A model generated the notes under the pieces. The model saw nothing but the letters and a program-made list of their open reading frames with translations, searched no databases and had not been told where the DNA came from. Positions 1 through 64,000 of a DNA stretch of 64,000 nt are shown piece after piece. The position numbers were made by a program, and so were the translations under genes. The stretch lies in NCBI GenBank assembly GCA_017938435.1, contig JAGBBO010000027.1, positions 2,264 through 66,263 of the forward strand. Reading direction: 5' to 3'. Positions within the stretch are counted from its first letter, which is position 1. Each line of letters opens with the position of its first letter. This DNA is from Alphaproteobacteria bacterium (GTDB lineage: Bacteria; Pseudomonadota; Alphaproteobacteria; Rs-D84; CACZYB01).

Positions 1-237
1 TTTTGTATTCGCTAACCATATAAAAATTCCAATAAATGAAAGATGGAAATTCAAAAAATATTATGAAAAAGATTTGGAAAAACATAAACCTGATATGTTT
101 ATTTTAGTAATGAATGATTATGATTTATCGCTTTTAAACCAATTTAATCCATTTTTAACATTAAATTAGGAATATCATATTATTGGCAGAACATCTTTAT
201 TTTACTACAATAACTATATAAAAATATAGGAGGTAAA

Positions 238-795
238 ATGAAAGTTTCAAAAGAAATTATATCTGCACTTGAAAAAGATAAAGTTGCACCAATCATTGGA
301 AATCCAAACGGAAAAACTATTATTTACGAATTTTTCGATTACAACTGTGGACATTGCAAAAATCAAAATATAATTATGAACGAACTTATCCAAGCAAACA
401 AAGATATCAAAATAATTCTTAAAAATTTTCCAATATTCCCCGTATCTCATCTTCCTGCAAAAGCGACCGTTGCCGCACAAAAACAGGGTAAAACTTTTCT
501 ACTCCATAAATCCCTTTTTGAAAATCACCTTCTTCCATTCAATTATTCAGAAATAGGCGTAGAAACATTAAACAAAAAGATATTAGATAAAGTTTTATCC
601 ATAGCAAAAAAAATCGGACTTAACATCAAAAAACTCGAAAACGATATGTGTTCCGAAGAAGTCGAAAAAGAAATTGACATAACAAAAAAAATTGCACATC
701 AACTAAATATCCACGGAACACCTGCAATAATTATAAAAGACAAAGTATTCCCTGGTTTTATGGATATTGCCGAAATAAAAGAAGCTATAAAATAA
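238..795 (+). CDS. DsbA-like thioredoxin-fold protein (CGHC active-site motif)
   Basis: FDYNCGHCKN motif typical of DsbA/thioredoxin-fold oxidoreductases. Strong RBS aggaggt 6 nt upstream of the ATG. No obvious signal peptide. Confidence 0.55.
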   Translation: MKVSKEIISALEKDKVAPIIGNPNGKTIIYEFFDYNCGHCKNQNIIMNELIQANKDIKIILKNFPIFPVSHLPAKATVAAQKQGKTFLLHKSLFENHLLPFNYSEIGVETLNKKILDKVLSIAKKIGLNIKKLENDMCSEEVEKEIDITKKIAHQLNIHGTPAIIIKDKVFPGFMDIAEIKEAIK

Positions 796-1043
796 TATTG
801 GCTTTAATATTTTATCTGTCTATAATCTCCCAAAATAAAATATTTTGAGGCATATTATGAATTATAGCAAAGATGTTGTTTTACCTGCCCCCATAACACT
901 ATAGTAAAAATGAAGTTTTGCCATTTTACAACTCCTATATTTTTCGAAAAGTATATAACAAAGAAATTTAAAAGACAATAATCTTTTAATGCTTGATTTT
1001 CTTCCCATAATTATATATAATATAGCCAAGAGAAATTAAAGGG

Positions 1044-3137
1044 TTGAAAATGAAAAAGTTACTTACATATTGCTCATTATTTATTTTAACTGGTTGCCTT
1101 ACCGATAGTGGTACAACTGTATCTCGTGTTAATACATCAACAACAACTGGAACAAATTCTGAACACGAAAAAAATGAAACAACCTCTACATCGACTTTGG
1201 GGGCTCTTTCAAATATAAAATCTATTGAAAACCTTATCACAACAGAAAATAACAATCGTATCATTAATGCATTCAAAACATATAACGAGGAACAATCAGC
1301 TGAAGATAAGAAAGTTTCTGCTGATAAAACAAATATTGCACAGGCAACAGAATATCTTAAACAAGCAAAAACCGGCAATATAAATATTTCAGAAATGATA
1401 ACCGCCATTGATACATTAGTTGCAAAATATTATGATTATTCACCTAAAAAACTTTCATATGATACTTTATCAAAATATTCTCTTGAACTACAAGGGGATA
1501 AGGATGAAACTGCATACGCTGAATACCTTGTTAATAATGTTAATCAAAGTATTATCACAAAAAAGAAAGATGATTTTACAGGAACCGATACGCAAAGTGC
1601 AACTGCACAATATATTGCATATGTTCAAAAGACTTATTTTGATAAAATAAAAACTGATGCAACATTCACTTCATCTGTCACATCTGATTATGCAGGAAAG
1701 GATTATACTGCTGATAATTATATCGGGCTTATGACTGCATTAAATACAAAAAAGGGAGAATTAAAAACTAACACTTCCGCTCTTGAAAGTGAAATTAAAA
1801 CTAATTTAAAAAAACTTGATCCAACAGTAAATGAAATTCCTCTTACAATAGAAAGTGTTATTTCATATTGGCAAAAACAATTAAAAATCCTTAATGTTAT
1901 AAAGGATGTATCCTACCTTTCATCATCGACTATTGATTCCAATGATATGAAAACAAATATATTGGGAAATGATATAACTGTGGGTTATACTTATAACAAA
2001 GCATTAAATGACTACACATTGGATTTGAAAAAGAATGAATATACAGTTTCATTCAAAGCTGCCGATTTCAAAAAAGATGCAAATCATCTTTCATACACTG
2101 CAACAAATAAAAGAGATGATGAAGTAGTTGAAAATAATCCTGTATTTATGACTAATTTAAAGAAATATTTATCTGATGGTGGAAAAACCTCCGATGAAAT
2201 AAAAGCTCGTGCCGAATACGCAATAAAGTTATTCAAGGCTATAAAATCCGAAGCAGATAGAAAAGATGGTGATACAACTGTCTATGCAAATGATGCACAA
2301 AAAACTGAATTTTTAAACTTAACAGATGGCTATGTATCAAACATCAATAATTTAACGGACAGTTCAAGCGAAGATTATAAAAACTTTAATATCGCATTGA
2401 TAATTCTTCAAAGCAAAGGTATGACCCCCGAAGATTTCGAATTGAAAAAGACTGTTTCAACAACAGATACTGTTTACCTTGGTGGAAATTATGCCGGTCT
2501 ATCATTCTCTGATTTTGGTGTTTGGAATATTTCATCAAGTAATACTTATACTGGAAATAAAACTTTGCTTAATTATCTAAAAAATACTGTTGCAAAAGAC
2601 ACTAGTTCATCAGAAAATTATTCATTCTATAGTGGTCTTGATAGTCTAAAACAAAAGACTTTAAAGGATGAATCTATGGGTGATAAAGAAATAGTATTCA
2701 CAGGAAACACTATTGGTTACGGAACATTAACTGGAAAAGCAGAAGCTGATACTCAAAAGGTAAATCTTAATGGAACCGCAAAACTTAATGTCACAGCAAG
2801 GGATGCAAATGCTTATTTAACATTAACATTTCCTAAATGGTATGGTTTCCGAATTAACAGTATTAACCTACAAAACAAAGACGGTTTTTCCAAAGAATTT
2901 ACAGGAAACACTTCCGAAGCATACATAAATAGTTCTTGCACATCATGTGGTTGGTTTAAGTCTGATGAAAATGGCAGTATCAAACTTACTGGTTCAGTAA
3001 ATGGTGCACAATATGGACTAGAAGAAAATACTCCAACCGAAGCAGTTGGTGTTTATAAAATAACTTCTTCTGATGTCGATACGGAAAAATATACTGATAT
3101 AAAAATCGAAGGTGCATTTGGTGTAAAAAAGCAATAA
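1044..3137 (+). CDS. large surface lipoprotein, possibly TbpB-like handle/barrel family
   Basis: Signal peptide with lipobox LTGC. Long Thr/Ser/Asn-rich body. C-terminus GAFGVKKQ resembles the C-terminal strand of TbpB-like surface lipoprotein barrels, but this rests on recollection only. Confidence 0.45.
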   Translation: MKMKKLLTYCSLFILTGCLTDSGTTVSRVNTSTTTGTNSEHEKNETTSTSTLGALSNIKSIENLITTENNNRIINAFKTYNEEQSAEDKKVSADKTNIAQATEYLKQAKTGNINISEMITAIDTLVAKYYDYSPKKLSYDTLSKYSLELQGDKDETAYAEYLVNNVNQSIITKKKDDFTGTDTQSATAQYIAYVQKTYFDKIKTDATFTSSVTSDYAGKDYTADNYIGLMTALNTKKGELKTNTSALESEIKTNLKKLDPTVNEIPLTIESVISYWQKQLKILNVIKDVSYLSSSTIDSNDMKTNILGNDITVGYTYNKALNDYTLDLKKNEYTVSFKAADFKKDANHLSYTATNKRDDEVVENNPVFMTNLKKYLSDGGKTSDEIKARAEYAIKLFKAIKSEADRKDGDTTVYANDAQKTEFLNLTDGYVSNINNLTDSSSEDYKNFNIALIILQSKGMTPEDFELKKTVSTTDTVYLGGNYAGLSFSDFGVWNISSSNTYTGNKTLLNYLKNTVAKDTSSSENYSFYSGLDSLKQKTLKDESMGDKEIVFTGNTIGYGTLTGKAEADTQKVNLNGTAKLNVTARDANAYLTLTFPKWYGFRINSINLQNKDGFSKEFTGNTSEAYINSSCTSCGWFKSDENGSIKLTGSVNGAQYGLEENTPTEAVGVYKITSSDVDTEKYTDIKIEGAFGVKKQ

Positions 3138-3220
3138 CACTACTTGATTTTTAAATTTTAAATTATATAATCCAGTGTCATAGATTCAAAAATTTATGAC
3201 ACTTTTTTACGGAGTTTTAA

Positions 3221-4606
3221 ATGGAAAACAAAAACGAATTGGCTGTAAAGCCGATACACTCTTTAATTATTAAATTTGCCCTACCATCAATCATCGCATT
3301 TTTGGTAAGTTCACTTTATAATATAGTCGATCAAATTTTTGTTGGAAATTATTCCGGATATTTGGGTAATGCCGCAACATCTATCGTATTTCCAATTTTC
3401 ATTTTTGGTATGGCTATTGCAAGTTGCATTTCCGATGGTGGTGTTGCATACTTCTCACTTCAACTTGGTGCTGGGCATAAAAAAATTGCAGAAAAAATTT
3501 TTGGTAATGTAATAAGTCTGCTTATCATTTTTCCTTTACTTATCACATTGGGTTCCTACATTTTTCTTGATGATATATTGGATTTTTTGGGGGCTACAAA
3601 AGAAATTTTTCCATTGGCAAAAAGCTATGCTCAAATTATGTTTATTGGAATACCAGTTTTTCTTCTTGGTATGGGATTAAACGCATTTATCCGTGCTGAT
3701 GGAAGTCCAAAATATGCAATGATTTCAATGCTTATTGGTGCAATTTTAAATCTTATTTTAGATCCAATTTTCATATTTACATTTGATTGGGGAATTGCCG
3801 GTGCTGCATGGGCAACCGTTATCTCAGAAATATTTTCATTTATTTGGGCTATTTCCTACCTTCCTAAATTTAAGGCAATGAAAGTAAAAATCAAAAGTTT
3901 AAAACTAAGTTTTCCTATCATAAGAAAAATTGTAACTTATGGAATTTCAAATTTCCTTATTTCATCCGCAATGACATTTGTTGTAATTGCATTTAATAAC
4001 AGCCTTAAAAAATATGGTGCAGAAAGTATTTATGGAAGCAACATTCCCCTTTCTGCCTACGCCCTAACTGCAAAGGTCAACCAAATATTTATGTCATTTA
4101 TGATTGGTTTAGGTATCGGTCTTCAACCTATTGTTGGTTTCAACTATGGCGCACGCAATTACAAAAGGGTAAAAGACACATTCAAAACCACTTTAAAAAT
4201 AGCAATATTTATAGGTCTAATATTTTCAATTTTACTTCAATCATTCCCATATATTTTCATAAGGATGTTTGGTTCAGGATCCAAACTTTACTATGACTTT
4301 GCAAGTATGTCATTTAGAATAATTTTCATAGGACAAATTTTCATTGCAACTTGTATAATCACAAGCAATTTTTTCCGTGCCATTGGTCGTCCATGGATGG
4401 CAGTCCTTTCCGCAGGTTCGCGTTTTACTGCATTTTTCATTCCTGCAATCTATTTTCTACCAAAAATTTTTGGTATAAATGGTGTCCTTTGGGTAACACC
4501 AACCACCGAATTTTTATCAGCCACATTCTCCCTATGGCTTATATCACTTGAAATGAAAAAGTTAAATAAATTGATAAAAAACGAAGAACGAAGGAAATCG
4601 ATTTAA
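3221..4606 (+). CDS. MATE family multidrug efflux transporter
   Basis: 461 aa with 12 predicted TM segments. The two-lobed hydrophobic repeat architecture and length are typical of MATE (NorM/DinF) transporters. Confidence 0.75.
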   Translation: MENKNELAVKPIHSLIIKFALPSIIAFLVSSLYNIVDQIFVGNYSGYLGNAATSIVFPIFIFGMAIASCISDGGVAYFSLQLGAGHKKIAEKIFGNVISLLIIFPLLITLGSYIFLDDILDFLGATKEIFPLAKSYAQIMFIGIPVFLLGMGLNAFIRADGSPKYAMISMLIGAILNLILDPIFIFTFDWGIAGAAWATVISEIFSFIWAISYLPKFKAMKVKIKSLKLSFPIIRKIVTYGISNFLISSAMTFVVIAFNNSLKKYGAESIYGSNIPLSAYALTAKVNQIFMSFMIGLGIGLQPIVGFNYGARNYKRVKDTFKTTLKIAIFIGLIFSILLQSFPYIFIRMFGSGSKLYYDFASMSFRIIFIGQIFIATCIITSNFFRAIGRPWMAVLSAGSRFTAFFIPAIYFLPKIFGINGVLWVTPTTEFLSATFSLWLISLEMKKLNKLIKNEERRKSI

Positions 4607-4664
4607 TGTTGCAATGCCATAAAGTTTATGATAAAATTTAAACATATTTAAAGAGGGGAAAATT

Positions 4665-5402
4665 ATGTTTAAAAATTTAAAAATCATAAGTTTAATTTTA
4701 CTTTGCAGTTGCACCGTTGCAAATAATGAAAAAATCTATACCGACCTTATTCCAACAATCAGGAATAAAGGCGAAGGTTCAATTGCATCAATCCAAGAAA
4801 AAAATCTTTTTGTTTGCAACATTGATGAAAAGGAAGGTCCGCAAAATTATTGTGATAAAGATGGTAAACTTTTTAATGGAACTATTACACAAAATTATGA
4901 TGATATAAAAATTCAATATATTTTTAAAAACGGAAAACCGGTAAAGGAAAAAGATTTTGAAAATGGTAAACTTGTTTCTTCATCAAATATTAAAATGACT
5001 TTTCCTATTGACTTGCCACGCATTTATTCAACAAAATATTACGATGAAAATGGGAAAATTTCATCCGAATATAAATTTGATAATGGAGAGGCAAAATCTA
5101 CACTAAAAACATTCTGTCCTGACGGTTCAATAGAAAAAGAAATAAAAATAAGTCAAACTACAAATAATAGAAATATAGCTGTAACCAAACAAACAACATA
5201 TAAAAAATTTAAAGCAGATGGTTGGTCTCTACCAATAACTAAATTCGAACATTTAACATTAAAATTAAACCCAAAATATCCTTCGTTAAAAAAAGAAGAC
5301 TTCGGAATTATAGGTTTTTACACCGGCAAAGTTGACATACTCAACTGTAATAACGAAGTTGTTGAAACATACAATTTTGAAAACGGTAAGAAAATCGATT
5401 AA
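4665..5402 (+). CDS. lipoprotein with MORN/YwqK-like repeats, paralogue A
   Basis: Lipoprotein signal peptide (LLCSC). Repeated x-Y-x-NGK motifs. Start region and coding sequence are duplicated at 5490. Confidence 0.6.
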   Translation: MFKNLKIISLILLCSCTVANNEKIYTDLIPTIRNKGEGSIASIQEKNLFVCNIDEKEGPQNYCDKDGKLFNGTITQNYDDIKIQYIFKNGKPVKEKDFENGKLVSSSNIKMTFPIDLPRIYSTKYYDENGKISSEYKFDNGEAKSTLKTFCPDGSIEKEIKISQTTNNRNIAVTKQTTYKKFKADGWSLPITKFEHLTLKLNPKYPSLKKEDFGIIGFYTGKVDILNCNNEVVETYNFENGKKID

Positions 5403-5489
5403 AAACGAAGAACGAAGAAAATCGATTTAATGTTGCAATAACATAAAGTTTATGATAAAATTTAAACATATTATAAAGAGGGGATAAAA

Positions 5490-6284
5490 ATGTTTAAAAA
5501 TTTAAAATATGCAAGTTTCATCTTGCTTGTCGGCTGTGCTGCAATAAATAATCAAGAAAAAATTTACACTGACCTTATTCCAACAATCGTTGGTGAGGAA
5601 GAAGGCGATGTTTCATTCATTCAAGATGAAAATCTTTTCGTTTGCAATATCGATGATAAAAAGGGTCCTCAATCATTTTGTGATAAGGACGGAAAACTTT
5701 TCACCGGTCGTGTTGAAATGGATCTCGACGATGATAGCCTAAAAATATTTTATGTTTTCGAAAATGGTAATGTGGTAAAGGAAGAAAATTACGAAAACGA
5801 TAAACTTATCAGTTCATCAGATGTAAAATTGAATAACTTTCTTCCTGCTTTTCCAAAGGCATATTCAGAAACATTCTATAATGACAACGGTACCATAAAG
5901 GCAATATACAAATATGATAACGGTAACCGCTCTTCTGTTTTAACAGTATATTGCCCTGACGGTTCAAGGGAAAAAGAAGTAACCGTAATGCAGGATACAA
6001 CAACCGAACGAATTGATCCAACAAAGATATTAACAGTATATTGCCCTGATGGTTCAAGGGAAAAATAAGTAACTGTAATGCAGGATACAACAACCGAACG
6101 AATTAATCTAACAAAGATAACTCATTTCTTTAAAACAAATACAGAATATGGAATGTCAAAATTTGAATCATTCGTTTATCCTGCACAATACTTATCTGGT
6201 AACTATACCGGCATTGCCGAAATCAAAGATTGTAACGGAAATACTGTGGAAACAGTAAGACTTGAAAACGGTAAGAAAATCTGA
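5490..6284 (+). pseudogene. lipoprotein paralogue B, interrupted by a nonsense codon inside a 90-bp in-frame tandem duplication
   Basis: Lipobox LVGC and homology to paralogue A along its length. ORF 5490..6068 ends at a TAA (GAA to TAA) inside the second copy of the 90-bp repeat. ORF 6078..6284 continues the homology, ending ...ENGKKI as paralogue A ends ...ENGKKID. Confidence 0.5.
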
Positions 6285-6287
6285 ATT

Positions 6288-7334
6288 TTAATCCCGTTCA
6301 AAAAGACAAACCAATTCTAAATGTTTGGTATTTGGAAACTGATCGACTGGTGTAATTTTCTTTAATTTATACCCACCATCACAAAGGATTTTTGCATCAG
6401 TTTTAAATGCCAATGGATTACACGAAACATACACAACAGTTTTAACTGAACTTTTCGCAATCTCCAAACATTGAGCCCTTGCCCCATCGCGTGGTGGATC
6501 CAAAACAATCACATCCATCTCAGAAATTTTATCCGCACGCAAAGGATGCTTAAATAAATCCATCGCCTTTGATTCAATATTAAAATGATAAGAATTTGCA
6601 ATCCTTTTTAATTGATGCACTGCCTCATCATCACAATCAATAGCCAATACTTCATCAGCAACATCCTTTAAATAAAATGAAAAAAGCCCAAGCCCACAAA
6701 AAATATCACCTGCTTTTTTAAAATGATTTTTTCCCAAATACGAAAGAACAATATCAACAATTTTTTGCTCTGTTTCCTTTGCCGGTTGTAAAAAAGTTTT
6801 TGCCGGATACGGAATTTTCACAGAATTAAATATAACAATAGGTTCTTCTTTTTTATAAAGTTCCTCCGCCCCACTTGTAATACGAAGCACATTATATTTC
6901 TCGGCAAATTCCTTTATCTTCTGCCTATCAAGAAGCATTATATTTATATTTTCGAAATGCAAAGTCAAACCATTATCAACCTTTGCAACAACAATGTTTC
7001 CATCACTTCGTTTCACAAAAGATTTAAAAAGTTTTTTAAGAGGTAAAAGAAGTGCATTTATTTCTGGCAACAAAAGAGGACATTTTTGAACTGATACAAC
7101 ATCATTTGACTTTGCTTTAAAAAAACCAATATTACAACCATAATCAATTTTAAATGTTGCCTTTCGCCTTATACCACTTTCAAAAGTAATAATAGGCTCC
7201 AACTTTTCAAATGAAACACCATCCAAAAGCGACTTCAGATGATTCATTTTTTGCATTTCATATTCTACCCTATCAATACCTTGAATCTGGCAACCACCAC
7301 AAACACCAAAATATATACACTTATTTTCTATCAT
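6288..7334 (-). CDS. RNA (uracil-5)-methyltransferase, TrmA/RumA family, RlmC/RumB-like (Fe-S Cys cluster, no TRAM domain)
   Basis: N-terminal CIYFGVCGGCQIQ cluster. C-terminal SAM-MTase region with DPPR and conserved Cys (VSCNP). About 350 aa. Confidence 0.65.
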   Translation of the reverse strand: MIENKCIYFGVCGGCQIQGIDRVEYEMQKMNHLKSLLDGVSFEKLEPIITFESGIRRKATFKIDYGCNIGFFKAKSNDVVSVQKCPLLLPEINALLLPLKKLFKSFVKRSDGNIVVAKVDNGLTLHFENINIMLLDRQKIKEFAEKYNVLRITSGAEELYKKEEPIVIFNSVKIPYPAKTFLQPAKETEQKIVDIVLSYLGKNHFKKAGDIFCGLGLFSFYLKDVADEVLAIDCDDEAVHQLKRIANSYHFNIESKAMDLFKHPLRADKISEMDVIVLDPPRDGARAQCLEIAKSSVKTVVYVSCNPLAFKTDAKILCDGGYKLKKITPVDQFPNTKHLELVCLFERD

Positions 7335-7552
7335 AATAAATACTATTATTGCTATTTTTTGCTAAATATCAAGTATAATCTGGAAAAACAGGAATTTGTT
7401 CTTTCAAATAATTCTTGAGTTATAGTATGAAAGATTTATAATTTATATCGTTAATATGGTTAAGGTATAAAGATTTTAAATTTATTTATGGCTTGTTTAT
7501 CTTTTACTTCCATCATATTTTCATATTATTAACTTTAATTATGAGGAAATTG

Positions 7553-7753
7553 ATGACAAAAGGAACAGTAAAATGGTTTAACGCCAAAAAAGGTTATGGT
7601 TTTATTCAACCAGATGATGGATCAAAAGATGTTTTTGTTCACATTACTGCAGTAAAAGCTGCCGGTATATTCTTGAACGAAGGCACCCGATTGGAATTTG
7701 AAATAATCTCTGATAATGGTAAACAAGCAGCCGGCAATCTTAAACAAATATAA
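7553..7753 (+). CDS. cold-shock protein, CspA family
   Basis: [21 protein letters not shown] motifs. The real start is ATG at 7553 with RBS aggaaa. The listed ORF from 7493 is a 5' over-extension. The 5' leader is long (about 220 nt). Confidence 0.9.
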
Positions 7754-7783
7754 AAAAACCTCCCATCTGGGAGGCTTTTTTTT
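7753..7783. terminator. bidirectional rho-independent terminator between the cold-shock gene and the 7797..8924 gene
   Basis: A7-cctccca-tc-tgggagg-cT9: a 7-bp GC-rich stem flanked by an A-run and a T-run. Confidence 0.7.
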
Positions 7784-7796
7784 CAATCAATAAAAT

Positions 7797-8924
7797 TTAT
7801 CTTTGTTCTGCAAAATTATTCAAAACAATACCTTCAATATTTTTAGTATTAGTATTTCTAACTAATTCATCGAATGCTTGTTTCTGTGTTTTTACATCTT
7901 TACCATCAAACACTTTTTGATAAACCGCATGATTTGATGGAACACTTAATTCCCATTTATATGGTTTAAATTTAGTTCTATCAGCACCAAGTTCTAATAC
8001 TTCTGGAATAAAATTCATTTGTTCAACAGTCGCAGTCAAATCCAATCCTTTCTTAACAACTTCGTTAAGCAAGTAATAATAATCAGCAGCAGGAAATGTT
8101 GAATCTTGAAGATTATAATCGTTAATAAAAACTATGCCATTTTCTTTTTGGAAAATTTTTGCAATAGATTTTCTTTTTCCATCTTCGGCTTCTTCTTTTG
8201 TAAGCATAACAACAGTTTGATTATTAAGCATCCCTTTTTTTAAAGCATCATAAAATGCATTAACTGGTTCAAAATCATTTGATTTATCACCCTTTGTAAA
8301 AGAACGAAGACCATGAAAAACTATTGCACCATTTTTACCATCTTTTACAAAATCAGAACCTGCCTTTGCAAAAATTTCTTTTGTATTTTCTTTAAAACTT
8401 CCATCAGGAAGAGAAACTCTTCCTCCCATAAAAAATGCCTTTGCATCCCCAGACAAAACATTTGAAATAATCTCTGTTATTGGATTAAGTCTTGCAAAAT
8501 CAGAAGCTCTTTCTTCTATATTTTTCTTTGATGACGAAGCAACCAAATCAGCAGGATAAGATGAAATTTTTACATCAGGATTTCTTTCTTTATATTGGCT
8601 AATTGCCTCCTCTGGCATAACAAGAGAAATATTTTTAATATTTTTCATTTCTATATCATAAAATTTATCACTAGAAAGAACCAAGTTTATATTTTTTGCG
8701 ACATCTTTGTTTTCTGCAACTTTTTCAAAAAACTTAATACCCATATCCGCAGCACTTACGACAGAAATTTTACCATCTTTTCCTGCTTCAAGAACTTTTT
8801 CTTCTGCATTATCCAATGATAAATCAATAATTTCCTTATCTTTTACATCTTCAAGCAAAGACTTTACAGTATTTGAATAACCTTTAAATGTTGCTTCATC
8901 AATAATTCCAAAATATTTAACCAT
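7797..8924 (-). CDS. hypothetical protein (375 aa, no signal peptide)
   Basis: Long ORF with an RBS. No family recognised. Confidence 0.45.
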   Translation of the reverse strand: MVKYFGIIDEATFKGYSNTVKSLLEDVKDKEIIDLSLDNAEEKVLEAGKDGKISVVSAADMGIKFFEKVAENKDVAKNINLVLSSDKFYDIEMKNIKNISLVMPEEAISQYKERNPDVKISSYPADLVASSSKKNIEERASDFARLNPITEIISNVLSGDAKAFFMGGRVSLPDGSFKENTKEIFAKAGSDFVKDGKNGAIVFHGLRSFTKGDKSNDFEPVNAFYDALKKGMLNNQTVVMLTKEEAEDGKRKSIAKIFQKENGIVFINDYNLQDSTFPAADYYYLLNEVVKKGLDLTATVEQMNFIPEVLELGADRTKFKPYKWELSVPSNHAVYQKVFDGKDVKTQKQAFDELVRNTNTKNIEGIVLNNFAEQR

Positions 8925-9044
8925 CTTTAACTCCTATTTTGTTAATATAGCATATCTTAGCAAACTTGTCCAATTTTTAAGATATATATATAATTTAACA
9001 TAAAGTTTTTTTGTCAAGCATTTTTTATATAAAAACAACACAAA

Positions 9045-9072
9045 TATAAAAAAGCCCCAATCACGGGGCTAA
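9045..9072 (-). terminator. rho-independent terminator downstream of the RND permease gene
   Basis: agcccc-aatcac-ggggct hairpin. On the minus-strand transcript it is followed by UUUUUA. Confidence 0.5.
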
Positions 9073-9075
9073 TTT

Positions 9076-12000
9076 TTAAACATTTTCTTCTTTATGGAAC
9101 TTTCTGTGCCACCATTCTTTGAACTTTTTTCTAATCTTCACACCATAAAGTATCATACATGGTGTAACAACCAAAGTAAGAATTGTCGCAAATCCAAGTC
9201 CAAAAATCATAGATTTTGAAAACGCAGACCACATATCCATTGATGGTGCACCAACTGTGATATCCGCATTGATAAAGTCAATATTAACCTTCATTGCCAT
9301 AGGAACAAGTCCCAAAATTGTTGTCACTGTTGTAAGGTAAACAGGACGCAATCTTTGAAGTCCAGTTCTTATAATTGCATCAAATGGATCACTAACTTTA
9401 TCCTTTATCTCATCATACGCATCAATAAGCACAATATTGTTATTAACAACCACACCCGCAAGTGAAACAATCGCAAGTCCAGTCATAACAATAGAGAACG
9501 GATCACGCGTAATTACAAGTCCTAAAATCACACCTATTGTCGAAAGCAAAATCGAAAACAAAATCATAAATGTGGAATAGAAACTATTAAATTGCAATAA
9601 AAGAACAAATCCCATCATAAATACGGCAGCCAAAAATGCTATTCCAATAAAAGATGAACTTTCCTTACTATCTTCATCTTCACCACGGAATTTTACCCTA
9701 ACGCCATTTGGTAATGGATTTTCTTGTATATACTTTTTAAGTTTAGCAACTTTATCAGCAGCAAAATGCCCTACTTCAACATCTGTTGAAACCCTTAACA
9801 CACGACGACCATCAATTCTTTGAACAAGGTTCACTTTGTGCGATGGAATAATATCAACAAATGTAGATATAGGAACTGATGAACCAGATGCAGTCACCAC
9901 ATAAAGATTGTCAATCATATCCAATGCTCTAAACTTCTTTGGGAAACGAACAACAATATCAAGTTCATCATCACTATCAGACGGACGATAAGTAGATACT
10001 GTCGCACCCCTTGTCATCATCTGAACAATACTTCCAATAGATGAAATACTTACACCAAACTTAGCAGCCTGAGCCTTATTGATTCGCATTTCCCATTGAA
10101 TACCAGGAAGAGGTAAAGTATTTTCAGTATTTGCAAAACCACCAATTTTTTCCATCGCAGTTTCAATATACTTATAGCCATCCTCCAAAAGTTTTTGACT
10201 ATCAGAATTTGAAGAAATTTCAATCTCAATAGGTTTTCCAGATTTTGGTCCCTTATCTTCCTTTGCAACTTCCAATACTACACCTGAAACATCAGAAAGT
10301 TTTTCTTCCATTTCTTTAATAATTTTAACAGCTCTTGGTCTATCTTGCCAATCTTTAAGTTCAACCTGAATATACCCAATAACATCCTCTGCAGAACTAT
10401 AAGATTTTGCACCAGTTCTTGAATATACATCCTTAAAATATGGCATAGTGAAAATTCTATTTTCAACCTGTCTAACAAACTCAGTTTTTTCATCAATAGA
10501 AAGATTTCCCCTAGCATGAACATTAACCTTTAAAAAGTCCGGTTCTGCATCTGGGAAAAATTCAACACCAACACCAAATGCACCATAAATAAAAAATGAT
10601 ACAAACAATGCTAACAATATTCCTAAAATAACCTTTCCCGGACGAAGAAGTGCCCAATGCAAAATATTGTAATATACTTTCATATACCCAGTTAACTTTT
10701 CATAATGTCCTGTTTCCGTAGCAATCAAAGCCTCTTTACTTTGTTCACTAACTGCACCTGCCTTACCAAACAATGCACCCAATACAGGAATGAATATCAA
10801 AGCAACAACAAGCGATGCTGAAAGAACACAAATCACAGTCAATGGTAAATATTTAATAAATTCACCAATAATACCAGGCCATAAAAGAAGTGGTGCAAAA
10901 GCAATCAATGTTGTCACAGTAGATGCAATAATAGACAACGCCATTCTACCTGATGCTTCAGAATACGCATCAACCCTATTTGCCCCTTCTTGCATTTTTT
11001 TATCAGCATATTCGGTAACAACAATCGCACCATCAACAAGCATACCAACGGCCAAAATAAGTCCGAACAAAACAACCATATTGATTGTAACGCCTAAACC
11101 ACCCAATAAAAGAATACCTATAAAGAATGATACAGGAATTGAAAAACCGACCAAAAGCCCAGTTCTAATACCCAACATTAACACAACACAAACAATAACC
11201 AAAAGCATTGATGAAATCACATTATTTTGAAGATCAACAAGGTTACTTTTAATCGTTTCTGCTGAATTATTTGTAAGTTTTACAACAACATTATTTGGCA
11301 AAGTTGACCTTGCCTCCTCCAATGCTTTTTGCACAGCAGCAACAGTATTTATCGTATTTCCACCAGAACGTTTTTTAATTTCCAATGAAAGAGATGGTTG
11401 TTTATTCATACGAACATACTGTGTAGCATTCGCAAAATTTCTTCTTACATCTGCAACATCAGAAAGTTTTATCACAGCATCATTTGAAACCTTAATTGGA
11501 AGATTAAGCACATCTTCCACATTTTCAATCAATCCTGGGACCTTTACAGGAAACGCACCGCGTTCTGTTTCAATATTACCTGCTGGAATAAGCATATTAG
11601 AGCCAGCAAAAAATGTTCCCAAATCACTTACTGATAATTTATAAGCATTAAGTTTCGCAGGATCAATAAGTATTTCAACTTGTTCATCGCGTTCACCACC
11701 TATTTCTGCCTCCAAAACTCCTGGTATTGACTCGAACACATCCTGAAGTTCTTCTGCAATATTCATCAAAGTTTTTTCTGGTGCAGAACCATAAATATTA
11801 ACAATAGCAATCGCAAATTCTGATGTATTTATTTCCTTAATAATAGGTTCATCAATACCACTTGGCATATTTGCTTTTGCATCATCAACAGCATCCTTTG
11901 TTTCACGAAGACCTTTTTCAATATCATATCCAGCAATAAAATCAAGTTTTACACGACAATATCCTTCGTAACATTTACTATCAATTTGCTTCAAGCCACT

Positions 12001-12222
12001 TATTGTTTTAAACTCCTTTTCCAAAGGTTTGGCAATAAGTCGTTCTCCATCTTCTGGAGAAATACCAGTATAATTAACAGTTGTAAAAATCATCGGAACT
12101 GCAACATCTGGAAATGATTCTTTTGACATTTTCAAATAAGTTCCAAGCCCAGATACAGTAAGCAATATAAGTGTAAAAATAAATATCCTTGATCTATTTA
12201 CCGCAGCCTTCATAAATGACAT
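9076..12222 (-). CDS. RND efflux permease, AcrB/HAE1 family
   Basis: 1048 aa with 12-TM plus two large periplasmic loops. The full-length fold matches AcrB/MexB. Confidence 0.9.
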   Translation of the reverse strand: MSFMKAAVNRSRIFIFTLILLTVSGLGTYLKMSKESFPDVAVPMIFTTVNYTGISPEDGERLIAKPLEKEFKTISGLKQIDSKCYEGYCRVKLDFIAGYDIEKGLRETKDAVDDAKANMPSGIDEPIIKEINTSEFAIAIVNIYGSAPEKTLMNIAEELQDVFESIPGVLEAEIGGERDEQVEILIDPAKLNAYKLSVSDLGTFFAGSNMLIPAGNIETERGAFPVKVPGLIENVEDVLNLPIKVSNDAVIKLSDVADVRRNFANATQYVRMNKQPSLSLEIKKRSGGNTINTVAAVQKALEEARSTLPNNVVVKLTNNSAETIKSNLVDLQNNVISSMLLVIVCVVLMLGIRTGLLVGFSIPVSFFIGILLLGGLGVTINMVVLFGLILAVGMLVDGAIVVTEYADKKMQEGANRVDAYSEASGRMALSIIASTVTTLIAFAPLLLWPGIIGEFIKYLPLTVICVLSASLVVALIFIPVLGALFGKAGAVSEQSKEALIATETGHYEKLTGYMKVYYNILHWALLRPGKVILGILLALFVSFFIYGAFGVGVEFFPDAEPDFLKVNVHARGNLSIDEKTEFVRQVENRIFTMPYFKDVYSRTGAKSYSSAEDVIGYIQVELKDWQDRPRAVKIIKEMEEKLSDVSGVVLEVAKEDKGPKSGKPIEIEISSNSDSQKLLEDGYKYIETAMEKIGGFANTENTLPLPGIQWEMRINKAQAAKFGVSISSIGSIVQMMTRGATVSTYRPSDSDDELDIVVRFPKKFRALDMIDNLYVVTASGSSVPISTFVDIIPSHKVNLVQRIDGRRVLRVSTDVEVGHFAADKVAKLKKYIQENPLPNGVRVKFRGEDEDSKESSSFIGIAFLAAVFMMGFVLLLQFNSFYSTFMILFSILLSTIGVILGLVITRDPFSIVMTGLAIVSLAGVVVNNNIVLIDAYDEIKDKVSDPFDAIIRTGLQRLRPVYLTTVTTILGLVPMAMKVNIDFINADITVGAPSMDMWSAFSKSMIFGLGFATILTLVVTPCMILYGVKIRKKFKEWWHRKFHKEENV

Positions 12223-12240
12223 AATAAATCTCCTATAAAA

Positions 12241-13362
12241 TTATTTTGTTTCCAATTTTTTTACATCATTAACAAAATGAGGAATAACTTTTTCTCCAGA
12301 TTTAACAAATTCACCACCAGCAACAATAACATTAACTTGCTCTGGCAATCCTGAAACCCAAAGTCCATCTTCCTCTTCCTTAATAATATCTATTGGATAA
12401 AAACCAACAACATTATCATCATTGATTGTTTTTACACCAACACTACCATCATCCCCAAATGTAAGACAAGATGAAGCTTTTAATTTAATAGCAGGAACTG
12501 TATCAAGAGGAAGTTTTATTTCCGCAGTTAAACCCTCAACAATTTTTTCATTTTTATTCGGAGCTTCTAATTCAATTCCAAAAGTTCTTGTTGATGTATT
12601 AGCAATAGATGCAACATAAGTAAGAAGTCCATCAACAACCATTTTATTTGAAAGTTCTACTTTTGCAACAACACCTTTCTTTACTCTGTTTATATACTTT
12701 TCAGGGAGTTGTGCTGAAATTTTAATTGGATTCAAATTAAGGAATACACCAACAGTTGATTCCTTCGAAACATAAGAACCTTTTTCAACATTAAGTTCAT
12801 TGATAACACCATCAAATGGAGCACGAAGTGATGCATATCCAATATCCAATGACATCTGTTGTAATGTAGCAGTTGCACTTCTGTAATTTGCTTCGTTTGC
12901 AACAAATTCAACCTTTGAAATCAAACCTTGTTCCAAAAGACTTACTGCTGTATTATATTCAATCTCAGCCTTATCTTTTGCAGCCTGTGCCGCAGCAAGT
13001 TTTGCAATTCTATCTTCCATCTTTATAGTAAGGATTACATCACCTTTTTTAACATATTCACCTTTTTTTCTAAATATTGTTTCAACAATACCCGCAGTCC
13101 TTACCTTCAAATTAACTTTTTCACTTGCCTCTGTATGCCCAAAAACAAGAATATCTGAAACAACATTTCTTTGTGAAAGTTTTTCTACATCAACTTTTAC
13201 AAGTTCCGGTTGCACTACAACATCAACCTTTTTTGTATTAAACGCTAATCCATACAAAAACCATACAACAATAAGAATTAAAATAATCCATAAAAATTGA
13301 TATGAACTTTTTTGTTTTCCAAACTTTGAATTAACATATCTATACTTTAATTGATTTATCAT
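12241..13362 (-). CDS. RND efflux periplasmic adaptor (membrane-fusion protein, AcrA/HlyD family)
   Basis: N-terminal membrane anchor, coiled-coil/lipoyl/beta-barrel architecture. Immediately upstream of the AcrB-like gene. Confidence 0.8.
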   Translation of the reverse strand: MINQLKYRYVNSKFGKQKSSYQFLWIILILIVVWFLYGLAFNTKKVDVVVQPELVKVDVEKLSQRNVVSDILVFGHTEASEKVNLKVRTAGIVETIFRKKGEYVKKGDVILTIKMEDRIAKLAAAQAAKDKAEIEYNTAVSLLEQGLISKVEFVANEANYRSATATLQQMSLDIGYASLRAPFDGVINELNVEKGSYVSKESTVGVFLNLNPIKISAQLPEKYINRVKKGVVAKVELSNKMVVDGLLTYVASIANTSTRTFGIELEAPNKNEKIVEGLTAEIKLPLDTVPAIKLKASSCLTFGDDGSVGVKTINDDNVVGFYPIDIIKEEEDGLWVSGLPEQVNVIVAGGEFVKSGEKVIPHFVNDVKKLETK

Positions 13363-13508
13363 TTTTTATCCTCTTTTTTATAAAAAAATTTCTTGCTAAT
13401 ATGAAATCCAGAGTATATGCTTTTAAATATCATTTGTAAATAGAAAAAAACTTTATTGGCTATAAGTTTTCTACTATCTGTCAACTATTGAAAAAAAGAG
13501 GATAAAAT

Positions 13509-15908
13509 ATGACAAAAGAATATAATTTCAAAGAAATTGAGAAAAAATGGCAACAAAAATGGGAAAATGAAAAAACATTCAAGGTTGAAATCGACAATTC
13601 AAAACCGAAATATTTCTCTCTCTTTGAATTTCCATATCCATCTGGTGCTGGTCTTCATGTTGGTCATCCTCGTTCATTCACTGCAATGGATGTGATTTCA
13701 AGAAAACGCCGTATGCAGGGATATAATGTTTTATTCCCTATTGGATTTGATGCCTTTGGTCTTCCAACAGAAAGATATGCGATTAAAAATCATATTCATC
13801 CTGCCGTTGCAACAAAACAAAATGTTGACAATTTTACAAAACAACTAAAAATGCTTGGATATTCATTTGATTGGGACAGAGTTATCAATACAACCGATCC
13901 CGAATATTATAAATGGACACAATGGATGTTTATACAATTTGTAAAAGCAGGACTTGCATACAAAGGTGAAGAAACTATTTGGTGGTGTCCAGAATGTAAA
14001 ATTGGTATTTCAAACGAAGAACTTGAAAATGGACATTGCGAAAGATGTGGAAGTGAAGTTGTAAAGAAAAAGAAATCTGCATGGATTTTAAAAATGCAAT
14101 CTTACTCTGATAAACTTCTTGAAGGTTTAAAAGAAGTTGATTTTCCAGACAGTGTTAAAAAAATGCAATCAGAATGGATTGGAAAATCTGTTGGTGCAGA
14201 AATTGATTTTTCACTTACCAATACAGATGAAAAATTAAAAGTATTCACAACAAGACCTGATACAATTTTTGGTGCGACATATATGGTAGTTGCACCTGAA
14301 CATCCATTGATTGAAAAACTTTCATCATCAATAAAAAATATGGAAGATATTAAAAATTATCAAAAACTTTCTGCACAAAAATCCGATATGGATAGAAGTA
14401 TGGCAAAGGATAAAACCGGCGTTCAAATTGATGGAATTTCTGCAATAAATCCATTCACAAACAAAGAAATGCCTATTTTTATTTCTGACTATGTTTTAAT
14501 GGGTTACGGAACTGGTGCAATTATGGCTGTTCCTGCACACGATGAACGCGACTATGATTTTGCAAAGGAATTCAAACTCCCTATCATCGAAGTTTTAAAA
14601 GGTGGTAATATTGAAACCGAAGCCTATACCGAAGATGGTGAGCATATAAATTCTGAATTCTTAAACGGTATGAATAAACAAGATGCAATCAATACTATAA
14701 TCAAAAAAGTTGAAGAAATGGGTATTGGTAAAGCATCAGTAAAATACCGTATGAAAGATTGGGTCTTCACTCGTCAAAGATATTGGGGCGAACCAATTCC
14801 AATGGTCCATTGTGAAAAATGTGGCTGGGTTCCATTGGATGAAAAGGATTTACCATTAACACTTCCAGAAGTTGATGATTATATGCCAACTGATGAAGGT
14901 TTATCCCCACTTGCAAAGGCAACCGATTGGATAAACACAACTTGCCCTCATTGTGGTGGGCATGCAACTCGTGAAACTGATACTATGCCAACATGGGCTG
15001 GTTCATCATGGTATTATTTAAGATATATGGACCCACATAATGACAAAGAATTTGCTTCAAAAGAAGCATTAAATTATTGGGGTCAAGTTGATTGGTACGA
15101 AGGCGGTGCCGAACATGTAACTCGCCATTTACTATACTCTCGTTTCTGGCACAAAGCATTATATGATATCGGACTTTTACCACACGACGAACCATACGCA
15201 AAACGTTCACTTCATGGAATGATTTTGGCTGAAAATGGCGAAAAAATGAGTAAGTCAAAAGGAAATGTTATAAACCCTGATGACATTGTTTCAAAATACG
15301 GTGCCGATACACTTCGTATGTATGAAATGTTCATTGGTCCATTTGATCAGGCAGCAATGTGGTCAACAAATTCTGTTGCTGGAATTTCAAGATTTTTGGC
15401 TAGGGTTTATGATTTAAGTGAAAAAGTTGGCAATGCAAAGATGAGTGAAAAGGATACCATCGCAATGCACCAAGCAATCAAGGATGTATCCGAACGCATC
15501 GAAGATATGAAATTCAATACTGCAGTTTCTGCACTTATGATTTTCTCAAATCACATGGGTTCATTGGAAATTATTCCGTCCGAAATGTTTGAAACATTCC
15601 TTAAACTCCTATCACCATTTGCACCACACATCGCAAACGAGTTATGGGAACAAATCGGTAAAAAATCAACACTTGATTTTGAACCATGGCCACAATTTGA
15701 TGAAAAAGCATTGGTTGCATCAAATGTAAATATTGTGATTTCAGTCAACGGTAAAAAACGCGCCGAAGCCGAAATCCCAGTTGACCTTCCAAATGCCGAA
15801 GTTGAAAAGTTTGTTCTTTCACTTGACGGAATAAAGAAATATTTTGGCGACAAAGAACCGAAGAAAATAATCATCGTTCCAAACAAACTTGTAAATATAG
15901 TGGTATAA
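13509..15908 (+). CDS. leuS: leucine--tRNA ligase
   Basis: HVGHP (HIGH) and KMSKSKGN motifs, 799 aa, leucyl-specific domain layout. Confidence 0.95.
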   Translation: MTKEYNFKEIEKKWQQKWENEKTFKVEIDNSKPKYFSLFEFPYPSGAGLHVGHPRSFTAMDVISRKRRMQGYNVLFPIGFDAFGLPTERYAIKNHIHPAVATKQNVDNFTKQLKMLGYSFDWDRVINTTDPEYYKWTQWMFIQFVKAGLAYKGEETIWWCPECKIGISNEELENGHCERCGSEVVKKKKSAWILKMQSYSDKLLEGLKEVDFPDSVKKMQSEWIGKSVGAEIDFSLTNTDEKLKVFTTRPDTIFGATYMVVAPEHPLIEKLSSSIKNMEDIKNYQKLSAQKSDMDRSMAKDKTGVQIDGISAINPFTNKEMPIFISDYVLMGYGTGAIMAVPAHDERDYDFAKEFKLPIIEVLKGGNIETEAYTEDGEHINSEFLNGMNKQDAINTIIKKVEEMGIGKASVKYRMKDWVFTRQRYWGEPIPMVHCEKCGWVPLDEKDLPLTLPEVDDYMPTDEGLSPLAKATDWINTTCPHCGGHATRETDTMPTWAGSSWYYLRYMDPHNDKEFASKEALNYWGQVDWYEGGAEHVTRHLLYSRFWHKALYDIGLLPHDEPYAKRSLHGMILAENGEKMSKSKGNVINPDDIVSKYGADTLRMYEMFIGPFDQAAMWSTNSVAGISRFLARVYDLSEKVGNAKMSEKDTIAMHQAIKDVSERIEDMKFNTAVSALMIFSNHMGSLEIIPSEMFETFLKLLSPFAPHIANELWEQIGKKSTLDFEPWPQFDEKALVASNVNIVISVNGKKRAEAEIPVDLPNAEVEKFVLSLDGIKKYFGDKEPKKIIIVPNKLVNIVV

Positions 15909-15931
15909 AAAATTCAAACAACCGCTTGAAT

Positions 15932-15969
15932 AAAAAAAACTCCCCACCGAAATGGTGGGGAAAATTTTT
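15932..15969. terminator. bidirectional rho-independent terminator after leuS
   Basis: A8-ctccccacc-gaaat-ggtgggg-aaaaTTTTT. Confidence 0.7.
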
Positions 15970-15986
15970 GGTTATCTTTTATTTTA

Positions 15987-16262
15987 TTACTCAGCACAAA
16001 CACAACTTTGGAACACTTGTATTTCTGTTATTCCCAGTTGATTATTATAATTAGATATAATATTTTTCAATGCACTTACATCACAACTTCCATTATAAGA
16101 ATCTAAAAAACGTTTCCACACATCTACACCGCCTTTATCAAACGAGTAAGGTAATTTAGAAGAAATAAACATATCACATACTATTTCTTCGGAAGATTTG
16201 GATGATGAAGCGTTTATAGTATTTTGAAAACCAGCCCTAGATGTTGAAGCACTAATACTCAA
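15987..16262 (-). other. in-frame continuation (91 codons, Cys-containing) of the 16266..18638 gene downstream of its TGA
   Basis: Same reading frame, one sense codon after the TGA. A 92-codon open frame is very unlikely by chance in roughly 30% GC DNA. Either a nonsense pseudogene or a recoded/readthrough gene. Confidence 0.5.
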
Positions 16263-16265
16263 AGA

Positions 16266-18638
16266 TCAATTATTGCTTTTAACAGCATTAACCGCACCAT
16301 AATTTGCATTTTGATTAAATGTTAAATTACCACAATTCGCAGCCCGTTTTCTATTCAATACTGTTTCCAAAGATTTATCCTCACTATCATCAGTCCAAAA
16401 ACTTCTGACACATTGTCTTCCACCAGGGGTATTAGCAACAAATTGAAGACAACCTTTTCCTAAAATTTTCTCTTTGTATCCATTCCTTGCATTATACTTA
16501 TCTTCACAAATTTTTGCAGACACTTCCCCAGCACAAATACAGTCTTTTGCCGCAACCATTGACTTTTGTAAAACAGCATTACTCATACCAATACAATTAT
16601 TTCCACGACAAGCACCAGATTCATAATCAGACAAAGTTTTTTCAACTTTATTTTTCAAGCATTTTGAATAAATTTCATCACTTTTATGATTTTGAATAAA
16701 CTCTTTCCAACCATTTCTACTTGTTTCCCCACCATTAGTACTTGGCACTTGAGAACACAAATCAGATGAATATTCTGTTTTTTGTTCTGATGATTGACTT
16801 GTTTTAGAATCAAGACAACAATCTCTTCCTCCATCACAAAGTTTGTATCCACTTTGACATTCAGCAGGAGCACAAGCATTCCTAGCCTCAACCCAATCCC
16901 ATCTTTTTACTGAGTCAGTTGCCTCTTTATTTGCACATTTATCATTCGAAGGAGTACTATCACTCTGACAAAGACAATTTCTATAATCTTTCATATTAGC
17001 AGATAAAGCACCATCCAATGTCCACCTTGTTTGATCATTCCATTTTCCAAGAGTATCTTTAACACTTTCATAACCACATCTACAATTTCCAGTAGAAACA
17101 TACTTTTCAACAAAACTTTTCCACCCAGAGATATTTCCGGTTTCCCCAGTTGGAACATCACTACACTTTGCTTCAAGTTTATCTCCTTTAGGAGCTTCAC
17201 CTTTGCATCTATCCAAACAGGTTTCCTTTATCAAAGCAGAAAGTTCCTCTTTATAATCATTTCCAAACCTTGAATACTTAGTTTTGAATATAGAATTCAA
17301 ATCCGTACCGTTATCGTTGTTTAACTTCATTTTATACCATTTATCGTAAACACCACGGCTTGGACCAGTGCAGAAAAACTCTTCACTATCAGTATTTCTG
17401 TAATAATATCTTGTCTTACAATTTGGGAAAAATACTTCACAAACGCCATCAATACCCTTTGATGGAGACCACATTGTATATGTAGTTTTTGCCTTTGAGC
17501 ACTCAGTATTTTCAACCTTTGGAGCTGGCTCTGGTTCTGTTTTTAAATCAGAAGTTGACTTTGAATCCGTAGGTGTTTCATCCTTTTTCTGTTGAACTTT
17601 CTTTTCCCCAATCCAATTATTTCCGATATTAAGCCCAATAAATGTTTCTTGCTTATCATCCTGAGCCTTTACACAAGTACTTGAATTTCTACCTACAAAA
17701 TAACCTTCCTTACAAACAATTCTACAATCAGGATTACCTCCTTTTTTATATGACCAATAAAGTCCCCCAACAGGAAGTGGCGAATTTACACAATCACTTT
17801 CCCTAAACCATTGATTAACAACCTTGTCTGCAGATTGTTCTCCAATAGCTTTTGCCTCGGCCTCTAATGCAATCATTTGAGAATTAGAATGACTATCTAA
17901 ATCATATTCATTTACTTTTGTGAGTTTATAATCCTCTGCACCACAAGCAAGTTCAGCCATTTCTGTATATCCAACCAATGTTGCATCCACAACTTGACGC
18001 CAATTTTCTCGTTTCTGAGTATTTTGACCAGTCAATCTTAAATCTTCCAATGCCCCAACATTTGAATCTCCATAATCCCCAGCTTGATAAAAACGATTAA
18101 GCATATAACTATCGCCACTTGCTTCAAATCCACAAAGTGAATCAAGTTCATTATAAAGTTCAACCGAAGATGAACCATCAGACGAAATCATTGCGGTATA
18201 ACATTTTTTCGCTGCCTGTAATGCCCTTGTTGCTTTAGCACATTCTGTCGAATTTTTCTTTAACCCAGTTTCAATAGTTCCCTTGCTATTAAGAAGAGAA
18301 ACAATTCTATTATAAGAATAAGTTTTACAACCATTTTGCAAATCAAGTTGTTTTATAACAGCCCTTGTTGCTAAACAATCTTCAACATTAACTAAAATTG
18401 TCGATGCAGGCTCAGCACCACATTTTGAATACACCCCCTCATTCAAAGTTTTTTTATCAAAACAATATCTTGAAAAACAATAATCAATATCTATATTACA
18501 TTGATCCTGTGTTGGTGTTGTATAAGTAACGGTTTTCGAAGCAGAAGAAATTCTTCTTGTTGAGCTTTTTCTTGTTGCAGAAATTGCATTTTCAGAAAAA
18601 CATAACAATACTAAAAACAATGGTAATAATTTTTTCAA
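16266..18638 (-). CDS. large secreted Cys-rich protein (N-terminal 790 codons of an interrupted frame)
   Basis: Signal peptide MKKLLPLFLVLLCFSENAISA. More than 40 Cys. Ends at a single TGA that is in frame with ORF 15987..16262. Confidence 0.6.
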   Translation of the reverse strand: MKKLLPLFLVLLCFSENAISATRKSSTRRISSASKTVTYTTPTQDQCNIDIDYCFSRYCFDKKTLNEGVYSKCGAEPASTILVNVEDCLATRAVIKQLDLQNGCKTYSYNRIVSLLNSKGTIETGLKKNSTECAKATRALQAAKKCYTAMISSDGSSSVELYNELDSLCGFEASGDSYMLNRFYQAGDYGDSNVGALEDLRLTGQNTQKRENWRQVVDATLVGYTEMAELACGAEDYKLTKVNEYDLDSHSNSQMIALEAEAKAIGEQSADKVVNQWFRESDCVNSPLPVGGLYWSYKKGGNPDCRIVCKEGYFVGRNSSTCVKAQDDKQETFIGLNIGNNWIGEKKVQQKKDETPTDSKSTSDLKTEPEPAPKVENTECSKAKTTYTMWSPSKGIDGVCEVFFPNCKTRYYYRNTDSEEFFCTGPSRGVYDKWYKMKLNNDNGTDLNSIFKTKYSRFGNDYKEELSALIKETCLDRCKGEAPKGDKLEAKCSDVPTGETGNISGWKSFVEKYVSTGNCRCGYESVKDTLGKWNDQTRWTLDGALSANMKDYRNCLCQSDSTPSNDKCANKEATDSVKRWDWVEARNACAPAECQSGYKLCDGGRDCCLDSKTSQSSEQKTEYSSDLCSQVPSTNGGETSRNGWKEFIQNHKSDEIYSKCLKNKVEKTLSDYESGACRGNNCIGMSNAVLQKSMVAAKDCICAGEVSAKICEDKYNARNGYKEKILGKGCLQFVANTPGGRQCVRSFWTDDSEDKSLETVLNRKRAANCGNLTFNQNANYGAVNAVKSNN

Positions 18639-18750
18639 TTTATCTCTCCTATATACTTATATAATAATATAACATAAAAACAACTTTCTCAATAAAAAAA
18701 TAGACATATCAAATTTAATTGCTATAATTTATTACAAAGGAGAAATTAAA

Positions 18751-19194
18751 ATGAAAAAAATACTAATTTTAGGTTTGGCATTAACACTTTGTGCATGTAT
18801 CACAAAAGAATACCGCGGTGGCGTTCCAATCCGTGAAAGCCAAAAAGAACAAATAAAAAATGCCAACACAAAACGCGATGTAATTGAAATTCTTGGTTCT
18901 CCTGCTGCAACAAATTTTGTTGGGCCTGAAAAATGGTACTATTACACATCCGAAGGTGAAGTTTGGGCTTTTCTTGACCCAAAATTTTCAAAATACGATA
19001 TTCTAACAATAAGTTTTGATGGTTCAGATAATATCAAAGAAGTAAAACTTTCAAATCTTGCGAACAAAGAAATTGCACAAAACGAAGACGAAAAAACCGA
19101 ACTTCCATCAGATATAAAGTTAGGTTTCTTTGCCGAACTCTTTGGCAATATCGGAAGATTTAATACTGCTGGAACATCAACACCAACAAATTAA
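18751..19194 (+). CDS. BamE/SmpA-OmlA-like outer-membrane lipoprotein
   Basis: Lipobox LCAC. The motif ILGSP...PEKWYYY resembles the BamE fold. Low-complexity C-terminal tail. Confidence 0.5.
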   Translation: MKKILILGLALTLCACITKEYRGGVPIRESQKEQIKNANTKRDVIEILGSPAATNFVGPEKWYYYTSEGEVWAFLDPKFSKYDILTISFDGSDNIKEVKLSNLANKEIAQNEDEKTELPSDIKLGFFAELFGNIGRFNTAGTSTPTN

Positions 19195-19821
19195 CTAAAG
19201 TTTTAAAATAGATTCCAAAACTCTACCATACTTATGGTAATGTGTTTCTGTTGGATTGCAAAGGAAATCCGAAAGTCCAAGTTGTTTTTCAGACATTTCA
19301 TATTTACCATCTTCCTTTACAAAAACACTTGCTGAAATTTTATCTATCTCCCCCTTAAATAAAGAAAGAGCTTCTTTTATATCAACCTCAACTATACCAT
19401 CCAATTCCTCTTCTTGTGGTTTATAAGAAGAAAGTGGCAAATCACAAAATGCAACAAACACATTACAAAAAACCCTGTCATGATAAGGCATTCCATTCTT
19501 TTTTATAAAATCAGTTGTATAAATTTGTTCAAAAAGTTTTTGAGGTTTTGGAACAGCAATTCCTAACTCCTCAGAAACTTCTCTTGCAAAAGCATCGTGC
19601 AAACTTTCACCAGCCTTTATATGTCCACTCGCAGTAGTATAAAGTTTATTAGGATTATCAAGTAAATTACTTGAACGCTTTTGAAATAAAATATGATTCC
19701 TATCCTTTACAATCCAGCAATGAATAGTTTTATGCCAAAGACCTTTTTGATGAACAATATTTCTATCTTCTATTCCTATATGATTTCCATTTTCATCATA
19801 AATATCTAACAGCTCACTCAT
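19195..19821 (-). CDS. NUDIX hydrolase
   Basis: Nudix box GHIKAGESLHDAFAREVSEELGI. Confidence 0.8.
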   Translation of the reverse strand: MSELLDIYDENGNHIGIEDRNIVHQKGLWHKTIHCWIVKDRNHILFQKRSSNLLDNPNKLYTTASGHIKAGESLHDAFAREVSEELGIAVPKPQKLFEQIYTTDFIKKNGMPYHDRVFCNVFVAFCDLPLSSYKPQEEELDGIVEVDIKEALSLFKGEIDKISASVFVKEDGKYEMSEKQLGLSDFLCNPTETHYHKYGRVLESILKL

Positions 19822-19824
19822 ATT

Positions 19825-22401
19825 TTATCCTCCAATAATTTCTGTTAATTGAGATTTTTTTGCCATCGCATCAGAAAGACTTTTTCTTCTATCTTCTATA
19901 ACCTGAGCAGGAGCCTTTCCTTCCATTTTTGCAATCTGAGCTTCAAGACTTAAAATCCTTTTTTCTACTTCTTGAAGTTCAATTTTTGCCTTACTAATTG
20001 CCTCATCTTTATTTGCTGATGGAAGAGCAATAAGAACAGTAGTCGCCTCATCCACAACAACACTTATCATATCACTACTTTCATCAGAAAGTTTTGTATT
20101 GGTATGATTTGCAATTATATCAATATATGATTTTGCACCTTCTGGCATAGATTTAAACGCAATATTAAGCAAAGTTTTAAATCCAATTTTATTTTCCGCC
20201 CTTACATTTCTAATTGCAGAAATAACACTCAACATCCAATCAATATCTGATGTATTCGATGTATCTATTTGAACTTTTTCAGCATAACTTTCATGAATAA
20301 AATCACATGCACGACCAAAGCCAAGTTCTTCGTAAAGTTCAGCTGATACAAATGGTATAACTGGTTGCAACATTTTCAAAATATTTTGAATAACAACCTT
20401 TGCAGTCGCAAGAATTATCGCACCATTTTCGCCATCTATTTCTGATTTTGAAAGTTCGATAAAATTATCACAAAAATCATCCCAAACAAAGTGATACAAT
20501 GTTTGAGCATATTCATCATAACGATAATTTTCAATTGCATTTTTTGCAACATCTATTGCACTATTCATCTTATCCAAAATCCAGTTTGTTGATGCAACAG
20601 ATTTTGTTTTATCAAATACGATTGCATCTTTCACACCTTTCTGTTCCCAGAAATTAACTGCATTTCGTAATTTTGTAATAAACTTTCTTCCATTTTCAAC
20701 AAGGCTTCGACCAAAGTTCATATCCCTACCCTGACCAGACAATGTGCAAATAGTCCAACGCACTGCATCAATTCCAAACTCGTCAATAAGTTCAAGTGGA
20801 TTTATAACATTTCCCTTTGTCTTACTCATTTTCTGACCATGTTCATCACGAACAAGACCATGAAGAACAACTGTATCAAATGGAGCTTTTCCTGTAAAAT
20901 AAATACTCATCATTATCATTCTTGCAACCCAGAAGAAGATAATATCAAACCCAGTAATAAGTGTTGATGTAGGGAAATAATGTTTATAATCTGGGGCCTC
21001 TACATTTGGCCAACCAAGTGTTGACATAGGCCAAAGTCCAGATGAAAACCAAGTATCAAGACTATCTTCATCTTGTGTCAAATGCACCCCATCGCCTGCC
21101 ATTTTTTGTGCCTCTTCCAATGACTTTGCAACAAAAATCTTTCCATCATCAGTATAGTATGCAGGTATCTGATGTCCCCACCAAAGTTGTCGAGAAATAC
21201 ACCATGGTTGAATATTTTCAAGCCAAGAAAAGAAAGTATTTTCCCACATTTTTGGCACAAATTTTATCTTACCAGTTTTCACAAATTCAATCGCCTTTTT
21301 TGCCATTTCGGAAACATCGCAATACCATTGTTCAGTAAGTCTTGGCTCAATCACAGCACCACCGCGTTCAGCATGTGGAACCTGATGTGTATATGGTTCA
21401 ATTTTTACAAGATTGCCAAGTTCTTGTAGTTTTTCAACAATAACTTTTCTTGCTTCAAACCTATCCATTCCATCCAAAGAACGAACAAAATCATTTGCAT
21501 CAGGAATATTTTTCACATCAATTTTTGCAGTTTCCGTAAAAATATTCATAACTGGAAGATTATGCCTTTTTCCAACTTCGAAATCATTAAAATCATGTGC
21601 CGGTGTAATTTTCACAGCCCCAGTTCCCTTTGTCATATCAGCATAATCATCCCCAACTATTTCAATCTTTCTACCAATAATTGGAAGTATAGCCTTTTTA
21701 CCAATAAGATGTTTGAAACGCTCATCATTCGGATTTACCGCAACACCACTATCCCCAAGCATAGTTTCCGGTCTTGTTGTCGCAACAATAATTGACTCAT
21801 CCGAACCATCAATATCATATCTAATATGCCACATAGAACCAGCAGTTTCCTTCATCAAAACTTCCAAATCAGAAACCGAAGTCAACATTACAGGATCCCA
21901 ATTTACAAGTCGTTTTGCCTTGTAAATAAGCCCATCATTATAAAGACGAACAAATGCTTCCTTAACGGCATCACTCATCCCATCATCCATTGTGAAACGC
22001 TCCCTTGACCAATCAGATGAATACCCAAGACGGCGAAGTTGTTTTGTAATATTTCCAGCACATTCAGCCTTCCATTGCCAAACATAATCAAGGAATTTTG
22101 CACGACCAATTTCGCGTCTGTAAATTCCCTTTTCCGCCAACTGTTTTTCAACAATCATCTGTGTTGCAATCGCAGCATGATCAGTTCCAGGAAGAAGCAA
22201 ACAGTCAAACCCAACCATCCTTTTATAACGAATGATAATATCCTGCATAGTCATAGTGAACGCATGCCCCAAATGCAACTGCCCCGTAATATTAGGAGGA
22301 GGTATCATAATTGTAAAAGTAGGTTTTCCGCTTTCACTATTTGGTTTAAAATATCCGTTGTCTTCTTGAAATTTATATAAATCATCTGGATTGATAGTCA
22401 T
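19825..22401 (-). CDS. valS: valine--tRNA ligase
   Basis: PNITGQLHLGHA (HIGH) and KMSKTKGN motifs. 858 aa with a C-terminal coiled coil. Confidence 0.95.
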   Translation of the reverse strand: MTINPDDLYKFQEDNGYFKPNSESGKPTFTIMIPPPNITGQLHLGHAFTMTMQDIIIRYKRMVGFDCLLLPGTDHAAIATQMIVEKQLAEKGIYRREIGRAKFLDYVWQWKAECAGNITKQLRRLGYSSDWSRERFTMDDGMSDAVKEAFVRLYNDGLIYKAKRLVNWDPVMLTSVSDLEVLMKETAGSMWHIRYDIDGSDESIIVATTRPETMLGDSGVAVNPNDERFKHLIGKKAILPIIGRKIEIVGDDYADMTKGTGAVKITPAHDFNDFEVGKRHNLPVMNIFTETAKIDVKNIPDANDFVRSLDGMDRFEARKVIVEKLQELGNLVKIEPYTHQVPHAERGGAVIEPRLTEQWYCDVSEMAKKAIEFVKTGKIKFVPKMWENTFFSWLENIQPWCISRQLWWGHQIPAYYTDDGKIFVAKSLEEAQKMAGDGVHLTQDEDSLDTWFSSGLWPMSTLGWPNVEAPDYKHYFPTSTLITGFDIIFFWVARMIMMSIYFTGKAPFDTVVLHGLVRDEHGQKMSKTKGNVINPLELIDEFGIDAVRWTICTLSGQGRDMNFGRSLVENGRKFITKLRNAVNFWEQKGVKDAIVFDKTKSVASTNWILDKMNSAIDVAKNAIENYRYDEYAQTLYHFVWDDFCDNFIELSKSEIDGENGAIILATAKVVIQNILKMLQPVIPFVSAELYEELGFGRACDFIHESYAEKVQIDTSNTSDIDWMLSVISAIRNVRAENKIGFKTLLNIAFKSMPEGAKSYIDIIANHTNTKLSDESSDMISVVVDEATTVLIALPSANKDEAISKAKIELQEVEKRILSLEAQIAKMEGKAPAQVIEDRRKSLSDAMAKKSQLTEIIGG

Positions 22402-22587
22402 TTTTACGCCTTTTTTATTCTTTGATTATATGTTTGCTATGATAGATTATTATATACAGAAAGTAAAGAGTTTTTATTCATTTTTCACCATCATTGCAAG
22501 CCGTAATTCACCCCCAGTCTGTCATTCCACACCAATCTGTCATTCCGTAATTGATCCGGAATCCATAATCAAACATCACATCATCGT

Positions 22588-22613
22588 AAAAAAAATCCCC
22601 TCGACAGAGGGGA
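22588..22613 (-). terminator. rho-independent terminator downstream of the 22619..24607 gene
   Basis: tcccctc-gaca-gagggga hairpin, followed by U8 on the minus-strand transcript. Confidence 0.7.
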
Positions 22614-22618
22614 ATATA

Positions 22619-24607
22619 TTAGTTAAACAATTTCCAGTTAAGTTTTTTAACTTCACCATCATTCATCAACATAGAGCCACCAGCATCCGGATCCCCAAGA
22701 TAACAAGCCCCAGTCATAATACCCTTATTAGCATCAGCCGAAATCTTACTTGTCACCAAAGTTGTTATGCCAGTAAGTGCAGTCTGAGTTCCCGAAGAAA
22801 TCGCACTTTGCAAAGCAGATGAACTTTGTTCTTTCAACTGTTCCATCTCCTTCTTCTTCTCGTTCACTGTATTATTTGCACTATTATAAGATGATACAGC
22901 AGAGTTGTAATCTTTTATAGATTTCTTATCATCCTCATCACCAGTCATAAGAAATTTCAACCCATCACGATAATCTTTTGCATTACTTTTCATCATCTTC
23001 AACTCTTCTTCTAAGGATGAAATACCAGTTCCATCGCTTTCTCCACCAGAGCTACTTCCTTGTTTATCTACAGTTTTCAACCAACCTTGCTTACTATCCC
23101 AATGACATTTGGAACGATCAGCACAAGAATAACCAGAACCAGAAATATCGTTATGGCATTCAAAATTTGAAGTAGCACCATTATCTAATATATATTTTTT
23201 ATTTGCATCATCTAAACTTCTTACATCTATTTTATTCTGACAAGTGCTACATGGATCTCCAACCAAATATCTCATAGCACTTGAACATACCGCATCAGCC
23301 ACACCAACATTTAATGTTGCTCCAGGAGTAAATAAAGTACTTGCCTGAGCAACATAAGTTGGAGCAATATAATTTCTTGCAAAATTAATATTATCCTGTG
23401 CTTCTGCAGCTTCTGCCTTCAACGCACTTAAATCTTTCAATTTTGAAATAAGTTCTTTTAACTTTTCTGCCTTTTTAAGTTCATTAGATTTTTCTATATA
23501 AACATAACATTTTTCTTTACCTTTAAAAGTTTCCGCAGTCAAAGTAGAACAATCTTCACCTTCAGATGATGTTTTACTCTTTGGAAGGCCATAATTATCT
23601 GCAAAAGAATCAGCGCTATACCTACAATATTTTGCGCCATTATCATCTACCCCTTTTTCACCATCACATTGATCTTCTTCCGCCCTTTTCAAGCCAACTC
23701 CACTTGCCCCATACCAATATTTATTATCAGGCTTACTATCTGTCAAATTTGTTCCATCGAATTTATACCACGCATCCTCGACAAATGCACCGGCACGTTT
23801 CAAATTTTTTTGTGCATTGATTGCGCCAACAACCTGTGCCCCAGTAGAAAGAAGTCCAGTTCCAAGTTGTATCATAGCCTGAATCCCAGCAATTTTATCC
23901 TCTGCACTTTGTTCAGCCTTATACTCCAAATTTTGTTGGCTTAAACCAAAATTATTGTATGAACAAGTAAATGTTGTTCCAACAGAAACGGTTTTATCCC
24001 TTTTAACCTTACTTTTACCATCCGGCGATTTTGCCAAATAGTAAATACTCAACTTACATGTTTCACCAGAAATCTTACCACCGGCATTGGCACAACTTTC
24101 CTTAAAATAATCCTTAACCTTTGAAACAACCTGTTGTTTAGCAAGCACACGCACAGTTTCCGATGACGCAGAATTCAAATAAGATTGACATGAAGGATTT
24201 CCTGCCAAGAAAACATCAATATTCGATGTTTTAAAACATTTTTCATACGAAACATCGCCGGCACATTGCCCACTTAAACAACTAAGCAAGTTTGACTTCA
24301 AATTTGAAATTTCGGTTGCCTCATCCACAACAGTTGCAGTAGTAGTAGTCGTTGTTGTTGTGGTAGTTCCACCCCTTCGTGAGGAAGATGAAGATGCACG
24401 AGCTTCGGAGGTATCTTCTGCTACATTTACAGTAACAGTTTCAGTCTTTTTCTTTGACTTATTTTTTTTCTTTTTCTTTGATGAACTTTTTCTTGCAGTA
24501 TTTGACTTTTTTGCATCAGCATAATCTGTTGGAAAAACAAGGATTCCAGCCAAAATCAAAGTTAAAATAGTAAGAAAACTACTTCTTCTCTTCATAATAT
24601 CCTCCAT
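22619..24607 (-). CDS. secreted Cys-rich protein with poly-Lys and poly-Thr low-complexity N-terminal region
   Basis: Signal peptide MKRRSSFLTILTLILAGILVF. K-rich and T11 tracts. Many Cys pairs. The likely start is the second Met, at 24593. Confidence 0.6.
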   Translation of the reverse strand: MEDIMKRRSSFLTILTLILAGILVFPTDYADAKKSNTARKSSSKKKKKNKSKKKTETVTVNVAEDTSEARASSSSSRRGGTTTTTTTTTTATVVDEATEISNLKSNLLSCLSGQCAGDVSYEKCFKTSNIDVFLAGNPSCQSYLNSASSETVRVLAKQQVVSKVKDYFKESCANAGGKISGETCKLSIYYLAKSPDGKSKVKRDKTVSVGTTFTCSYNNFGLSQQNLEYKAEQSAEDKIAGIQAMIQLGTGLLSTGAQVVGAINAQKNLKRAGAFVEDAWYKFDGTNLTDSKPDNKYWYGASGVGLKRAEEDQCDGEKGVDDNGAKYCRYSADSFADNYGLPKSKTSSEGEDCSTLTAETFKGKEKCYVYIEKSNELKKAEKLKELISKLKDLSALKAEAAEAQDNINFARNYIAPTYVAQASTLFTPGATLNVGVADAVCSSAMRYLVGDPCSTCQNKIDVRSLDDANKKYILDNGATSNFECHNDISGSGYSCADRSKCHWDSKQGWLKTVDKQGSSSGGESDGTGISSLEEELKMMKSNAKDYRDGLKFLMTGDEDDKKSIKDYNSAVSSYNSANNTVNEKKKEMEQLKEQSSSALQSAISSGTQTALTGITTLVTSKISADANKGIMTGACYLGDPDAGGSMLMNDGEVKKLNWKLFN

Positions 24608-24730
24608 ATACTCTTTATCATTTTAACACTTTTTTGCAGGATTATCAAGTATTTTATAGAGTTTTTTTATTATATTATTCCAAAGGATTTTATATTTGAT
24701 TGTGGATTCCAGTGAAATACAGAACCTATC

Positions 24731-24762
24731 AAAAAAAATCCGCCGAGGAAACCCCAGCGGAA
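24731..24762 (-). terminator. rho-independent terminator downstream of the pilin-like gene
   Basis: The minus-strand transcript forms tccgc...gcgga hairpin followed by U8. Confidence 0.6.
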
Positions 24763-24787
24763 CTTTTCTAAATATTTACAAATAATA

Positions 24788-25291
24788 CTATCTGAAGTAA
24801 ATCGAAATTGTATCAACTTCACCTTCAGGACAGCTATTACCTGCATACGCAGTATTTGTTGTATTTTCAATCTTATTATCCAATGTATCCATCCATGACA
24901 TAGTTGTAAAATACAAACAATCTTGTGTTGAAACATTTGGAATATCAATCTTGAAACCAGGATTAAGACCTGTTGAATTAACAGATGTAACTGTATATAC
25001 ACCACCATAAGGTGTTTCAAGTTTCAATCCCATTTTTTTCAAAATTTCACCACCGATATCATAACCACCGCTAGTATCAGTATCTGATTTATTATAAGAA
25101 GTTCTTCCAGCAAAAACACCACGTGTTTCCTGAGCAAGTTTTGTTACTTGTTCAACAACATTGTTTCTGTTAATTTTACTGATAGCCTGTGAATACCCAG
25201 AAATACCCATAACTGTAATAACTCCCATAATTGCCAAAACACCAAGCATTTCAACAATAGAACGGCCAGAATCATTTTTTCTTATTAACAT
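24788..25291 (-). CDS. type IV pilin-like protein (prepilin-type N-terminal cleavage/methylation motif)
   Basis: Short basic leader ending in Gly, then RSIVEMLGVLAIMGVI with Glu at +5, a hydrophobic N-terminal helix, and C-terminal Cys residues. Confidence 0.65.
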   Translation of the reverse strand: MLIRKNDSGRSIVEMLGVLAIMGVITVMGISGYSQAISKINRNNVVEQVTKLAQETRGVFAGRTSYNKSDTDTSGGYDIGGEILKKMGLKLETPYGGVYTVTSVNSTGLNPGFKIDIPNVSTQDCLYFTTMSWMDTLDNKIENTTNTAYAGNSCPEGEVDTISIYFR

Positions 25292-25385
25292 ATTTATTTT
25301 TCTCCCTTTATTTTTTTAAATTCTTGTATTAAATTAAATACTGATAACAATATATCACAAAAAAAGAACTTATGCAACAACAAAA

Positions 25386-27197
25386 ATGCAAAAAAATTTA
25401 ATTGGACTAGAGATAATTAGAAATTTTCACAAAAATACACCAAATTCACCTGGTGTATATAGGATGTTTGATGAAAATAAAAAAGTTCTTTATGTTGGAA
25501 AAGCCAAAAATTTACACAAAAGAATAAAAAATTATACTGACCTTGATGGACTTTCTGAACGAATTCAAAAAATGATTTTGGAAACTCGTTCTATGGAAAT
25601 TATTCAAACGCATACTGAAAACGAAGCCCTTCTTTTAGAGCAAGATTTGATAAAACAACTTCATCCGAAATACAATATCTTACTTCGTGATGATAAAACC
25701 TACCCTTACCTTACTATTACAAAGGAAGATATCCCAAAATTAGGAAAATTCCGTGGGGACAAAAACTCTTCGGCATATTTTTTTGGTCCTTTTCCATCTG
25801 GTCTTGCCGTAAATGAAAGCATAAAAATGATACAATCCGTTTTTGGATTAAGGACTTGTAAGGATACTATGTTCCACAATCGTCAAACCCCATGTCTTCT
25901 TTACCAAATTAAAAAATGCAGTGGTGTTTGTTGTGGAAAAATTACCCCAGCGGAATATAAACGAAATGTCGATGATGCAATAAGTTTTTTAAACGGTGAA
26001 AATCGCGATGTCATAGATAATCTTTCAAAAGAAATGCGAAAAGCCAGTGACGAACGCAATTATGAAAAAGCCATTATATATAGGGACAAAATAACATACC
26101 TTAATCAAATATTAAAAAGGAATACCCTTTCTGCAATAGATGGAAAAACTGATATAATAGCCCTTATTACAAAAGGAAACAGTTTTGAAATAGAAGTTTT
26201 ATTTTCCAGAAACTCTGTTACCTGTGGTCAATATTCATATTTCCCTGAACATACAAAAGATATGGAAAATGATGAAATACTTACTTCTTTCATCGAGCAA
26301 TTCTATTCCGATCATGAAATTCCTGATACTATAATAACTAATATAGATATAAAGGACAAAGAAGAATTAGAAGAAACTCTATCATCTTTGAAAAAAACAA
26401 AAGTTCAAATTGAAATTCCAAAAATTGGTGATAAAAAGAAAGTCCTTGATACCGTAATACAAAATGCAAACCTACACCTTGAACGAAAATTTTTAGAGGA
26501 ACGCGACAACAGACATTATATGGAAGAATTGGCAAAACTTTTTGAATTAAAGGCACCGCCAAAACGAATTGATGTTTTTGATAATTCCCACATTTTTGGA
26601 ACTGATAAAATCGGTGCAATGATTGTTGCCGGTCCGACTGGATTTCAAAAGGATAACTATCGTAAATATAACATAAGGGCAAATATTGCCGGTGATGATT
26701 ATAAAATGATGGACGAAGTCCTTACCCGCCGTTATACAAGAGCAAAGGCTGAACATACCCTCCCTGATCTTATACTTGTTGATGGTGGTCGTGGACAACT
26801 TGATATTGCATATAATGTAATAAGAAATCTTGAACTTGATACTCCTATTGTCGGTATCGCAAAAGGTGAAAATCGAAATGCCGGAGAGGAAACTCTTTAC
26901 CAAAAGGGACACAGACCTATAAACCTTGCTAAAAATGACCCTATTCTTTTCTATCTTCAACGAATTCGTGATGAAGCACACAGATTCGCTATTACTACCC
27001 ACAGAGCAAAACGTGCAAAATCGCATTTCCGTTCTGCTCTTGATGATATAGAAGGTATCGGTGCAACCAAAAAGAAAAATTTACTAAATTACTTTGGTAG
27101 CGTAAAAAACATTGTTAATTCAGATATTTCCGAACTTGTAAAAGTTGATGGCATAAATAAAAGCCTTGCCGAAAAAATTTATAAAACTTTTCACTAA
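25386..27197 (+). CDS. uvrC: excinuclease ABC subunit C
   Basis: GIY-YIG N-terminus (GVYRMFDENKKVLYVGKAKNL), UvrBC-interaction and C-terminal HhH. 603 aa. Confidence 0.95.
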   Translation: MQKNLIGLEIIRNFHKNTPNSPGVYRMFDENKKVLYVGKAKNLHKRIKNYTDLDGLSERIQKMILETRSMEIIQTHTENEALLLEQDLIKQLHPKYNILLRDDKTYPYLTITKEDIPKLGKFRGDKNSSAYFFGPFPSGLAVNESIKMIQSVFGLRTCKDTMFHNRQTPCLLYQIKKCSGVCCGKITPAEYKRNVDDAISFLNGENRDVIDNLSKEMRKASDERNYEKAIIYRDKITYLNQILKRNTLSAIDGKTDIIALITKGNSFEIEVLFSRNSVTCGQYSYFPEHTKDMENDEILTSFIEQFYSDHEIPDTIITNIDIKDKEELEETLSSLKKTKVQIEIPKIGDKKKVLDTVIQNANLHLERKFLEERDNRHYMEELAKLFELKAPPKRIDVFDNSHIFGTDKIGAMIVAGPTGFQKDNYRKYNIRANIAGDDYKMMDEVLTRRYTRAKAEHTLPDLILVDGGRGQLDIAYNVIRNLELDTPIVGIAKGENRNAGEETLYQKGHRPINLAKNDPILFYLQRIRDEAHRFAITTHRAKRAKSHFRSALDDIEGIGATKKKNLLNYFGSVKNIVNSDISELVKVDGINKSLAEKIYKTFH

Positions 27198-27263
27198 AAA
27201 TAATTGAATATTTTTTTTATACTGTTAATATAGTGTTCATTAGGAAATAAAGGACATTAAAAA

Positions 27264-27881
27264 ATGAAAAAAAATAAAAAAATCAATACACTTTGGGCAA
27301 TTCCAAACATTCTTACATACATAAGGATTCTTATTATTCCAGCAATTTTCTGTGTTCTTTATAGTAAAAAGGAAATTTATTCTAACTATGTTGCTTGCTT
27401 TTTATTCGGATTTGCAAGCCTTACTGACTATTTCGATGGTTACCTTTCCAGAAAGATGAAATTAACTTCTGAAATTGGAAGATTTTTGGACCCTATTGCT
27501 GATAAACTTTTGGTTGCAACTGTTTTAATAGTCTTAGTTCAAACAAAATTCGTGGGGATTATGGAAACTATTCTTGCATCAGTAATCATTTGCCGTGAAA
27601 TTTTTGTATCCGGTCTTCGTGAATACCTTGGTAATTTTCATACAAAAATGCCTGTATCAAAACTTGCAAAATGGAAAACAACAGCCCAACTTTTTGCAAT
27701 ATCATTCCTAATTTTTGGAAATCCTCATACAAACAAGTTTTATAACGATTTTTGGGATTACTTTACATTCAATGTATATGTTGCCGGTATATGTTTTCTT
27801 TTTATTGCAAGTATTCTTACAATATGGACTGGAAAACAATATATGACCATTGCATTTAAATATATGCAGGAAAAAAATTAG
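27264..27881 (+). CDS. CDP-alcohol phosphatidyltransferase (PgsA-like)
   Basis: DYFDGYLSRK...G(x)3D(x)3D motif. 205 aa membrane protein. Confidence 0.8.
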   Translation: MKKNKKINTLWAIPNILTYIRILIIPAIFCVLYSKKEIYSNYVACFLFGFASLTDYFDGYLSRKMKLTSEIGRFLDPIADKLLVATVLIVLVQTKFVGIMETILASVIICREIFVSGLREYLGNFHTKMPVSKLAKWKTTAQLFAISFLIFGNPHTNKFYNDFWDYFTFNVYVAGICFLFIASILTIWTGKQYMTIAFKYMQEKN

Positions 27882-28951
27882 TTATTTAAAAGATTTTTTC
27901 TTGAATTATATTTTTTAATCAACTCTTCAAATGTTTGAAGATATCCAGTTATGATTTTCTTATGCATATAATTTTTTGCAACTTCGAAACCAGCATCAGT
28001 AATTTTTTGTTTTTCCTCATCCGACAATGCCATAATTTCCTTTAATTTTTTCTTAATCAAATAATTATCATTCTTTGATACAAAAAATCCGGTCTTTCCA
28101 TCAACAATAAATTCCTCGGATTGAGAATTTTTAACTGTCACAACAAGTTTCTTTTGCATTAAAGATTCCAAAATATATTTCGAAAGTTCACTATCATCAA
28201 ATGGCAAAAATGCAAACTCCGCCACACTAGATGACACAAAACTTTTTTCAATTTCAGGAATAAACCTAGACCTTGCCTTTATATTAACCCTAGAAGCATA
28301 ATCCTTCACATACTCCTCCTCCGGTCCACTTCCCACAATAAAGAAATAAGTATCAGAAATAATACCTATTGAATCAAAGGCACGCTCGAACCCAATATTT
28401 TTCAAAAAAGTCCCCGCAATATAAATAATTTTTGCCTTTTCCGGAATGAAATATGTTTTCTTATCCACAGGCACATTATTATCATATAAATACATAAACG
28501 GAGGAAGCAAAAACGACCTTGCCCCACTATAACCATGGGATTTAACAAAAGACAAAACCTCCTCAACATTGGTCATAATATAATCAGTATTTTCAAATGT
28601 CGAAAGATTTTCCTTTTCATTCAAAAATGAAATTTGAACACCACCTGTTTCCCACACAATTTCACGCGCAGACTTTCCATATTTTATAATAACATCAGGA
28701 TGAAAAGATGAAAGAAATAGCCAAGTTCTAATCTTATTAGCGACAGTTCTCACCTTTCCAGATTTTGGCAATTTCCAATTTTTAATTTCACACAAAGTTT
28801 TTACCCAACCAAGTTCAGCACCTTCAACTGTATAAATCTTTTGTTCAACATTTTCATGTGACAATGCCAAAATAAATTCAGAGATAGTTTTTCTATGAGT
28901 TTCAAAATATGTATTATCTATAATGTGTAAAATTTTCATATTTAAAACCAA
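27878..28951 (-). CDS. glycosyltransferase, GT1/GT4-like
   Basis: C-terminal E-x7-E type motif region (ESLMQKKLVVT...GFFV). Size 357 aa. Confidence 0.6.
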   Translation of the reverse strand: MVLNMKILHIIDNTYFETHRKTISEFILALSHENVEQKIYTVEGAELGWVKTLCEIKNWKLPKSGKVRTVANKIRTWLFLSSFHPDVIIKYGKSAREIVWETGGVQISFLNEKENLSTFENTDYIMTNVEEVLSFVKSHGYSGARSFLLPPFMYLYDNNVPVDKKTYFIPEKAKIIYIAGTFLKNIGFERAFDSIGIISDTYFFIVGSGPEEEYVKDYASRVNIKARSRFIPEIEKSFVSSSVAEFAFLPFDDSELSKYILESLMQKKLVVTVKNSQSEEFIVDGKTGFFVSKNDNYLIKKKLKEIMALSDEEKQKITDAGFEVAKNYMHKKIITGYLQTFEELIKKYNSRKNLLNN

Positions 28952-29012
28952 TTTACTTTGTGTTAATATATGGTTATGATAACTTAAAAAATAAAACTAA
29001 TCAAGGATTAAA

Positions 29013-29633
29013 ATGATTTTAAAACCAACAAATGAAAATATAAGGTTAATAACAGAAAAACTCTTAAATGGAGATGTAATAATTTTTCCAACTGATACAG
29101 TTTTTGGCATTGGCTGTATAGCAACAAATACAAAAGCTATTGAAAAAATATATAAATTAAAAGGACGCGAAAAAACAAAATCTCTTTTACTCAATGTCGC
29201 AAATATAACCACCATAAAAAAATTTGCAAAAGTTTCAAAATTGGATAATTTGTTGATAAAAAAATTTATGCCCGGAGCACTAAGCCTTATTTTAAATGTA
29301 AAAAATCAAACTCCTCTTTCTCATTATGTTATAAAGGATAACAAAGTGGGAATTCGCATTCCAAACAATCAAACCCTACTTAAAATTTTAAAAAAGATAA
29401 AACTTCCGCTTATTTCTAGCAGTTGTAATTTAAGTGGTAAACCTGCCTGTATAAATGCAAAAGATGCCGAAAAAATTTTTGGTAAAGACATAATAATTTT
29501 GGATTCATACGAAAAACTTTCCGGACTATCATCAACAATAATCGATACAACAGAAAAAGAAATAAAATATATCCGAGAAGGAAAAATCAAATTCAAAGAA
29601 ATTAAAAAAATTATTTCTCAATCTTTTCAATAA
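29013..29633 (+). CDS. tsaC: L-threonylcarbamoyladenylate synthase (YrdC/TsaC)
   Basis: YrdC fold motifs (IIFPTDTVFGIGC...K..GREKTKSL). 206 aa, single-domain form. Confidence 0.8.
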   Translation: MILKPTNENIRLITEKLLNGDVIIFPTDTVFGIGCIATNTKAIEKIYKLKGREKTKSLLLNVANITTIKKFAKVSKLDNLLIKKFMPGALSLILNVKNQTPLSHYVIKDNKVGIRIPNNQTLLKILKKIKLPLISSSCNLSGKPACINAKDAEKIFGKDIIILDSYEKLSGLSSTIIDTTEKEIKYIREGKIKFKEIKKIISQSFQ

Positions 29634-30291
29634 TTTTCTTTATAAACGGAATTGTAATACGCCTTTTTTCTTCAAATGAAAGAAGGTCAGCTTGCTCTAC
29701 AATAAATGAAACAGACACCGTATCACGCGGGATATGTTTTATAATATATTCAATAACATCCGGAGCAACAATAATATCCCTTTCCAAAAATTGTTTAACC
29801 AACAAAGCCTTTAAAAATTCATCATCCGGGGAATAAATATTTGCAACCGGAAAACTTTGAAGTCTTGTTTTCAAATCTAAAATTTTAAAATCCAAAGATG
29901 AAAATACCTTTTCCGTAGTCAAAAGAAGTTTTGTATTACACTCCATTGCATAATTTATAATATGAAACAAAGTTTCCTCTAATTCAAAATTTCCAATAAT
30001 CTCATCAATATTTTCCACAACTAACGAAGAATTCATAGGCACAATATCTGAAAACAATTCATCAGCAATTTCTTTTGAATCATAAACTTTTGCACCAGTT
30101 TTCTCACTAAAAAGCCAAGACAAATGTGTTTTTCCAGAAGATTTTTCACCCAAAATAACAACTGCAAGATTATTATTCCAATCAGGATATAAATCAATCC
30201 ATTCCACCGCCTCCACATTACATGGAGAAACAAGAAAATCTTCTCGTCCCAAAAGGCGTCTATGCTCCAAAAGAAGTGGAAGTTGTTGCAT
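29611..30291 (-). CDS. hda: DnaA-paralogue regulatory protein Hda-like (AAA+)
   Basis: 226 aa. Walker A GEKSSGKTHL. DnaA domain III-like without the DNA-binding domain IV. Confidence 0.65.
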   Translation of the reverse strand: MQQLPLLLEHRRLLGREDFLVSPCNVEAVEWIDLYPDWNNNLAVVILGEKSSGKTHLSWLFSEKTGAKVYDSKEIADELFSDIVPMNSSLVVENIDEIIGNFELEETLFHIINYAMECNTKLLLTTEKVFSSLDFKILDLKTRLQSFPVANIYSPDDEFLKALLVKQFLERDIIVAPDVIEYIIKHIPRDTVSVSFIVEQADLLSFEEKRRITIPFIKKIIEKIEK

Positions 30292-30293
30292 TT

Positions 30294-31250
30294 TTACCTC
30301 TTAATAATTAAGTAACTACCCTTGTTTTCAACACTTAACCCCAAAGATGAAAGTGCAGAAATAACAGAACTCAAATCATAATTATATTTAATCTTTAACT
30401 GAACCCTATTGTATTTAAGAGCTTGGACCTCCATATCCTTGAACGAAGAAAGTTTTGAAAGTTTCCCTTGTAAATCAATCCAATCAGATAAAGAATAAAC
30501 TGGTATAAGTAATGAAATATATTCTCCATTATTATTTTGCATAGCAGATTTATACCCATCATTTATAACTTGCAAAACCGCATGCGGAACCGATGAATAA
30601 GAGTCAGCAATCACCTCTTCATCAATTCCAAATAATTTATCTTTCACAGAAATTGTATAATTACCATTTGAATTTGCCACGACATCAACTACAACAGCAT
30701 TATTTACACTTGGAATACTTGCCCTAAATTTAGAAAGATCCGCATCATCAACATCAAATGAAAAATTAGATGATAAATAAACCATAACAGGCACAATATT
30801 TTCTGCACCAATATTATCAGAAAATGTAAAATCATCTCCTCCTTTAAAAACAATAAGAGTCAACGGAGGAACATCTGCAACAATAGAAAATCCCTGATTT
30901 TTAAGATATTCTATCATAAGATTTTTATTTATTTGAATATCAACATCCGCACTATATGACGAAGAAGTAGTCTTTTCATTATTAAGTTTAATTGCTTGAA
31001 CAAATTTTTCCATATTATAATTATCAGGCATTATAACCTTTGGTAAATCTTCTGAAATAAGAAGTCGAGAAAGCACAATATTAAAAGCCTTTTCCCTAGC
31101 CTCCTCCAATGCCCGTTTTTTTGCCATACTCGAAGATGATGCAACAGCCGAAACTTTCATTCCATCAACCAAATAAAACCCTTGAACTCCTGCACAAAAA
31201 GCCTTAGCAGAAAACAAGAACAAAAACAATAATGCAAATATTTTTTTCAT
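30294..31250 (-). CDS. secreted DUF2066-like protein
   Basis: Signal peptide. Directly upstream of hda with a 2-nt gap (likely co-transcribed). DUF2066 assignment is from memory. Confidence 0.45.
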   Translation of the reverse strand: MKKIFALLFLFLFSAKAFCAGVQGFYLVDGMKVSAVASSSSMAKKRALEEAREKAFNIVLSRLLISEDLPKVIMPDNYNMEKFVQAIKLNNEKTTSSSYSADVDIQINKNLMIEYLKNQGFSIVADVPPLTLIVFKGGDDFTFSDNIGAENIVPVMVYLSSNFSFDVDDADLSKFRASIPSVNNAVVVDVVANSNGNYTISVKDKLFGIDEEVIADSYSSVPHAVLQVINDGYKSAMQNNNGEYISLLIPVYSLSDWIDLQGKLSKLSSFKDMEVQALKYNRVQLKIKYNYDLSSVISALSSLGLSVENKGSYLIIKR

Positions 31251-31532
31251 AAAACAACCTCTAGCTAAAAATCACAGCCACAAGTATATACCAAAAGACG
31301 CAAATTTCAACCTAAATTTTAAAGACAATCAACTATAGATTTTTCTACCTCTGAAATGTCATCTATAGGTTCAAATCTTGCAGAACAAAAAGATTTTGTA
31401 AATTTTCATACTGTGGAGTAAAACCACATTCTGTTGCAGTATTTACAATAAGTAAGACCTTTCCCTGTATTCAGAAAGACTTCTTTCCTGCCCATTCATA
31501 TCCAAAACTTTAAAATCACAAATAGAGATTTT

Positions 31533-33485
31533 TTAACCTCTTATTCTATTTTTTAAATTCCTTAAACTTCTTTTATATAATTTATCCGAATAAGATAACA
31601 AATTTTTTTGTAAAACATTATATTCTTTAGGAGTCATTTTTATACATTTTTCCATAGCTTTTACATAATCATCATTTGTATCATAAATAATAGAATTTTC
31701 CTTATCAAATCCATTTATTTTAGCAAACGGTTTTATTATTAAACAAGGTTTTCCAAAACCATACACTAATTGAAAATTACCACTAGTTCCAGATGTTCTA
31801 TAAAATGAATGTCTATCACCATCTTTGTCATAAGCTGTCAACATAAAATCTGACTTTTCCAATTCATCATACATTTTTGAAAAAGGCAACCTTCCTTTTA
31901 TATCAAAAAACGGTCTTATTTCCTTTGGAACACCATCCAATGAACCCTTACCAATAACAGTAACTTTAAAATTTTTATATCCTTTATCATACAATTTTTT
32001 TACTGTATCAATAATCAAAGAACTATTTTGCTTATATGCACGCAAAGCACCCACCATAACAAAATTAGTAATATCCTTATTTTTGCCTAAAATTTTTACA
32101 TCACCAAAATAATGTGGATTAACTACAACACCTTGCTTATTTTTATAATCTAAATCTCTAAGAAAGATTAAATCTTTTTTAAAAGTTCCTGCATCAATAG
32201 AAGGTTTTGCATCATGAACAACAAATAACAATTTTGATTTATCTATATTTTTATTAAAAACTTTATAAGCATCATCGAAATGAACATTATCACAAATTTT
32301 TCCAACAGTAGTAACCATTACGCCCATCACATCTGATAAATCAGAATATTTAAAATACCTATAAATTTGATGTTTATTCATCTTATTTAAAAACACTTTA
32401 GGATTTTTATATCTACAAAAAAGTCCTTCTTTTAATCTATCTGGATTAACCAAAACTGAAACATTATATCCCAAATCTGTTAAATATTTTACATATCCAG
32501 GGACCACTTCTGAATGAGATTTACTACATGGTTCCCATACAATAAATGTATTTCCTTTAATAATTGGCTTTTTAACAGAAAATAACGGTTTTATATAAGT
32601 TAAAAACAATGCTTTATAAAATCTTGGTCTTATAAAGAAAAATGGTCTATATTTCAAATATGAAAACAATGATAAAAGTTTATTATCCTTAGCCCAATAC
32701 TTATATTCTAAATCATATAAGGCCCAAGGTGTCATCTGTAAATATTTCAAAAACAAATTTTTGTGCCAACTAAACGAAATATAATGCCAAGGTTTTCTTT
32801 TTGAAACAAAATGAACTATTTTTGGATACAAAGTATAAGATGATCTATTTATAAAATTACTTGATTGAACATTCCATTCATCATCAAGTATTTTAATATT
32901 ATTTTTTAAAACAGCATTAAGAATCTCTTGATCACCCATTTTTATTGATTTGGAATTTTTCTTTGTATATTCATCAAATTTTTGCTCTAATTTTTGTTTT
33001 CTAAAATTTTCAAAATCCATCAAAAGAACACCGGCATTTACATAATGAAAATTCTTTTTTACCATTCCTTTATTTATATCTTTAACTCCTGCTATTGCAT
33101 AATTTTGCATATCTATTTCAAACAATTCATGCAAAGAAGTATCAACTACAACATCGCAATCTAAATAAATTGCCCTTTTTACATCAGGAAGTAATGTCGG
33201 AAATTTCAATTTATAATAACTTGGTAAAGAAACATATTTATGCGTTTTTATTTTTGAATATACATCAAATAAATTCGGATTAACTTTAACAAATTTCATA
33301 TCACAATTTTTAATTGATTTAAGGCTCAATAACAACTCTTTATTTCTATCAGAAATTTCACCATCAAATACATAAAAAGAAATTTCATCATCATTTCTCG
33401 CATTAAATAAAATACTAGCAATAACGACACCTGCATATTTTGCATAATTATCATCACAAGACAAACAAATATTTATTTTAGTCAT
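31533..33485 (-). CDS. two-domain glycosyltransferase: N-terminal GT8 (RfaJ/LgtC-like) plus a C-terminal unassigned domain
   Basis: N-terminus ICLSCDDNYAKYAGV...YLDCDVVV... (GT8 DxD). 650 aa. Confidence 0.65.
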   Translation of the reverse strand: MTKINICLSCDDNYAKYAGVVIASILFNARNDDEISFYVFDGEISDRNKELLLSLKSIKNCDMKFVKVNPNLFDVYSKIKTHKYVSLPSYYKLKFPTLLPDVKRAIYLDCDVVVDTSLHELFEIDMQNYAIAGVKDINKGMVKKNFHYVNAGVLLMDFENFRKQKLEQKFDEYTKKNSKSIKMGDQEILNAVLKNNIKILDDEWNVQSSNFINRSSYTLYPKIVHFVSKRKPWHYISFSWHKNLFLKYLQMTPWALYDLEYKYWAKDNKLLSLFSYLKYRPFFFIRPRFYKALFLTYIKPLFSVKKPIIKGNTFIVWEPCSKSHSEVVPGYVKYLTDLGYNVSVLVNPDRLKEGLFCRYKNPKVFLNKMNKHQIYRYFKYSDLSDVMGVMVTTVGKICDNVHFDDAYKVFNKNIDKSKLLFVVHDAKPSIDAGTFKKDLIFLRDLDYKNKQGVVVNPHYFGDVKILGKNKDITNFVMVGALRAYKQNSSLIIDTVKKLYDKGYKNFKVTVIGKGSLDGVPKEIRPFFDIKGRLPFSKMYDELEKSDFMLTAYDKDGDRHSFYRTSGTSGNFQLVYGFGKPCLIIKPFAKINGFDKENSIIYDTNDDYVKAMEKCIKMTPKEYNVLQKNLLSYSDKLYKRSLRNLKNRIRG

Positions 33486-33677
33486 TTTTCAACCTCATCA
33501 AAATGTATAAAAATAGGATATCATACATTATTCAAAAATACAAGTTTAAAGCATTTAATATCACTAATTACATAAAGTAATATCTTAAAAATATCTTGCA
33601 AATATAGGAAAAGATTCGTATAATTACAACGATTTTAAATAACTGCCCAAAAATGGCTATAATTTAAGGAAATTTTC

Positions 33678-34409
33678 ATGAAAAATACTGTTGTTAATAT
33701 TGTTTGTATGAAATGGGGAACAAAATTTGGTCCTCAGTATGTTAACCGTTTACATAAAATGGTTGAAAAGAACTTAACTCTTCCACACCGTTTTGTTTGT
33801 TTTACTGATGATGCAACAGGACTTGAAAAGGGTATTGAAACATTTCCTCTTCCAGAAGTAATATTCGAAGCTGGTCCTGAAAGAGGTTGGCGTAAACTTG
33901 GAATTTTTTCAAAAAAACTTGGCGATTTAAAAGGTGATGCATTATTTTTAGACCTTGATACTTTAATTTTAAGAAATATCGATGAATTTTTTAAAGTAAA
34001 AGGAGATTTCTTAATCATAAAAGACTGGGATTTTAAAAATTATATTGGTAATTCTTCTGTATTCAGATTCACCATTGGAAAACATAGTGATGTTTTAGAT
34101 TATTTCGAAGAAAATCGCTTTCAAATCAGAAAACAATTCAGAAATGAGCAAGCATATCTTTCATGGATGATGATGAAAAAGGGCATACTAAAATATTGGA
34201 ATAAAAAATGGTGTATCAGTTTCAAACGCCATTGTTTATGGCCATTTCCAATAAATTGGTTTAAAGAACCAAGACTTCCAGAAGAGGCAAAAATTTTAAT
34301 TTTTCATGGTCACCCAAATCCAGAGGAAGCATTTAAAGGCTATACCACCAAATATGGTTTTCGCCATATAAAACCAACCCTATGGCTTAACGATTTTTGG
34401 AAGGTATAA
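33678..34409 (+). CDS. putative glycosyltransferase (nucleotide-diphospho-sugar transferase-like)
   Basis: Conserved VCMKWGTKFG...FVCFTDD N-terminus. Sits inside a glycosyltransferase cluster. Family not firmly recognised. Confidence 0.35.
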   Translation: MKNTVVNIVCMKWGTKFGPQYVNRLHKMVEKNLTLPHRFVCFTDDATGLEKGIETFPLPEVIFEAGPERGWRKLGIFSKKLGDLKGDALFLDLDTLILRNIDEFFKVKGDFLIIKDWDFKNYIGNSSVFRFTIGKHSDVLDYFEENRFQIRKQFRNEQAYLSWMMMKKGILKYWNKKWCISFKRHCLWPFPINWFKEPRLPEEAKILIFHGHPNPEEAFKGYTTKYGFRHIKPTLWLNDFWKV

Positions 34410-34412
34410 TAT

Positions 34413-35402
34413 ATGATATCCTATCCTTTAATATCTGTATTACTACCAATTTACAATGCTGAACAATTTCTAACAAAATGTTTGAACAGTATAATTTCTC
34501 AAACATATACTAATATTGAAATAATATGTATTGATGACGGATCAACAGATAATTCTTTACAAATATTAAAAAATTTTGCAAATAATGACAAAAGAATTAT
34601 TGTTCATACAAGAACAAACAAGGGTGATCATATCACAAGGATGGAATTATTACAAAAAGTAAAAGGTAAATATTTTATCTTTATAGATAACGATGATTAT
34701 ATAGAACAAAATACAATTGAAACATTATATAATACTATGAATACACAAAATGTAGATATGGTTGAATGTAATGTAAATCATATACGACTTGGAAACAGAA
34801 ATACTAATTATGCGATAAAACATTTTGGGAAATTTAAAAATTTTGAATATATAAATTACTATAGTTATCCTTTATGGAATAAATTATTTAAAACAGAAAT
34901 AGTTAAAAATTTTAAAATAACATTTCCTAACAACCCTAATATAACTTGTGTATTTGATAAATGGTTTAATTTTGAATATATTTGTTGCTGTAAAAATATA
35001 TATGCTATCCCAGAAAAACTTTATAATTATTTAATTCATAACTCATCTACTTTAAGCAATATGGATTACAAAAAAAATATTTCTGATTTTTATTCTCTTA
35101 ATGAAACATATAACTTTTTAAAAAACAACAATTTATTTAAAACTTATCAAAATATATTCTTTAAAAAATTGATAAAATACTCATCAAAAATTATAAAAAA
35201 AGACATTTATTTTCAGGAAGCAAAAAAGGAAATTTTAACACTTGAAAAAAAATTGAAAAACGATTTTCCATTATCATTTTATTTATATAAACTAAAACAA
35301 ATATTTAATTTCAAAAATATTCTTTCAATAAAAAAATCTTTAGATGGAAAATCTAAAATAATAACATTATTTGGAATTAAATTTATCAAGGGAATAAAAT
35401 GA
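34413..35402 (+). CDS. glycosyltransferase family 2
   Basis: ISVLLPIYNAEQFL...IDDGSTDNS and DNDD (DxD). Confidence 0.8.
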   Translation: MISYPLISVLLPIYNAEQFLTKCLNSIISQTYTNIEIICIDDGSTDNSLQILKNFANNDKRIIVHTRTNKGDHITRMELLQKVKGKYFIFIDNDDYIEQNTIETLYNTMNTQNVDMVECNVNHIRLGNRNTNYAIKHFGKFKNFEYINYYSYPLWNKLFKTEIVKNFKITFPNNPNITCVFDKWFNFEYICCCKNIYAIPEKLYNYLIHNSSTLSNMDYKKNISDFYSLNETYNFLKNNNLFKTYQNIFFKKLIKYSSKIIKKDIYFQEAKKEILTLEKKLKNDFPLSFYLYKLKQIFNFKNILSIKKSLDGKSKIITLFGIKFIKGIK

Positions 35403-36259
35403 AACCAATTCTTGTTCATTGTCATATATACTACATAAATTTATACGAGGAATTAGAAACCTGCATAAAAAATATAACTGTTCCTTTTAAACTATATATA
35501 ACAATGGTTGAAAAAAATATTTCACTTATAAATAAAATAAACAAATCTTTTCCAAATGCAAAAATCGAAATAGTTGAAAACCGAGGATTCGATATTGCCC
35601 CATTTATTCATATTTTAAATAAAGTGAATTTGAACAATTATAGTTATATAATAAAATTACATACAAAAAGAGATATAAATGGATATGTATTTTATAACTA
35701 TCATAATCTAAGCAATAATCATTGGAGAAAATACCTACTATCATTCATATCTTCAAAGAAAAATTTTGAAAAAACAATCTCTATTCTTTCTAAAAATAAA
35801 AACATAGGTATGTGTTCAAATTATAAAGTTATCTGTTCCAAAACAAAATTTAAGAAAATAAAATCAAAAATTGATGAAATTTTTAAAAATCTAAATCTTA
35901 CATTAAAAACAAAAAAGTATGTTTGTGGCACAATGTTTATTGCAAAATCAGAATTATTTATCCCTATACAAAAACTTAATCTTTCAATATATGATTTTGA
36001 AAAACCACTAAATCACAATGATGGAACTCTTGCTCATATATTTGAAAGGATTTTTGGATACATAATATATGCACAAAATTACACAATAAAGGATGTTATC
36101 ACACCAAAACTAAAACAAATTATTGATTTTGAATTTATAACAATATTATTTAATTTAAAATTTTGGAAAGAACTTCTTTATCAAAAAAAAGATACCACCT
36201 CCGGAAAAACTATAATAAAAATACTTAAAATACCTGTATATAATAAGAAAAGGAGTTAA
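35399..36259 (+). CDS. RgpF-like (rhamnan-synthesis protein F family) glycosyltransferase candidate
   Basis: N-terminus ILVHCHIYYINLYEE resembles the RgpF family. Overlaps the neighbouring gene by 4 nt. Confidence 0.35.
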   Translation: MKPILVHCHIYYINLYEELETCIKNITVPFKLYITMVEKNISLINKINKSFPNAKIEIVENRGFDIAPFIHILNKVNLNNYSYIIKLHTKRDINGYVFYNYHNLSNNHWRKYLLSFISSKKNFEKTISILSKNKNIGMCSNYKVICSKTKFKKIKSKIDEIFKNLNLTLKTKKYVCGTMFIAKSELFIPIQKLNLSIYDFEKPLNHNDGTLAHIFERIFGYIIYAQNYTIKDVITPKLKQIIDFEFITILFNLKFWKELLYQKKDTTSGKTIIKILKIPVYNKKRS

Positions 36260-36262
36260 AAT

Positions 36263-37108
36263 ATGCCTAAAATATCTGCACTTATGCCTATATATAATAC
36301 ACCAAAAGAATATTTAACCAAAACAATAGAAAGTATTCTTTCTCAAACATTTACTGATTTTGAACTTATTATATTAAATGATTCTCCTAATAATAAAGAA
36401 TTGGAAAAAATCGTAAAATCTTATAAAGATAAAAGAATAAAATACCTATCAAATGAAAAAAATATAGGTATAACACCAAGCAGAAATAAACTTATAAATC
36501 TTGCAAAAGGTGAATATATTGCTATTATTGATCATGATGATATATCTATTCCTACACGTTTTTATGAAGAGGCTACTTATCTTGACAATAATCCTGATGT
36601 TGGTGTCGTAAGTGGGCAAATTCAATATTTTCAAAATAATCATGGGAAATCGAAACATAAAATTGAAGATGCGGATATAAAAATAAATTTACTAAATAGT
36701 ATTGCTGTTTCTCACCCTTGTGCCATGATAAGGAAATCTATACTGACAGAAAATAATATACAGTATGATGAAAAATTTACACCTGCAGAAGATTACAAAT
36801 TATGGATAGATCTTATTCCATACACAAAATTTCATAACATTGATAAAGTTCTTCTTTTATACAGAGATCACAAAGAAAACACTGCCAAAGTTCAAAATTA
36901 TAAAATAAATATGGCTACTGCAAAACTCCGTTCAATTTTAAAAGAAAAATACTCTTATTTATATGAGTATAAACTATTGACCATTGGGGGGGGTATCACC
37001 TTGAAATTACTAGGTTTTTTACCGATATTATCGATAAAAAAATACTCAAAAAAGGTAAAAGTATATTTATTTAATAAAATTTTAATACTAACAATAAAAT
37101 ACAAATAA
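36263..37108 (+). CDS. glycosyltransferase family 2 with internal poly-G(8) tract (likely phase-variable)
   Basis: ISALMPIYNTPKEYL...DHDD motifs. G8 run at 36986..36993 encodes GGG about 40 codons before the stop. Confidence 0.75.
   Translation: MPKISALMPIYNTPKEYLTKTIESILSQTFTDFELIILNDSPNNKELEKIVKSYKDKRIKYLSNEKNIGITPSRNKLINLAKGEYIAIIDHDDISIPTRFYEEATYLDNNPDVGVVSGQIQYFQNNHGKSKHKIEDADIKINLLNSIAVSHPCAMIRKSILTENNIQYDEKFTPAEDYKLWIDLIPYTKFHNIDKVLLLYRDHKENTAKVQNYKINMATAKLRSILKEKYSYLYEYKLLTIGGGITLKLLGFLPILSIKKYSKKVKVYLFNKILILTIKYK
36986..36993 (+). repeat. homopolymeric G8 tract inside the GT2 gene
   Basis: Direct read: ccattGGGGGGGGtatc. G/C homopolymers of 7 or more are very rare in this AT-rich window. 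Confidence 0.9.
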
Positions 37109-37111
37109 AAA

Positions 37112-38689
37112 ATGCAAAATAAAAAATTAGATTTCATTTCAAAAATTATGATTCAAGGATTACTTGTAACATTTATATTTATGTTACCAGATATAATTTT
37201 TAAACTATTCCAATCGTCCCCTATAAAATTTAGTGGTGGAATGGTTACTCAAATATTTTTATTTGCTATACTTTCTTCATCAACTCACTCAAAAAAATTC
37301 CGTTATTTTCTTTGGAGTTTTTGGGGCATCTTTATGACAATGGAATTATGTCATTTTGCATTTTTTGGATCTTTATCAACACCATACACATACATCTGGA
37401 TGATAAGTGAGTTAAAAGATACATTTGACGGTGCCTTACATTCGATACATTTATTTTATGCACCATTATCCGTAATAATACCTTTTGTTTTACTATTTTG
37501 GATTGATAAAAAATTTGATAAAAATATAAAACGAAGTAAAATTTCAACAATAATTTTATCTATTGCACTATTTTATATGGCTATAGATGTAAATCGCCAA
37601 AATCGTGCATTTTTCTATGCTTCTGAAAGAGAAAGTAATCCAACATTTATTGCGACAACACGAAAAACTAATTTTATAATTTTCAAAGCAATTCCTAAAT
37701 TATTATTTCGCGGATACAATACAAATTTCAAACCCTATGAAATAACAAAAATTACTTCACCTGAAAAAATCAACATAATTTATATATTCGGAGAAAGTGG
37801 TAACCCAAACTTTTTTTCCATTGACTCGGCAACGAAACAGACAAGACAAGACAGCACCACTCCACACCTTGATAATTTAAAAAATGATGCTACTTTTTGG
37901 TATAGTCGAGGTTTTTCATCAAGCGTTTCCACAATATATTCTGTGATGATGAATTTTTATATGCAACGAGAACCAGAAAATCACGATGTTCAAATAAATA
38001 AAAAATCAGATATTTTACAATTGGTCAAAAATGCAGGATTTAAATCATGGTTTATCGAAGCACAAAATACTTCTCCTGATTACAAAGATAAAATTGATTT
38101 CGTATATTTAATAGAAAACGAAGTAAATAAAAACGGCGAAGAAATTGCCCTTAATTATTTTCCAAAATTAACTGAACTTTCAAATAAAAATTTTATACTT
38201 TATCACCAAAATATTATGCACTTTGATTATAAAAACCACTACGAAAAATTTGGGGATAAATGGAAAAAATTTAAACCATCAGATAATTCATTAGCCGAAG
38301 AAAAAATCTCTGAATATAAAAATTCTGTTTTCTATTGGGATTATATAATTGGAAAAATTTTCAATTATGCAAAAAATGTCGCCGAAAAAACTAATGCTCC
38401 AACTTATGTTATATATATGAGTGACCACGGTGAACTTATCGGAGAAAATAAACGAGGTCATTCTATTTTATCAAAAGAAGTTGCTACCATTCCTATGTTT
38501 GTAAAATGTTTTAATTGTTCAAATGTAAATGAATTTAAAATAAAAAATCCAACTCATTATAGAATAAATGAAAAACTTTTACATCTTATAGGATACCACC
38601 TACACAACCCAAATGATGACGGAAAAACTTTCTACATAAATGGAAAAAGTTTATACGGCGATGACGGATTTATAACAATGACCGACTAA
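37112..38689 (+). CDS. phosphoethanolamine transferase / sulfatase-family membrane protein (EptA/Lpt3-like)
   Basis: N-terminal multi-TM region. C-terminal sulfatase-type motifs (IIYIFGESGNPNFF, YVIYMSDHGE). Confidence 0.6.
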   Translation: MQNKKLDFISKIMIQGLLVTFIFMLPDIIFKLFQSSPIKFSGGMVTQIFLFAILSSSTHSKKFRYFLWSFWGIFMTMELCHFAFFGSLSTPYTYIWMISELKDTFDGALHSIHLFYAPLSVIIPFVLLFWIDKKFDKNIKRSKISTIILSIALFYMAIDVNRQNRAFFYASERESNPTFIATTRKTNFIIFKAIPKLLFRGYNTNFKPYEITKITSPEKINIIYIFGESGNPNFFSIDSATKQTRQDSTTPHLDNLKNDATFWYSRGFSSSVSTIYSVMMNFYMQREPENHDVQINKKSDILQLVKNAGFKSWFIEAQNTSPDYKDKIDFVYLIENEVNKNGEEIALNYFPKLTELSNKNFILYHQNIMHFDYKNHYEKFGDKWKKFKPSDNSLAEEKISEYKNSVFYWDYIIGKIFNYAKNVAEKTNAPTYVIYMSDHGELIGENKRGHSILSKEVATIPMFVKCFNCSNVNEFKIKNPTHYRINEKLLHLIGYHLHNPNDDGKTFYINGKSLYGDDGFITMTD

Positions 38690-39048
38690 ACAGTAATATT
38701 GTAACTTGCATCAATAAGTTGAAAAATTTTTTCTGGCTCTACACTTTCATCCAAAACAACTGTTATCCAATTTTTTTTGTTCATATGATAGGCAGGATAA
38801 AATCCAGGTTGAGCCAATAAAAACTCAATAAAATCAGGACTTGCCTTTACATTTAAAATATCAATTTTCTTACCTTTTTCCAACCCAAGATATTTTGCAT
38901 CCACCTGACCAAACAAAGCATACCACTTTTTATTATGATTATGTCTTAATATTTCAAAAGTTGGATATTTCTTCGGCCACAATTTTTCAGGCACAGTTTT
39001 ATATTTTTCGCTAACATAATGTAAAATATCACTTCGCCCAAACATCAC
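38686..39048 (-). CDS. MmcQ/YjbR family DNA-binding protein
   Basis: 120 aa. The sequence pattern is consistent with the YjbR family. Confidence 0.55.
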   Translation of the reverse strand: MMFGRSDILHYVSEKYKTVPEKLWPKKYPTFEILRHNHNKKWYALFGQVDAKYLGLEKGKKIDILNVKASPDFIEFLLAQPGFYPAYHMNKKNWITVVLDESVEPEKIFQLIDASYNITV

Positions 39049-39303
39049 CTACTTTACCTCCACCTTCAAAGCATAATTATCCCATTCATTATTTTGCCCA
39101 GTCACCAAAGAAACCACCGAAGTTACAATCAAATGAGCATCCTCGAAATCCAAAATAATTTCATCGCCAACCCTTGGAACAACATTATCTGGTAAAGAAT
39201 TAGAAAAAAGAAAAACCGTATCAAGAGCAAGAGAAACCTTAACATCTAAAATTTTATCACCATACACAAATTTTGCATCAAAAATCATTTTTTCCCCTTT
39301 CAT
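39049..39303 (-). CDS. hypothetical small protein (84 aa)
   Basis: ORF directly upstream of, and contiguous with, the YjbR-like gene. Confidence 0.35.
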   Translation of the reverse strand: MKGEKMIFDAKFVYGDKILDVKVSLALDTVFLFSNSLPDNVVPRVGDEIILDFEDAHLIVTSVVSLVTGQNNEWDNYALKVEVK

Positions 39304-39523
39304 TATCCAAAAACAAGATAACTCAATTTTATAAAAAAGTCAAGAACAAAATGAAAACAAACATTAAAAATTAAACGGTCCTTAATTTTTTAATATTATT
39401 TAAATTTCCACCAAAAATCAAAAAATATAGACATTTCCTAGTTTTGAATAAATTCCTTGAAAAATCATATAACTTATTTTAATATTGCAAATTAAACCAC
39501 CGTTTTTATAAAAGGAATTATAA

Positions 39524-41182
39524 ATGAAAAAAAGTTGGGTCATAATTGTAAGTTTGTTTTTACTACTTTTAAGCATTGAATCTTTCGTAAAAAAAGAAGT
39601 TTCTGTTTCTTTTACACAAAAAACAACAAAAGATATTGAATACCAAATTTTTTACACTAAACAAAAAGACGAGCCTTTTTCTGAAAGATATTCTATCAGA
39701 AAAAAAGTTTCAAAAGACTGGGAAAACATACAAATATCCATTCCAACAAGAAAGATTTTTCGTTTCAGAATTGACCCAGGAACAGAAAAAGGAACAATTG
39801 AAATTTCTAACTTAAAAATCAATGGCAAAAAACTTGATTTAAGTAAATTTAATAAAAGCAAAGATGTTTCACAACTTTCATTTGATAAAAATAAAGATAC
39901 ACTTACAATAATATCTAATAATCATGATCCTTACATAACATACAAAGACAGTCTAAATATATCAAATAGTTTTACAATAAACTACACTATATTAATAATA
40001 TTATTATGTATTTACTTAACTATTTCATATATTATTGTAAAATTTATTCATTCAAAAAGAAACAAAATTGATGCTGTGTTTATTGTGTTGTTTGGAATCC
40101 TTTTATTCATACCTATGATGAAAATTTCAGACAAAGAAAAATCAGATAAAGAAAACAGAATGTTAGCAAAATATCAACCTTTGTTTTCGAACGGTAAATT
40201 AAATGAAAAATACGGATCTCAGTTTGATAGTTGGTTCAATGATAGATTCAATGGAAGAGATTTTCTTACTAATATTTTTTCAATCACTTCTTGTTATCTT
40301 ACAAAAGAATGCCAAAACAATTCTGCAATATATTTTAAAAAACAAAATATAATGTTTTATAAGGGCAATATTAACTCATTCACATATTCAAATCAATTAT
40401 TAGAAGATACTTTAAATGGAATAAAATTTTACAAGAAATTTTGTAAAGAAAATAATATCAAGTGTTATATAGAAGTTGTTCCTGAAAAAATTTTATTTGA
40501 AAATGACAATATCTTTGATAAATATAAAAAACAAATAGGAAATTTTTATACTTTAATCAACTTTATAAAAGAAAAATCCAATTTCAATATTATATATCCA
40601 TTTACTGAATTGGAAAAGGCGAATAAAAAATCATATATTTATTTCCGCACAGATCATCACTGGACTGATTGGGGAACATATAATGGTTATACAGTTTTAA
40701 TGAATGAAATTAAAAAAGATTTTCCTACTTTAAATATCCTACCATTAAATGATTTTAAAAAATTTTCTTCAAAAGAAGTTCGAGCAGAATATAATAGAAA
40801 TTTTATAAAAGGCTCAAATTGTAAAGCATTAAATCTACAAAAAAACATGTGTAATTTAAATATAGATTACGACTACTATGATTATAATGATACAGACCTA
40901 CAACTTATTAAAACAAAAGATAACGGCAAAGATTTTAAATATAAAAAATCAAAAAATAATCAAAAAGTAATGATTATTGGAAACTCATTTACAGAAAATT
41001 TTGTTACATTTTTAGCTCCTTCATTTAAAGAAGTAAAAAAAAGAAGATGTAACGCTGCTGGAATTAACAATTTGAATCTTTCAAGATGGAAAAATGAAAT
41101 TTATAAATACAAGCCTGACATTCTTATAATTTTAATTGAGGAAAATTATGCTCGTCAACATCTAAAAAATTTAAATTCTTGA
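39524..41182 (+). CDS. DHHW-motif (AlgX/AlgJ-like SGNH) protein, partner of the MBOAT acyltransferase
   Basis: N-terminal TM anchor. Literal FRTDHHWTDWG motif. Immediately upstream of the MBOAT gene. Confidence 0.6.
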   Translation: MKKSWVIIVSLFLLLLSIESFVKKEVSVSFTQKTTKDIEYQIFYTKQKDEPFSERYSIRKKVSKDWENIQISIPTRKIFRFRIDPGTEKGTIEISNLKINGKKLDLSKFNKSKDVSQLSFDKNKDTLTIISNNHDPYITYKDSLNISNSFTINYTILIILLCIYLTISYIIVKFIHSKRNKIDAVFIVLFGILLFIPMMKISDKEKSDKENRMLAKYQPLFSNGKLNEKYGSQFDSWFNDRFNGRDFLTNIFSITSCYLTKECQNNSAIYFKKQNIMFYKGNINSFTYSNQLLEDTLNGIKFYKKFCKENNIKCYIEVVPEKILFENDNIFDKYKKQIGNFYTLINFIKEKSNFNIIYPFTELEKANKKSYIYFRTDHHWTDWGTYNGYTVLMNEIKKDFPTLNILPLNDFKKFSSKEVRAEYNRNFIKGSNCKALNLQKNMCNLNIDYDYYDYNDTDLQLIKTKDNGKDFKYKKSKNNQKVMIIGNSFTENFVTFLAPSFKEVKKRRCNAAGINNLNLSRWKNEIYKYKPDILIILIEENYARQHLKNLNS

Positions 41183-41235
41183 AATGGATTACTGTAAGGG
41201 ATAATATATAATAAATTTTTATAAGGACTAAAAAA

Positions 41236-42627
41236 ATGTTATTTTCATCTATGACTTTTATATTTTTATTTTTACCAATCGTTTGTTCACTATACTTGTT
41301 GGTAAAGGATAAGTTTAAAAACCATATTTTATTGATTGCAAGTATTTTATTTTATGCTTGGGGTGAACCAAAATATTTATCAATAATGCTTTTAACCATA
41401 ATAATAAATTATTTTGGGGCTTTTTACCTTGATAAATTTCCAAAATATAAAAAGGCAATTTTAACCACAACTATCATTGCGGATTTAGCATTTCTTATTT
41501 ACTTCAAATACTTTAATTTCATAATGGAAAACCTTAACACCTTATTCACATCTGATTTTAATTTTATTGATGTAGTAATGCCTATTGGAATTTCATTTTA
41601 TACATTCCAAGCCATGTCATATTTGATTGATGTTTATCGCGGAGATACAAAAGTTCAAAAAGATATTTTAAAGCTCGCCCTTTACATTTGTTTATTTCCT
41701 CAACTTATTGCGGGACCTATTGTGCAATACAGCGATGTTGATAAGCAAATTGATAACCGCGAGGAAAATTTTGAAAAGGTTGTCTATGGTGTAAAAAGGT
41801 TTATCATTGGACTTGCAAAAAAGGTTTTAATTGCAAATACTTTGGGTGCAGTCGCAGATAAAATTTTTGACACATCTGTATTTGAAGTTCAAACCAGTAT
41901 TGCTTGGATTGGTGCTATCGCTTACAGTTTTCAACTATTTTATGATTTTAGTGGATATTCAGATATGGCCATAGGTCTTGGCTCTATATTTGGTTTCAAA
42001 TTTTTGGAAAATTTCAACTACCCATACATTTCAAAATCCATCACTGAATTTTGGAGAAGATGGCATATTTCTCTTTCATCATGGTTTAAAAATTACCTTT
42101 ATATTCCTCTTGGTGGAAATAGAAAAGGAAAAATTCGCACCTATATCAATTTGTTTATAGTCTTCCTTGCAACTGGAATTTGGCACGGGGCAAGTTGGAA
42201 TTTTATCGTATGGGGTTTGTGGCACGGTATGTTTAACATAATTGAAAAACTTACAGGTTTTAATAAAAAAGAGGGTAAAAAAATAGCCATAGTTCAACAT
42301 ATCTATACTCTATTTATAGTAGTAATTGGTTGGGTAATGTTCAGGGCAAAAAATCTTACAAATGCGATTGAATATATTGAAAATATGTTTGGACTTTTCA
42401 AAAACTATCCAGCTTTCAAAATATCATATTACATAGATAATATTGAAAAAATAATGTTTATTGCCGCAATCTTATGTGCAATGCCAATATTCAAACATTT
42501 TGCGGAAAAGCCAAAAAATAAATATATTCATATTTTGGTTAATATTTGGATTATGATTTTGTTCTTCCTATCGGTTACATCAATCGCAGCATCAACATAT
42601 AATCCATTTATATATTTCAGATTTTAA
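41236..42627 (+). CDS. MBOAT family membrane-bound O-acyltransferase (AlgI/DltB/PatA-like)
   Basis: 463 aa multi-TM. Conserved His region WHISLSSWFKNYLYIPLGGNRKG. Confidence 0.85.
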   Translation: MLFSSMTFIFLFLPIVCSLYLLVKDKFKNHILLIASILFYAWGEPKYLSIMLLTIIINYFGAFYLDKFPKYKKAILTTTIIADLAFLIYFKYFNFIMENLNTLFTSDFNFIDVVMPIGISFYTFQAMSYLIDVYRGDTKVQKDILKLALYICLFPQLIAGPIVQYSDVDKQIDNREENFEKVVYGVKRFIIGLAKKVLIANTLGAVADKIFDTSVFEVQTSIAWIGAIAYSFQLFYDFSGYSDMAIGLGSIFGFKFLENFNYPYISKSITEFWRRWHISLSSWFKNYLYIPLGGNRKGKIRTYINLFIVFLATGIWHGASWNFIVWGLWHGMFNIIEKLTGFNKKEGKKIAIVQHIYTLFIVVIGWVMFRAKNLTNAIEYIENMFGLFKNYPAFKISYYIDNIEKIMFIAAILCAMPIFKHFAEKPKNKYIHILVNIWIMILFFLSVTSIAASTYNPFIYFRF

Positions 42628-42693
42628 AGGAATAAAAAAGATATTACCAAGACAAACAAAGAGAACTTTAATCATTTTTTTATAAAAATCTAG

Positions 42694-43422
42694 TTATTTT
42701 AGATTTTTCGTCATATTGTGTAAATGAGCATTTGTCATTTCTTTTTTTTCACCATCAATATCATACATATAACCTGATACAGCTTTACCATCTTTAAAAT
42801 TTACTTCTTCTTTTAAATTTCCATTATTATAATAGGCTTTGGACAAACCTTCCAGCTTACCATCTTTATAATTTTCTTCTGCTTCTAAATTTCCGTTTTC
42901 ATAATAGGTTTTGGACAAACCTTCCTCCTTACCATCTTTATAATTTACTTCTACTTTTAAATTTCCATTATTATAATATCCTTTGCCTAAACCTTCCTCC
43001 TTATCATCTTTAAAATTTTCTTCTGCTTTTAAATTTCCGTTTTCATAATAGGCTTTGGACAAACCTTCCGGCTTACCATCTTTATAATTTCTTTCTGCTC
43101 TTAAATTACCATTATCATAATAGAATTTGCTTAAACCTTCTAGTTTATTATCTTTATAATTTACTTCTTCCTTCAAATTTCCATTATTATAATATACTTT
43201 GCCTAAACCTTCCAACTTACCATCTTTATAATTTACTTCTACCTTCAAATTTCCATTATCATAATAACGTTTTACAATTCCTGTAATTGGCTCTCCTTCC
43301 AAATCACAAAGCATAAGAATTGCATTTTGAGAACAATCTTTAGTTTCATTTACATTATATTCTTTTGCATTAGCTGTAAATGATGTAATTAAAGCAAATA
43401 GTGTAATTATAAGTTTCTTCAT
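42694..43422 (-). CDS. MORN/YwqK-type repeat lipoprotein (8 tandem 23-aa repeats)
   Basis: Signal peptide. Repeats of YY-NGNLK-E-NYKDGK-EGL. The underlying DNA is a 69-bp tandem repeat array. Confidence 0.8.
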   Translation of the reverse strand: MKKLIITLFALITSFTANAKEYNVNETKDCSQNAILMLCDLEGEPITGIVKRYYDNGNLKVEVNYKDGKLEGLGKVYYNNGNLKEEVNYKDNKLEGLSKFYYDNGNLRAERNYKDGKPEGLSKAYYENGNLKAEENFKDDKEEGLGKGYYNNGNLKVEVNYKDGKEEGLSKTYYENGNLEAEENYKDGKLEGLSKAYYNNGNLKEEVNFKDGKAVSGYMYDIDGEKKEMTNAHLHNMTKNLK

Positions 43423-43562
43423 TTTTATATCTCCTGTTTTTATTTATCTTCCTATATTCTAAATCCTCTTAAATATACTTTCAAGGAAAAATAAAACTCC
43501 CCATCAAATGATGAATAACAAATTCTCACAAAAAAACGAAATAATATATTATAAAAAATATA

Positions 43563-43599
43563 GTAAAATCAATGAGTTAAGTTGGTGCAGATGGCCGGA
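43563..43599. repeat. attL: 37-bp direct repeat copy of the tRNA-Leu 3' end plus flank
   Basis: agtaaaatcaatgagttaagttggtgcagatggccgga matches 54296..54332 with one mismatch. Confidence 0.85.
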
Positions 43600-43941
43600 T
43601 TTCCGACATACCCAAAATTTACCCTAAAAAGCTTAGTTATCTAACAACCTCACTTTTTTATTTTCATCTAATGCAATACATCTTGCATTACATTTATTAA
43701 TTATAAACTAAAACAATACAATCGTAAACGTTTTTTTAAATAATACACATTATATATATTATAAGGGGGAGTACCCTAGAAGGGGAACCCCGGGGATACC
43801 TAATGGGGAGAGGGAACCCCTGGTACCTAGTATCTCGGATGTGTGATGTGGACCTGGAGCCCTAACAAAAAAATACTCAATTTTAAAAAGGCCCTTATAC
43901 GCGCGGAAAGATTTTTTAAAAGTCAAAATTTCACTAGGATA

Positions 43942-45105
43942 TTATTTATATTGTTTCATTAACTTTTCATAGTTGCTTAATGAATTATCAACCGCTTCAA
44001 TCATTTCACAAACCTTTTGTTTATCAATATCAAACTCAGATGCAACGGTAATAAAATCATCATTGGTAATATCTTTACCCTTACCATTTACCATTGTTGT
44101 TTGCTCTCCATTTATTCCAAACGAAGGTGTTAAATCGTATGCAGGAGCTAGTTTCCAATTATTATTCCTATCAATCAAATATGAAAAATTCTTTGTATGG
44201 TCATCCTTATTACCTGCTTTAACATTAAATATCATAAGACGAACCATTTTTTCAACTTCCTTAATATCTTTTGTTAAGACAAAAGTAAGTTTTAAAAGGT
44301 TTGTATAATCCATACTTGAAACACGAAAATCAGCATTAAGTAAACCACATGCAGTATGAGTATGAACTTTTTGATTTCCTACTCGGTCAAATCTTTTTAC
44401 ACCAAAATATCCACTGGAAATTTGTGATGGAAATAAATAAGTTTCAGGCATTTCAATACCTGCATCCTTTGCAATAAGTGAATAAACATACTCTTGAACA
44501 CCAAGGTTTTTATCATCCTGAGTATTTGAAAATTTTATAAGCCAATGTGAAAAATTATCAGGAAAATCCTTTGATGGAGAAAGTATTGTTTTTTTATCAT
44601 TAGATACCAACGCAACAATTTTTGGTCTTGCACCACCAGATGAACCATTTAATTTCAAAAGTTCATCAAGACCATTATTTGATTTATCAAGTAATATTTT
44701 CTTTGCATCTTGTGCCAAAAAATCCAAATTTACATCAGGCATATCATCAATATCTTCAGATGGTTCATATTCCAATGCTCCCATAGGATTATTACCCACC
44801 ATTGAAAGCCTATGAAGTGGCCTTATTGAATTAAATGACAAACCTTGTTTTTGTAATTTCCTATCAAGAAGTAAACACCCCCAACCATCCGGAAGACTAT
44901 CATTAAATACACCAAATAAACCACCAAAAATACTATTATCACCTTCAAATACTCTTTCCTGTAAAGGTAGTTTAAAAGGTGAAATTTCAATACCTTCCTT
45001 TATAAATTCAGGTGCATATTGAAAATAAATTTTTGCACCTATATCTTCCAATACACCTACAAATTTTCTTGAACCATAAGTATTAAGGTATACATTTAAT
45101 TTCAT
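43942..45105 (-). CDS. hipA: type II toxin-antitoxin HipA-family serine/threonine kinase toxin
   Basis: 387 aa. HipA N-terminal and C-terminal kinase-like regions. Overlaps the upstream HTH gene by 4 nt. Confidence 0.8.
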   Translation of the reverse strand: MKLNVYLNTYGSRKFVGVLEDIGAKIYFQYAPEFIKEGIEISPFKLPLQERVFEGDNSIFGGLFGVFNDSLPDGWGCLLLDRKLQKQGLSFNSIRPLHRLSMVGNNPMGALEYEPSEDIDDMPDVNLDFLAQDAKKILLDKSNNGLDELLKLNGSSGGARPKIVALVSNDKKTILSPSKDFPDNFSHWLIKFSNTQDDKNLGVQEYVYSLIAKDAGIEMPETYLFPSQISSGYFGVKRFDRVGNQKVHTHTACGLLNADFRVSSMDYTNLLKLTFVLTKDIKEVEKMVRLMIFNVKAGNKDDHTKNFSYLIDRNNNWKLAPAYDLTPSFGINGEQTTMVNGKGKDITNDDFITVASEFDIDKQKVCEMIEAVDNSLSNYEKLMKQYK

Positions 45106-45422
45106 TTTAATTTACCTCTTTTACGTTGTTTTACTTTAACAGGATTGATTAACGATACAGGTTTATCATCAGGTTTAAGTAAATTATCAAACTCATCCAA
45201 TACATTTAATATCAAAGCAATTTTTAATAATGCTTGTAATGATATTTCTCCACTATTTTCAAAACGTTTTAATGTTCCAAGTGAAACACCCGAACGTTCG
45301 GATAAACCTTCTTGTGTAAGGTTTTTATCCAACCTTTTTTGTTTAAACCGAAATGCAATTTCCTTTTGCACCTCTTGATTTGTTTTTAATAAATATGCCA
45401 TAATAGTCAATATATTATCCAT
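45102..45422 (-). CDS. hipB: HipB-like XRE-family HTH antitoxin/repressor
   Basis: HTH LTQEGLSERSGVSLGTLKRFENSG. Alternative start at 45401 (MAYLL...). Confidence 0.7.
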   Translation of the reverse strand: MDNILTIMAYLLKTNQEVQKEIAFRFKQKRLDKNLTQEGLSERSGVSLGTLKRFENSGEISLQALLKIALILNVLDEFDNLLKPDDKPVSLINPVKVKQRKRGKLK

Positions 45423-45466
45423 TAAATTGATTATTTATATATAATATACAATATATTATCCATTAA
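45408..45466. promoter_or_regulatory. two perfect 18-bp direct repeats (caatatattatccattaa) at the hipB start, a candidate HipB operator/promoter
   Basis: Copies at 45408..45425 and 45449..45466. They contain the TATCC core typical of HipB operators. Confidence 0.45.
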
Positions 45467-45501
45467 GTAAAGTAAAAAATAAAATATTCATTATATAATA
45501 T

Positions 45502-45536
45502 TAACTTCGTTTCAACTCGAACGAAGTTATTTTTTA
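45502..45536 (+). terminator. 10-bp perfect stem-loop plus T-run (terminator-like hairpin) in the hipB/methyltransferase divergent region
   Basis: taacttcgtt-tcaactcg-aacgaagtta-TTTTTT. Confidence 0.45.
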
Positions 45537-45763
45537 TACTAATGAAAAAATATTAAAAAAAAATTTTACATAATTTCCCCGTAAAATCAACAGGTTAGCA
45601 TTTTATATATAAAACAACTAATTCGGAGCCGTATGTTTTTAAAATTTTTACCCATTCTTTATATATAGAGGGTGAATTTTACCCTACTACAACTTTTGTT
45701 GTTTTACATCGTGAATAAGCTCTCCCCCTAATTTTTAAACAAAATTTTAAGGAAACATTTAAA

Positions 45764-46696
45764 ATGATTTTTAAAGATGATTTTGATAGAAATATTGAAG
45801 CAATACGTCTCGAAAGAGAGACTTTAGATAAACAACTCAAAGAAGAAGAGTCTAATAGCTCTCGAAATTCTTATGTAAAATTTACAAATGAATTAATCGA
45901 AAAATCTATTTTACTCTTAAGACTTGAGTTTGAAAAAATCAAACCTCTTTTGAATGAGACACCAAGTGCCCAGGGAGCAAGAACCGATATTGACTCTAAG
46001 GTTATGACAAAACAATTTGTCGAACAAATACTCAACCTAAAACACAAACAGGCTTGGGAAATCCAACAACTAACCAAAGAGTCTGTCGACCTTGCAATCG
46101 ATTACGCAAAAGAAAATAATATCTTAGCCACTCGTTCCTTAGCACTCAGATTACTTCAAAAAAATAAAAAAGAAGAGTCAATTCATATCAATCCATCCGA
46201 AATTTATGATGATGAAGAAATTATTGAAGAAAAAAGTCAAATCAAAAATAATACCTTATATAATGTAATATACATTGATTTGACTAATTCATACAATAAA
46301 AATGATTTGACTCATCTCCCTATAGCAGATGATGCAATTTGTTTTGTCTGGACCAAACCAAATGACTTATCAAAAGCATTATCTACTATAAATGAACTTG
46401 GTTTTGTATATCAAAATAGCCTCGTCTGGGATAAAGATATTAAAAATACAAATACTTATATCCAAAACCACCACGAGCTACTTTTAATAGGTTTAAAAAA
46501 TAAATATAAAATTAATCAAAATAATAAATTTATATTTGATTCAATTTATTTTGAACACCAAACAAACAAAACCACTAAACCAGACTATTATTATTCTTCA
46601 ATCGAAAAAATATGTCCAAACCAAAAATATTTAGAAGTCTTTTCTGACAGAAAATATAGCGAAAAATGGACTGTTTTCGGAGGTAAAAATGAATAA
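45764..46696 (+). CDS. MT-A70-like (Dam-like N6-adenine methyltransferase fold) protein with degenerate DPPW motif (YIDLTN), N-terminal coiled-coil
   Basis: Motifs VIYIDLTNSY / AICFVWT / LVWDKD / HELLLIGLKN / C-terminal KWTVFGGKNE align with MT-A70 family blocks. The catalytic PPW is lost. Confidence 0.55.
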   Translation: MIFKDDFDRNIEAIRLERETLDKQLKEEESNSSRNSYVKFTNELIEKSILLLRLEFEKIKPLLNETPSAQGARTDIDSKVMTKQFVEQILNLKHKQAWEIQQLTKESVDLAIDYAKENNILATRSLALRLLQKNKKEESIHINPSEIYDDEEIIEEKSQIKNNTLYNVIYIDLTNSYNKNDLTHLPIADDAICFVWTKPNDLSKALSTINELGFVYQNSLVWDKDIKNTNTYIQNHHELLLIGLKNKYKINQNNKFIFDSIYFEHQTNKTTKPDYYYSSIEKICPNQKYLEVFSDRKYSEKWTVFGGKNE

Positions 46697-47813
46697 TAAT
46701 ACAAATATAGTAAAATACCTATCCCTCTTTTCTTGTGGGGGGATAGGTACTTATCTATTAAAAGATATTGGTTTTAAATGTGCTGTTTCAAATGAATTGG
46801 ATATAGTCCGAGCTACATATCACCAAGATTTATATAAAGATGATAAAATGATTATTGGTGATATAAGAGAAAAGAAAAAGGAAATAATCCAATCCTATAT
46901 TGAAACTGGTTGTTCGGGAATATTAGCATCCCCTATATGTCAACCTTTTTCATTAGCTGGTGGTCAACATCTTAACGACCCGGAAACATTACTATTTTTG
47001 GATGTTTTAGATATTACCCAAGCTACAAATCCTGATTTTTTATTGATTGAAAATGTTCCTTACTTCATATCAGATAAACAATCTCCAATTATTACAAATA
47101 AATTGGGTGGTAAAACTATCAAACAATACATCACAGATTTTTTAACAAATCTTGGTTATGAAGTAAACATTAACAAAATAAAAGCATGTGATTATGGAAC
47201 CGCACAAAAAAGGGAAAGAGGAATAATCCTTGCATGTAAAAAGGAATTTGGTAAATGGAATTTTCCAAAGAAAGATGATAAAATTTTAACATTAAAAGAT
47301 GTTATAGGTAATGGAAGATTTAAATCACTGGAACCTGGTGAACGTGATAAAAATAATCCACTACACTATGCAGAATATGTTAATCCAGACCAAGCGGAAT
47401 GTTTAAGACATACACCAACCGGTCAATCAGCTTTATTAAATATTGGTAAATGGAAAATAAAAAATATCAACGGAACTGAATCAAAAGCTCAACATAAAAG
47501 TGCTTTTGGTAGAGCTAAATGGGATGAACCATGCCCAACTATTGTTATGTCTAGTGATAGTATAAGTGGTGATTGGTCTGTTCATCCTGGTTATAAAAAA
47601 CCTGATGGTACTTATTCCGACCCAAGACCTTTTTCCATTGCAGAACTTTTCGCAATTACCGGTCTCCCAGACACTTATTATAATGATATACCTGACTGGG
47701 CAAAAGGTAATCACAAACTTTTACGACAATTAGTTGGTGAAAGTTTTTGTCCTCTGGTTGTAAAAAGACTTATGCAAGAGTTGAAAAAAGTTTTACCAGC
47801 TTTTAAATCTTAA
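46689..47813 (+). CDS. DNA (cytosine-5)-methyltransferase
   Basis: Motif I LFSCGGIG, motif IV SPICQPFSLAGG, motif VI IENVP, C-terminal GESFCPLV. Starts 8 nt before the upstream gene's stop. Confidence 0.9.
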   Translation: MNNNTNIVKYLSLFSCGGIGTYLLKDIGFKCAVSNELDIVRATYHQDLYKDDKMIIGDIREKKKEIIQSYIETGCSGILASPICQPFSLAGGQHLNDPETLLFLDVLDITQATNPDFLLIENVPYFISDKQSPIITNKLGGKTIKQYITDFLTNLGYEVNINKIKACDYGTAQKRERGIILACKKEFGKWNFPKKDDKILTLKDVIGNGRFKSLEPGERDKNNPLHYAEYVNPDQAECLRHTPTGQSALLNIGKWKIKNINGTESKAQHKSAFGRAKWDEPCPTIVMSSDSISGDWSVHPGYKKPDGTYSDPRPFSIAELFAITGLPDTYYNDIPDWAKGNHKLLRQLVGESFCPLVVKRLMQELKKVLPAFKS

Positions 47814-47820
47814 ACGAAAG

Positions 47821-47853
47821 ACACCTCATATTAAATTATGGGGTGTTTTTTTA
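47821..47853 (+). terminator. rho-independent terminator after the C5-methyltransferase gene
   Basis: 9-bp stem acacctcat/atggggtgt (one G.U pair), 8-nt loop, T7. Confidence 0.75.
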
Positions 47854-48061
47854 TACCTAAAAAATTCCCGAAAGTCTGAATCAAAATTGAAGTCGGTTCT
47901 ACAGATTGTGCACATACATAGGATTTTGGGATATTTAAGGCTGTTAATCGCTTAAAAGTTAACAAAATCCGTTTGATTATAACAATAGGATTTACAACAA
48001 AATCCTTTGTCACTTTTATACCCTAATTTTTTAAAAATAATTATTTAAGGATTGCATAAAA

Positions 48062-48532
48062 ATGACAAACTTAAAAACTGAATTAATAAAATGGATTGAT
48101 AACACTTACAAGCCGAAATATCTTATGACAATACAACTTCCGGAAAATTTGAAGAGTAATAATCTTGAACATTCCATAAATCATTTAAAAAGTATTATGA
48201 GAGATTTTGAAAAATTTTTACTTAAAAGACATTGGAATAAAAAACATTTACCATTTATAGCATTTGCAGAAAATGGAATATCAAAGGATTGGCATTTTCA
48301 CTTGTTACTAAATGGTGATAACTTTTCATATATTGATTTAAAAATTGCAATATATAGGATAATTTTAAAACAAAAAATACCAACATATTGTATACAACTT
48401 GATAAAATTGAAGATGGTATAGCCAAAGTTGAATCCTACACAATTAAGGAAATAAAAATAACGGATTTTAATAAATTTGATAGTGATAGGATGATACTTT
48501 CACAAGATTTATTTAATATTGAAAAGAAATAA
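48062..48532 (+). CDS. small HUH-motif protein (possible Rep/relaxase-like or Y1-transposase-like endonuclease)
   Basis: KDWHFHLLLNG (His-hydrophobic-His-3 hydrophobic) followed about 60 aa later by ESYTIKEIK (YxxK). Preceded by a 7-mer repeat array. Assignment is speculative. Confidence 0.3.
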   Translation: MTNLKTELIKWIDNTYKPKYLMTIQLPENLKSNNLEHSINHLKSIMRDFEKFLLKRHWNKKHLPFIAFAENGISKDWHFHLLLNGDNFSYIDLKIAIYRIILKQKIPTYCIQLDKIEDGIAKVESYTIKEIKITDFNKFDSDRMILSQDLFNIEKK

Positions 48533-48638
48533 TCAATCCCTTTCTACCCCATATCAACGAAACAACCTTAGATTATAAATTATAAGCCAGAACTGTAACT
48601 ACTCAATTCTGGCTTATTTATGTGAATTTATGGAATGT

Positions 48639-48953
48639 TTAGTATTCTTCTGCTAACATAACAGTCATTACTCTAATGGTCTTTGTTATATCTGCAGGAT
48701 TATCTGAGTAGTATTGTAAATTCCGGTCATAATAATCAATTTTCCACATTATCTTTTCACCATCATACTCAAAACTTCCGTAATCGTGTTCATTGTATGG
48801 GTCATTTTTGTGGTTGAAATCATTGAACATCTTCACACTATCCAAGATTTCATTTATTGCTTTTTGCCCCTTACTGAAAATGCCTCTGGTCAACATCACT
48901 TTTCCACCTAAAAGGCTTTTACGGAAGTTATCATTTAATGTTATAATATCCAT
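48639..48953 (-). CDS. hypothetical protein, possibly DUF3768-like (mobile-element associated)
   Basis: C-terminus ...TIRVMTVMLAEEY resembles the DUF3768 family. From memory only. Confidence 0.35.
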   Translation of the reverse strand: MDIITLNDNFRKSLLGGKVMLTRGIFSKGQKAINEILDSVKMFNDFNHKNDPYNEHDYGSFEYDGEKIMWKIDYYDRNLQYYSDNPADITKTIRVMTVMLAEEY

Positions 48954-48955
48954 TT

Positions 48956-49084
48956 TTATATCCTTACAATTTCAGTTACTACAACATGACCACGTTGTTT
49001 TTCTGCTCTACATGCATTCATTGCATCACGAAGTTTATAGTAAATCGTAGGCATTAAAATTCCGTTTACTTTTATTTGAAACAT
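48956..49084 (-). CDS. small ORF (42 aa), translationally coupled within a three-gene operon
   Basis: Its ATG lies 1 nt after the upstream stop and its stop lies 2 nt before the downstream start. Below the ORF-track size cutoff. Found by reading the sequence. Confidence 0.25.
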   Translation of the reverse strand: MFQIKVNGILMPTIYYKLRDAMNACRAEKQRGHVVVTEIVRI

Positions 49085-49085
49085 C

Positions 49086-49337
49086 TTATCTAACCTCCAC
49101 ACTCAAGAATTTATTAAATCTACGCAAAGCCTGTTTAACTGATGTATGGCTTCTATTACCATAAGCATATTTATCTCCAGTTTCATATTCAGGAAGTATA
49201 TTTGCAATATTTTGAATAAGCATATCCAAGGAGATGTTTTCCTTTTTGCAAAGTCTTTCAATTCTGCCTTCATAATCTTTAGCAGTGTTGATTTTATAGT
49301 TGTTTTCGATTAACCAATTTTTAAATTTTTTAAGCAT
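49086..49337 (-). CDS. hypothetical small protein (83 aa)
   Basis: First gene of the tightly coupled minus-strand operon. Divergent from the RM gene. Confidence 0.35.
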   Translation of the reverse strand: MLKKFKNWLIENNYKINTAKDYEGRIERLCKKENISLDMLIQNIANILPEYETGDKYAYGNRSHTSVKQALRRFNKFLSVEVR

Positions 49338-49679
49338 TTTTAAACCCTTTCATTTTTGTTTTTACATATATAATTATGTCGTGTTGTTTTGGGTTTGTAA
49401 GCGAAAAAATGCATAAAAACGCAAGAAAAATAGCCATTTTTGAGTAAAAATTAAGAATTTTATAGGTTTGTATTGCTGGGAACACAAACCTTATTACATC
49501 GATGTAACAAACTTTACATTAATTATTTGTAGTGTAAAACTACGGACAAATTATTTGTTACTCATTTTAGGTGACAATTAGTTAACGTGTTTTATCCCGA
49601 AACATATAACAAAAATTTTGATTTTATTCATAAACTATGATATAATTTTAAAAGATAAAATTATTATTGGAGTTATCAA

Positions 49680-51596
49680 ATGGCAAAAAAGGAAGCAAAA
49701 ACCGATTTGTGGGTATATAAATTATTAACTCAAGCAGATATTGAACTTGAACCTCAAGGAAGTTCCATTAAAGAAATTAATGAAGCATTAAAAACAGCCT
49801 CCAAAAAAGGAACAGGCAATGTCGGTTATCCTGAATATGTAGGTATTGTAAAAGATTTTATTTTAGTTATTGAAGATAAAGCTGATATTAATAAACATAT
49901 CAACAAAGAAAATGATATTATACTTCAAGACCCAAATTCATGTGTCGATTATGCAGTCAATGGAGCATTATTTTATGCAAAACATTTAATAAAAAATACA
50001 TCCTTTAAAAAAGTAATTGCATTTGGGATTTCAGGCAATCAAAAAATACATAAAATAAGCCCTATTTTCGTTGATACAACAGAATATTATAGGGAATTAC
50101 CAGATGTTGAATCCTTTATAAGTTTTAATGATAAAAACATTATGGAATATTACACCCATGAAATATTAAAGGAAGAGACAAACATTGAAAAGGAAACCGA
50201 GGAAATCCTAAAAGATGCAAGCCAACTTCATGAAGATTTAAGAAATTATGGAAATTTAACCGATACCGAAAAACCACTAGTAGTTTCAGGTATTTTACTT
50301 GCTTTGGATGAAGCTGAACAAGGAAATTTTTCCATTGATAATTTAACTGGGGATAGTATAAAAACTGATGGTCAAAAAATATACAATGCTATACAAGATA
50401 ATCTTAAGCGAGTTAGAGTTGCTCCTGATGTTAAAAGGGATAAAATATTATCACAATTTTCCGTAATAAAAGATGCTACGAAGTTAAATGAAAAGGATGA
50501 TACATTAGGTAAAACTCCTTTAAAATATTATGCAGAGTTTTTATATGAAAAAATTTATAAATCAATAAAATATAATAGTTCTGCAGAGGATTTTATCGGT
50601 CGTTTTTATGGCGAATTTATGAGTTATAGTGGTAATAATGGTCAAAGTTTAGGTATTGTTTTAACACCAAAACATATAACTCAATTATTCTGTGATTTAC
50701 TTGATTTACAATCTGACGATAAAATCCTTGACCCTTGTTGTGGAACTGGTGGTTTCCTTATTGCGGCAATGCATAACATGTTTGCAAAAGCAAAAAATCC
50801 TAATGAAAGGGAAAACATAAGACAAAATCAACTTTTTGGTTTTGAATTACAACCTTATATGTTTGCTATTGCAACAACAAATATGATTTTAAGGGGTGAT
50901 GGTAAGAGTAATTTACAATGTGAAGATTTCTTGAAACAACCAAGTAATAAACTTCAACTAAATGGTTGTAATGTTGGTATGATGAATCCTCCATACAGTC
51001 AAGGTTCAAAGAAAAATCCAAACCTTTATGAAATTGCATTTGTCGAACATTTGCTTGATTCACTTGTAAAAGGTGGAAAATGTGCTGTTATTGTCCCACA
51101 ATCATCTATGACCGGGAAATCAAAGGAAGAAGCAGCTATAAAACAAAATATATTAAAACATCATACATTGGAAGGTGTAATTACACTAAACAAAGATACA
51201 TTTTATGGTATCGGAACCATGCCTTGTATTGCTATATTTACAGCAGGGAAACCTCACGACAAAGACCATATTTGTAAATTTATCAATTTTGAAAATGATG
51301 GTTATAAAGTTGCTCCACATATTGGATTACTTGAAACCGAAAGTGCAAAAGATAAAAAACAACATTTACTTGATGTCTGGTTTGATAAAGTTAATGAAGT
51401 TCCAACAAAATTCTGTGTAAAAACGACAGTTGAAGATACTGACGAATGGTTGCACAGTTTTTATTATTTTAATGACGAAATCCCAACTGATGAAGATTTT
51501 GAAAAAACTGTTGGTGACTATTTATCATTTGAATTTTCAATGATTATGCAAGGCCGTAAATACCTTTTTGAAGAGGAGGATATTGAAAATGCTTAA
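49680..51596 (+). CDS. BcgI-A-like fused restriction endonuclease / N6-adenine methyltransferase subunit (Type IIB/IIG-like)
   Basis: N-terminal PEY-x13-IEDK (PD-(D/E)xK-like) region. Motif I LDPCCGTGGFL. Motif IV MMNPPYS. 638 aa (BcgIA is 637 aa). No separate HsdR nearby. Confidence 0.65.
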   Translation: MAKKEAKTDLWVYKLLTQADIELEPQGSSIKEINEALKTASKKGTGNVGYPEYVGIVKDFILVIEDKADINKHINKENDIILQDPNSCVDYAVNGALFYAKHLIKNTSFKKVIAFGISGNQKIHKISPIFVDTTEYYRELPDVESFISFNDKNIMEYYTHEILKEETNIEKETEEILKDASQLHEDLRNYGNLTDTEKPLVVSGILLALDEAEQGNFSIDNLTGDSIKTDGQKIYNAIQDNLKRVRVAPDVKRDKILSQFSVIKDATKLNEKDDTLGKTPLKYYAEFLYEKIYKSIKYNSSAEDFIGRFYGEFMSYSGNNGQSLGIVLTPKHITQLFCDLLDLQSDDKILDPCCGTGGFLIAAMHNMFAKAKNPNERENIRQNQLFGFELQPYMFAIATTNMILRGDGKSNLQCEDFLKQPSNKLQLNGCNVGMMNPPYSQGSKKNPNLYEIAFVEHLLDSLVKGGKCAVIVPQSSMTGKSKEEAAIKQNILKHHTLEGVITLNKDTFYGIGTMPCIAIFTAGKPHDKDHICKFINFENDGYKVAPHIGLLETESAKDKKQHLLDVWFDKVNEVPTKFCVKTTVEDTDEWLHSFYYFNDEIPTDEDFEKTVGDYLSFEFSMIMQGRKYLFEEEDIENA

Positions 51597-52116
51597 GTTA
51601 ACTGATAGGAAATGGAAAGAGTTTAAAGTTGGTGATTTATTTACTATTGAAAAATGTAAATGTTCAAATGCTTCATTATTTAATTCAGGTAATATTCCTT
51701 ATGTAGGAGCAACTAATAAAAATAATGGAACAATGAATTTTATAACAACTGATAAAAAGTATATAACAAAAGGAAATTGCTTAGTTTTTATTTGTGATGG
51801 TCAGGGGTCTGTTGGATATTCAATATATAAAAAGGAAAATTTTGTTGGTTCAACAACACTTAAAATAGGAAGGAATCCACTACTAAATGAACATAATGCA
51901 TTATTTTTCACAACATCACTTGATAAAAATAAAAATATATATAGTTATGGTTATAAAAGAAATGAAAACAGATTAAAAAATGAACATATTCTTCTTCCTG
52001 TAAATAACACAAATCTTCCCGATTATAAGTTTATGGAAGACTACATTAAGGAAGTTATGATAAGAAAACGTAAGGAATATATAAGCTATGCTGAATCCAA
52101 ACTAATGGGGGGGTAA
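51568..52116 (+). CDS. HsdS-like specificity subunit, N-terminal half (TRD1), truncated at a poly-G tract
   Basis: The HsdS target-recognition-domain-like sequence overlaps the upstream gene's end. Terminates at TAA immediately after G7. Confidence 0.7.
   Translation: MKRRILKMLKLTDRKWKEFKVGDLFTIEKCKCSNASLFNSGNIPYVGATNKNNGTMNFITTDKKYITKGNCLVFICDGQGSVGYSIYKKENFVGSTTLKIGRNPLLNEHNALFFTTSLDKNKNIYSYGYKRNENRLKNEHILLPVNNTNLPDYKFMEDYIKEVMIRKRKEYISYAESKLMGG
52107..52113 (+). repeat. homopolymeric G7 tract separating the two halves of the specificity gene
   Basis: Direct read: aatGGGGGGGtaa. A +1 G puts 51568..52649 in one frame with no intervening stop. Confidence 0.9.
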
Positions 52117-52232
52117 AATATCAGCAAATTCAAACACTTAGAGATAAAAAGTGGAAAGAATTTAGTATTATAAATTTATTTGATAGTATACAAAGAGGAA
52201 AACGTCTTATAAAGGATAATCAAACAAAAGGT

Positions 52233-52649
52233 ATGATACCTTATGTTTCATCAACTTCACTTAACAATGGTATTGATAATTTTATTTCCTATGAAAAATC
52301 ATCAATGAGGAAATTTAACAATTGTTTAAGCCTTGCAAACAGTGGTAGTGTTGGTTCAACTTTTTATGAACCATTTTCTTTTGTGGCAAGTGACCATATA
52401 ACTCATTTAAAAAATAAATCCTTTAATCAAAATACATATTTATTTTTAGCTTCCCTATGTAATCGTTTATCAAAAAAATATAATTTCAACAGAGAAATAA
52501 ATGATACAAGAATTTCAAGGGAAAAAATAATGCTTCCTGTAAATTCCGATGGAGAACCTGATTATAAATTCATGGAAGATTATATTTCAAATATAACATA
52601 TAATAAATATAATGATTATATAACCTATGCAAAATCACAAATTTGCTAA
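52233..52649 (+). CDS. HsdS-like specificity subunit, C-terminal half (TRD2); the frame is open upstream to about 52117
   Basis: Second TRD. It ends with the same DYKFMEDYI...YITYAKSQI conserved repeat as half 1. Confidence 0.65.
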   Translation: MIPYVSSTSLNNGIDNFISYEKSSMRKFNNCLSLANSGSVGSTFYEPFSFVASDHITHLKNKSFNQNTYLFLASLCNRLSKKYNFNREINDTRISREKIMLPVNSDGEPDYKFMEDYISNITYNKYNDYITYAKSQIC

Positions 52650-52675
52650 ACAACCTCATTCCAACAGGAATAAAG

Positions 52676-54187
52676 TTATTTCTTTGCCATAATCTTCTTC
52701 CACTTATCAAATTCAGGTTGAAGGAAGTCATAACTAAATTTTTCATACTCTTCTTTGATTTGTTTTAAACTAAAATTTGAGTAAGATTGTTCCATTGTAT
52801 CTTTACCTTCCCATCCAATGATTGCATTTATAATTGTTGGAATCAAACCTGCAGATTGCAAAGCCAAACTTGCATTTTTACGGAAAGAATGGAAATCATA
52901 ACCTTTGTCTTTTACACCTATTTCCTTAAAAAACTTAAATAAATATCTATCCAAATATTTATTATTATATTCACCACCACTAGTTAAAATTTTTGAAAGT
53001 ATAAAATCATCATTTTTCTTACTTTCCTTAATTTTTTTGAATTCAAAATATTCAACAAAACCAAGGTCTAGCAACTGTTTATGTATTGGAACAATTCGTT
53101 CCGATGCATCATTTTTCAAATGCTTTATAGCATGATTTTCTTTAAATTCAAAACAATACATACCATCTTTTACAATTATATCACCGTATTGCAAAGTTGT
53201 TGCTGCATTTGCACGGGCACCAGTAAATAAAGCAACTAAACAAATCCAAAATAATTCAGGATTATCCTTAAAAAATTCATGTTTTGGATTAAATATTTCC
53301 TTAAGTTGAACTTCACTATATGGCAAATGAGGTTGTCTTTCACTCTTTTTTGTTTTTTCAATTTTTGGCATAGATACAAGAATATTTTTCTTGTAAAAAT
53401 CAGGTTCAAGTTCACATGCAAAACAGACAAATTCCTTTATATATCTAAGTTTCTGACGCTTATTGTCGTTTTTTACATTAACATCATTAGCTATATCTTG
53501 TGAAATTTTATCAATAATATCTGTTTTATGAAAAGTTGAATAATCATCATCTGGAGATAAACCTAATTTTGTAAAAACTCCATTGAAAAAGTTAGTCTTA
53601 CGCTTAGTCTCAGCTTCACAATTATTTGCATTTTGAAGCATTTTTTCCAAAATGTACTTAAGTGTATGTTTAGGAGGTGTAATATTAGCATTACTTCCTG
53701 CAACAAATGGAATTCCACCTTGTTTTTCAATTAAATCTGCTAATTTCTTGAATTTTTCAAAATTTTCAACAACTTGCTTTTCTTGCCTATACTTTTCAAT
53801 ATTTGCATTTATATCAGAAAATACCTTCATAAACTCAATCAATGTTTCAGGCTTATTATTTTTTGATAAAACTAACTCATCAGGAATATTAAGCATAAAT
53901 CCATATCCCCCAAATACTGAAGATTGGTTTCGACGCCAATAAACATTAATTTGTGAATATAATTGACTGAGTTTATTAAACTTGTCATTAAAATCATTAA
54001 TTTCAACCATCTTAGCCAAAGCCTCATAATAATCATTTGTATATAAGGAATAGCACAAATAACGTCTTTTTCCTTCCACTCTTGGTAATTCCATTCTACA
54101 ATAAAAAAACCCATTCCTCAACCATAAATGTGGCTTAATTTTTGTTTTTGCCATACACTTTGCCATACAGTTGCTAAACATTTGCAA
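52676..54187 (-). CDS. tyrosine site-specific recombinase (phage-type integrase)
   Basis: C-terminal catalytic region with the R...HSFRKN...GW...Y pattern. 503 aa. Adjacent to the tRNA attachment site. Confidence 0.8.
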   Translation of the reverse strand: MQMFSNCMAKCMAKTKIKPHLWLRNGFFYCRMELPRVEGKRRYLCYSLYTNDYYEALAKMVEINDFNDKFNKLSQLYSQINVYWRRNQSSVFGGYGFMLNIPDELVLSKNNKPETLIEFMKVFSDINANIEKYRQEKQVVENFEKFKKLADLIEKQGGIPFVAGSNANITPPKHTLKYILEKMLQNANNCEAETKRKTNFFNGVFTKLGLSPDDDYSTFHKTDIIDKISQDIANDVNVKNDNKRQKLRYIKEFVCFACELEPDFYKKNILVSMPKIEKTKKSERQPHLPYSEVQLKEIFNPKHEFFKDNPELFWICLVALFTGARANAATTLQYGDIIVKDGMYCFEFKENHAIKHLKNDASERIVPIHKQLLDLGFVEYFEFKKIKESKKNDDFILSKILTSGGEYNNKYLDRYLFKFFKEIGVKDKGYDFHSFRKNASLALQSAGLIPTIINAIIGWEGKDTMEQSYSNFSLKQIKEEYEKFSYDFLQPEFDKWKKIMAKK

Positions 54188-54315
54188 AATCCCCTAACCT
54201 TTTTACAGCATCAAAAATGCTAAGTTATTGTTTTTACAAGTATTTTGCAAAAGATAAAAATTTAAACTTTATAAAAAGTTAAAATAAATAAGTGAGTAAA
54301 TTCAATGAGTTAAGT

Positions 54316-54406
54316 TGGTGCAGATGGCCGGAATCGAACCGGCACGGACGTTTAAATGTCCGAGGGATTTTAAGTCCCTTGCGTCTACCTGTTCCGCCAC
54401 ATCTGC
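54316..54406 (-). tRNA. tRNA-Leu (anticodon UAA), class II with long variable arm, encoded CCA
   Basis: Reverse complement folds as acceptor GCAGATG/CATCTGC, anticodon stem AGGGA/TCCCT with loop CTTAAAA (anticodon TAA), an 18-nt variable arm and T-loop GGTTCGATTCC. Confidence 0.85.
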
Positions 54407-54467
54407 ATAGGTAGAATTTCAAAACAAAATGTATTATAATACTTTCAAAGAATTTTTCAAGTAATTT

Positions 54468-55058
54468 TTAAACACATTTTACATTAGTAATATTTTTTGT
54501 TTCCGTATCATATTCAAACGAAAAACACGAACAATTTCCAATTCTTATTTGTTCGCCCAAAAATTTAAGTAATGCTATCTTTATAAATCCACCATGAGAA
54601 ACAAGTAAAATATTATCTTCATTATCAGGAATACTACTCATAAATTCCATAAACCTAGAAAAAACATCATCAAAACTTTCAGCATTAGGAAGTTTTCCTG
54701 AACCCACATCGTTTCCACCACTAAAAATAGCATCCAAAAGTTTCTTTGCATCTTGTGGTAATTCAGAATAAATTTGCCCTTCTGCATCACCAAAACAAAT
54801 TTCCCTTAACAACGGATGAACCTTTACACCAACACCAATATTTCTAGAAATAATGTCTGCTGTCATATTCGCCCGTTTAAGAGGACTTGAATAAATACAG
54901 TTCACCGGAATTTTCGATAAATGTTCAGATAATTTTTCTGCTTGTAAAATTCCCATTTCATTTAATGGAATATCTGTTGATCCCTGAATCTTACCAACCT
55001 TATTCCAATCTGTTTCACCATGGCGAACAAAATAAAAAGTCTTTAGCATAAAAAACAC
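54468..55058 (-). CDS. histidine phosphatase family protein (phosphoglycerate mutase-like)
   Basis: FYFVRHGETDWN (RHG motif). Confidence 0.75.
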   Translation of the reverse strand: MFFMLKTFYFVRHGETDWNKVGKIQGSTDIPLNEMGILQAEKLSEHLSKIPVNCIYSSPLKRANMTADIISRNIGVGVKVHPLLREICFGDAEGQIYSELPQDAKKLLDAIFSGGNDVGSGKLPNAESFDDVFSRFMEFMSSIPDNEDNILLVSHGGFIKIALLKFLGEQIRIGNCSCFSFEYDTETKNITNVKCV

Positions 55059-55059
55059 C

Positions 55060-56442
55060 CTATAACTTAAATTGACTTAAATCTGGCATATTTGCAAACT
55101 CACCACTATCTTGCATTTGCTTTGCCATAGCCATAAGTCCCTTTATACCACCCATACTATTCATCTGATCCATCATTGATTTTGTTTTTTGATATTGGCG
55201 AATAAGTTTTTCCACATCAGAAACAGAAACACCTGCACCCTTTGCAATACGCTTTTTTCGCCCCATCAAAATAATATCAGGATTGCGTCTTTCCTTTGAT
55301 GTCATAGAAAGAATTATTGCCTCCTGTCTTTTCATCATACCATCATTCATTCCCATAGATTGAAGTTTTTCAGCCAATCCACCAATACCAGGAAGAAATT
55401 TCATAATCCCAGCAATAGATCCCATTTTTTTCACTTGTTTAAACTGAGCAAGCATATCTTCAAAAGTAAATTGCCCAGCCATCATTCGTTCAGCAAGACG
55501 ACTTGCCTCCGCCTCATCAATTTTTTCTTGTGCCTTTTCAACCAACGAAACAATATCCCCCATACCAAGGATACGACTTGCAATTCTGTCTGGGAAAAAT
55601 AGTTCTAAATCATCAATTTTTTCACCACTTCCCAAAAACTTAACCGGCACACCGATACTTGCTTTCATAGAAAGTGCAGAACCACCCCTTGCATCACCAT
55701 CAACCCTTGTCATAACAATTCCAGTTAATGAAAGCACATCATTAAATGCCCTGGCGATATTTATACCGTCCTGACCTACCAAAGCATCAACACAAAGTAA
55801 AATTTCTGATGGCAAAATTTCTTTCTTTATTTTTGAAATTTCATCCATCATTTCATCATCAATACTTACACGACCAGCAGTATCAACCAAAACGACATCA
55901 TAATCATCAAAAACTTTCTTTGCGCGTTTTATAATATCAAAAGGAGTTTCATTTTGAATAATTGGTAAGGTATCAACCCCTATCCTTTCACCCCAAATGG
56001 AAAGTTGTTCCCTTGCCTGTGGTCGATAAACATCGGTCGAAAGCATAAGAACTTTTTTACCATATTTTTCAGTAATGAATTTCCCAAGTTTTGCCGTAGT
56101 TGTTGTCTTACCACTTCCATTAAGTCCAGCCATCAAAATGACATAAGGTTTTTTATCAAAAACAAAACCATCATTTTTTTCACCAAGCATTGAAACAAGT
56201 TCATCATTAACAATTTTCACAACTTGATTCGCAGGACTTACATCTTCAATAATTTTTTGCCCAACAGCTTTTTCTTCAATTCGTTTCAACAAATCTTTCA
56301 CGACCGAAAGGGAAACATCCGCTTCTAAAAGAGCAACCTTTATTTCCCTTAACGCATCCTTTACATCACCTTCTGAAAGTTTATCCTTTCCACGAATTGC
56401 ATCAAAAGTTTTAAGCAATTTTTTTGATAAAGATTCAAACAT
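55060..56442 (-). CDS. ffh: signal recognition particle protein Ffh
   Basis: N, G and M domains. GLNGSGKTTTTAKLG Walker A. Met-rich C-terminus. Confidence 0.95.
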   Translation of the reverse strand: MFESLSKKLLKTFDAIRGKDKLSEGDVKDALREIKVALLEADVSLSVVKDLLKRIEEKAVGQKIIEDVSPANQVVKIVNDELVSMLGEKNDGFVFDKKPYVILMAGLNGSGKTTTTAKLGKFITEKYGKKVLMLSTDVYRPQAREQLSIWGERIGVDTLPIIQNETPFDIIKRAKKVFDDYDVVLVDTAGRVSIDDEMMDEISKIKKEILPSEILLCVDALVGQDGINIARAFNDVLSLTGIVMTRVDGDARGGSALSMKASIGVPVKFLGSGEKIDDLELFFPDRIASRILGMGDIVSLVEKAQEKIDEAEASRLAERMMAGQFTFEDMLAQFKQVKKMGSIAGIMKFLPGIGGLAEKLQSMGMNDGMMKRQEAIILSMTSKERRNPDIILMGRKKRIAKGAGVSVSDVEKLIRQYQKTKSMMDQMNSMGGIKGLMAMAKQMQDSGEFANMPDLSQFKL

Positions 56443-56459
56443 AAACTACTCCAAAATTA

Positions 56460-58073
56460 CTAATTTATTGCACTTGGTTTTACATCAGCGCCAAATATTT
56501 CTTTTATACCCAAAATTTCATCAACAAGCACATAAATATCTTTTAAATATTCGCGTGCTGACATTGAAAATTTAGAACTATCACTTTCATATTTTTCAAT
56601 ATAAAGTCTGATTGTTGCACCAACAGTTCCAGTTCCAGAAAGTCTAAAGAAAATTCTAACATTATCTTTTGTTAAAATTTGAACACCCTGAGCCTTTGAA
56701 ACTTCACCATTTACTGGATCGGTATAATCAAAAACTTCCTTCTTTGCTATTTCAAAATTACCATATTTTTTGCCATCAAGATCAATAGCTTTCATATCTT
56801 CCCAAAGTTTTGTTGCCTTTTCTTTATCAACCCCTTCATAACTGTATTGAGAATAGAAAATACGACCATTTTCATTCCACATTTCACGAACTAATTCTTC
56901 AACAGATTTTCCAGTAATTGCCAAAATATTAAGCCAGAAAAGTATTGCAAAAATACCATCTTTTTCACGAATATAATCACCACCTTGACCAAAACTTTCT
57001 TCACCACAAAGATTTATTTTTCCAGCGTCAAGCAAACTTGCAAAAAACTTCCAACCAGTAGGTGTATTATAAACATCAAGCCCCATCTCTTTTGCAACTT
57101 TATCAACTGCACTTGATGTAGGAATTGACCGAGCCACACCCGAAAGTCCATTTTTATAATATGGAACAAGTTTATGATACTTTGTCATAATTGCTAAACA
57201 ATCAGATGGAATAACATAGAATTTATTTCCTAATATCATATTTCTGTCACCATCACCATCACATGCACAACCAAAATCAGCCTGACCTGCCATCATATCA
57301 TCAAAGAAATCCTTTGCATAAGTAGGATTTGGTTCAGGATGAACCCCACCAAAATCATCCATTGGCACAGAATTCAAAATCCATTCACGCTTTGCACCAA
57401 GTCTATTTACAAAAATTTCAATCGCTGCTGGACCAGTCGAAGCATTCATTGCATTAAATCTAAATGTATGACCAGCCTTAAACCAACCACGAATTGCATC
57501 AAAATCAAACATAGATTCCATTAAATCAGCATAATCTTTTATTGGATCAAGATATTCAACTTCACTCATATTCAAAGCATCATCATCTGAAATATCCAAA
57601 GTCAAATATTCTGATATAACTTTTGTTTCTTCATAAATTGCATCAGTGATAACCTCCGGAGCACCACCACCATTTGCCATTTCAACTTTTATACCAAAAT
57701 CGCCATTTATTCCACCAGGATTATGTGATGCAGAAAGAATAAAACCACCATCTGCATTGTATTTTTTTATAATGTTTGAAATTGCAGGGGTCGGAGAAAC
57801 CAAATCACGACCAACAACCAAAACCTTTTTAATTCCATTAGCAACAAGTATTTTTATTATTTTGCCAAGTATCAATTTTCCAGGATATCTTCCATCCCCA
57901 CCGACAACCCAACTTTCAAGTTTATCGCCATTATTTTTTCTAACAGTAATAGATGCTTGAACAAAATTTTCAAGATAGTTTGGTTCCATAAAAACTTTTG
58001 TTTGTTTTCTAAGTCCACCAGTTCCTGGTTTTTGATTTTCAAAAGGTTTTGTTTCAACTTTTACAATAGTCAT
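56460..58073 (-). CDS. phosphoglucomutase (alpha-D-phosphohexomutase family)
   Basis: Active-site SASHNPGG motif. 537 aa. Confidence 0.85.
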   Translation of the reverse strand: MTIVKVETKPFENQKPGTGGLRKQTKVFMEPNYLENFVQASITVRKNNGDKLESWVVGGDGRYPGKLILGKIIKILVANGIKKVLVVGRDLVSPTPAISNIIKKYNADGGFILSASHNPGGINGDFGIKVEMANGGGAPEVITDAIYEETKVISEYLTLDISDDDALNMSEVEYLDPIKDYADLMESMFDFDAIRGWFKAGHTFRFNAMNASTGPAAIEIFVNRLGAKREWILNSVPMDDFGGVHPEPNPTYAKDFFDDMMAGQADFGCACDGDGDRNMILGNKFYVIPSDCLAIMTKYHKLVPYYKNGLSGVARSIPTSSAVDKVAKEMGLDVYNTPTGWKFFASLLDAGKINLCGEESFGQGGDYIREKDGIFAILFWLNILAITGKSVEELVREMWNENGRIFYSQYSYEGVDKEKATKLWEDMKAIDLDGKKYGNFEIAKKEVFDYTDPVNGEVSKAQGVQILTKDNVRIFFRLSGTGTVGATIRLYIEKYESDSSKFSMSAREYLKDIYVLVDEILGIKEIFGADVKPSAIN

Positions 58074-58144
58074 AGTTATCTCCTTTATTATTTATAATAT
58101 AGGAAATAACATAACACCTTTTAAAATGATAAGCAAGAAAGTTT

Positions 58145-59200
58145 TTATCTTAGGATATTACACCAATCTTTATTTGCTTTCATTTGATTGCAAAGATTCT
58201 CAAGTTTTGCCTCATCCCCTGTAAGATAAAGTCTATAAAACATTCCCTTTTCCGGCACATTTTCGTATTTTATAGAATATTTCAAAAGTGTAATCAATGG
58301 ATATTTTTCTTTCCAAAAAGTTATTCCTTTTTCCGCACTATCCTTTGTCGAATACGATGCAATATGTGCAGTCAAAATATCCTTACTTTCCTCTAAAGGT
58401 TCTACTTTTTTCACCGCAATAGGTGTAGAAATAGTTCTAGGTAAATCTTCTTTACTTTCAACTTTTTCATTAACCAATAAATCCGAAGTTTTTATTTCCT
58501 CAGTTTTCTGTTTTTCTTCAACCTTTACCTCTTGTTTTTTAGGTTTATTAACAAGCAATGGATAATTTACAACATTATCAGCCTTTTCATCTATTACATT
58601 TGAAAATATAATATCTGTTCCATCATATTTTTTCTCTGGAACTTGTTTTAAAACAAACGGTTCATCAATTTTCTTTTCTTCACTCTGTTTAACTTCTTCA
58701 ATTTTTGGTGCAACATTGATATTCGATTTATTTTCTTCATCATCAGAAAGTAAATCATAACCTTCATCATCATTTACATCAGGAATAAACAAAGCCTGTT
58801 TTAATTCTTCCTTTGCTTCGTCCATGGCCTTTTTATCCTCTTCTGGAAAAGCCGGTTGAACTACGAAAACTGGTTTTACTGATTCTTTAACAATATTTTT
58901 TTGTTCGACATTTACAATTTTATCTTTTTCAATTCTTATTGGTTCACCTAATGATTCTTTTTTAGGTTCATCTGTTTTCACAATAAGATTTGTATCATCC
59001 GATTTTTTCTCATCAATAATAGTATTTTGTTCCTCATTTTTGCTAATTGATTTTAGAGACATCAAACTATGCCTTTGATCAAAATCAGATACCTGCTCTT
59101 TTATCTCATCAAACGGTTTATTATAATCAACCTTATCAGCAGAAAAAACATTCGATGAAACAAGCAACATTGAAAAAATAATAAGCAAACTTTTTTTCAT
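58145..59200 (-). CDS. SPOR-domain protein with Lys/Glu-rich periplasmic linker
   Basis: Signal/TM N-terminus. C-terminal SPOR-like fold (FYRLYLTG...C...C). Confidence 0.5.
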   Translation of the reverse strand: MKKSLLIIFSMLLVSSNVFSADKVDYNKPFDEIKEQVSDFDQRHSLMSLKSISKNEEQNTIIDEKKSDDTNLIVKTDEPKKESLGEPIRIEKDKIVNVEQKNIVKESVKPVFVVQPAFPEEDKKAMDEAKEELKQALFIPDVNDDEGYDLLSDDEENKSNINVAPKIEEVKQSEEKKIDEPFVLKQVPEKKYDGTDIIFSNVIDEKADNVVNYPLLVNKPKKQEVKVEEKQKTEEIKTSDLLVNEKVESKEDLPRTISTPIAVKKVEPLEESKDILTAHIASYSTKDSAEKGITFWKEKYPLITLLKYSIKYENVPEKGMFYRLYLTGDEAKLENLCNQMKANKDWCNILR

Positions 59201-59243
59201 ATTCCCTCCAAAAGAAACAAATTCTTGTGTTAATCATAAAAAT

Positions 59244-62015
59244 ATGATACAATATGAAAATCATAGGGGCAACAAAAAAATGAGTAAAAAATTTTTATCA
59301 CAAAACGAAGACACAAATACTAATGAATTATCATCATTAAAAACAAAATATGATGATTTTAACAAACAATATGGTTTCCGAAAGATAAATCCTGTTTATA
59401 TTTATCTTAGTGCTGGAATATTAAGTATTATTTGGGCTAGTCTAATTTGGTATTATGCAAGTAATAGTGTCTATAATTGGTCATCATTTTTCAAAATGCT
59501 TCCTCATGAGTTTGGAGGTTTTCTTGCTGGAACTATTATGCCTATTGGTTTTATTTGGATGGTCGCAATGTATATAGATAGAAATATAAACTCTAATTAT
59601 GAACATAAAGTTATTTACCCATTTTTACAAAGTATAATTGATCCTCATGGTGACACATCTGTTATAACAAAGGTTATTACAAAAAAAATTGAAACAGAAA
59701 CAAACGAACTTAAAAAAACAATAGATAAATTTGTTGATTACTCTGAAAAACTTGCAACTATACATAGTGATGTCGCAAACGAAGTAAAGACAACTATTTC
59801 AGCAATGAAAGAACACGAGGCATCACTAAAAACTATTACAACAGAATTGAATAATTCTACCGATAATGTCGATTTAAAAACAAAAAATATGCTCTCTGAT
59901 ATTGAAAAGCATATTGCAACACTTACTGATGCAACCGATATTGCAGAAAAAAAGACTAATACTATAACAGAAAGTCTTTTAACCGAAACAGATAGACTTG
60001 AAAATACTGTTACAAAAACTGCTGAAATAGTAGAGGCAATTTCAAAAACTATTGATACAAATTCTGATAATATTGATAATGCAACGACTGATGCTGTTCG
60101 CAGAATAAAAGAAGTCGAAGCCACATTCGATACAATTAACGAACGCATTTTATCATCTTCTGAAATCGCAGAAACCCGTGCAAATCAAATACTTGATACC
60201 GTATCAAATAAGTCATCTGAATTCGTAACAAAAGCAAACAGTTCTGCGGAACGAGTAAATGCTGTAATGAACAACATCACAAATTCTATTGATACTATTG
60301 AACGAATAACAAATGAAAACGAAGCAACATCAAAACAAACTCTTGCTATCATAACAAATCAATCAAATAGTATGATTGAAAACCTTCAAAAACAAGCATC
60401 TCGTTTTGAAAATAATTCTAACTCAATATTAAATATTGTTGCCCAAGTCGAAGATAAATTCACTAATATCGATAAAGGTATTGGTTTAATTTCTGAAAAC
60501 ATTATTGCTCATTTCAAAGACATTGCCCAAGAAATAAATAATCAAAAGGAAAACTTGTTTACAACATCTGCCGAAGTTGCAGAAAATATAAATAATGTAT
60601 CAGAAAAAATATTAAATGAAAAAAATAATTTCATCACATCAATTTCTGATATAAAAGATATTGCACAAAATACGACATCAGAAATGAAAGTTTCATCTGG
60701 TGAAATAATTTCTACATCTGATACTATTAAAAATGTGGCAAAAGAAATAAGTGATTTGATGACAAACTCAAGTCATAATTTAAGTAACCAAGCAACCCTT
60801 ACATTAAAAGTAGCAAGTGAAATTAAAGATACATTAAGAAACGAAATTGGCGAACTTGAAGAAGTTGCAAATGCCGTTGCCACCCAAAGTCGTCTTGGAG
60901 AAATGTCTATTGAAGCCGAAGGTAAAAAACTTTCCGATATAACCGAAGGATTGATGATAAAAATCAGTTCTATGAATGGAAAAATTTCATCAACCATCAA
61001 CAACATTTTAAATTTAAGTGGTCAAATAGATAATAAACTTAATGCAATCAATGAAACTATTTTACAAAAAAGTTCACAAGCTGCAAAAATCATCAATGAA
61101 TCTATTGAAAGAAGTTCTAATTCAACAGATTCTTTCAGAAACATTGCATCTACATTCTTGGAAAATTCAATGCGAACAAATACCGAAATTGCAAAACTTA
61201 TTTCTGAACTTAAACAGGAAACTTTGGCTCTCGATTCCACATCAAAATCGACAAAGGAATTGGTCGGAAATATTTCAACCGAACTTATCAGAGCATCACA
61301 ATCTTTACCTGAGTTAAATTCAAATATTTCAACCATTGATGCTAACTTACAAAATACTAATTCAAGTATTGCAAATTCAATAACTCTTACAAATAAAAAG
61401 ACTGCCGAACTCATTGAAAATCTATCTAATATAGAAAAACAATTTTCTAAATTTGTAAGTGAAAAATCATCTGAACTTGAATTTATTTCAAACTCTTCTA
61501 CCCAAGCAATTACAAAGGTTGCAAATTATACAAATAAACTTAGCGAAGAAGCACAAAAAGCTCTTTCTGAATTCAAACTTCAATACGAAGCAGTAGAAGA
61601 GTTGATGAAAAAATCACCTAACAAAACAGTTGAAACAAAAGCTACTATTCCAACAGAAAATTTTCTTAACGAAGCAGGATTTATAATTGAAAAATTAAAT
61701 TCTATTTCCATAGATATTTCTCAAATTTTAAGTCCAGATGTAAGTCAAGATTTATGGAACAGATATAATGCTGGACACAAGAATGTTTTCTCTCGTTACC
61801 TAGCAAAAATGCTTGATAAACGTCAAATTACAGCCCTACAAAACTTGATTACAAAAGATACTAATCTTGCAAACCATATAAAATCATTTGTCGGAGAATT
61901 TAATAATATAATTGTAAAGGCATCCACAACTGATAAAAGTGATATTTTGGTTTCAACCTTAACATCAACTGATATTGGTAAAATTTATATGATTTTAAGA
62001 GAAGTAATTGCCTAA
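59244..62015 (+). CDS. large membrane-anchored coiled-coil protein (hypothetical)
   Basis: Two TM helices near the N-terminus, then about 800 aa of predicted helical N/S/T/E/I-rich sequence. The start may be the internal Met at 59280. Confidence 0.45.
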   Translation: MIQYENHRGNKKMSKKFLSQNEDTNTNELSSLKTKYDDFNKQYGFRKINPVYIYLSAGILSIIWASLIWYYASNSVYNWSSFFKMLPHEFGGFLAGTIMPIGFIWMVAMYIDRNINSNYEHKVIYPFLQSIIDPHGDTSVITKVITKKIETETNELKKTIDKFVDYSEKLATIHSDVANEVKTTISAMKEHEASLKTITTELNNSTDNVDLKTKNMLSDIEKHIATLTDATDIAEKKTNTITESLLTETDRLENTVTKTAEIVEAISKTIDTNSDNIDNATTDAVRRIKEVEATFDTINERILSSSEIAETRANQILDTVSNKSSEFVTKANSSAERVNAVMNNITNSIDTIERITNENEATSKQTLAIITNQSNSMIENLQKQASRFENNSNSILNIVAQVEDKFTNIDKGIGLISENIIAHFKDIAQEINNQKENLFTTSAEVAENINNVSEKILNEKNNFITSISDIKDIAQNTTSEMKVSSGEIISTSDTIKNVAKEISDLMTNSSHNLSNQATLTLKVASEIKDTLRNEIGELEEVANAVATQSRLGEMSIEAEGKKLSDITEGLMIKISSMNGKISSTINNILNLSGQIDNKLNAINETILQKSSQAAKIINESIERSSNSTDSFRNIASTFLENSMRTNTEIAKLISELKQETLALDSTSKSTKELVGNISTELIRASQSLPELNSNISTIDANLQNTNSSIANSITLTNKKTAELIENLSNIEKQFSKFVSEKSSELEFISNSSTQAITKVANYTNKLSEEAQKALSEFKLQYEAVEELMKKSPNKTVETKATIPTENFLNEAGFIIEKLNSISIDISQILSPDVSQDLWNRYNAGHKNVFSRYLAKMLDKRQITALQNLITKDTNLANHIKSFVGEFNNIIVKASTTDKSDILVSTLTSTDIGKIYMILREVIA

Positions 62016-62455
62016 TCATCAAATGGTGTGTGCATAAAAAAATTCTCATCAAATTCAGCAATTTCAAGTTGAAATTTTGCCTCTTCTGACATCTTGGATA
62101 AATCCCATGCTGGATACCATACAACCTTGACTTCCACCTCGCCAACACCATCAACACTTTCCACACTCTCTGCCACCCAAATTGGAATTTCATCAGCCAT
62201 AGGACAAGTTGGAGAAGTCAATGTCATAACTATATTCACATTTCCAGTTTTTTTATCCAATTTTACATCATAAATAAGCCCTAAATTATAAACATCAACA
62301 CTTACTTCTGGATCAAAAACAAGTTGAAGTGCGGCAATCACTGCATCCTTTTTTTTCAAAGGTTTTTGCTTTGCACTTAATGGCTTACCACGACGAACAA
62401 TTATATCCTCAAGTTCTTTTACTTCACCATCCAATTTTATTTTTTCATCAACCAT
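62012..62455 (-). CDS. DUF59/SufT-like Fe-S assembly protein
   Basis: DPE..V....LGL and TSPTCP motifs. Directly downstream of sufS, overlapping by 4 nt. Confidence 0.75.
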   Translation of the reverse strand: MVDEKIKLDGEVKELEDIIVRRGKPLSAKQKPLKKKDAVIAALQLVFDPEVSVDVYNLGLIYDVKLDKKTGNVNIVMTLTSPTCPMADEIPIWVAESVESVDGVGEVEVKVVWYPAWDLSKMSEEAKFQLEIAEFDENFFMHTPFDD

Positions 62456-62458
62456 TTT

Positions 62459-63652
62459 CTACCTCAACATAGATAAAATCTTTTTCAAAGCATCAATAAA
62501 CTTATCAACATCACTTTCATCATTATAAAGTCCAAGAGAAACACGAATACTACTATCAACACCAAATCTTTGATGAAGAGGTTCTGCACAATGTTTTCCA
62601 ACACGCACACATACCCCCTTTTGCCCAAGCAAAAGTCCAATATCAAATGGCGAAATTTCATCAATCACAAATGAAACAATAGAATTTGAATTATTATGAC
62701 TAAGTAGTTTTACACCTTCAATTTTCAAAAGTTCCGATTGTAAATACCTAGTTAAATTTAAACTTTTTTCTTCAATTTTTTCCATCCCAATATTTTGCAA
62801 AAAATCAATCGCTGAACCAAGCCCTACAACTTCAGCAATAGGAGGAGTTCCCGCCTCAAATCTTAATGGAACAGATTTAAAAATCACCTTATCCAAAGAA
62901 ACACTTTCAACCATATCCCCACCAAATTGATAAGGAGGCAACTTATTTAACAAATCTTTTTTACCATACAAAATACCAATACCTGTTGGACCATAAATTT
63001 TATGCCCAGAAAAGGCATAAAAATCAATATCAAAATCGGAAACATCAACCTTTGAATGCACAGTAAGTTGCGCCCCATCAACCAAAACTTTTGCCCCAAC
63101 ATTATGTGCAATTTCAACAATTTTTTTAATATCAGTTTTCACACCCAATACATTTGATTGTCCAGTTACACAAACAAGTTTTGTTTTCCCACTTATATTT
63201 TTATATAGCCAATCATAATCCAACTCTTTATTATCAAGGACCGGTAAATATTTCACCTTAACCCCAATAACTTCTTCCAAATTTTTCCATGGAAGTAAAT
63301 TAGAATGATGCTCCACCTCGGAAACTATAATTTCATCATATTTATTTAAAAGTCGCCCAATCGAAGATGCAAGTAAATTGATTGAATCCGTAGTCCCCTT
63401 TGTAAAAATAATTTCCAAAGAATCTTTCGCTCCAATAAATTTTGCAACTTTTTCCCTTACATCATCATAAATCTGACTTGATTTTTCAGAAAACGCATAA
63501 AGTCCCCTATGAATATTAGAATAAGTATTTTCATAAAATTCAGACATAGCCTTAATCACACAGTCCGGTTTTTGTGCACTTGCGCCACTATCCAAATAAA
63601 CAATATTTGGATTTTGTTTAAAAATTGGAAAAAATTTTCTAAAATCACTCAT
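62459..63652 (-). CDS. sufS: cysteine desulfurase SufS
   Basis: PLP-lysine SGHKIYGP and RVGKHCAEP motifs. 397 aa. Confidence 0.9.
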   Translation of the reverse strand: MSDFRKFFPIFKQNPNIVYLDSGASAQKPDCVIKAMSEFYENTYSNIHRGLYAFSEKSSQIYDDVREKVAKFIGAKDSLEIIFTKGTTDSINLLASSIGRLLNKYDEIIVSEVEHHSNLLPWKNLEEVIGVKVKYLPVLDNKELDYDWLYKNISGKTKLVCVTGQSNVLGVKTDIKKIVEIAHNVGAKVLVDGAQLTVHSKVDVSDFDIDFYAFSGHKIYGPTGIGILYGKKDLLNKLPPYQFGGDMVESVSLDKVIFKSVPLRFEAGTPPIAEVVGLGSAIDFLQNIGMEKIEEKSLNLTRYLQSELLKIEGVKLLSHNNSNSIVSFVIDEISPFDIGLLLGQKGVCVRVGKHCAEPLHQRFGVDSSIRVSLGLYNDESDVDKFIDALKKILSMLR

Positions 63653-63734
63653 AAAAAAATATACCTATTGCTTTTTTAATAAAACTTACTATATAATATA
63701 ATATACTTAAAACAAATAAACAAGGAGAAAAAAT

Positions 63735-64000
63735 ATGGCATTCACAGCAGTAAATGATGTAAATTTCGAAGAAGAAGTTTTAAAATCAGACAAGGTTACA
63801 CTCGTTGACTTTTGGGCTCAATGGTGTGGTCCTTGCAGACAATTTTTACCAGTTGTAGAAGAAGTTTCAAACGAAATGGGCGACACTGTAAAATTCTGTA
63901 AAATGAATGTTGATGAAGGAAGGGAAACTCCTGCAAAATATGGCATTACTGGAATCCCAACAATCATTATGTTTAAAAATGGTGAAGTTATTGCAAGCAA
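63735..64000 (+). CDS. trxA: thioredoxin (partial; runs off the window end)
   Basis: WAQWCGPCRQ active site. RBS aaggag 8 nt upstream. Confidence 0.85.
   Translation, partial: MAFTAVNDVNFEEEVLKSDKVTLVDFWAQWCGPCRQFLPVVEEVSNEMGDTVKFCKMNVDEGRETPAKYGITGIPTIIMFKNGEVIAS

What the first reader, a model, noticed from the sequence alone, without database searches (positions are those of the whole stretch)
4570..6284. Tandem lipoprotein gene duplication with a microhomology junction and a 90-bp intragenic repeat carrying a nonsense codon
The lipoprotein gene and its upstream region (4576..5402) are duplicated at 5401..6284. The duplicated segment begins inside the last 10 codons of the MATE gene. A remnant KNEERRKSI* is recreated at 5401..5430. 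The short repeat aaaatcgatt lies at both junctions. Inside copy B, a 90-bp unit (5940..6029) is repeated in frame at 6030..6119 with 5 substitutions. One of these turns GAA into TAA and splits the gene (5490..6068 and 6078..6284). This points to active expansion and decay of a MORN-like lipoprotein family.
Basis: seen in the sequence. Interest (0 to 1): 0.5.

Follow-up and report, generated by a model that had tools for sequence, protein, structure and literature searches.

The report
Stacked variant lipoprotein genes, one truncated
An uncultured gut bacterium of ruminants carries two old, very different versions of one fast-evolving lipoprotein gene side by side, the second cut short by a stop codon found in every known copy; this is ordinary surface-protein gene turnover, not an assembly error or a fresh duplication.

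Summary
The sequence observation is correct. Copy A is intact (4665..5402, 245 aa). Copy B (5490..6284) has an in-frame 90-bp tandem repeat (5940-6029 / 6030-6119, 5 mismatches) and a TAA at 6066-6068. The last 30 nt of the MATE gene recur at 5401-5430.

It is not an assembly artefact. The identical DNA occurs on 13-15 contigs from independent metagenome assemblies. A fourth study has the same A|MATE-remnant junction.

It is not a fresh duplication. The A and B coding regions are about 63% identical in DNA, but the 89 bp upstream of each are 94% identical. Related strains carry 0, 1 (A only, B only or a mosaic) or 2 copies between the MATE gene and rlmD.

All four known B alleles share the repeat and the stop. 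No intact B was found among 5.8 billion proteins. Frameshifts have accumulated downstream of the stop; upstream of it the ORF, promoter, ribosome-binding site and lipobox are intact.

Best reading: two old allele classes were stacked once by illegitimate recombination in a 23-nt imperfect homology, at a locus where alleles recombine. The resemblance to MORN repeats is remote and below Pfam's threshold. Interest is low to moderate.

The parts
3221..4606 (+). MATE family efflux transporter gene (461 aa). Its last 10 codons, including the stop, are the source of the duplicated remnant.
   Evidence: Pfam MatE E=2.9e-44; NCBIfam TIGR00797 180.6 bits
4554..4576 (+). Patch inside the MATE gene that resembles the last 23 nt of the lipoprotein gene. 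It is the left partner of the illegitimate-recombination junction.
   Evidence: 17 of 23 identical to 5378-5400 in register (offset 824), P about 1e-5; the similarity is lost further left
4609..4637 (+). Sigma-70-like promoter of copy A: TTGCAA, 17 nt, TAAAAT, with an extended -10 TG.
   Evidence: This site and the one before B are the only two in the region with the TG. The TTGCA and TG..AAAAT elements are kept before every allele in other strains.
4653..4658 (+). Shine-Dalgarno sequence GAGGGG of copy A, 6 nt before the ATG.
   Evidence: Read in the sequence
4665..5402 (+). Copy A: intact putative lipoprotein, 245 aa. N-terminus MFKNLKIISLILLCSC with Cys16; conserved Cys51, 63, 151 and 228.
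   Evidence: An orthologue 96% identical is NCBI MAG protein IJ473_01780.
5378..5400 (+). 3' end of copy A: the right partner of the junction homology.
5401..5430 (+). Remnant of the MATE tail (KNEERRKSI*) carried along with copy B.
   Evidence: 29 of 30 identical to 4577-4606. The same remnant sits at the same junction in L014, whose own MATE tail differs.
5433..5461 (+). Sigma-70-like promoter of copy B, the same hexamers and TG as before A.
5478..5483 (+). Shine-Dalgarno sequence GAGGGG of copy B, 6 nt before the ATG.
   Evidence: Read in the sequence
5490..6068 (+). Copy B, open N-terminal part: 192 aa plus TAA. Lipobox LLVGC with Cys16; Cys52, 64, 155 and 185.
   Evidence: The same truncated product is found in three other haplotypes, P0005-P0007.
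5940..6029 (+). 90-bp repeat, unit 1 (LTVYCPDGSREKEVTVMQDTTTERIDPTKI).
6030..6119 (+). 90-bp repeat, unit 2, in frame, 5 mismatches; it carries the nonsense codon.
6066..6068 (+). TAA nonsense codon (GAA in unit 1), codon 193 of B.
   Evidence: Present at the same codon in all four B alleles.
6078..6284 (+). Residual 68-aa ORF, the former C-terminal part of B (it contains the Cys equivalent to A Cys228). It has no signal peptide and is decaying.
   Evidence: It is frameshifted by +4 nt in L006/L007, has a 3-nt deletion in L008, and there is a 1-nt indel at 6272.
6288..7334 (-). Convergent rlmD-like 23S rRNA (uracil-C5) methyltransferase gene: the right border of the variable slot.
   Evidence: NCBIfam PRK13168 E=1.6e-57; Pfam PF05958

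Best explanation
The slot between a MATE efflux gene and the convergent rlmD gene in an uncultured, 30% G+C alphaproteobacterium from the ruminant gut is a strain-variable accessory locus. It holds a fast-evolving, Cys-containing, all-beta putative lipoprotein gene that is remotely like MORN-variant repeat proteins.

At least three old allele classes circulate and recombine: A, B and a P0004 type. In the window's strain, A (intact) and B are stacked head to tail.

The stack was made once, by illegitimate recombination inside a 23-nt imperfect homology between the lipoprotein's 3' end and the MATE 3' end. Copy B therefore brought along the last 10 MATE codons plus its own promoter and ribosome-binding site. 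The most likely route is homology-facilitated illegitimate recombination, with rlmD as the homologous anchor. An unequal sister-chromosome exchange followed by allele replacement is the alternative.

Before these strains diverged, B acquired a 30-codon internal tandem duplication (slippage of one beta-hairpin unit) and then a GAA to TAA nonsense mutation in the second unit.

The sequence after the stop is now neutral and decaying. The 192-codon front part is probably still expressed as a shortened lipoprotein.

Shown: the anatomy, the copy-number polymorphism, the single origin of the junction, the age order, and the shared stop.

Inferred: the recombination route, expression of B, lipidation, and diversifying selection as the driver.
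For: - Anatomy.
- Independent assemblies with identical DNA.
- Haplotypes: A+B in the window and in L014. B only in L006/L007 and L008. A only in L016-L023 (17 contigs). A single distant allele in L009-L012, L015 and L029. No lipoprotein gene at all in the GTDB relatives L024, L025 and L026.
- Single origin of the stack: L014 has the identical A|remnant junction. Its remnant equals the window-type MATE tail, not L014's own diverged tail.
- The junction is younger than the A/B split: coding regions about 63% identical, against 29/30 and about 53/58 identical in the remnant and intergenic parts.
- Single copy is the ancestral state: the A-only strains and the outgroups share the 4-nt overlap with rlmD.
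- Junction homology 17/23. Homology-facilitated illegitimate recombination (HFIR) uses a homologous anchor plus 3-10-bp microhomologies (PMC6382021).
- All four B alleles carry the repeat and the TAA. Downstream there are 3 indels in 216 nt, 2 of them frame-disrupting. Upstream there is one in-frame indel in 579 nt.
- No intact B among 5.8e9 proteins.
- A promoter with extended -10 and a Shine-Dalgarno sequence precede both copies.
- Mosaic alleles: L013 is B-type over nt 1-170 (95-100%), A-type over 170-600 (92-98%) and L009-type over 600 to the end (88-94%). P0009 is B-type to codon 33, then A-type.
- Faster evolution than the flanks: dN/dS 0.3-0.4 for A and 0.3-1.0 for B, against 0.04-0.23 for the MATE and rlmD genes.
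Against: - All data are metagenome contigs; no reads or long reads were seen.
- The mosaics (L013, P0009) each rest on one short contig and could in principle be chimeric. Against that, the longest exact A/B match in the coding regions is 20 nt, well below the assemblers' k.
- The high identity of the upstream segments could also come from gene conversion after an old duplication.
- The upstream segment of L006 mixes A-type and B-type variants in a way that no single crossover explains.
- The 3' 25 nt of A in the tandem haplotypes look B-like, so the history is more tangled than one event.
- The dN/dS values for B rest on 2-8 substitutions per class. The excess of frameshifts downstream of the stop is only P=0.07.
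- Lipidation is not verified. The signal peptide is short, and the strict PROSITE PS00013 pattern fails at position -10 (Lys6).
Confidence: 0.6

Rival explanations
1. A simple in-situ tandem duplication of one gene in this lineage, followed by fast divergence of the copies and decay of B. The promoter and remnant would be kept similar by selection or gene conversion.
For: - Head-to-tail layout with a duplicated MATE tail and junction homology.
- Both copies share the C-terminal 20-nt block TTGAAAACGGTAAGAAAATC.
- B-only strains could arise by deletion between the 89-bp upstream repeats.
Against: - The non-coding MATE remnant is 29/30 (window) and 30/30 (L014) identical to a true MATE tail, while the coding regions are about 63% identical.
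- Between species this upstream segment is no better conserved than the flanks, 75-83%, so selection does not explain 94%.
- A is closer to the single-copy P0004 (72% nt) than to B (63%).
- B occurs alone, directly after the MATE gene, in two haplotypes with different upstream types.
Confidence: 0.17
2. Copy B is kept as a partial donor cassette. Segmental gene conversion from B into an expressed copy generates mosaic lipoproteins, an antigenic-variation-like system.
For: - Mosaic alleles with B-type 5' segments in otherwise A-type genes: L013, P0009, and a short B-like patch in P0003.
- B is retained with its defect across all known B-bearing strains.
Against: - B has its own promoter, Shine-Dalgarno sequence, start codon and signal peptide, unlike silent cassettes.
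- There is only one such copy.
- B-only strains have no expression-site partner.
- The mosaics are seen between strains or lineages, not within one clone.
- The A alleles next to B (window, L014) show no B-derived tracts except perhaps the last 25 nt.
Confidence: 0.1
3. The tandem copy, the 90-bp repeat or the stop codon is an assembly or sequencing artefact.
For: Repeats are where assemblers err. Logan contig L005 starts 47 nt before B, inside the repeated promoter segment.
Against: - Identical sequence in 13-15 contigs from different samples and two assembly pipelines.
- The same junction appears in a different study with about 2% diverged sequence (L014).
- The repeat and the TAA are present in four diverged alleles from four studies.
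- The two 90-bp units differ at 5 sites, so they are not a collapsed or expanded identical repeat.
Confidence: 0.02

Closest known systems
MORN-variant repeat proteins (Pfam PF07661 MORN_2; often annotated as YwqK-family proteins)
   Same: - An all-beta hairpin array with recurring NGK/DGK-type turns.
- A profile of the family finds mainly MORN_2 proteins as distant hits; 6 of the 10 tested pass Pfam's cut-off.
- hhalign against the window's own canonical MORN_2 protein (42694..43422, minus strand): 72% probability, E=3.4e-5 over 161 columns.
   Different: - A and B score 12.9 and 13.5 bits against a gathering score of 29.6.
- The repeats are irregular.
- There are four conserved Cys and a lipobox.
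- The family-specific motifs (EKIYTDLIPTI, CDKDGKLF, CPDGS, ILDCNG) are not MORN features.
Homology-facilitated illegitimate recombination, and microhomology-mediated tandem duplication
   Same: One side of the insert (rlmD) is fully homologous. The other side joins at a short imperfect homology, 17/23 nt with 2-5-nt exact runs at the crossover. HFIR is described as anchor-dependent integration ending in 3-10-bp microhomologies (PMC6382021).
   Different: The event was not observed directly. Natural competence of this organism is unknown. A replication-slippage or unequal sister-chromatid duplication followed by allele replacement gives the same product.
Highly polymorphic surface lipoprotein loci maintained by recombination and balancing selection (for example Borrelia ospC; from my own knowledge)
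   Same: One chromosomal slot holds deeply divergent allele classes (about 50% amino-acid identity) among strains whose flanks differ by 1-2%, with mosaic alleles.
   Different: There is no homology to OspC. Surface exposure, the host or phage pressure, and balancing selection are not shown. Here two alleles are stacked, and some relatives lack the gene.
Pseudogene donor-cassette systems for antigenic variation (Anaplasma msp2/p44, Borrelia vls, Neisseria pilS; from my own knowledge)
   Same: A defective paralogue lies next to an intact one, and mosaic alleles exist.
   Different: B keeps its promoter, ribosome-binding site, start codon and signal peptide. There is a single copy, not an array. 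No within-clone conversion is shown.

Membership tests
Pfam PF07661 MORN_2 repeat proteins | Whole-protein score at or above the Pfam gathering threshold (29.6 bits) | tested here: not met
   A 12.9 bits and B (repeat removed) 13.5 bits. P0008 16.4 bits; P0004 no hit.
Pfam PF07661 MORN_2 repeat proteins | Remote homology to bona fide MORN_2 arrays, detectable with profiles | tested here: inconclusive
   hhalign 72% probability, E=3.4e-5. The distant hmmsearch hits (E 1e-8 to 1e-3) are mostly MORN_2 proteins. tblastn against the window's MORN_2 gene gives E=1e-4.
Pfam PF07661 MORN_2 repeat proteins | Fold: an array of beta-hairpins forming an elongated antiparallel sheet | tested here: inconclusive
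Bacterial lipoproteins (signal peptidase II substrates) | N-terminal basic region, hydrophobic core, and lipobox [LVI][ASTVIC][GAS]C | tested here: inconclusive
   Read in the sequence: A is MFKNLK-IISLILL-CS-C16 and B is MFKNLK-YASFILL-VG-C16. This is conserved in all family members and in the distant relatives P0011 and P0016. The strict PROSITE PS00013 pattern fails at position -10 (Lys6) because the signal peptide is very short. No LipoP or SignalP predictor was available.
Microhomology-mediated tandem duplication / HFIR product | Head-to-tail units, one novel junction, and short homology between the sequences joined | tested here: met
   The units are offset by 824-825 nt. The junction is 5400|5401. 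In-register homology is 17/23.
Microhomology-mediated tandem duplication / HFIR product | The copies were identical when the junction formed (true duplication), as opposed to heterologous donor DNA (HFIR or allele stacking) | tested here: inconclusive
   The coding regions are 63% identical and the upstream segments 94%. This favours heterologous alleles at the time the junction formed, but gene conversion cannot be excluded.
Silent-cassette antigenic variation systems | Donor copies lack a promoter and a start codon, and are used for segmental conversion within a clone | tested here: not met
   B has a promoter-like site with an extended -10, a Shine-Dalgarno sequence, an ATG and a signal peptide. 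Conversion within a clone cannot be tested with these tools.
Pseudogene (copy B) | A disrupting mutation, plus loss of constraint on the disrupted part | tested here: met
   The TAA is present in all four alleles. The downstream part shows a +4-nt frameshift (L006/L007), a 3-nt deletion (L008) and a 1-nt indel. Whether the upstream 192 codons are also unconstrained is undecided: dN/dS is 0.3-1.0 on very small counts.

The most novel reading that the evidence does not exclude
The truncated copy B is not junk but a maintained partner of A. Either it is a distinct, shortened lipoprotein: the 30-residue duplication restores a fourth cysteine (Cys185) that replaces the lost C-terminal Cys, so the protein can still form two disulfides. 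Or it is a reservoir of variant 5' sequence that recombines into expressed alleles, giving a small two-gene variation system in a gut commensal alphaproteobacterium.
Probability: 0.15. Interest if true: 0.5.

Novelty: new member of a known kind. Interest (0 to 1): 0.27.

Why it matters
This is a clean natural example of how a bacterial surface-protein locus turns over. Within one uncultured lineage the slot is empty, holds one allele, or holds two stacked alleles. The recombination junction is readable, mosaic alleles exist, and a nonsense mutation has persisted through the divergence of strains.

It also defines a very small, unannotated lipoprotein family, about five clusters at 50% identity among 1.84 billion proteins, that is remotely related to MORN-variant repeats.

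It opens no new kind of mechanism. Its value is for annotation: B should be called a truncated gene or pseudogene, not two genes. It could also serve as a strain marker for ruminant-gut metagenomics.

Tried and rejected
- Assembly artefact: rejected on independent contigs.
- Stop-codon reassignment or readthrough: rejected. The MATE gene, A and rlmD all end in TAA. The ORF after the stop is frameshifted in L006/L007.
- Reinitiation at ATG 6078 to make a functional 68-aa product: rejected. There is no Shine-Dalgarno sequence, no signal peptide, and the ORF is not conserved.
- A structured RNA or riboswitch in the conserved upstream segment: no Rfam match at E up to 1.
- Search for the family in GTDB species genomes: none found with the lipoprotein profile. 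JGI metagenomes gave none with B and one P0004-like single-copy locus with the profile.
- NCBIfam: no family for A or B.
- Pfam DUF2963 hit on B: 14.6 bits against a cut-off of 22.6, ignored.
- Deriving the B-only haplotype L006 from the tandem by a single crossover between the upstream repeats: its pattern of variants does not fit.
- My first microhomology calculation used the wrong register, offset 825. It was redone at offset 824.
Full report
**1. What is in the sequence**

The window has 30.4% G+C.

- At 3221..4606 lies a MATE efflux gene (Pfam MatE, E=2.9e-44).
- Two ORFs with the same start follow. Copy A is 4665..5402 (245 aa). Copy B starts at 5490 and reads through to 6284 except for a TAA at 6066-6068. 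This gives 5490..6068 (192 aa) and a residual ORF 6078..6284 (68 aa).
- A convergent rlmD-like methyltransferase gene ends at 6288.
- A and B are homologous over their whole length (tblastn E=5e-64, 46% identity).
- Tandem Repeats Finder reports a 90-bp, 2.0-copy array at 5940-6119 (94% identity, score 325).
- The five differences are at 5960/6050, 5976/6066 (GAA to TAA), 5984/6074, 6015/6105 and 6019/6109.
- 5401-5430 repeats the last 30 nt of the MATE gene (KNEERRKSI*) with 29/30 identity.

The 10-mer aaaatcgatt is at 5391-5400 and 5418-5427, not 'at both junctions'. A tandem duplication has one novel junction, here 5400|5401. The homology that matters is in register: MATE 4554-4576 against the last 23 nt of A, 17/23 identical (P about 1e-5). 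It disappears further left, 9/34.

**2. It is not an artefact**

- The exact A protein is on 13 contigs and the exact 192-aa B product on 15. These come from several samples and two pipelines: ENA assemblies of the XIEF21 ruminant set, and Logan. The DNA of 4000-6600 is 100% identical in all loci fetched.
- A contig from another study (L014, SRR22213168), with about 2% diverged genes and an 89%-identical MATE 3' end, has the same A|remnant junction.
- One Logan contig starts 47 nt before B, inside the repeated upstream segment. A de Bruijn assembler would do that if both copies exist.

**3. The population picture**

Haplotypes at the slot between the MATE gene and rlmD:

| State of the slot | Loci |
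|---|---|
| A+B | window, L001-L005, L014 |
| B only | L006/L007 and L008, with two different upstream types |
| A only | L016-L023, 17 contigs; includes NCBI MAG 'Alphaproteobacteria bacterium' protein IJ473_01780 |
| One mosaic gene | L013 |
| One distant allele | P0004 in L009-L012 and L029; P0008 in L015 |
| No lipoprotein gene | GTDB species genomes RUG13061, RUI239 and MAG035, where the MATE gene abuts rlmD directly |

- The A-only strains and the outgroups share a 4-nt overlap of the gene's stop with the end of rlmD. One copy with that overlap is therefore the older state.
- Flanks of the A, B and A+B strains are 98-100% identical (dS 0.02-0.06).

**4. Order of events**

- A and B coding regions are about 63% identical in DNA. 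A is closer to the single-copy P0004 allele (72%) than to B.
- By contrast, the remnant plus intergenic segment before B is about 94% identical to that before A.
- In L014 the remnant matches a genuine MATE tail 30/30, and by eye the whole segment before B matches the MATE tail and intergenic of the A-only strain L016.
- Between species this segment is no better conserved than the flanks, 75-83%. Selection on the promoter therefore does not explain the discrepancy.
- The junction is thus much younger than the A/B split. Two pre-existing allele classes were stacked, rather than one gene being duplicated and then diverging.
- The same junction occurs in two backgrounds, and in L014 the remnant does not match that strain's own MATE tail. 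This points to a single origin followed by spread through recombination.

A plausible route is homology-facilitated illegitimate recombination. Incoming DNA from a B-bearing strain would pair in rlmD and join at the imperfect 23-nt homology. That process is described as RecA-dependent, anchor-dependent integration ending in 3-10-bp microhomologies (PMC6382021). An unequal exchange followed by allele replacement would look the same. This step is inference.

**5. State of copy B**

- All four B alleles (window, L006, L008, L014) have the 90-bp duplication and the TAA at codon 193.
- Searching a repaired B against 5.8 billion proteins returns only 193-aa truncated forms.
- The alleles differ by about 2% (dS 0.02-0.04, like the genome background). 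The repeat and the stop therefore predate the divergence of these strains.
- Downstream of the stop (216 nt) there is a +4-nt frameshift in L006/L007, a 3-nt deletion in L008, and a 1-nt indel at 6272.
- Upstream (579 nt) there are 18 substitutions and one in-frame codon indel, with no disruption. The contrast in frame-disrupting indels is suggestive only (Fisher P=0.07).
- dN/dS of the front part is 0.3-1.0 on 2-8 changes per class. It is 0.30-0.43 for A and 0.04-0.23 for the flanks.
- Both copies are preceded by TTGCAA-17-TAAAAT with an extended -10 TG. These are the only two such sites in the region. Both also have GAGGGG 6 nt before the ATG. These elements are kept before every allele in other strains.

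I therefore think B is transcribed and yields a shortened protein, and that its tail is dead. That is inference.

One curiosity: full-length proteins have four conserved Cys after the lipobox Cys (51, 63, 151 and 228 in A). Truncation removes the last one, but the duplicated unit supplies a second CPDG Cys (155 and 185), so the number is again even.

**6. Recombination among alleles**

- L013 is a three-part mosaic: B-type over nt 1-170 (95-100% identity to the window's B), A-type over 170-600 (92-98%), and L009-type from 600 to the end (88-94%).
- P0009 is B-type to codon 33 and then A-type.
- P0003 has a short B-like patch.
- Upstream types and gene types are also reshuffled.
- Each mosaic rests on one short contig. 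Against chimeric assembly, the longest exact A/B match within the coding regions is 20 nt, too short for k=87-141 assemblies to cross.

**7. What the protein is**

- There is no Pfam or NCBIfam family at threshold: MORN_2 scores 12.9 and 13.5 bits against 29.6.
- The family is tiny. It has 8 clusters among 5.8 billion proteins and 5 representatives at E<1e-10 among 1.84 billion.
- More distant lipoprotein-like relatives (P0011, P0016) share the YTDL, CDKDG and ILDC motifs.
- The other distant hits are mostly true MORN_2 proteins, 6 of the 10 tested.
- hhalign against the window's own canonical MORN_2 protein (42694..43422, minus strand; 140.9 bits, 7 repeats) gives 72% probability, E=3.4e-5.
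- 'MORN-like' is thus a fair description of a resemblance, not a demonstrated membership.
- The N-terminus (MFKNLK, hydrophobic core, L-[CV]-[SG]-C16) looks like a short lipoprotein signal peptide. No predictor was available, and the strict PROSITE pattern fails by one position.

**8. Verdict**

The interpretation needs correcting in three ways:

- This is not active expansion but a 0/1/2-copy accessory slot.
- The two copies are old alleles joined recently.
- The nonsense codon is old and shared, not a fresh lesion.

This is a new member of a familiar kind of thing: a variable surface-lipoprotein locus with a truncated paralogue. It is of modest interest.

Noticed in passing
window 42694..43422 (-): A canonical secreted MORN_2 repeat protein: 242 aa, 7 repeats, 140.9 bits. 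It is the only other sequence in the window with detectable similarity to the lipoproteins (tblastn E=1e-4).
   Followed up: partly
window about 796..1043; compare L016 1281..2386 and L006 1596..2384: Between the DsbA-like gene and the 697-aa gene, other strains carry a thymidine kinase gene (PF00265). L016 also has a 97-aa ORF there. The window's strain lacks both: another insertion/deletion polymorphism close to the lipoprotein slot.
   Followed up: no
window 7797..8924 (-): A 375-aa gene with no Pfam family, between the cold-shock gene and the RND transporter gene. It is absent from strain L006. In L009 its place is taken by sugar-modification genes (epimerase, CTP_transf_3, polysialyltransferase-like PF07388, GT8). 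This is a second variable slot.
   Followed up: no
window 1044..3137 (+): A 697-aa protein with a lipoprotein-like N-terminus (MKMKKLLTYCSLFILTGC) and no Pfam or NCBIfam family. It is conserved as a 695-aa gene in related strains.
   Followed up: no
L013 112..846; P0009; P0003: Mosaic lipoprotein alleles. L013 has B-type, A-type and L009-type segments. P0009 switches from B-type to A-type after codon 33 and then runs into unrelated sequence. P0003 is an A-type N-terminus fused to a MurA-like (PF00275) sequence on a 936-bp contig, probably a chimeric or rearranged contig.
   Followed up: partly
window 5377..5396 and 6262..6281: The last 20 nt before the ends of A and B are identical (TTGAAAACGGTAAGAAAATC). 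A-only strains differ there at three sites. The 3' end of A in the tandem haplotypes may therefore have been converted by B.
   Followed up: partly
window 6272; L006, L008, L014: The window's B has one extra T (GGTAAG against GGAAG) compared with the three other B alleles. This changes the last residues from ENGRKSEF* (stop overlapping rlmD) to ENGKKI*.
   Followed up: yes
L024, L025, L026 (GTDB species genomes RUG13061, RUI239, MAG035): In these relatives (MATE protein 71-90% identical) the MATE gene is directly convergent with rlmD, with no lipoprotein gene. In L025 the two genes overlap by 4 nt.
   Followed up: yes

What the first reader, a model, noticed from the sequence alone, without database searches (positions are those of the whole stretch)
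15987..18638. Cys-rich secreted giant protein interrupted by one in-frame TGA
ORF 16266..18638 ends at a TGA. The next codon but one begins a further open frame of 92 codons (15987..16262) in the same frame, and that extension also contains Cys. Chance explanation is improbable. At roughly 8% stop codons per random codon, a 92-codon open frame has a probability near 5e-4. The gene is therefore either a recent nonsense pseudogene or sequencing error, or a recoded or readthrough UGA. No obvious SECIS-like hairpin follows the TGA.
Basis: seen in the sequence. Interest (0 to 1): 0.55.

Follow-up and report, generated by a model that had tools for sequence, protein, structure and literature searches.

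The report
Premature stop strands last protein module
In one strain of an uncultured ruminant-gut alphaproteobacterium, an ordinary TGA stop codon cuts the last of three small cysteine modules off a strain-variable secreted protein; this is most likely a recent truncation, and nothing points to recoding.

Summary
The minus-strand ORF 18638..16266 (790 aa) has a signal peptide and 42 Cys, and ends at TGA (16268..16266). Ninety-two in-frame sense codons follow, up to TAA-TAA at 15989..15984.

The extension is genuine coding sequence. It is a full-length third copy of a ~60-aa four-Cys helical module that occurs 1-3 times in the 36 other proteins of this unannotated family. Its best match is the C-terminal module of homologue P0016, and the two end at the same position. 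The extension's stop lies about 21 nt before the terminator shared with leuS. In two conspecific strains the intact gene ends 17-23 nt before that same terminator.

The TGA is not a sequencing error: five independent assemblies are identical over 2,861 nt. Recoding is not supported:
- TGA is a normal stop elsewhere in the window.
- There is no SECIS-like hairpin and no Rfam SECIS hit.
- The TGA lies in a Ser/Asn-rich linker, not at a Cys position.
- In the 14 other loci where the module is found, every copy lies inside the main ORF.

An unselected relic would also probably stay open at within-species divergence. Verdict: a strain-specific truncated allele of a gene whose modules are shuffled between strains. 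Low interest. The gene family itself is the more interesting by-product: it is always next to bamE, and conspecific strains carry different C-terminal cassettes.

The parts
18664..18692 (-). Sigma-70-like promoter candidate (TTGAGA-17-TATTAT) in the 112-nt divergent intergenic region shared with bamE
   Evidence: Consensus scan. This is a pattern match only.
18646..18650 (-). Shine-Dalgarno AGGAG, 7 nt upstream of the TTG start codon (18638..18636)
   Evidence: Read from the sequence. Public gene calls use the same start (P0001, 790 aa).
16266..18638 (-). Main ORF, 790 aa. Signal-peptide-like N-terminus (aa 1-21); conserved helical Cys-rich N-domain (aa ~40-330) that ends in an EGF-like hairpin; low-complexity linker; conserved middle domain (aa ~380-478); then the variable modular part.
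   Evidence: invariant Cys columns; AF2 block-mean pLDDT mostly 80-93 for the N-domain up to aa ~230 and for the middle domain; 46-83 over aa ~231-330.
16968..17165 (-). Module copy 1 (aa 492-557), pattern C...W..F...C...CxC
   Evidence: Module HMM E = 7e-17. Coordinates.
16815..16940 (-). Small Cys-rich insert, labelled EGF-like from its Cys pattern only (aa 567-608). Most of it (16769..16904) is absent in the conspecific strain L006.
   Evidence: blastn gap at 16905/16768. Coordinates.
16533..16757 (-). Module copy 2 (aa 628-702)
   Evidence: Module HMM E = 5e-13. AF2 block-mean pLDDT is 63-96 across it, about 90 or more over aa 631-670.
16269..16523 (-). Strain-unique 85-aa segment with 4 Cys ('tail', aa 706-790). 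Homology with conspecific alleles stops at ~16527.
   Evidence: No relative among the 37 family proteins or in 1.84e9 representative proteins. AF2 pLDDT <50. It is open only in this frame, with coding-like GC1/2/3 = 0.41/0.41/0.18.
16266..16268 (-). The in-frame TGA (context AAT AAT TGA TCT), inside a Ser/Asn-rich linker
   Evidence: Identical in L001-L005.
16179..16265 (-). Ser-rich linker after the TGA (SLSISASTSRAGFQNTINASSSKSSEEIV)
   Evidence: It resembles the inter-module linkers of homologues.
15996..16178 (-). Stranded module copy 3. It keeps all four invariant Cys and the conserved Trp.
   Evidence: Module HMM E = 3e-14, model positions 1-59 of 60. Best hit is the C-terminal module of P0016 (aa 741-830 of 830, E = 7e-15). 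Alignment A2. AF2 gives mean pLDDT 85.7, pTM 0.74, four helices.
15984..15989 (-). TAA TAA that closes the extended frame; this is the gene's former stop
   Evidence: It lies ~21 nt before the terminator stem, against 17-23 nt for the stops in L006 and L007.
15932..15962 (.). Bidirectional intrinsic terminator (CCCCACC-ATTTC-GGTGGGG plus a T-run) shared with the convergent leuS (13509..15908 +). It is the only terminator-like site downstream of the gene's TGA.
   Evidence: Conserved in L006 and L007. The weak Rfam hits in this region all fall on this hairpin.

Best explanation
The gene encodes a secreted, disulfide-rich modular protein of an unannotated family. The family is found only in uncultured gut or host-associated Alphaproteobacteria and is always divergently paired with bamE.

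Its 3' half is built from interchangeable cassettes: four-Cys helical modules, small Cys-rich inserts and various terminal tails. These cassettes differ between strains whose flanking genes are 98-99% identical.

In this strain a TGA sits in the linker before the last module. The ribosome terminates there in the ordinary way, giving a 790-aa product that keeps every conserved domain and two modules. The former linker plus terminal module (16265..15990) is now an untranslated stretch. It is probably still transcribed, because the only terminator-like site downstream of the TGA lies beyond it.

The most likely origin is a single-base nonsense substitution in a continuous 883-codon frame, for example TCA, GGA, AGA or TTA to TGA. 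I give this sub-claim about 0.6.

Shown: the stop, the homology and completeness of the stranded module, its position relative to the terminator, reproducibility across assemblies, and normal TGA usage in the window. Inferred: that no appreciable readthrough occurs, that the extension is transcribed, and that the origin was a point mutation.
For: (a) The extension is a bona fide module.
- The HMM built from it finds 42 module copies in 28 family proteins (including the fused window protein) and scores the extension at 3e-14 over the full model length.
- The four Cys are invariant across 26 aligned copies, the extension included.
- AF2 folds it confidently (pLDDT 85.7).
- It keeps the gene's codon-position composition: GC3 = 0.17 against GC1 = 0.35 and GC2 = 0.42.

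(b) It is the gene's former 3' end.
- It aligns to the very C-terminus of P0016 (CVCGK* against CVCAE*).
- At least six further family proteins (P0006, P0022-P0025, P0034) also end within a few residues of a module's CxC.
- Its TAA lies ~21 nt before the shared terminator, where the L006 and L007 alleles also stop.

(c) The TGA is real: identical sequence in 5 assemblies, 19 contigs.

(d) TGA is an ordinary stop here.
- It ends 2 other ORFs of the 46, one in a typical ATGA stop/start overlap.
- It never occurs in-frame in the other 45 long ORFs, including leuS and valS, and Trp is encoded by TGG.

(e) There is no recoding signal.

(f) The arrangement is not conserved. In the 14 other loci with module hits (of 20 scanned), every module lies inside the main ORF.

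(g) An open relic needs no selection. Only 40 of 828 possible substitutions create a stop, so P(still open) is 0.77-0.88 at the 1-2% divergence seen between strains.

(h) Native stops in this family are TAA (11), TAG (3) and TGA (1). TGA is therefore a rare natural terminator, which mildly favours a mutational origin.
Against: - No allele with a sense codon at this position was found. The whole block 16527..15984 is unique to this strain, so the ancestral codon is unknown.
- The order 'unique Cys segment, then linker, then module' has no parallel in the family. In other members, non-module tails are always terminal.
- All assemblies carrying the allele are 100% identical, so they are probably one clone. 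There is no population signal of relaxed or maintained constraint on the extension.
- Low-level readthrough cannot be excluded from sequence alone.
Confidence: 0.8

Rival explanations
1. The TGA is the native stop of a terminal cassette brought in by recombination. The downstream linker and module are what is left of the previous allele's 3' end, and they lie in frame by chance (one in three).
For: The gene's 3' half is demonstrably replaced cassette by cassette between conspecific strains, with breakpoints at module ends. The block that holds the TGA is unique to this strain. In all other members a non-module tail is the last element of the protein. An 18-nt imperfect repeat that encodes the C-x-C-A-E/G module end brackets the block (D7).
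Against: In sister alleles only 13-25 nt separate the stop from the conserved terminator, so a normal homologous exchange would also have replaced the old 3' end. TGA is a rare native stop: 1 of 15 family loci and 2 of 45 other ORFs in the window. The Ser/Asn-rich linker reads continuously across the TGA. The 'tail' shows no significant similarity to either of the two tail classes tested, A and B.
Confidence: 0.22
2. Leaky or programmed UGA readthrough produces a minor 883-aa isoform that carries a third module alongside the 790-aa form.
For: From general knowledge, UGA is the leakiest bacterial stop. The extension is intact, in frame, ends at a proper double TAA before the terminator, and would fold as a normal module.
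Against: There is no stimulatory structure (z = -0.98). The fourth base is U, which in E. coli gives comparatively efficient termination (my recollection of Poole et al. 1995, not checked here). No other locus with module hits shows a stop followed by a module. Intactness is what a young neutral relic would show anyway.
Confidence: 0.07
3. The UGA encodes selenocysteine.
For: An in-frame UGA in a Cys-rich exported protein.
Against: There is no SECIS-like hairpin and no Rfam SECIS hit. The codon lies in a low-complexity linker and not at any of the invariant Cys columns. No tRNA-Sec is present in the window. No homologue has Cys or Sec at that place. As far as I know, no Sec-containing exported structural protein of this kind has been described in bacteria.
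Confidence: 0.01
4. Sequencing or assembly artefact: a miscalled base, or a chimeric join of two co-occurring alleles of this hypervariable gene.
For: Strain-variable regions are prone to chimeric metagenome assembly.
Against: Five assemblies made with different pipelines from different runs (one ENA, four Logan) are identical over 2,861 nt, and 19 contigs encode the same product.
Confidence: 0.03
5. The extension is translated separately as a small protein, by reinitiation at TTG 16262 or from ATG ~16172, as some gene callers annotate it.
For: Public gene calls exist for a 91-aa ORF (L002) and a 61-aa ORF (P0038). The TTG lies 4 nt after the TGA.
Against: Neither start has a Shine-Dalgarno sequence. 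The product would lack a signal peptide, so a four-Cys disulfide module would remain in the reducing cytoplasm. No free-standing module protein turned up in the family search or in the 1.84e9-protein library, apart from calls made on this same locus.
Confidence: 0.03

Closest known systems
Premature-stop (truncation) alleles of modular surface or secreted protein genes, for example inlA premature-stop variants in Listeria monocytogenes (from my own knowledge)
   Same: A strain-specific nonsense codon removes the C-terminal part of a multi-domain exported protein. The downstream reading frame stays recognisable, and the allele is fixed in a clone.
   Different: Only the last of three repeated modules is lost here. 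No anchoring function is known for it. The protein family is uncharacterised, and no intact version of the same allele has been sampled.
Mosaic, recombination-shuffled surface protein genes, for example pneumococcal PspA/PspC and Neisseria Opa or pilin (from my own knowledge)
   Same: A conserved 5' part and a cassette-like variable 3' part that differs between strains with near-identical flanks. Breakpoints sit at domain boundaries.
   Different: No silent donor cassettes were found: no other module copy occurs in the 64-kb window or around the gene in the 14 other loci with module hits. The modules are a new four-Cys helical type. Surface exposure has not been shown.
Bacterial selenoprotein genes (UGA plus a SECIS hairpin read by SelB)
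   Same: An in-frame UGA followed by an open, conserved reading frame.
   Different: No SECIS, the UGA is not at a Cys or Sec column, and the arrangement is not conserved in homologues.
UGA-reassigned genetic codes: table 4 (Mycoplasmatales, Hodgkinia) and table 25 (Gracilibacteria and Absconditabacteria)
   Same: A low-GC (about 30%), reduced genome of an uncultured host-associated bacterium with an in-frame TGA.
   Different: TGA terminates two other genes and never interrupts the other 45 long ORFs. All Trp codons seen are TGG.

Membership tests
Four-Cys helical module of this protein family (membership of the extension) | Four invariant Cys in the pattern C-x(n)-W-x2-[FLVM]-x(n)-C-x(n)-C-x-C | tested here: met
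   All four Cys are invariant in 26 aligned copies, the extension included. The Trp and the Y-x-G motif are present.
Four-Cys helical module of this protein family (membership of the extension) | Significant, full-length match to the module profile | tested here: met
   hmmsearch E = 3e-14, model positions 1-59 of 60. BLASTP to the terminal module of P0016 gives E = 7e-15.
Four-Cys helical module of this protein family (membership of the extension) | Predicted to fold as a compact helical domain | tested here: met
   AF2 mean pLDDT 85.7, pTM 0.74, four helices. No PDB fold match.
Nonsense-truncated allele | Sequence after the stop is in frame and homologous to coding sequence of relatives | tested here: met
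Nonsense-truncated allele | The extended frame ends where intact alleles end | tested here: met
   The stop-to-terminator distance is ~21 nt here, against 17-23 nt in L006 and L007.
Nonsense-truncated allele | A sister allele carries a sense codon at the stop position | tested here: not met
   No such allele was found in the 5.8e9-cluster protein database, JGI metagenomes, GTDB species representatives or the 1.84e9 representative proteins. The block is unique, so absence is uninformative rather than contrary.
Bacterial selenoprotein gene | SECIS stem-loop directly 3' of the UGA | tested here: not met
   MFE z = -0.98 against shuffles. No SECIS family at E <= 10.
Bacterial selenoprotein gene | Cys (or Sec) at the aligned position in homologues | tested here: not met
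   The TGA lies in the linker NN*SLSISAS. Homologues have variable Ser/Asn/Gly linkers there, not a Cys column.
Bacterial selenoprotein gene | selA, selB, selC and selD present in the genome | not testable with these tools
   Only the 64-kb window is available. It holds one tRNA, Leu-UAA.
UGA sense-codon reassignment (codes 4 and 25) | In-frame TGA recurs in conserved genes; TGA is not used as a terminator | tested here: not met
   No in-frame TGA in the other 45 ORFs. TGA ends the ORFs at 34413..35402 and 39524..41182.
Programmed stop-codon readthrough | The stop plus the extension is conserved across relatives | tested here: not met
   In the 14 other loci with module hits, every module lies inside the main ORF.
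Programmed stop-codon readthrough | Purifying selection on the extension after the stop arose | not testable with these tools
   All copies of the allele are identical, so there is no variation to analyse.
Phase-variable (contingency) gene | A simple-sequence tract at or near the frame interruption | tested here: not met
   No tandem repeat in 15900..18640 apart from an AT-rich 8-mer in the promoter region.

The most novel reading that the evidence does not exclude
The stop is functional rather than a lesion. One version is that a leaky UGA lets the bacterium make two isoforms, with and without a third module. The other is that the stranded, still-transcribed module is kept as a silent donor or acceptor cassette that feeds the module shuffling seen among conspecific strains. 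Neither is excluded, because every sampled copy of the allele is clonal and no expression data exist.
Probability: 0.06. Interest if true: 0.55.

Novelty: new member of a known kind. Interest (0 to 1): 0.2.

Why it matters
The TGA itself matters little. It is a strain-level truncation, and it shows that the public 91-aa and 61-aa gene calls on this stretch are artefacts.

The by-product is more useful. It defines an unannotated, Cys-rich secreted protein family of gut Alphaproteobacteria (probably RF32-like lineages with reduced genomes). The family has:
- a conserved core with no Pfam or NCBIfam match and no PDB match by sequence or fold;
- strict divergent pairing with bamE;
- a C-terminal region assembled from shuffled four-Cys modules, which differs between strains that are otherwise 98-99% identical.

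This pattern is typical of surface molecules under diversifying selection, for example from phage, predators or host immunity. The family is therefore a candidate strain marker or receptor in an uncultured lineage.

Tried and rejected
- Sequencing error: rejected.
- Alternative genetic code: rejected from stop and Trp codon usage.
- Selenocysteine: rejected.
- Frameshifted origin of the unique 85-aa 'tail': rejected. The other two frames carry 3 and 15 stops, and no family protein hits them by tblastn.
- Relationship of the tail to the two tail classes tested (A and B): not significant, 0.5-1.6 bits.
- Silent cassettes elsewhere: none in the window or in the other loci with module hits.
- Recent intragenic duplication as the source of module 3: no nucleotide-level similarity beyond an 18-nt motif-encoding repeat.
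- Phase-variation tract: none.
- Searches for an intact allele, or any relative of the tail-plus-extension block, found nothing useful. The word-index protein search failed even to recover P0001. Two JGI metagenome scans were empty. The exhaustive HMMER search returned only a 61-aa gene call on this same locus and a spurious hit to a repetitive protein.
- AFDB Foldseek was unavailable.
Full report
**1. The observation**

On the minus strand a 790-codon ORF runs from TTG at 18638, preceded by an AGGAG Shine-Dalgarno at 18650..18646, to TGA at 16268..16266. Translating straight through gives ...AVKSNN*SLSISASTS..., then 92 sense codons, then TAA TAA at 15989..15984. The extension has 4 Cys. The main ORF has 42 Cys (5.3%), the highest of the 46 long ORFs in the window.

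Only 58 of 200,000 shuffles of the extension stay open (2.9e-4). The other five frames of the same stretch carry 5-12 stops each. The described feature is therefore real and not a chance open frame.

**2. What the extension is**

A search with the fused protein found 37 proteins in all. One is P0001, the identical 790-aa product; the other 36 are homologues. All come from uncultured Alphaproteobacteria, 'Rickettsiales' or unclassified 'bacterium' MAGs, and none has a Pfam domain.

The family members share:
- a signal peptide;
- a strongly conserved Cys-rich N-domain (about aa 40-330, with many invariant Cys);
- a low-complexity linker;
- a conserved middle domain;
- a variable C-terminal region.

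A profile seeded with the extension alone and iterated on the family converged on 42 copies of a ~60-aa module. Its pattern is C...W..F...C...CxC, and it occurs 1-3 times per protein. In the fused window protein it finds aa 499-558, aa 637-703 and aa 833-882. The last of these is the extension, matched over the full model length at E = 3e-14.

In an alignment of 26 copies the only invariant columns are the four Cys, and the extension has all of them. AlphaFold2 folds the extension, using that alignment, into a four-helix domain with mean pLDDT 85.7 and pTM 0.74.

The extension's best single match is the C-terminal module of P0016 (aa 741-830 of 830, E = 7e-15), which ends ...LFQTCVCGK* where the extension ends ...VFQSCVCAE*. 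At least six further homologues (P0006, P0022-P0025, P0034) also end within a few residues of a module's CxC. Codon-position composition in the extension (GC1/2/3 = 0.35/0.42/0.17) matches the rest of the gene (0.41/0.43/0.19).

The extension is thus a complete terminal module.

**3. Where the gene should end**

Two conspecific strains (L006 encoding P0002, L007 encoding P0004) have flanks 98-99% identical to the window. Their intact genes stop 23 nt and 17 nt before the hairpin CCCCACC-ATTTC-GGTGGGG plus T-run. This hairpin is a bidirectional terminator shared with the convergent leuS.

In the window it is the extension's TAA, not the TGA, that occupies this position, ~21 nt before the stem. 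The TGA lies about 300 nt upstream, and no terminator-like site lies between the two. The extension is therefore the gene's former 3' end, and it is probably still part of the transcript.

**4. Is the TGA real, and is it decoded?**

The 790-aa product is encoded on 19 contigs. Five loci fetched from different runs or samples (one ENA assembly and four Logan assemblies) are identical to the window at all 2,861 positions compared, including the TGA. A sequencing error is excluded. A reproducible chimeric join is very unlikely.

Within the window, stop-codon usage among 46 ORFs is TAA 36, TAG 7 and TGA 3. The two other TGA stops are followed by only 11 and 4 open codons. One of them is a typical ATGA stop/start overlap. 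None of the other 45 ORFs contains an in-frame TGA, and Trp is encoded by TGG. The genome therefore uses the standard code.

The RNA after the TGA does not fold better than shuffles (z = -0.98). Rfam finds no SECIS family at the gathering threshold in the window, or at E <= 10 locally. The weak local hits all sit on the terminator. The TGA lies in a Ser/Asn-rich linker, not at a conserved Cys.

I scanned 20 other loci in six frames: two conspecific strains, 15 species representatives from GTDB, and the three P0016 loci. Fourteen of them gave module hits, and in each of those every module lies inside the single long ORF. Only the window has a module behind a stop.

No simple-sequence tract is present that could cause phase variation.

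**5. Does the open frame need selection?**

No. Only 40 of the 828 possible single substitutions in the extension create a stop. Under neutral decay it would stay open with probability 0.77-0.88 at the 1-2% divergence seen between strains of this species, and still with 0.51 at 5%. Intactness fits a young relic and is not evidence for readthrough.

**6. Origin of the stop**

The 3' half of the gene is a mosaic.
- Against L006, homology is interrupted at 16905/16768. The window has an extra small Cys-rich insert there. Homology ends at ~16528, just after the CIC of module 2, and resumes only at 15966.
- Against L007, the stretch 17595..17339 is replaced, as is everything from 16815 to 15983.

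The block 16527..15984 comprises an 85-aa Cys-containing segment, the TGA, the linker and module 3. It is unique to this strain. The 85-aa segment has no relative among family members or among 1.84 billion representative proteins. It is modelled at pLDDT <50. It is nevertheless open only in this frame and has coding-like composition.

Two origins are possible.
- (a) A point nonsense mutation in a continuous frame. Several codons common in this gene are one step from TGA: TCA (19 uses), GGA (20), AGA (19), TTA (17), TGG (13) and TGT (38).
- (b) A recombined-in terminal segment that brought its own stop and stranded the older terminal module.

Three things favour (a). Native TGA stops are rare: 1 of 15 family loci and 2 of 45 other window ORFs. 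The linker reads continuously across the TGA. In sister alleles so little sequence separates the stop from the terminator that a homologous exchange would have removed the old end.

One thing favours (b): non-module tails are always terminal in other members.

I put (a) near 0.6 and (b) near 0.2. Both give the same present-day outcome.

**7. What the protein is**

There is no match in Pfam, NCBIfam, PDB sequences or PDB folds.
- Foldseek's best E-value was 0.57.

The AF2 model has a mostly confident helical N-domain and a confident middle domain, and is confident over most of module 2.

The gene is divergently adjacent to bamE in the window and in 21 of the 23 other fetched loci. The exceptions are L021 and L001; L001's bamE appears in the gene table instead. 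A DsbA-like gene lies in the same window, which would suit periplasmic disulfide formation.

Record names and locus tags point to ruminant gastrointestinal MAGs. The catalogue paper describes RF32-order Alphaproteobacteria with reduced ~1.6-Mb genomes in that habitat (PMC8199421). Assigning this window to RF32 is my inference, not something I tested.

My working model is a secreted or outer-membrane-associated, disulfide-stabilised protein whose exposed C-terminal modules are exchanged between strains under diversifying selection. Only the architecture, the synteny and the mosaicism are shown. Localisation and function are inferred.

**8. Verdict**

The finding is a real but ordinary, strain-specific premature stop. 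It strands the last module of a modular, hypervariable gene. Recoding, selenocysteine, an alternative code and a sequencing error are not supported.

Confidence is 0.8 for plain termination with a stranded module. Interest is low (0.2). The family-level observations deserve a separate, modestly higher rating.

Noticed in passing
window 18751..19194 (+) and 16266..18638 (-); loci L006-L020, L022-L026: The Cys-rich family gene is divergently paired with bamE (about 110-nt intergenic region) in the window and in 21 of the 23 other fetched loci, although downstream neighbours differ (leuS here, a xerC/D-like integrase in L024). The exceptions are L021 and L001; L001's bamE shows in the gene table. 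This suggests an outer-membrane-related role.
   Followed up: partly
window 17595..15984 compared with L006 and L007: Strains with 98-99% identical flanks carry unrelated C-terminal cassettes in this gene, including different linkers, module sets and tails. Breakpoints fall at module ends (after CxC or CC). At least five architectures occur within one species (the window plus P0002-P0005).
   Followed up: partly
window 16269..16523 (-): An 85-aa, 4-Cys segment just before the TGA has no detectable relative in 1.84e9 representative proteins and is modelled at pLDDT <50. Its composition is nonetheless coding-like and it is open only in this frame. Its origin is unexplained.
   Followed up: partly
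window 15987..16262 (-); L002 5377-5652; P0038: Public gene callers annotate the stranded module as separate 91-aa (TTG start) or 61-aa (ATG start) 'hypothetical proteins'. These are probably annotation artefacts.
   Followed up: yes
window 15987..16004 and 16524..16541: An 18-nt imperfect direct repeat (15 of 18) encodes the module ends CVCAE* and CICAGE. It brackets the strain-unique 537-nt block exactly. This may be microhomology used in cassette exchange, or simply the shared motif.
   Followed up: no
window 238..795 (+): A DsbA-like thioredoxin-fold gene, which would suit oxidative folding of Cys-rich exported proteins.
   Followed up: no
window 22619..24607 (-): A second secreted-looking protein without annotation: 662 aa, 18 Cys, signal-peptide-like N-terminus, no Pfam hit.
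   Followed up: no
window 43942..54406: An island next to tRNA-Leu(UAA) at 54316..54406. It holds hipA, MT-A70 and C5 DNA methylases, a Rep-like ORF, a type I hsdM followed by two half-size hsdS ORFs (51568..52116 and 52233..52649), and a tyrosine integrase (52676..54187).
   Followed up: partly
window about 33600..42600: A stretch of markedly lower GC (23-27% against about 31%). Only ORF 39524..41182 was tested here (AlgX/DHHW SGNH-type hit). It may be a horizontally acquired surface-polysaccharide cluster.
   Followed up: no
[not shown]
   Followed up: no

What the first reader, a model, noticed from the sequence alone, without database searches (positions are those of the whole stretch)
36263..37108. 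Poly-G8 tract inside a GT2 glycosyltransferase of the surface-glycan locus
A G8 run at 36986..36993 lies within the GT2 gene. The frame is currently open to 37108. G7 or G9 would truncate or replace the last 40 or so residues. Together with the G7 tract in the RM specificity gene, these are the only G/C runs of 7 or more in the window, and both fall in contingency-type genes. That pattern is the hallmark of slipped-strand phase variation of LOS or capsule structures.
Basis: partly seen in the sequence, partly recalled or inferred. Interest (0 to 1): 0.6.

Follow-up and report, generated by a model that had tools for sequence, protein, structure and literature searches.

The report
Poly-G tract in glycosyltransferase gene
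A run of eight G's near the end of a sugar-transferase gene in an uncultured rumen bacterium is the kind of slippery DNA that can switch surface sugars on and off; a sister tract in the same genome does slip in nature, but this gene is "on" in almost every public assembly.

Summary
G8 lies at 36986..36993, in codons 242-244 of a 281-aa GT2 gene (36263..37108). It and a G7 in hsdS are the only G/C runs of 7 or more in the window. G8 is the ON frame. The 37 residues after the tract are conserved in 112 homologues and fold as a confident four-stranded beta-meander. G7 truncates the protein to 246 aa and G9 replaces the tail (270 aa). The organism is an uncultured ruminant-gut alphaproteobacterium with 30% GC.

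Poly-G slippage is real in this species. A 7,061-nt stretch from another sample differs from the window by one base only, an extra G in the hsdS tract. That G fuses the two half-genes into a 353-aa HsdS. Both states are common in public assemblies.

At the GT2 tract the evidence is thinner. Every one of the 9 tracts read was G8, across about six SNP haplotypes, and all 20 contigs of 20 kb or more encode the G8-frame protein. One contig carries GGT+G9 (+4 nt), which is frameshifted. Orthologues in other species have no tract there.

Verdict: a credible candidate contingency locus of the classical Campylobacter/Neisseria type, held ON. It is a new member of a known kind, and switching at this gene is not yet demonstrated.

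The parts
36263..37108 (+). GT2 (GT-A fold) glycosyltransferase gene, 281 aa, ON frame with G8
   Evidence: ORF. PF00535 E=6.7e-28. DHDD motif D90-D93 invariant or nearly so. AF2 pLDDT 93.4. Foldseek top hits are SpsA and TarP. The protein is identical to MBP3615901.1.
36986..36993 (+). Poly-G8 tract. It encodes Gly242-244 (GGG GGG GGt), the loop between helix 231-240 and the C-terminal beta-meander.
   Evidence: It is G8 in L002-L006 and L092-L094. It is GGT+G9 in L001.
36994..37108 (+). Coding region for the conserved C-terminal module (37 aa: 9 Lys, no acidic residue, 21 hydrophobic; four predicted beta-strands). It is lost or replaced by any +/-1 change in the tract.
   Evidence: Conservation. 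Structure. Composition. Frame effects.
33678..36259 (+). Three upstream genes on the same strand (243-aa unknown, 329-aa GT2, 286-aa RgpF-like). They are packed with gaps of 3 nt or less or with overlaps, so an operon with the GT2 is inferred.
   Evidence: The spacing is read from the coordinates. The promoter scan was uninformative.
37112..38689 (+). Downstream sulfatase-family, phosphoethanolamine-transferase-like gene (525 aa). It starts 4 nt after the GT2 stop and is a possible target of a polar or coupling effect in the OFF frames (inferred).
   Evidence: PF00884 E=2.6e-21. NCBIfam P_eth_NH2_trans, CptA and EptA hits, all below cut-off.
51589..52116 (+). Sister locus: hsdS first half (TRD1, 175 aa), ended by the stop that directly follows the G7 tract.
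   Evidence: PF01420. Sequence. The product P0127 was found on 9 contigs read.
52107..52113 (+). Poly-G7 tract in hsdS. G8 fuses TRD1 to TRD2 (353 aa). Both alleles occur in nature.
   Evidence: L089 is G8, L091 is G7, and L090 is CTA+G8. L089 differs from the window by this single G over 7,061 nt.
52117..52649 (+). hsdS second half (TRD2). It is open in the +1 frame all the way from the tract and is annotated separately as 138-184 aa ORFs.
   Evidence: PF01420..

Best explanation
The G8 run is a slippage-prone homopolymeric tract that puts the GT2 glycosyltransferase under stochastic frameshift control. This is a candidate contingency locus. With G8 (or G5/G11) the full 281-aa enzyme is made. 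A +/-1 slip during replication changes the frame at codon 244 or 245, so the conserved basic and hydrophobic C-terminal beta-meander (residues 243-279) is deleted (G7, G10) or replaced by an unrelated tail (G9, G12). This most likely inactivates or mislocalises the enzyme, and one sugar of an LOS/LPS-type surface glycan would then be missing. Early termination 38-108 nt before the next start codon might also lower translation of the downstream PEtN-transferase-like gene. In rumen populations the ON state is strongly favoured. OFF cells would therefore be a minority subpopulation that becomes dominant only under particular selection, for example by phage. What is shown: the tract, the frames, conservation of the tail, slippage in this species at hsdS, and one natural out-of-frame GT2 allele. 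What is inferred: the switching rate at this tract, loss of function, the phenotype, and any adaptive value.
For: The tract and the frame consequences are read directly. G8 is the ON frame: homologues of 280-290 aa cover 97-100% of the query, and they conserve the post-tract tail. AF2 gives pLDDT 93.4, with a four-stranded beta-meander right after the tract-encoded loop. The solved GT2s SpsA and TarP match only the catalytic part, with TMq about 0.6. Across haplotypes all SNPs in the gene are synonymous, including two just before and after the tract, at 36982 and 37066. The same species shows true poly-G length polymorphism. The predicted G8-fused HsdS (353 aa) exists exactly, on 7 contigs read, and the G7 half-protein on 9. 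One G is the only difference in 7,061 nt. A natural frameshifted GT2 allele exists: L001 has ATTGGTGGGGGGGGGTAT, which is +4 nt and gives a 271-aa product. Its gene is otherwise intact, and it sits in a haplotype family whose other members are G8. Codon choice is atypical, since GGG is 10.6% of Gly codons, and orthologues have no Gly at this site. The gene class and tract length match classical cases: in C. jejuni wlaN, G8 is ON and G6 or G9 is OFF (PMC7142995). G8 tracts in C. jejuni mutate at rates within 1e-4 to 1.6e-3 per division, with a bias to insertions (PMC8355987).
Against: At consensus level the tract is almost invariant. All 9 tracts read, from about six haplotypes that are 1-4% diverged, are G8, and all 20 contigs of 20 kb or more encode the G8-frame protein. 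No product of a pure G5, 6, 7, 9, 10, 11, 12 or 13 tract exists in the 15-billion-protein collection. The single variant is complex (GGT+G9). It lies on a short 2.3-kb contig and could be a fixed mutation or an assembly error rather than a switch. GT2 orthologues in 80 related species carry no G/C run of 7 or more. Related loci as a whole are not enriched for such runs. By count alone the two runs in the window are only marginally more than a first-order model predicts. The tract lies at 86% of the gene, so residual activity of truncated forms cannot be excluded. The mismatch-repair status of the organism is unknown.
Confidence: 0.55

Rival explanations
1. The tract is incidental coding sequence: a Gly-Gly-Gly loop that happens to be spelled GGGGGGGG. 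It slips like any G8 run, but frameshift mutants are simply deleterious and are purged. There is no adaptive ON/OFF switching, and the gene is effectively constitutive.
For: G8 is found in essentially all assemblies and haplotypes, and no simple +/-1 products are on record. There is no tract in orthologues and no general enrichment of runs in the clade. About one G/C run of 8 or more per 2-Mb genome at 30% GC is expected by chance (my own calculation from the base frequencies). There is a precedent: N. gonorrhoeae ispH carries an unvarying G8 in all strains compared (PMC5320596).
Against: The other long run in the same window is a proven polymorphic switch in a classical contingency gene. The rare GGG codon is used twice in a row. 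One natural out-of-frame allele has an otherwise intact gene. The gene class is the one most often phase-variable in other host-associated bacteria.
Confidence: 0.35
2. C-terminal phase variation rather than ON/OFF switching. The three frames would give three functional isoforms (native tail, 27-aa alternative tail, truncated) with different localisation or acceptor specificity, or the tract would mainly tune translation of the downstream PEtN-transferase-like gene.
For: The tract is at 86% of the ORF and the catalytic GT-A domain (about residues 1-240) stays intact in all frames. A C-terminal class of SSR switching is described for H. canadensis and N. gonorrhoeae (PMC5320596). The genes are 4 nt apart.
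Against: Only the G8 frame is conserved among homologues. The alternative tail shows no conservation and changes with a synonymous SNP (F to L). No alternative-frame products are on record except one.
Confidence: 0.07
3. The tract, or its only variant, is a sequencing or assembly artefact.
For: Homopolymers are error-prone. The one variant (L001) is a short contig with an odd interrupted run.
Against: G8 itself is reproduced in many independent assemblies from different studies and assemblers (ENA, Logan, NCBI, JGI). The hsdS G7 and G8 alleles are each seen on several long contigs.
Confidence: 0.03

Closest known systems
Campylobacter jejuni wlaN (cj1139c) and cgtB: poly-G phase-variable LOS beta-1,3-galactosyltransferases
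   Same: An intragenic poly-G tract lies on the coding strand of an LOS-type glycosyltransferase in an AT-rich gut bacterium. G8 is the full-length ON state and +/-1 gives truncated products (PMC7142995). From my own knowledge, WlaN and CgtB are also CAZy GT2 enzymes.
   Different: The wlaN tract lies at nt 331 of 912, so OFF removes most of the protein. Here it lies at nt 724 of 846, so only the C-terminal module is lost. wlaN tract lengths (5, 6, 8, 9, 10, 11) vary freely among isolates, whereas here G8 is nearly fixed. Orthology was not tested. The host is an uncultured alphaproteobacterium, not a campylobacter.
Neisseria and Haemophilus LOS glycosyltransferase contingency genes (lgtA, lgtC, lgtD with poly-G; lic2A and lgtC with tetranucleotide repeats)
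   Same: SSR frameshift switching of LOS outer-core transferases. (G)8 in lgtC is known to vary (PMC5320596). A GT8 RfaI/J/LgtC-like gene is also in this locus.
   Different: Those tracts lie near the 5' end and are experimentally proven. The lineage is different. The GT8 here carries no tract.
C-terminal phase variation (Helicobacter canadensis; N. gonorrhoeae NGK_1211, mafB, ispH)
   Same: The repeat lies toward the 3' end, so slippage swaps the C-terminal residues between three frames. ispH has a (G)8 that did not vary among the strains compared, yet it is listed as a candidate (PMC5320596).
   Different: Here one frame is clearly the conserved native one, so the outcome is more likely ON/OFF than isoform switching.
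NgoAV Type I hsdS poly-G switch of N. gonorrhoeae (Adamczyk-Poplawska 2011, cited in PMC5320596)
   Same: This applies to the sister tract. A poly-G (G7, G8 or G9) between the two TRDs of hsdS yields either a truncated one-TRD HsdS or a full two-TRD HsdS (here).
   Different: No hsdR was seen in the window. The M and S genes sit on an integrase-bearing island. The methylation specificities are unknown.

Membership tests
SSR (homopolymeric-tract) translational phase-variable gene / contingency locus | A mononucleotide G/C tract of about 7-8 nt or more inside the reading frame | tested here: met
   G8 at 36986..36993 within ORF 36263..37108.
SSR (homopolymeric-tract) translational phase-variable gene / contingency locus | A +/-1 change in the tract shifts the frame and changes or truncates the product, with one frame giving the conserved protein | tested here: met
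   G7 gives 246 aa, G9 gives 270 aa, and G8 gives 281 aa with a tail conserved in 112 homologues.
SSR (homopolymeric-tract) translational phase-variable gene / contingency locus | Tract length differs between strains or within populations while the flanks stay the same | tested here: inconclusive
   There is one variant (GGT+G9, L001). Against it stand G8 in all 9 tracts read and the G8-frame protein on all 20 contigs of 20 kb or more. No pure +/-1 products are on record.
SSR (homopolymeric-tract) translational phase-variable gene / contingency locus | The host organism shows SSR instability at comparable tracts | tested here: met
   hsdS G7 and G8 alleles both occur. A single G is the only difference in 7,061 nt between samples.
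SSR (homopolymeric-tract) translational phase-variable gene / contingency locus | Reversible switching at high frequency (about 1e-5 to 1e-2 per division) with a phenotype | not testable with these tools
   This needs reads, single-colony analysis or cultures. The organism is uncultured.
GT2 family glycosyltransferase (GT-A fold, inverting) | A Pfam or CAZy GT2 domain, a DxD-type metal/nucleotide-sugar motif and a GT-A fold | tested here: met
   PF00535 E=6.7e-28. D90-H91-D92-D93 is conserved. AF2 model plus Foldseek hits to SpsA and TarP at E about 1e-17. A PDB profile search gives SpsA at 1.9e-25.
C. jejuni WlaN/CgtB beta-1,3-galactosyltransferase | Orthology, and Gal transfer to GalNAc in the LOS outer core | not tested
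   No sequence comparison with WlaN was made. The best NCBIfam hit is EpsE-like, far below cut-off (102 vs 450 bits). The donor and acceptor are unknown.
C-terminal phase variation class | A repeat near the 3' end, with the alternative frames giving alternative C-termini that are used | tested here: inconclusive
   The position criterion is met: nt 724 of 846. There is no evidence that the alternative tails are functional or conserved.
Phase-variable Type I HsdS (NgoAV-like), sister tract | A poly-G between TRD1 and TRD2, with truncated one-TRD and full two-TRD forms both occurring | tested here: met
   hsdM is adjacent (PF02384). No hsdR was found in the window.

The most novel reading that the evidence does not exclude
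This uncultured ruminant-gut alphaproteobacterium may run a Campylobacter- or Neisseria-style 'phasome'. That would include an hsdS methylation-specificity switch (one-TRD versus two-TRD HsdS, already seen in both states in nature) and a poly-G switch on an LOS/LPS glycosyltransferase. To my knowledge, SSR contingency loci have not been described for gut commensal Alphaproteobacteria, and two literature searches found none. If the reading is right, phase states could be read directly from rumen metagenome reads.
Probability: 0.4. Interest if true: 0.55.

Novelty: new member of a known kind. Interest (0 to 1): 0.35.

Why it matters
If the GT2 tract really switches, a commensal and uncultured rumen alphaproteobacterium would diversify its surface glycan by the same hypermutable-repeat trick known from mucosal pathogens. 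Through hsdS it would also diversify its methylome. That would extend contingency loci to a new lineage and lifestyle. Phage pressure in the rumen would be the likely selective agent. It would also offer a system in which ON/OFF ratios can be measured in vivo from existing metagenome reads. If the tract does not switch, it is a useful caution: a G8 in a glycosyltransferase is not by itself evidence of phase variation.

Tried and rejected
1. I looked up by exact sequence the predicted GT2 products for G5, 6, 7, 9, 10, 11, 12 and 13, on two SNP backgrounds. None is in the collection.
2. I scanned JGI metagenome contigs with the flanks and a variable gap. There was one hit, and it was G8.
3. I looked up the exact upstream and downstream neighbour proteins to catch GT2 variants regardless of frame. 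All 21 contigs collapsed to one place with a 281-aa GT2.
4. I fetched 80 related-species loci to ask whether the tract is positionally conserved. It is not. The peptide patterns also missed the window's own species, because it has GEYIAIIDH.
5. I tested whether related loci are enriched for G/C runs. They are not, apart from a few tracts of 9-14 nt.
6. The promoter and terminator scan equalled its shuffles and was uninformative.
7. I suspected a frameshift in the downstream gene of L094, which is annotated as 451 aa. The gene is intact and only the annotated start differs.
8. I rejected the idea that the tail is dispensable.
9. I rejected an assembly artefact as the origin of the tract.

Full report
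**The observation.** The window reads GACCATT-GGGGGGGG-TATCACC, with the G run at exactly 36986..36993. It lies inside ORF 36263..37108 (+, 281 aa). A scan of all 64 kb (30.4% GC; G is only 12.9% of the + strand) finds just two G/C runs of 7 or more. These are this G8 and a G7 at 52107..52113. Next come a G6 at 46737 and nothing longer than C5. Replacing the tract in silico gives 246 aa for G7 (…GGVSP*, stop at 37002..37004) and 270 aa with an unrelated tail for G9 (stop at 37072..37074). G5, G8 and G11 keep the native tail.

As a pure count, the excess over chance is moderate. Expected G runs of 8 or more number 0.004-0.04 per window. For G or C together, the expectation is 0.05-0.24 for runs of 8 or more and 0.3-1.1 for runs of 7 or more, depending on the null model. 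GGG is a minority Gly codon (10.6%), so GGG-GGG-GGT is an unusual spelling of Gly-Gly-Gly.

**What the gene is.** The product hits Pfam Glycos_transf_2 at E=6.7e-28 and generic GT2 NCBIfam models far below their equivalog cut-offs. Its neighbours on the same strand are a 243-aa unknown, a 329-aa GT2 and an RgpF-like protein. Downstream, 4 nt after the stop, lies a sulfatase-family, phosphoethanolamine-transferase-like protein. Divergently upstream is a 650-aa GT8 (RfaI/J-like). Further downstream are an AlgX/DHHW-MBOAT pair and, further upstream, a GT1. No Wzx/Wzy, ABC or Kps export genes were seen. "Surface-glycan locus" is therefore right, and LOS/LPS-core decoration fits better than capsule, though this is an inference.

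The protein is identical to MBP3615901.1 of an "Alphaproteobacteria bacterium" MAG. Matching contigs come from sheep-rumen and other ruminant gut metagenomes. Homologues at 45-58% identity are mostly from uncultured gut Alphaproteobacteria, including Candidatus Enterousia and "Azospirillum sp. 51_20".

**Which frame is ON, and does the tail matter?**
- Homologues are 280-290 aa long and cover 97-100% of the query.
- In alignments of 20 and 112 sequences the segment after the tract is conserved, with the consensus LFGFIPxLxI…KVYLF..ILL. P254 is invariant, and L249, G251, L269 and F270 are present in at least 90% of sequences.
- The tract-encoded GGG replaces a variable linker (KATxxTR in the homologues) without changing its length.
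- AlphaFold2 on the 112-sequence alignment gives mean pLDDT 93.4. It places Gly242-244 in the loop between helix 231-240 and a four-stranded C-terminal beta-meander (243-279, pLDDT 80-90).
- Solved GT2 enzymes (SpsA, TarP, WrtF) match only the catalytic GT-A part, with TMq of about 0.6.
- The tail has 9 Lys, no acidic residue, and 21 hydrophobic residues out of 37. This suggests a membrane-association or oligomerisation module, which is an inference.
- Across SNP haplotypes of the species every substitution in the gene is synonymous, including two that flank the tract.

G8 is therefore the ON frame, and the tail is under purifying selection. The "dispensable tail" refutation does not apply.

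**Does poly-G slip in this organism?** Yes, at the sister tract. The G7 at 52107..52113 is followed at once by a stop that ends a 175-aa half HsdS (TRD1). The +1 frame stays open through a second TRD as far as 52649. The product predicted for G8, a 353-aa two-TRD HsdS, exists exactly in the public protein collection on 7 contigs read, including a 588-kb contig. The G7 product exists on 9 contigs read.

The DNA confirms that L091 is G7 and L089 is G8. A diverged strain (L090) has CTA+G8 in the third frame. L089 differs from the window by that single extra G and by nothing else over 7,061 nt. This is the textbook signature of a hypermutable repeat. It parallels the NgoAV hsdS poly-G switch of N. 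gonorrhoeae (PMC5320596).

**Does the GT2 tract itself vary?** Barely, at consensus level.
- The G8-frame protein was found on 24 contigs read, in 27 index blocks.
- All 20 contigs of 20 kb or more that carry the exact flanking genes also carry the G8-frame protein.
- Every tract I could read was G8: L002-L006 and L092-L094. Together with L001, these loci represent about six haplotype groups that differ from the window by 0-4%.
- None of the products predicted for G5, 6, 7, 9, 10, 11, 12 or 13 is on record.

The one exception is L001 (ENA ERZ28593756, a 2.3-kb scaffold). It reads ATT-GGT-GGGGGGGGG-TAT, which is 12 nt instead of 8 and gives the 271-aa out-of-frame product P0124. The rest of its gene is intact, with only synonymous differences. 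It shares SNPs with a haplotype family whose other members (L092, L094) are G8. It could be an expanded tract with a G-to-T interruption, two separate events, or an assembly error.

GT2 orthologues in 80 other species have no G/C run of 7 or more. Related loci as a whole are not enriched for such runs. A few do carry strikingly long tracts in glycan genes: two G12 in L064, a C9 in a capsule-synthesis GT in L036, and a C14 in L015.

**Interpretation.** The most likely reading (about 0.55) is a genuine slippage-prone tract that makes the GT2 a candidate contingency gene. On this reading it is held ON by selection in the rumen, and OFF cells arise as minorities. The main rival (about 0.35) is that the tract is an incidental spelling of a Gly loop. 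Its frameshift mutants would simply be purged, as is suspected for the unvarying (G)8 in gonococcal ispH (PMC5320596). Isoform-type C-terminal phase variation, or a mainly polar effect on the downstream gene, is possible but unsupported. An artefact is excluded for the tract itself.

In C. jejuni, SSR tracts mutate at 1e-4 to 1.6e-3 per division, G8 tracts are biased toward insertions, and this occurs in the absence of mismatch repair (PMC8355987). The repair status here is unknown.

**Comparison and novelty.** The closest analogue is C. jejuni wlaN, where G8 is ON and G6 or G9 is OFF (PMC7142995). Two things differ. The wlaN tract sits early in the gene (nt 331 of 912) whereas this one sits late (nt 724 of 846). 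wlaN tract lengths also vary widely among isolates. The mechanism is classical.

What is new is the host, an uncultured commensal ruminant-gut alphaproteobacterium. Two full-text searches found no report of SSR phase variation in such organisms. I rate it a new member of a known kind, with modest interest. The hsdS switch is the better-supported discovery. Read-level tract counts in the named samples would settle the GT2 question.

Noticed in passing
window 51589..52649 (tract at 52107..52113): hsdS is split by a G7 tract, and G8 restores a 353-aa two-TRD HsdS. Both alleles are common in public assemblies (9 versus 7 contigs read). One sample differs from the window by this single G over 7,061 nt. 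A third allele (CTA+G8) occurs in a diverged strain. This is a natural, NgoAV-like specificity switch.
   Followed up: yes
window 43942..54187: An integrase-bounded island carries HipA plus an HTH protein, an MT-A70-like methylase, a C5 cytosine methylase, a Rep-like protein, DUF3768 and HsdM/HsdS. No hsdR was seen. The only G6 in the window (46737..46742) lies 48 nt into the C5-methylase ORF.
   Followed up: partly
L064:4466-4477 and L064:6473-6484; L036:1173-1181; L015:9195-9208: Related gut MAG contigs carry much longer tracts next to the GT2 homologue. L064 ('Azospirillum sp. 51_20') has two G12: one near the end of a polysaccharide pyruvyl-transferase fusion and one in an unknown ORF. L036 has a C9 in a Caps_synth glycosyltransferase. 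L015 has a C14 at the 5' end of an unknown gene. These are candidates for SSR switching elsewhere in gut bacteria.
   Followed up: partly
window 35675..35760 (RgpF-like gene 35399..36259): Between strains there is a short hypervariable, indel-rich segment: 286 aa in the window versus 282 aa in L003 and L093. The surrounding genes differ only by scattered SNPs.
   Followed up: no
whole window: The strand composition is strongly asymmetric. C is 17.6% and G is 12.9% on the + strand, yet all three G runs of 6 or more are on the + strand and in + strand genes, and no C run exceeds 5.
   Followed up: no
L032:588-595 and L071:7760-7767: Low-GC relatives have C8 tracts. In L032 the tract lies at the 3' boundary of a PilS-like pilin ORF, next to fliX. 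In L071 it lies at a frame break in an unannotated ORF. The window also has a PilS-like ORF at 24788..25291, without a tract.
   Followed up: no

What the first reader, a model, noticed from the sequence alone, without database searches (positions are those of the whole stretch)
43563..54332. Integrative island inserted in tRNA-Leu(UAA), with a 37-bp att duplication
The sequence agtaaa(a/t)tcaatgagttaagttggtgcagatggccgga occurs at 43563..43599 and again at 54296..54332. The second copy spans the last 17 nt of the tRNA-Leu gene (minus strand, 54316..54406) plus 20 nt of its 3' flank. A tyrosine integrase gene (52676..54187) sits next to the intact tRNA. The repeats enclose hipBA, two methyltransferase genes, a BcgI-like RM system, a HUH-motif ORF and several small ORFs, with no phage structural genes. 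The layout fits a defence island or an integrative mobilizable element rather than a prophage.
Basis: seen in the sequence. Interest (0 to 1): 0.7.

Follow-up and report, generated by a model that had tools for sequence, protein, structure and literature searches.

The report
Mobile defence island in tRNA-Leu
A 10.7-kb mobile genomic island has inserted into the end of a leucine tRNA gene of an uncultured gut or rumen alphaproteobacterium, carrying restriction, methylation and toxin-antitoxin genes: a well-supported but ordinary kind of element, from a family that apparently has not been described.

Summary
The direct repeat is 38 nt (43562-43599 and 54295-54332), has one mismatch, and none is expected by chance. 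The proximal copy covers the last 17 nt of tRNA-Leu(UAA) plus 21 nt of 3' flank.

- A related MAG (L004) has the empty site: the tRNA is followed directly by the homologue of the window's left flank.
- Another MAG (L005) keeps only a scar. It has about 200 nt of near-identical element arm and a frameshifted integrase 5' end.
- The 501-aa tyrosine integrase has every catalytic residue.
- Its relatives sit beside tRNA-Leu(UAA), tRNA-Gly(UCC) or tRNA-Gly(CCC). Two of them have equivalent repeats of 37 and 23 nt.

Six further related islands (five complete enough to compare) share parts of a backbone:
- the integrase;
- an 83-aa stand-alone recombinase core-binding-domain protein;
- a 42-aa ORF;
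- DUF3768;
- a small HUH rolling-circle Rep;
- in three islands, an MT-A70/Dcm methylase pair.

The cargo differs between islands. Here it is hipBA and a BcgI-like type IIB RM system whose specificity gene is split at a G7 tract.

There are no virion or conjugation genes. I found no same-species empty site and no circular junction. The best label is an IME-like integrative defence island, a new member of a known kind.

The parts
43562..43599 (.). Distal direct repeat (attR): 21 nt of former tRNA 3' flank plus a 17-nt copy of the tRNA-Leu 3' end. It carries the attB-type base at the single mismatch (T in tRNA orientation).
43662..43761 (.). Element arm next to attR. It is conserved (77% nt) in island L022, which integrates at a different tRNA.
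43762..43877 (.). GC-rich ~116-nt segment unique to this island, with two GGGAACCCCKGG copies (43783, 43812). Unexplained.
43942..45105 (-). hipA-family toxin kinase (387 aa).
   Evidence: HipA_C 2e-46, Couple_hipA 4e-15
45102..45422 (-). hipB-like HTH antitoxin (106 aa); overlaps hipA by 4 nt.
45502..45529 (.). Perfect 11-bp-stem palindrome followed by a T-run (bidirectional terminator-like). It marks the start of the backbone block shared with L022.
45764..46696 (+). MT-A70-family DNA methyltransferase (310 aa). Part of the backbone in this island, L022/L023 and L024.
46689..47813 (+). Dcm-type C5 cytosine methyltransferase (374 aa); overlaps the MT-A70 gene. Part of the same backbone.
48062..48532 (+). 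Small HUH rolling-circle Rep-like protein (156 aa). The HUH motif (H78, H80) and the Y126-x-x-K129 motif are invariant in the family.
48639..48953 (-). DUF3768 protein (104 aa). Backbone gene; the same family is found on 490 PLSDB plasmid records, mostly alphaproteobacterial.
48956..49084 (-). 42-aa ORF packed tightly between the 83-aa gene and the DUF3768 gene. An ORF of this size sits in the same position in L013 and L022.
49086..49337 (-). 83-aa stand-alone four-helix protein with the fold of a tyrosine-recombinase core-binding (SAM-like) domain. An 83/84-aa homologue is present in four related islands (L009, L010, L013, L022), and an 83-residue called gene cut by the contig end occupies the same position in L024. 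L018 shows a nucleotide match inside a 92-aa ORF.
49680..51596 (+). BcgI-like type IIB/IIG restriction-methylase A subunit (638 aa).
   Evidence: PDLC03602 1.4e-172 over 2-632/637; N6_Mtase
51589..52116 (+). First half of the specificity (S) gene (175 aa from the ATG). It ends just after the G7 tract.
52107..52113 (+). G7 homopolymer at the frame junction of the S gene. One extra G gives an uninterrupted S protein with two target-recognition domains (360 aa from the upstream TTG at 51568, about 353 aa from the ATG at 51589).
52095..52649 (+). Second half of the S gene. The frame is open from 52095; the first ATG is at 52233.
52676..54181 (-). Tyrosine integrase (501 aa). It faces inward and begins 114 nt from the proximal repeat. 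R323, K353/K356, H431-x-x-R434, W457 and Y467 are invariant across its family.
54295..54332 (.). Proximal direct repeat (attL). It overlaps the tRNA 3' end and carries the element-type base (A in tRNA orientation) at the mismatch.
54316..54406 (-). Intact tRNA-Leu(UAA), the integration target.

Best explanation
Window 43562-54332 is a 10,733-bp site-specific integrative element (10,771 bp counting both repeats). It sits in the 3' end of tRNA-Leu(UAA) of an uncultured alphaproteobacterium.

Integration (supported here). The element's 501-aa tyrosine integrase recombined an attP with the chromosomal attB. That attP carries a copy of the last 17 nt of the tRNA plus about 21 nt of downstream sequence. 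The event rebuilt the tRNA and left the 38-nt duplication. The single mismatch places the crossover inside the 31 exact bases.

Architecture (supported here). The element belongs to a modular family. The backbone is the integrase, an 83-aa stand-alone core-binding-domain protein, a 42-aa ORF, DUF3768, a small HUH Rep, and in several members an MT-A70/Dcm methylase pair. The cargo is exchangeable. Here it is hipBA and a BcgI-like type IIB restriction-modification system whose S gene is split at a G7 tract.

Life cycle (inferred).
- The integrase excises a circle, possibly with the 83-aa protein acting on the core sites.
- The HUH protein nicks an origin, either for rolling-circle copying or as a relaxase-like initiator for mobilisation by a helper. 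This would make the element IME-like.
- The methylases protect the element's DNA on entry into a new host.
- hipBA and the RM system stabilise the island and may defend the host.
For: - The repeat is real and not a chance match.
- tRNA and integrase lie side by side, and every integrase catalytic residue is invariant.
- Empty site: L004 matches the window's right flank at 84% nt over 9.8 kb, then reads tRNA-core and the homologue of window 43471-43561 with no island protein.
- Scar: L005 has about 200 nt of element arm with two mismatches, then 56 frameshifted integrase codons. The host flanks there are only 81-84% identical.
- The mismatch base agrees with this picture. The proximal copy matches the L005 and L009 element arms; the distal copy matches the L004 attB.
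- Relatives of the integrase lie directly after tRNA-Leu(taa) in L009, tRNA-Gly(tcc) in L010 and L022, and tRNA-Gly(ccc) in L013.
- L010 has a 37-nt repeat bounding 6.8 kb. L022 has a 23-nt repeat bounding 11.9 kb.
- Backbone versus cargo: L022 shares 85.5% nt over 45503-49435 but has a 47%-identical integrase at a different tRNA. L024 shares 82.7% nt over 43878-48626.
- HUH protein: Pfam REP_ORF2-G2P scores above its cutoff, the HUH and YxxK motifs are invariant, and the fold matches AAV Rep, parvovirus NS1 and microvirus/ORF2-G2P Reps.
- No virion, T4SS or relaxase genes. Only 1 of 2.9 million IMG/VR contigs carries a relative of the integrase.
Against: - No same-species empty site. All long contigs that carry the neighbouring ffh or MORN genes also carry the island.
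- No attP junction or second attB turned up in the JGI metagenome scan of the 31-mer.
- No origin or nick site, oriT, excisionase or arm-type repeats could be identified.
- The roles given to the 83-aa protein, DUF3768 and the methylases are inferences only.
- The RM specificity gene is out of frame, so that module may be inactive.
Confidence: 0.85

Rival explanations
1. Phage or GTA satellite (PICI-like or tycheposon-like). The island excises and replicates through its HUH Rep when a helper phage infects, and it spreads inside hijacked capsids rather than by conjugation.
For: [quoted passage not shown] One relative lies in an IMG/VR contig in tandem behind a second integrase.
Against: The island has no terS, capsid, packaging-redirection, repressor or primase genes. 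PHROGs matches only the integrase. Only 1 of 2.9 million viral contigs has a relative. DUF3768 is typical of conjugative and mobilizable plasmids.
Confidence: 0.12
2. A once-mobile island that is now fixed. The element integrated as described but no longer excises in this lineage, and it persists as a chromosomal defence and addiction locus.
For: Every contig of this species that was recovered carries it. No attP or attB reads were found. The RM S gene is frameshifted. L005 shows that such islands decay in place.
Against: The integrase ORF is full length with all catalytic residues. The repeats differ at only 1 of 38 positions. The backbone genes are intact and 83-86% identical to those of other islands. 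All contigs come from one study's samples, so population sampling is narrow.
Confidence: 0.2
3. Remnant of a prophage that has lost its structural genes.
For: An integrase next to a tRNA with flanking repeats is also the layout of a prophage.
Against: None of the six further related islands carries virion genes, and the same non-phage backbone recurs in them. Apart from one 116-nt GC-rich segment of unknown origin, the 10.7 kb is accounted for by identified genes, conserved small ORFs and short spacers.
Confidence: 0.02

Closest known systems
Integrative and mobilizable elements (IMEs), e.g. NBU1 and MTnPi4 in tRNA-Leu, or streptococcal IMEs with RCR-type relaxases (PMC5704250, PMC5357655)
   Same: A single tyrosine integrase targets the 3' end of a tRNA gene without disrupting it. 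Direct repeats flank the element. There is no mating-pore machinery. TA and type II RM modules ride as maintenance or cargo genes. The only candidate DNA-processing enzyme is a small initiator of the rolling-circle Rep type.
   Different: There is no recognisable relaxase family, oriT or coupling protein. Mobilisation is untested. The HUH protein belongs to the REP_ORF2-G2P family, not to Rep_trans or Rep_2. The host is an uncultured alphaproteobacterium, and the integrase is only about 23-31% identical to any phage or plasmid integrase, and only over its catalytic half.
Tycheposons of Prochlorococcus and other marine bacteria (bioRxiv 10.1101/2020.12.28.424599)
   Same: Both are tRNA-specific, with an inward-facing tyrosine recombinase at one end, a small replication module, exchangeable cargo, integrase clades that each target a different tRNA, tandem arrays and decayed remnants next to the tRNA (here).
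   Different: The replication module here is a small HUH Rep, not a primase or helicase. The backbone genes (core-binding-domain protein, DUF3768, methylase pair) are not those reported for tycheposons. Whether the integrase belongs to the tycheposon lineage was not tested.
Phage-inducible chromosomal islands (PICIs) and other satellites
   Same: Size, a site-specific integrase, a replication initiator and defence-type accessory genes.
   Different: No repressor/anti-repressor pair, terS, capsid-remodelling genes or cos/pac functions were found.
BcgI type IIB restriction-modification system (cargo module)
   Same: The A subunit matches the 637-position REase-MTase profile end to end. A separate S gene with two target-recognition domains matches the 341-position type II specificity profile.
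   Different: The S gene is split by a frameshift at a G7 tract. Recognition sequence and activity are unknown.

Membership tests
tRNA-integrated site-specific genomic island (tyrosine-integrase type) | Direct repeats at both ends, one overlapping the 3' end of an intact tRNA gene | tested here: met
   38-nt repeat with 1 mismatch; 17 nt lie in tRNA-Leu(taa)
tRNA-integrated site-specific genomic island (tyrosine-integrase type) | Tyrosine recombinase with the R-K-H-x-x-R-H/W-Y catalytic set, adjacent to the att site | tested here: met
   R323, K353/356, H431, R434, W457 and Y467 are invariant in 10 family members; Pfam and PHROGs both call it an integrase
tRNA-integrated site-specific genomic island (tyrosine-integrase type) | An unoccupied target site exists in related genomes | tested here: met
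   L004 has tRNA, a single core and the homologue of the left flank. This is a cross-species comparison; no same-species empty site was found
tRNA-integrated site-specific genomic island (tyrosine-integrase type) | Excision to a circular form with an attP junction | not testable with these tools
   Contig collections only. The 31-mer scan of the JGI metagenomes returned a single attL-type contig
Integrative and mobilizable element (IME) | Has its own integration/excision module but no mating-pore (T4SS) genes | tested here: met
Integrative and mobilizable element (IME) | Has its own oriT and/or a relaxase (canonical or RCR-initiator type) | tested here: inconclusive
   An HUH Rep-like protein is present and conserved. 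No nick site or oriT was identified
Integrative and mobilizable element (IME) | Transfer mobilised by a conjugative helper | not testable with these tools
   Requires mating experiments
Prophage | Capsid, tail, terminase and lysis genes | tested here: not met
   No such Pfam or PHROGs hits in any island ORF
Integrative conjugative element (ICE) | T4SS, coupling protein and relaxase | tested here: not met
PICI / phage satellite | Packaging or capsid-redirection genes (terS, cpm, capsid) and a helper-responsive repressor | tested here: not met
   None found
Tycheposon | Inward-facing site-specific integrase at one end, next to a tRNA, with a small replication module and cargo | tested here: met
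   Layout; definition
Tycheposon | Integrase belongs to the tycheposon-specific tyrosine-recombinase lineage and the element shares its hallmark genes | not tested
HUH rolling-circle Rep / relaxase superfamily | HUH metal-binding motif plus a catalytic Tyr motif on an HUH-nuclease fold | tested here: met
BcgI-like type IIB RM | A fused endonuclease-methylase A subunit plus a separate two-TRD specificity subunit | tested here: inconclusive
   The A subunit matches full length. The S gene has two TRDs but is frameshifted at G7
HipBA type II toxin-antitoxin | HipA kinase domains with an upstream overlapping HTH antitoxin gene | tested here: met

The most novel reading that the evidence does not exclude
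This island founds an undescribed family of integrative elements in uncultured gut and rumen Alphaproteobacteria. In this reading one backbone is re-targeted to different tRNA genes by swapping integrase/att modules. That backbone is a small HUH Rep, a stand-alone recombinase core-binding-domain protein, DUF3768 and an orphan MT-A70/Dcm pair. The 83-aa core-binding-domain protein would act as a new type of directionality or regulatory factor on the core att sites, and the cargo RM system would switch on and off through its poly-G tract.
Probability: 0.25. Interest if true: 0.55.

Novelty: new member of a known kind. Interest (0 to 1): 0.4.

Why it matters
The island gives a cleanly bounded, experimentally testable mobile element for a group of uncultured, low-GC gut and rumen Alphaproteobacteria with no known genetics. 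Its attB, attP and integrase could seed integration tools. It also shows how restriction, methylation and toxin-antitoxin modules move between these species. Three poorly characterised proteins gain a concrete context in which to be tested: DUF3768 (no paper in the searched library mentions it), an 83-aa stand-alone core-binding-domain protein, and a minimal 156-aa HUH Rep. As a class of element it is not surprising.

Tried and rejected
- Same-species empty site. Exact-protein look-ups of the flanking MORN and ffh genes returned only island-bearing or truncated contigs. The His_Phos look-up found nothing, because my ORF start differs from the called gene.
- attP or attB in metagenomes. The 31-mer scan of the JGI contigs gave one contig. 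It is 99.1% identical to the window and ends exactly at the repeat edge, so it is uninformative.
- Logan contig ends. The contig end at the repeat (L003) is explained by k=31 equalling the exact repeat length, so it is not evidence of polymorphism. L020 ends inside the tRNA gene itself, which I did not explain and which is equally uninformative.
- Arm-type integrase sites. No shared or internal repeats beyond chance in the two arms.
- Origin or nick site for the HUH protein. The conserved intergenic blocks look like terminators and promoters, and no candidate nick site could be named.
- GC-rich segment 43762-43877 as an ncRNA. No Rfam hit at E<1, folding no better than shuffles on either strand, and absent from related islands and viral contigs.
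- Nucleotide similarity of the island to PLSDB plasmids: none. Rep protein against plasmids: none.
- Integrase against the phage and plasmid collections: only weak matches to the catalytic domain. Integrase and DUF3768 against PDB sequences: nothing.
- The promoter scan was no richer than shuffles.
- The afdb50 fold library was unavailable.
- The 51-aa (49330-49485) and 55-aa (43759-43926) ORFs were dropped as spurious. They are not called in public annotations and have no homologues.


Full report
**1. Observation**

The sequence AGTAAAATCAATGAGTTAAGTTGGTGCAGATGGCCGGA lies at 43562-43599. It recurs with one substitution (A->T at the seventh base) at 54295-54332. None of 100 dinucleotide-preserving shuffles gave even one match at up to 3 mismatches.

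ARAGORN and Rfam both call tRNA-Leu(taa) at 54316-54406 on the minus strand. The proximal copy thus covers the last 17 nt of the tRNA, including the encoded CCA, plus 21 nt of 3' flank. The island's GC content (28.9%) does not stand out from the flanks (30.8%).

**2. Gene content**

Reading from the distal repeat towards the tRNA:
- hipA (43942-45105, minus) and hipB (45102-45422, minus).
- An MT-A70 methylase (45764-46696) and a Dcm C5 methylase (46689-47813).
- A 156-aa REP_ORF2-G2P/HUH protein (48062-48532).
- A tightly packed minus-strand operon: an 83-aa ORF (49086-49337), a 42-aa ORF (48956-49084) and DUF3768 (48639-48953).
- A 638-aa protein (49680-51596) that matches the PADLOC type IIG/IIB REase-MTase profile end to end (E 1.4e-172, positions 2-632 of 637).
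- Two half specificity ORFs (51589-52116 and 52233-52649).
- A tyrosine integrase (52676-54181, minus; 501 aa from the ATG).

Nothing resembles a virion, lysis, T4SS, coupling or canonical relaxase protein. The flanks are housekeeping genes: a MORN-repeat protein, MBOAT and AlgX on one side, and a histidine phosphatase, ffh and pgm on the other.

**3. Is it an insertion?**

A search of species-representative genomes with the flanking phosphatase gave two informative relatives.

L004 (MAG RUI239) is collinear with the window's right flank at 84% nt over 9.8 kb, up to and including the tRNA and the core. It then continues directly into the homologue of window 43471-43561, the left flank, at 89% identity. 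None of the island proteins is encoded in the 11.3 kb held as L004. This is an empty attB. The contig name indicates a k=141 assembly, so a 38-nt repeat could not have collapsed it.

L005 (RUG13061, 'uncultured proteobacterium') has the tRNA followed by about 200 nt that differ from the window's integrase-proximal arm at two positions. The first 56 integrase codons follow, carrying a frameshift, and then come unrelated housekeeping genes. The surrounding host DNA is only 81-84% identical. This is the scar of the same or a very similar element in another species.

At the single repeat mismatch, the proximal copy carries the base seen in the L005 and L009 element arms. The distal copy carries the base of the L004 attB. 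That pattern is what recombination would leave if the crossover lay inside the 31 exact bases on the tRNA side of the mismatch.

The window is 100% identical to an ENA metagenome scaffold. Databases label the integrase as from an 'Alphaproteobacteria bacterium' MAG.

**4. The integrase family**

The integrase has at least 287 relatives of about 500 aa, at 45-66% identity, almost all from metagenomes. In an alignment of ten, R323, K353/K356, H431-x-x-R434, W457 and Y467 are invariant.

Against the phage and plasmid collections only the catalytic half matches, at 23-31% identity. The PDB sequence search finds nothing. Only 1 of 2.9 million IMG/VR contigs encodes a relative.

Genomic contexts were as follows.
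- L009 (65% identical integrase) lies directly after tRNA-Leu(taa) next to ffh and pgm. This is the same site in another species, with different cargo.
- L010 (59%) lies after tRNA-Gly(tcc). A 37-nt repeat (16 nt of tRNA plus 21 nt of flank) bounds 6.8 kb.
- L013 and L014 (46%) lie after tRNA-Gly(ccc).
- L022 and L023 (47%) lie after tRNA-Gly(tcc). A 23-nt repeat bounds 11.9 kb.

The family as a whole therefore targets tRNA 3' ends, and different clades use different tRNAs.

**5. Backbone and cargo**

Comparing the islands shows which parts recur.
- An 83/84-aa protein is present in L009, L010, L013 and L022 at 55-76% identity where compared, and the L018 DNA matches its gene. In L024 an 83-residue called gene, cut by the contig end, sits in the same position.
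- DUF3768 is present in L009, L013 and L022.
- A small HUH protein of 155-219 aa, with the HUH and Y-x-x-K motifs, is present in six islands (the window, L009, L010, L013, L022 and L024). In L018 the 219-aa counterpart is supported only by a sub-threshold Pfam REP_ORF2-G2P match (25.7 bits against a cutoff of 27.8).
- The MT-A70/Dcm pair is present in the window, L022/L023 and L024.

L022 shares 85.5% nt identity with the window over 45503-49435, yet it has a 47%-identical integrase and a different tRNA target. The integrase/att module is evidently exchangeable. L024 shares 82.7% over 43878-48626, including hipBA.

The variable cargo includes:
- the BcgI-like RM system (window);
- a Bsp6I-like RM system and HigB (L022);
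- McrBC and a fused Dcm (L013);
- Dam, an N4/N6 methylase and IceA (L018);
- an M78/HTH pair and a resolvase (L009).

**6. Backbone proteins**

The HUH protein scores just above the Pfam cutoff (29.7 against 27.8 bits). H78, H80, Y126 and K129 are invariant in 18 sequences. The AlphaFold model (pLDDT 79.8, pTM 0.78) gives these matches:
- Among viral models, the named hits are almost all replication initiators: ORF2/G2P-domain proteins, microvirus Rep, gene A protein, parvovirus NS1 and CRESS Rep.

No paper in the searched library mentions DUF3768 and the sequence search found no related solved structure. It is encoded on 490 PLSDB plasmids, mostly alphaproteobacterial. About half are typed as conjugative, and in the examples I looked at it sits near T4CP, MobA or resolvase genes.

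**7. Mechanism**

Shown computationally: site-specific integration at the tRNA-Leu 3' end by a tyrosine recombinase; occupied, empty and decayed states of the site across species; and a modular backbone-plus-cargo architecture.

Inferred:
- The element excises to a 10,733-bp circle.
- The HUH protein starts rolling-circle replication or relaxase-like processing. This is the strategy reported for many IMEs, which use RCR-type initiators as relaxases (PMC5704250).
- The orphan methylases protect the element on entry into a new host.
- hipBA and the RM system act as stabilising and defence modules.
- The 83-aa core-binding-domain protein modulates recombination or transcription at core-type sites.

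I put about 0.85 on the integrative-island core and about 0.4 on the HUH-driven IME-like step. A satellite lifestyle gets about 0.12. Independently of lifestyle, I give about 0.2 to the island now being immobile in this lineage.

**8. Comparison with known elements and novelty**

The element works like an IME or a tycheposon-type tRNA island. It fails the membership tests for prophage, ICE and PICI. I could find no description of this backbone combination or of this integrase clade, but the kind of element is well known. I rate it a new member of a known kind, with interest 0.4.

**9. Limits**

- All evidence is comparative.
- No same-species empty site or circular junction was found.
- No ori, oriT or excisionase was identified.
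- The GC-rich 116-nt segment at 43762-43877 remains unexplained.

Noticed in passing
window 52107-52113 (within 51568-52649): The BcgI-like specificity gene is split exactly at a G7 homopolymer. Adding one G gives an uninterrupted S protein with two target-recognition domains (360 aa from the upstream TTG). Only three G runs of 6 or more exist in the whole 64-kb window. This could be a phase-variable switch, a pseudogene or a homopolymer assembly error.
   Followed up: partly
window 36986-36993 (ORF 36263-37108): A G8 tract lies in frame inside a family-2 glycosyltransferase gene of the polysaccharide cluster. This is a second candidate phase-variable gene.
   Followed up: no
window 43762-43877: A GC-rich ~116-nt segment with two GGGAACCCCKGG copies 29 nt apart lies between the conserved element arm and hipA. 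It is absent from the related islands L022 and L024. It has no Rfam hit and no folding signal.
   Followed up: partly
window 49086-49337 (minus): An 83-aa stand-alone protein has the fold of a tyrosine-recombinase core-binding domain. It or a close counterpart recurs in the related islands examined. It belongs to a family of about 350 cluster representatives, mostly stand-alone, with no Pfam model.
   Followed up: yes
window 31255-43561 versus L005 11054-14792: The polysaccharide, MBOAT, AlgX and MORN region next to the island is absent from relative L005. There, 3.7 kb of other genes (a HemK-like methylase, thioredoxin reductase, a glycosyltransferase) follow the integrase scar. The whole tRNA-distal neighbourhood is variable.
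   Followed up: partly
window 42694-43422 (minus): The MORN_2 repeat protein gene is built from seven 72-nt (24-aa) tandem units. A MORN-repeat protein is also carried as cargo inside the related island L009 (14411-15529).
   Followed up: no
L022 7086-18956 versus window 45503-49435: The same backbone (85.5% nt identity) is joined to a 47%-identical integrase and inserted at tRNA-Gly(tcc) instead of tRNA-Leu. This points to swapping of the integrase/att module.
   Followed up: yes
L018 8648-11509: In the only IMG/VR relative, the 502-aa integrase lies directly behind a second, 371-aa integrase and a short tRNA-like fragment. This suggests tandem integration of two elements.
   Followed up: partly
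L015 (AUXO016971131.1) 2121-11827: A JGI metagenome contig 99.1% identical to window 54295-64000 stops exactly at the outer edge of the proximal repeat. This could reflect junction heterogeneity or simply an assembly break.
   Followed up: no
window 45400-45466: Two 26-nt direct repeats (92% identical, 41 nt apart) overlap the hipB start codon and its upstream region. They may be an operator or a duplication of the gene start.
   Followed up: no
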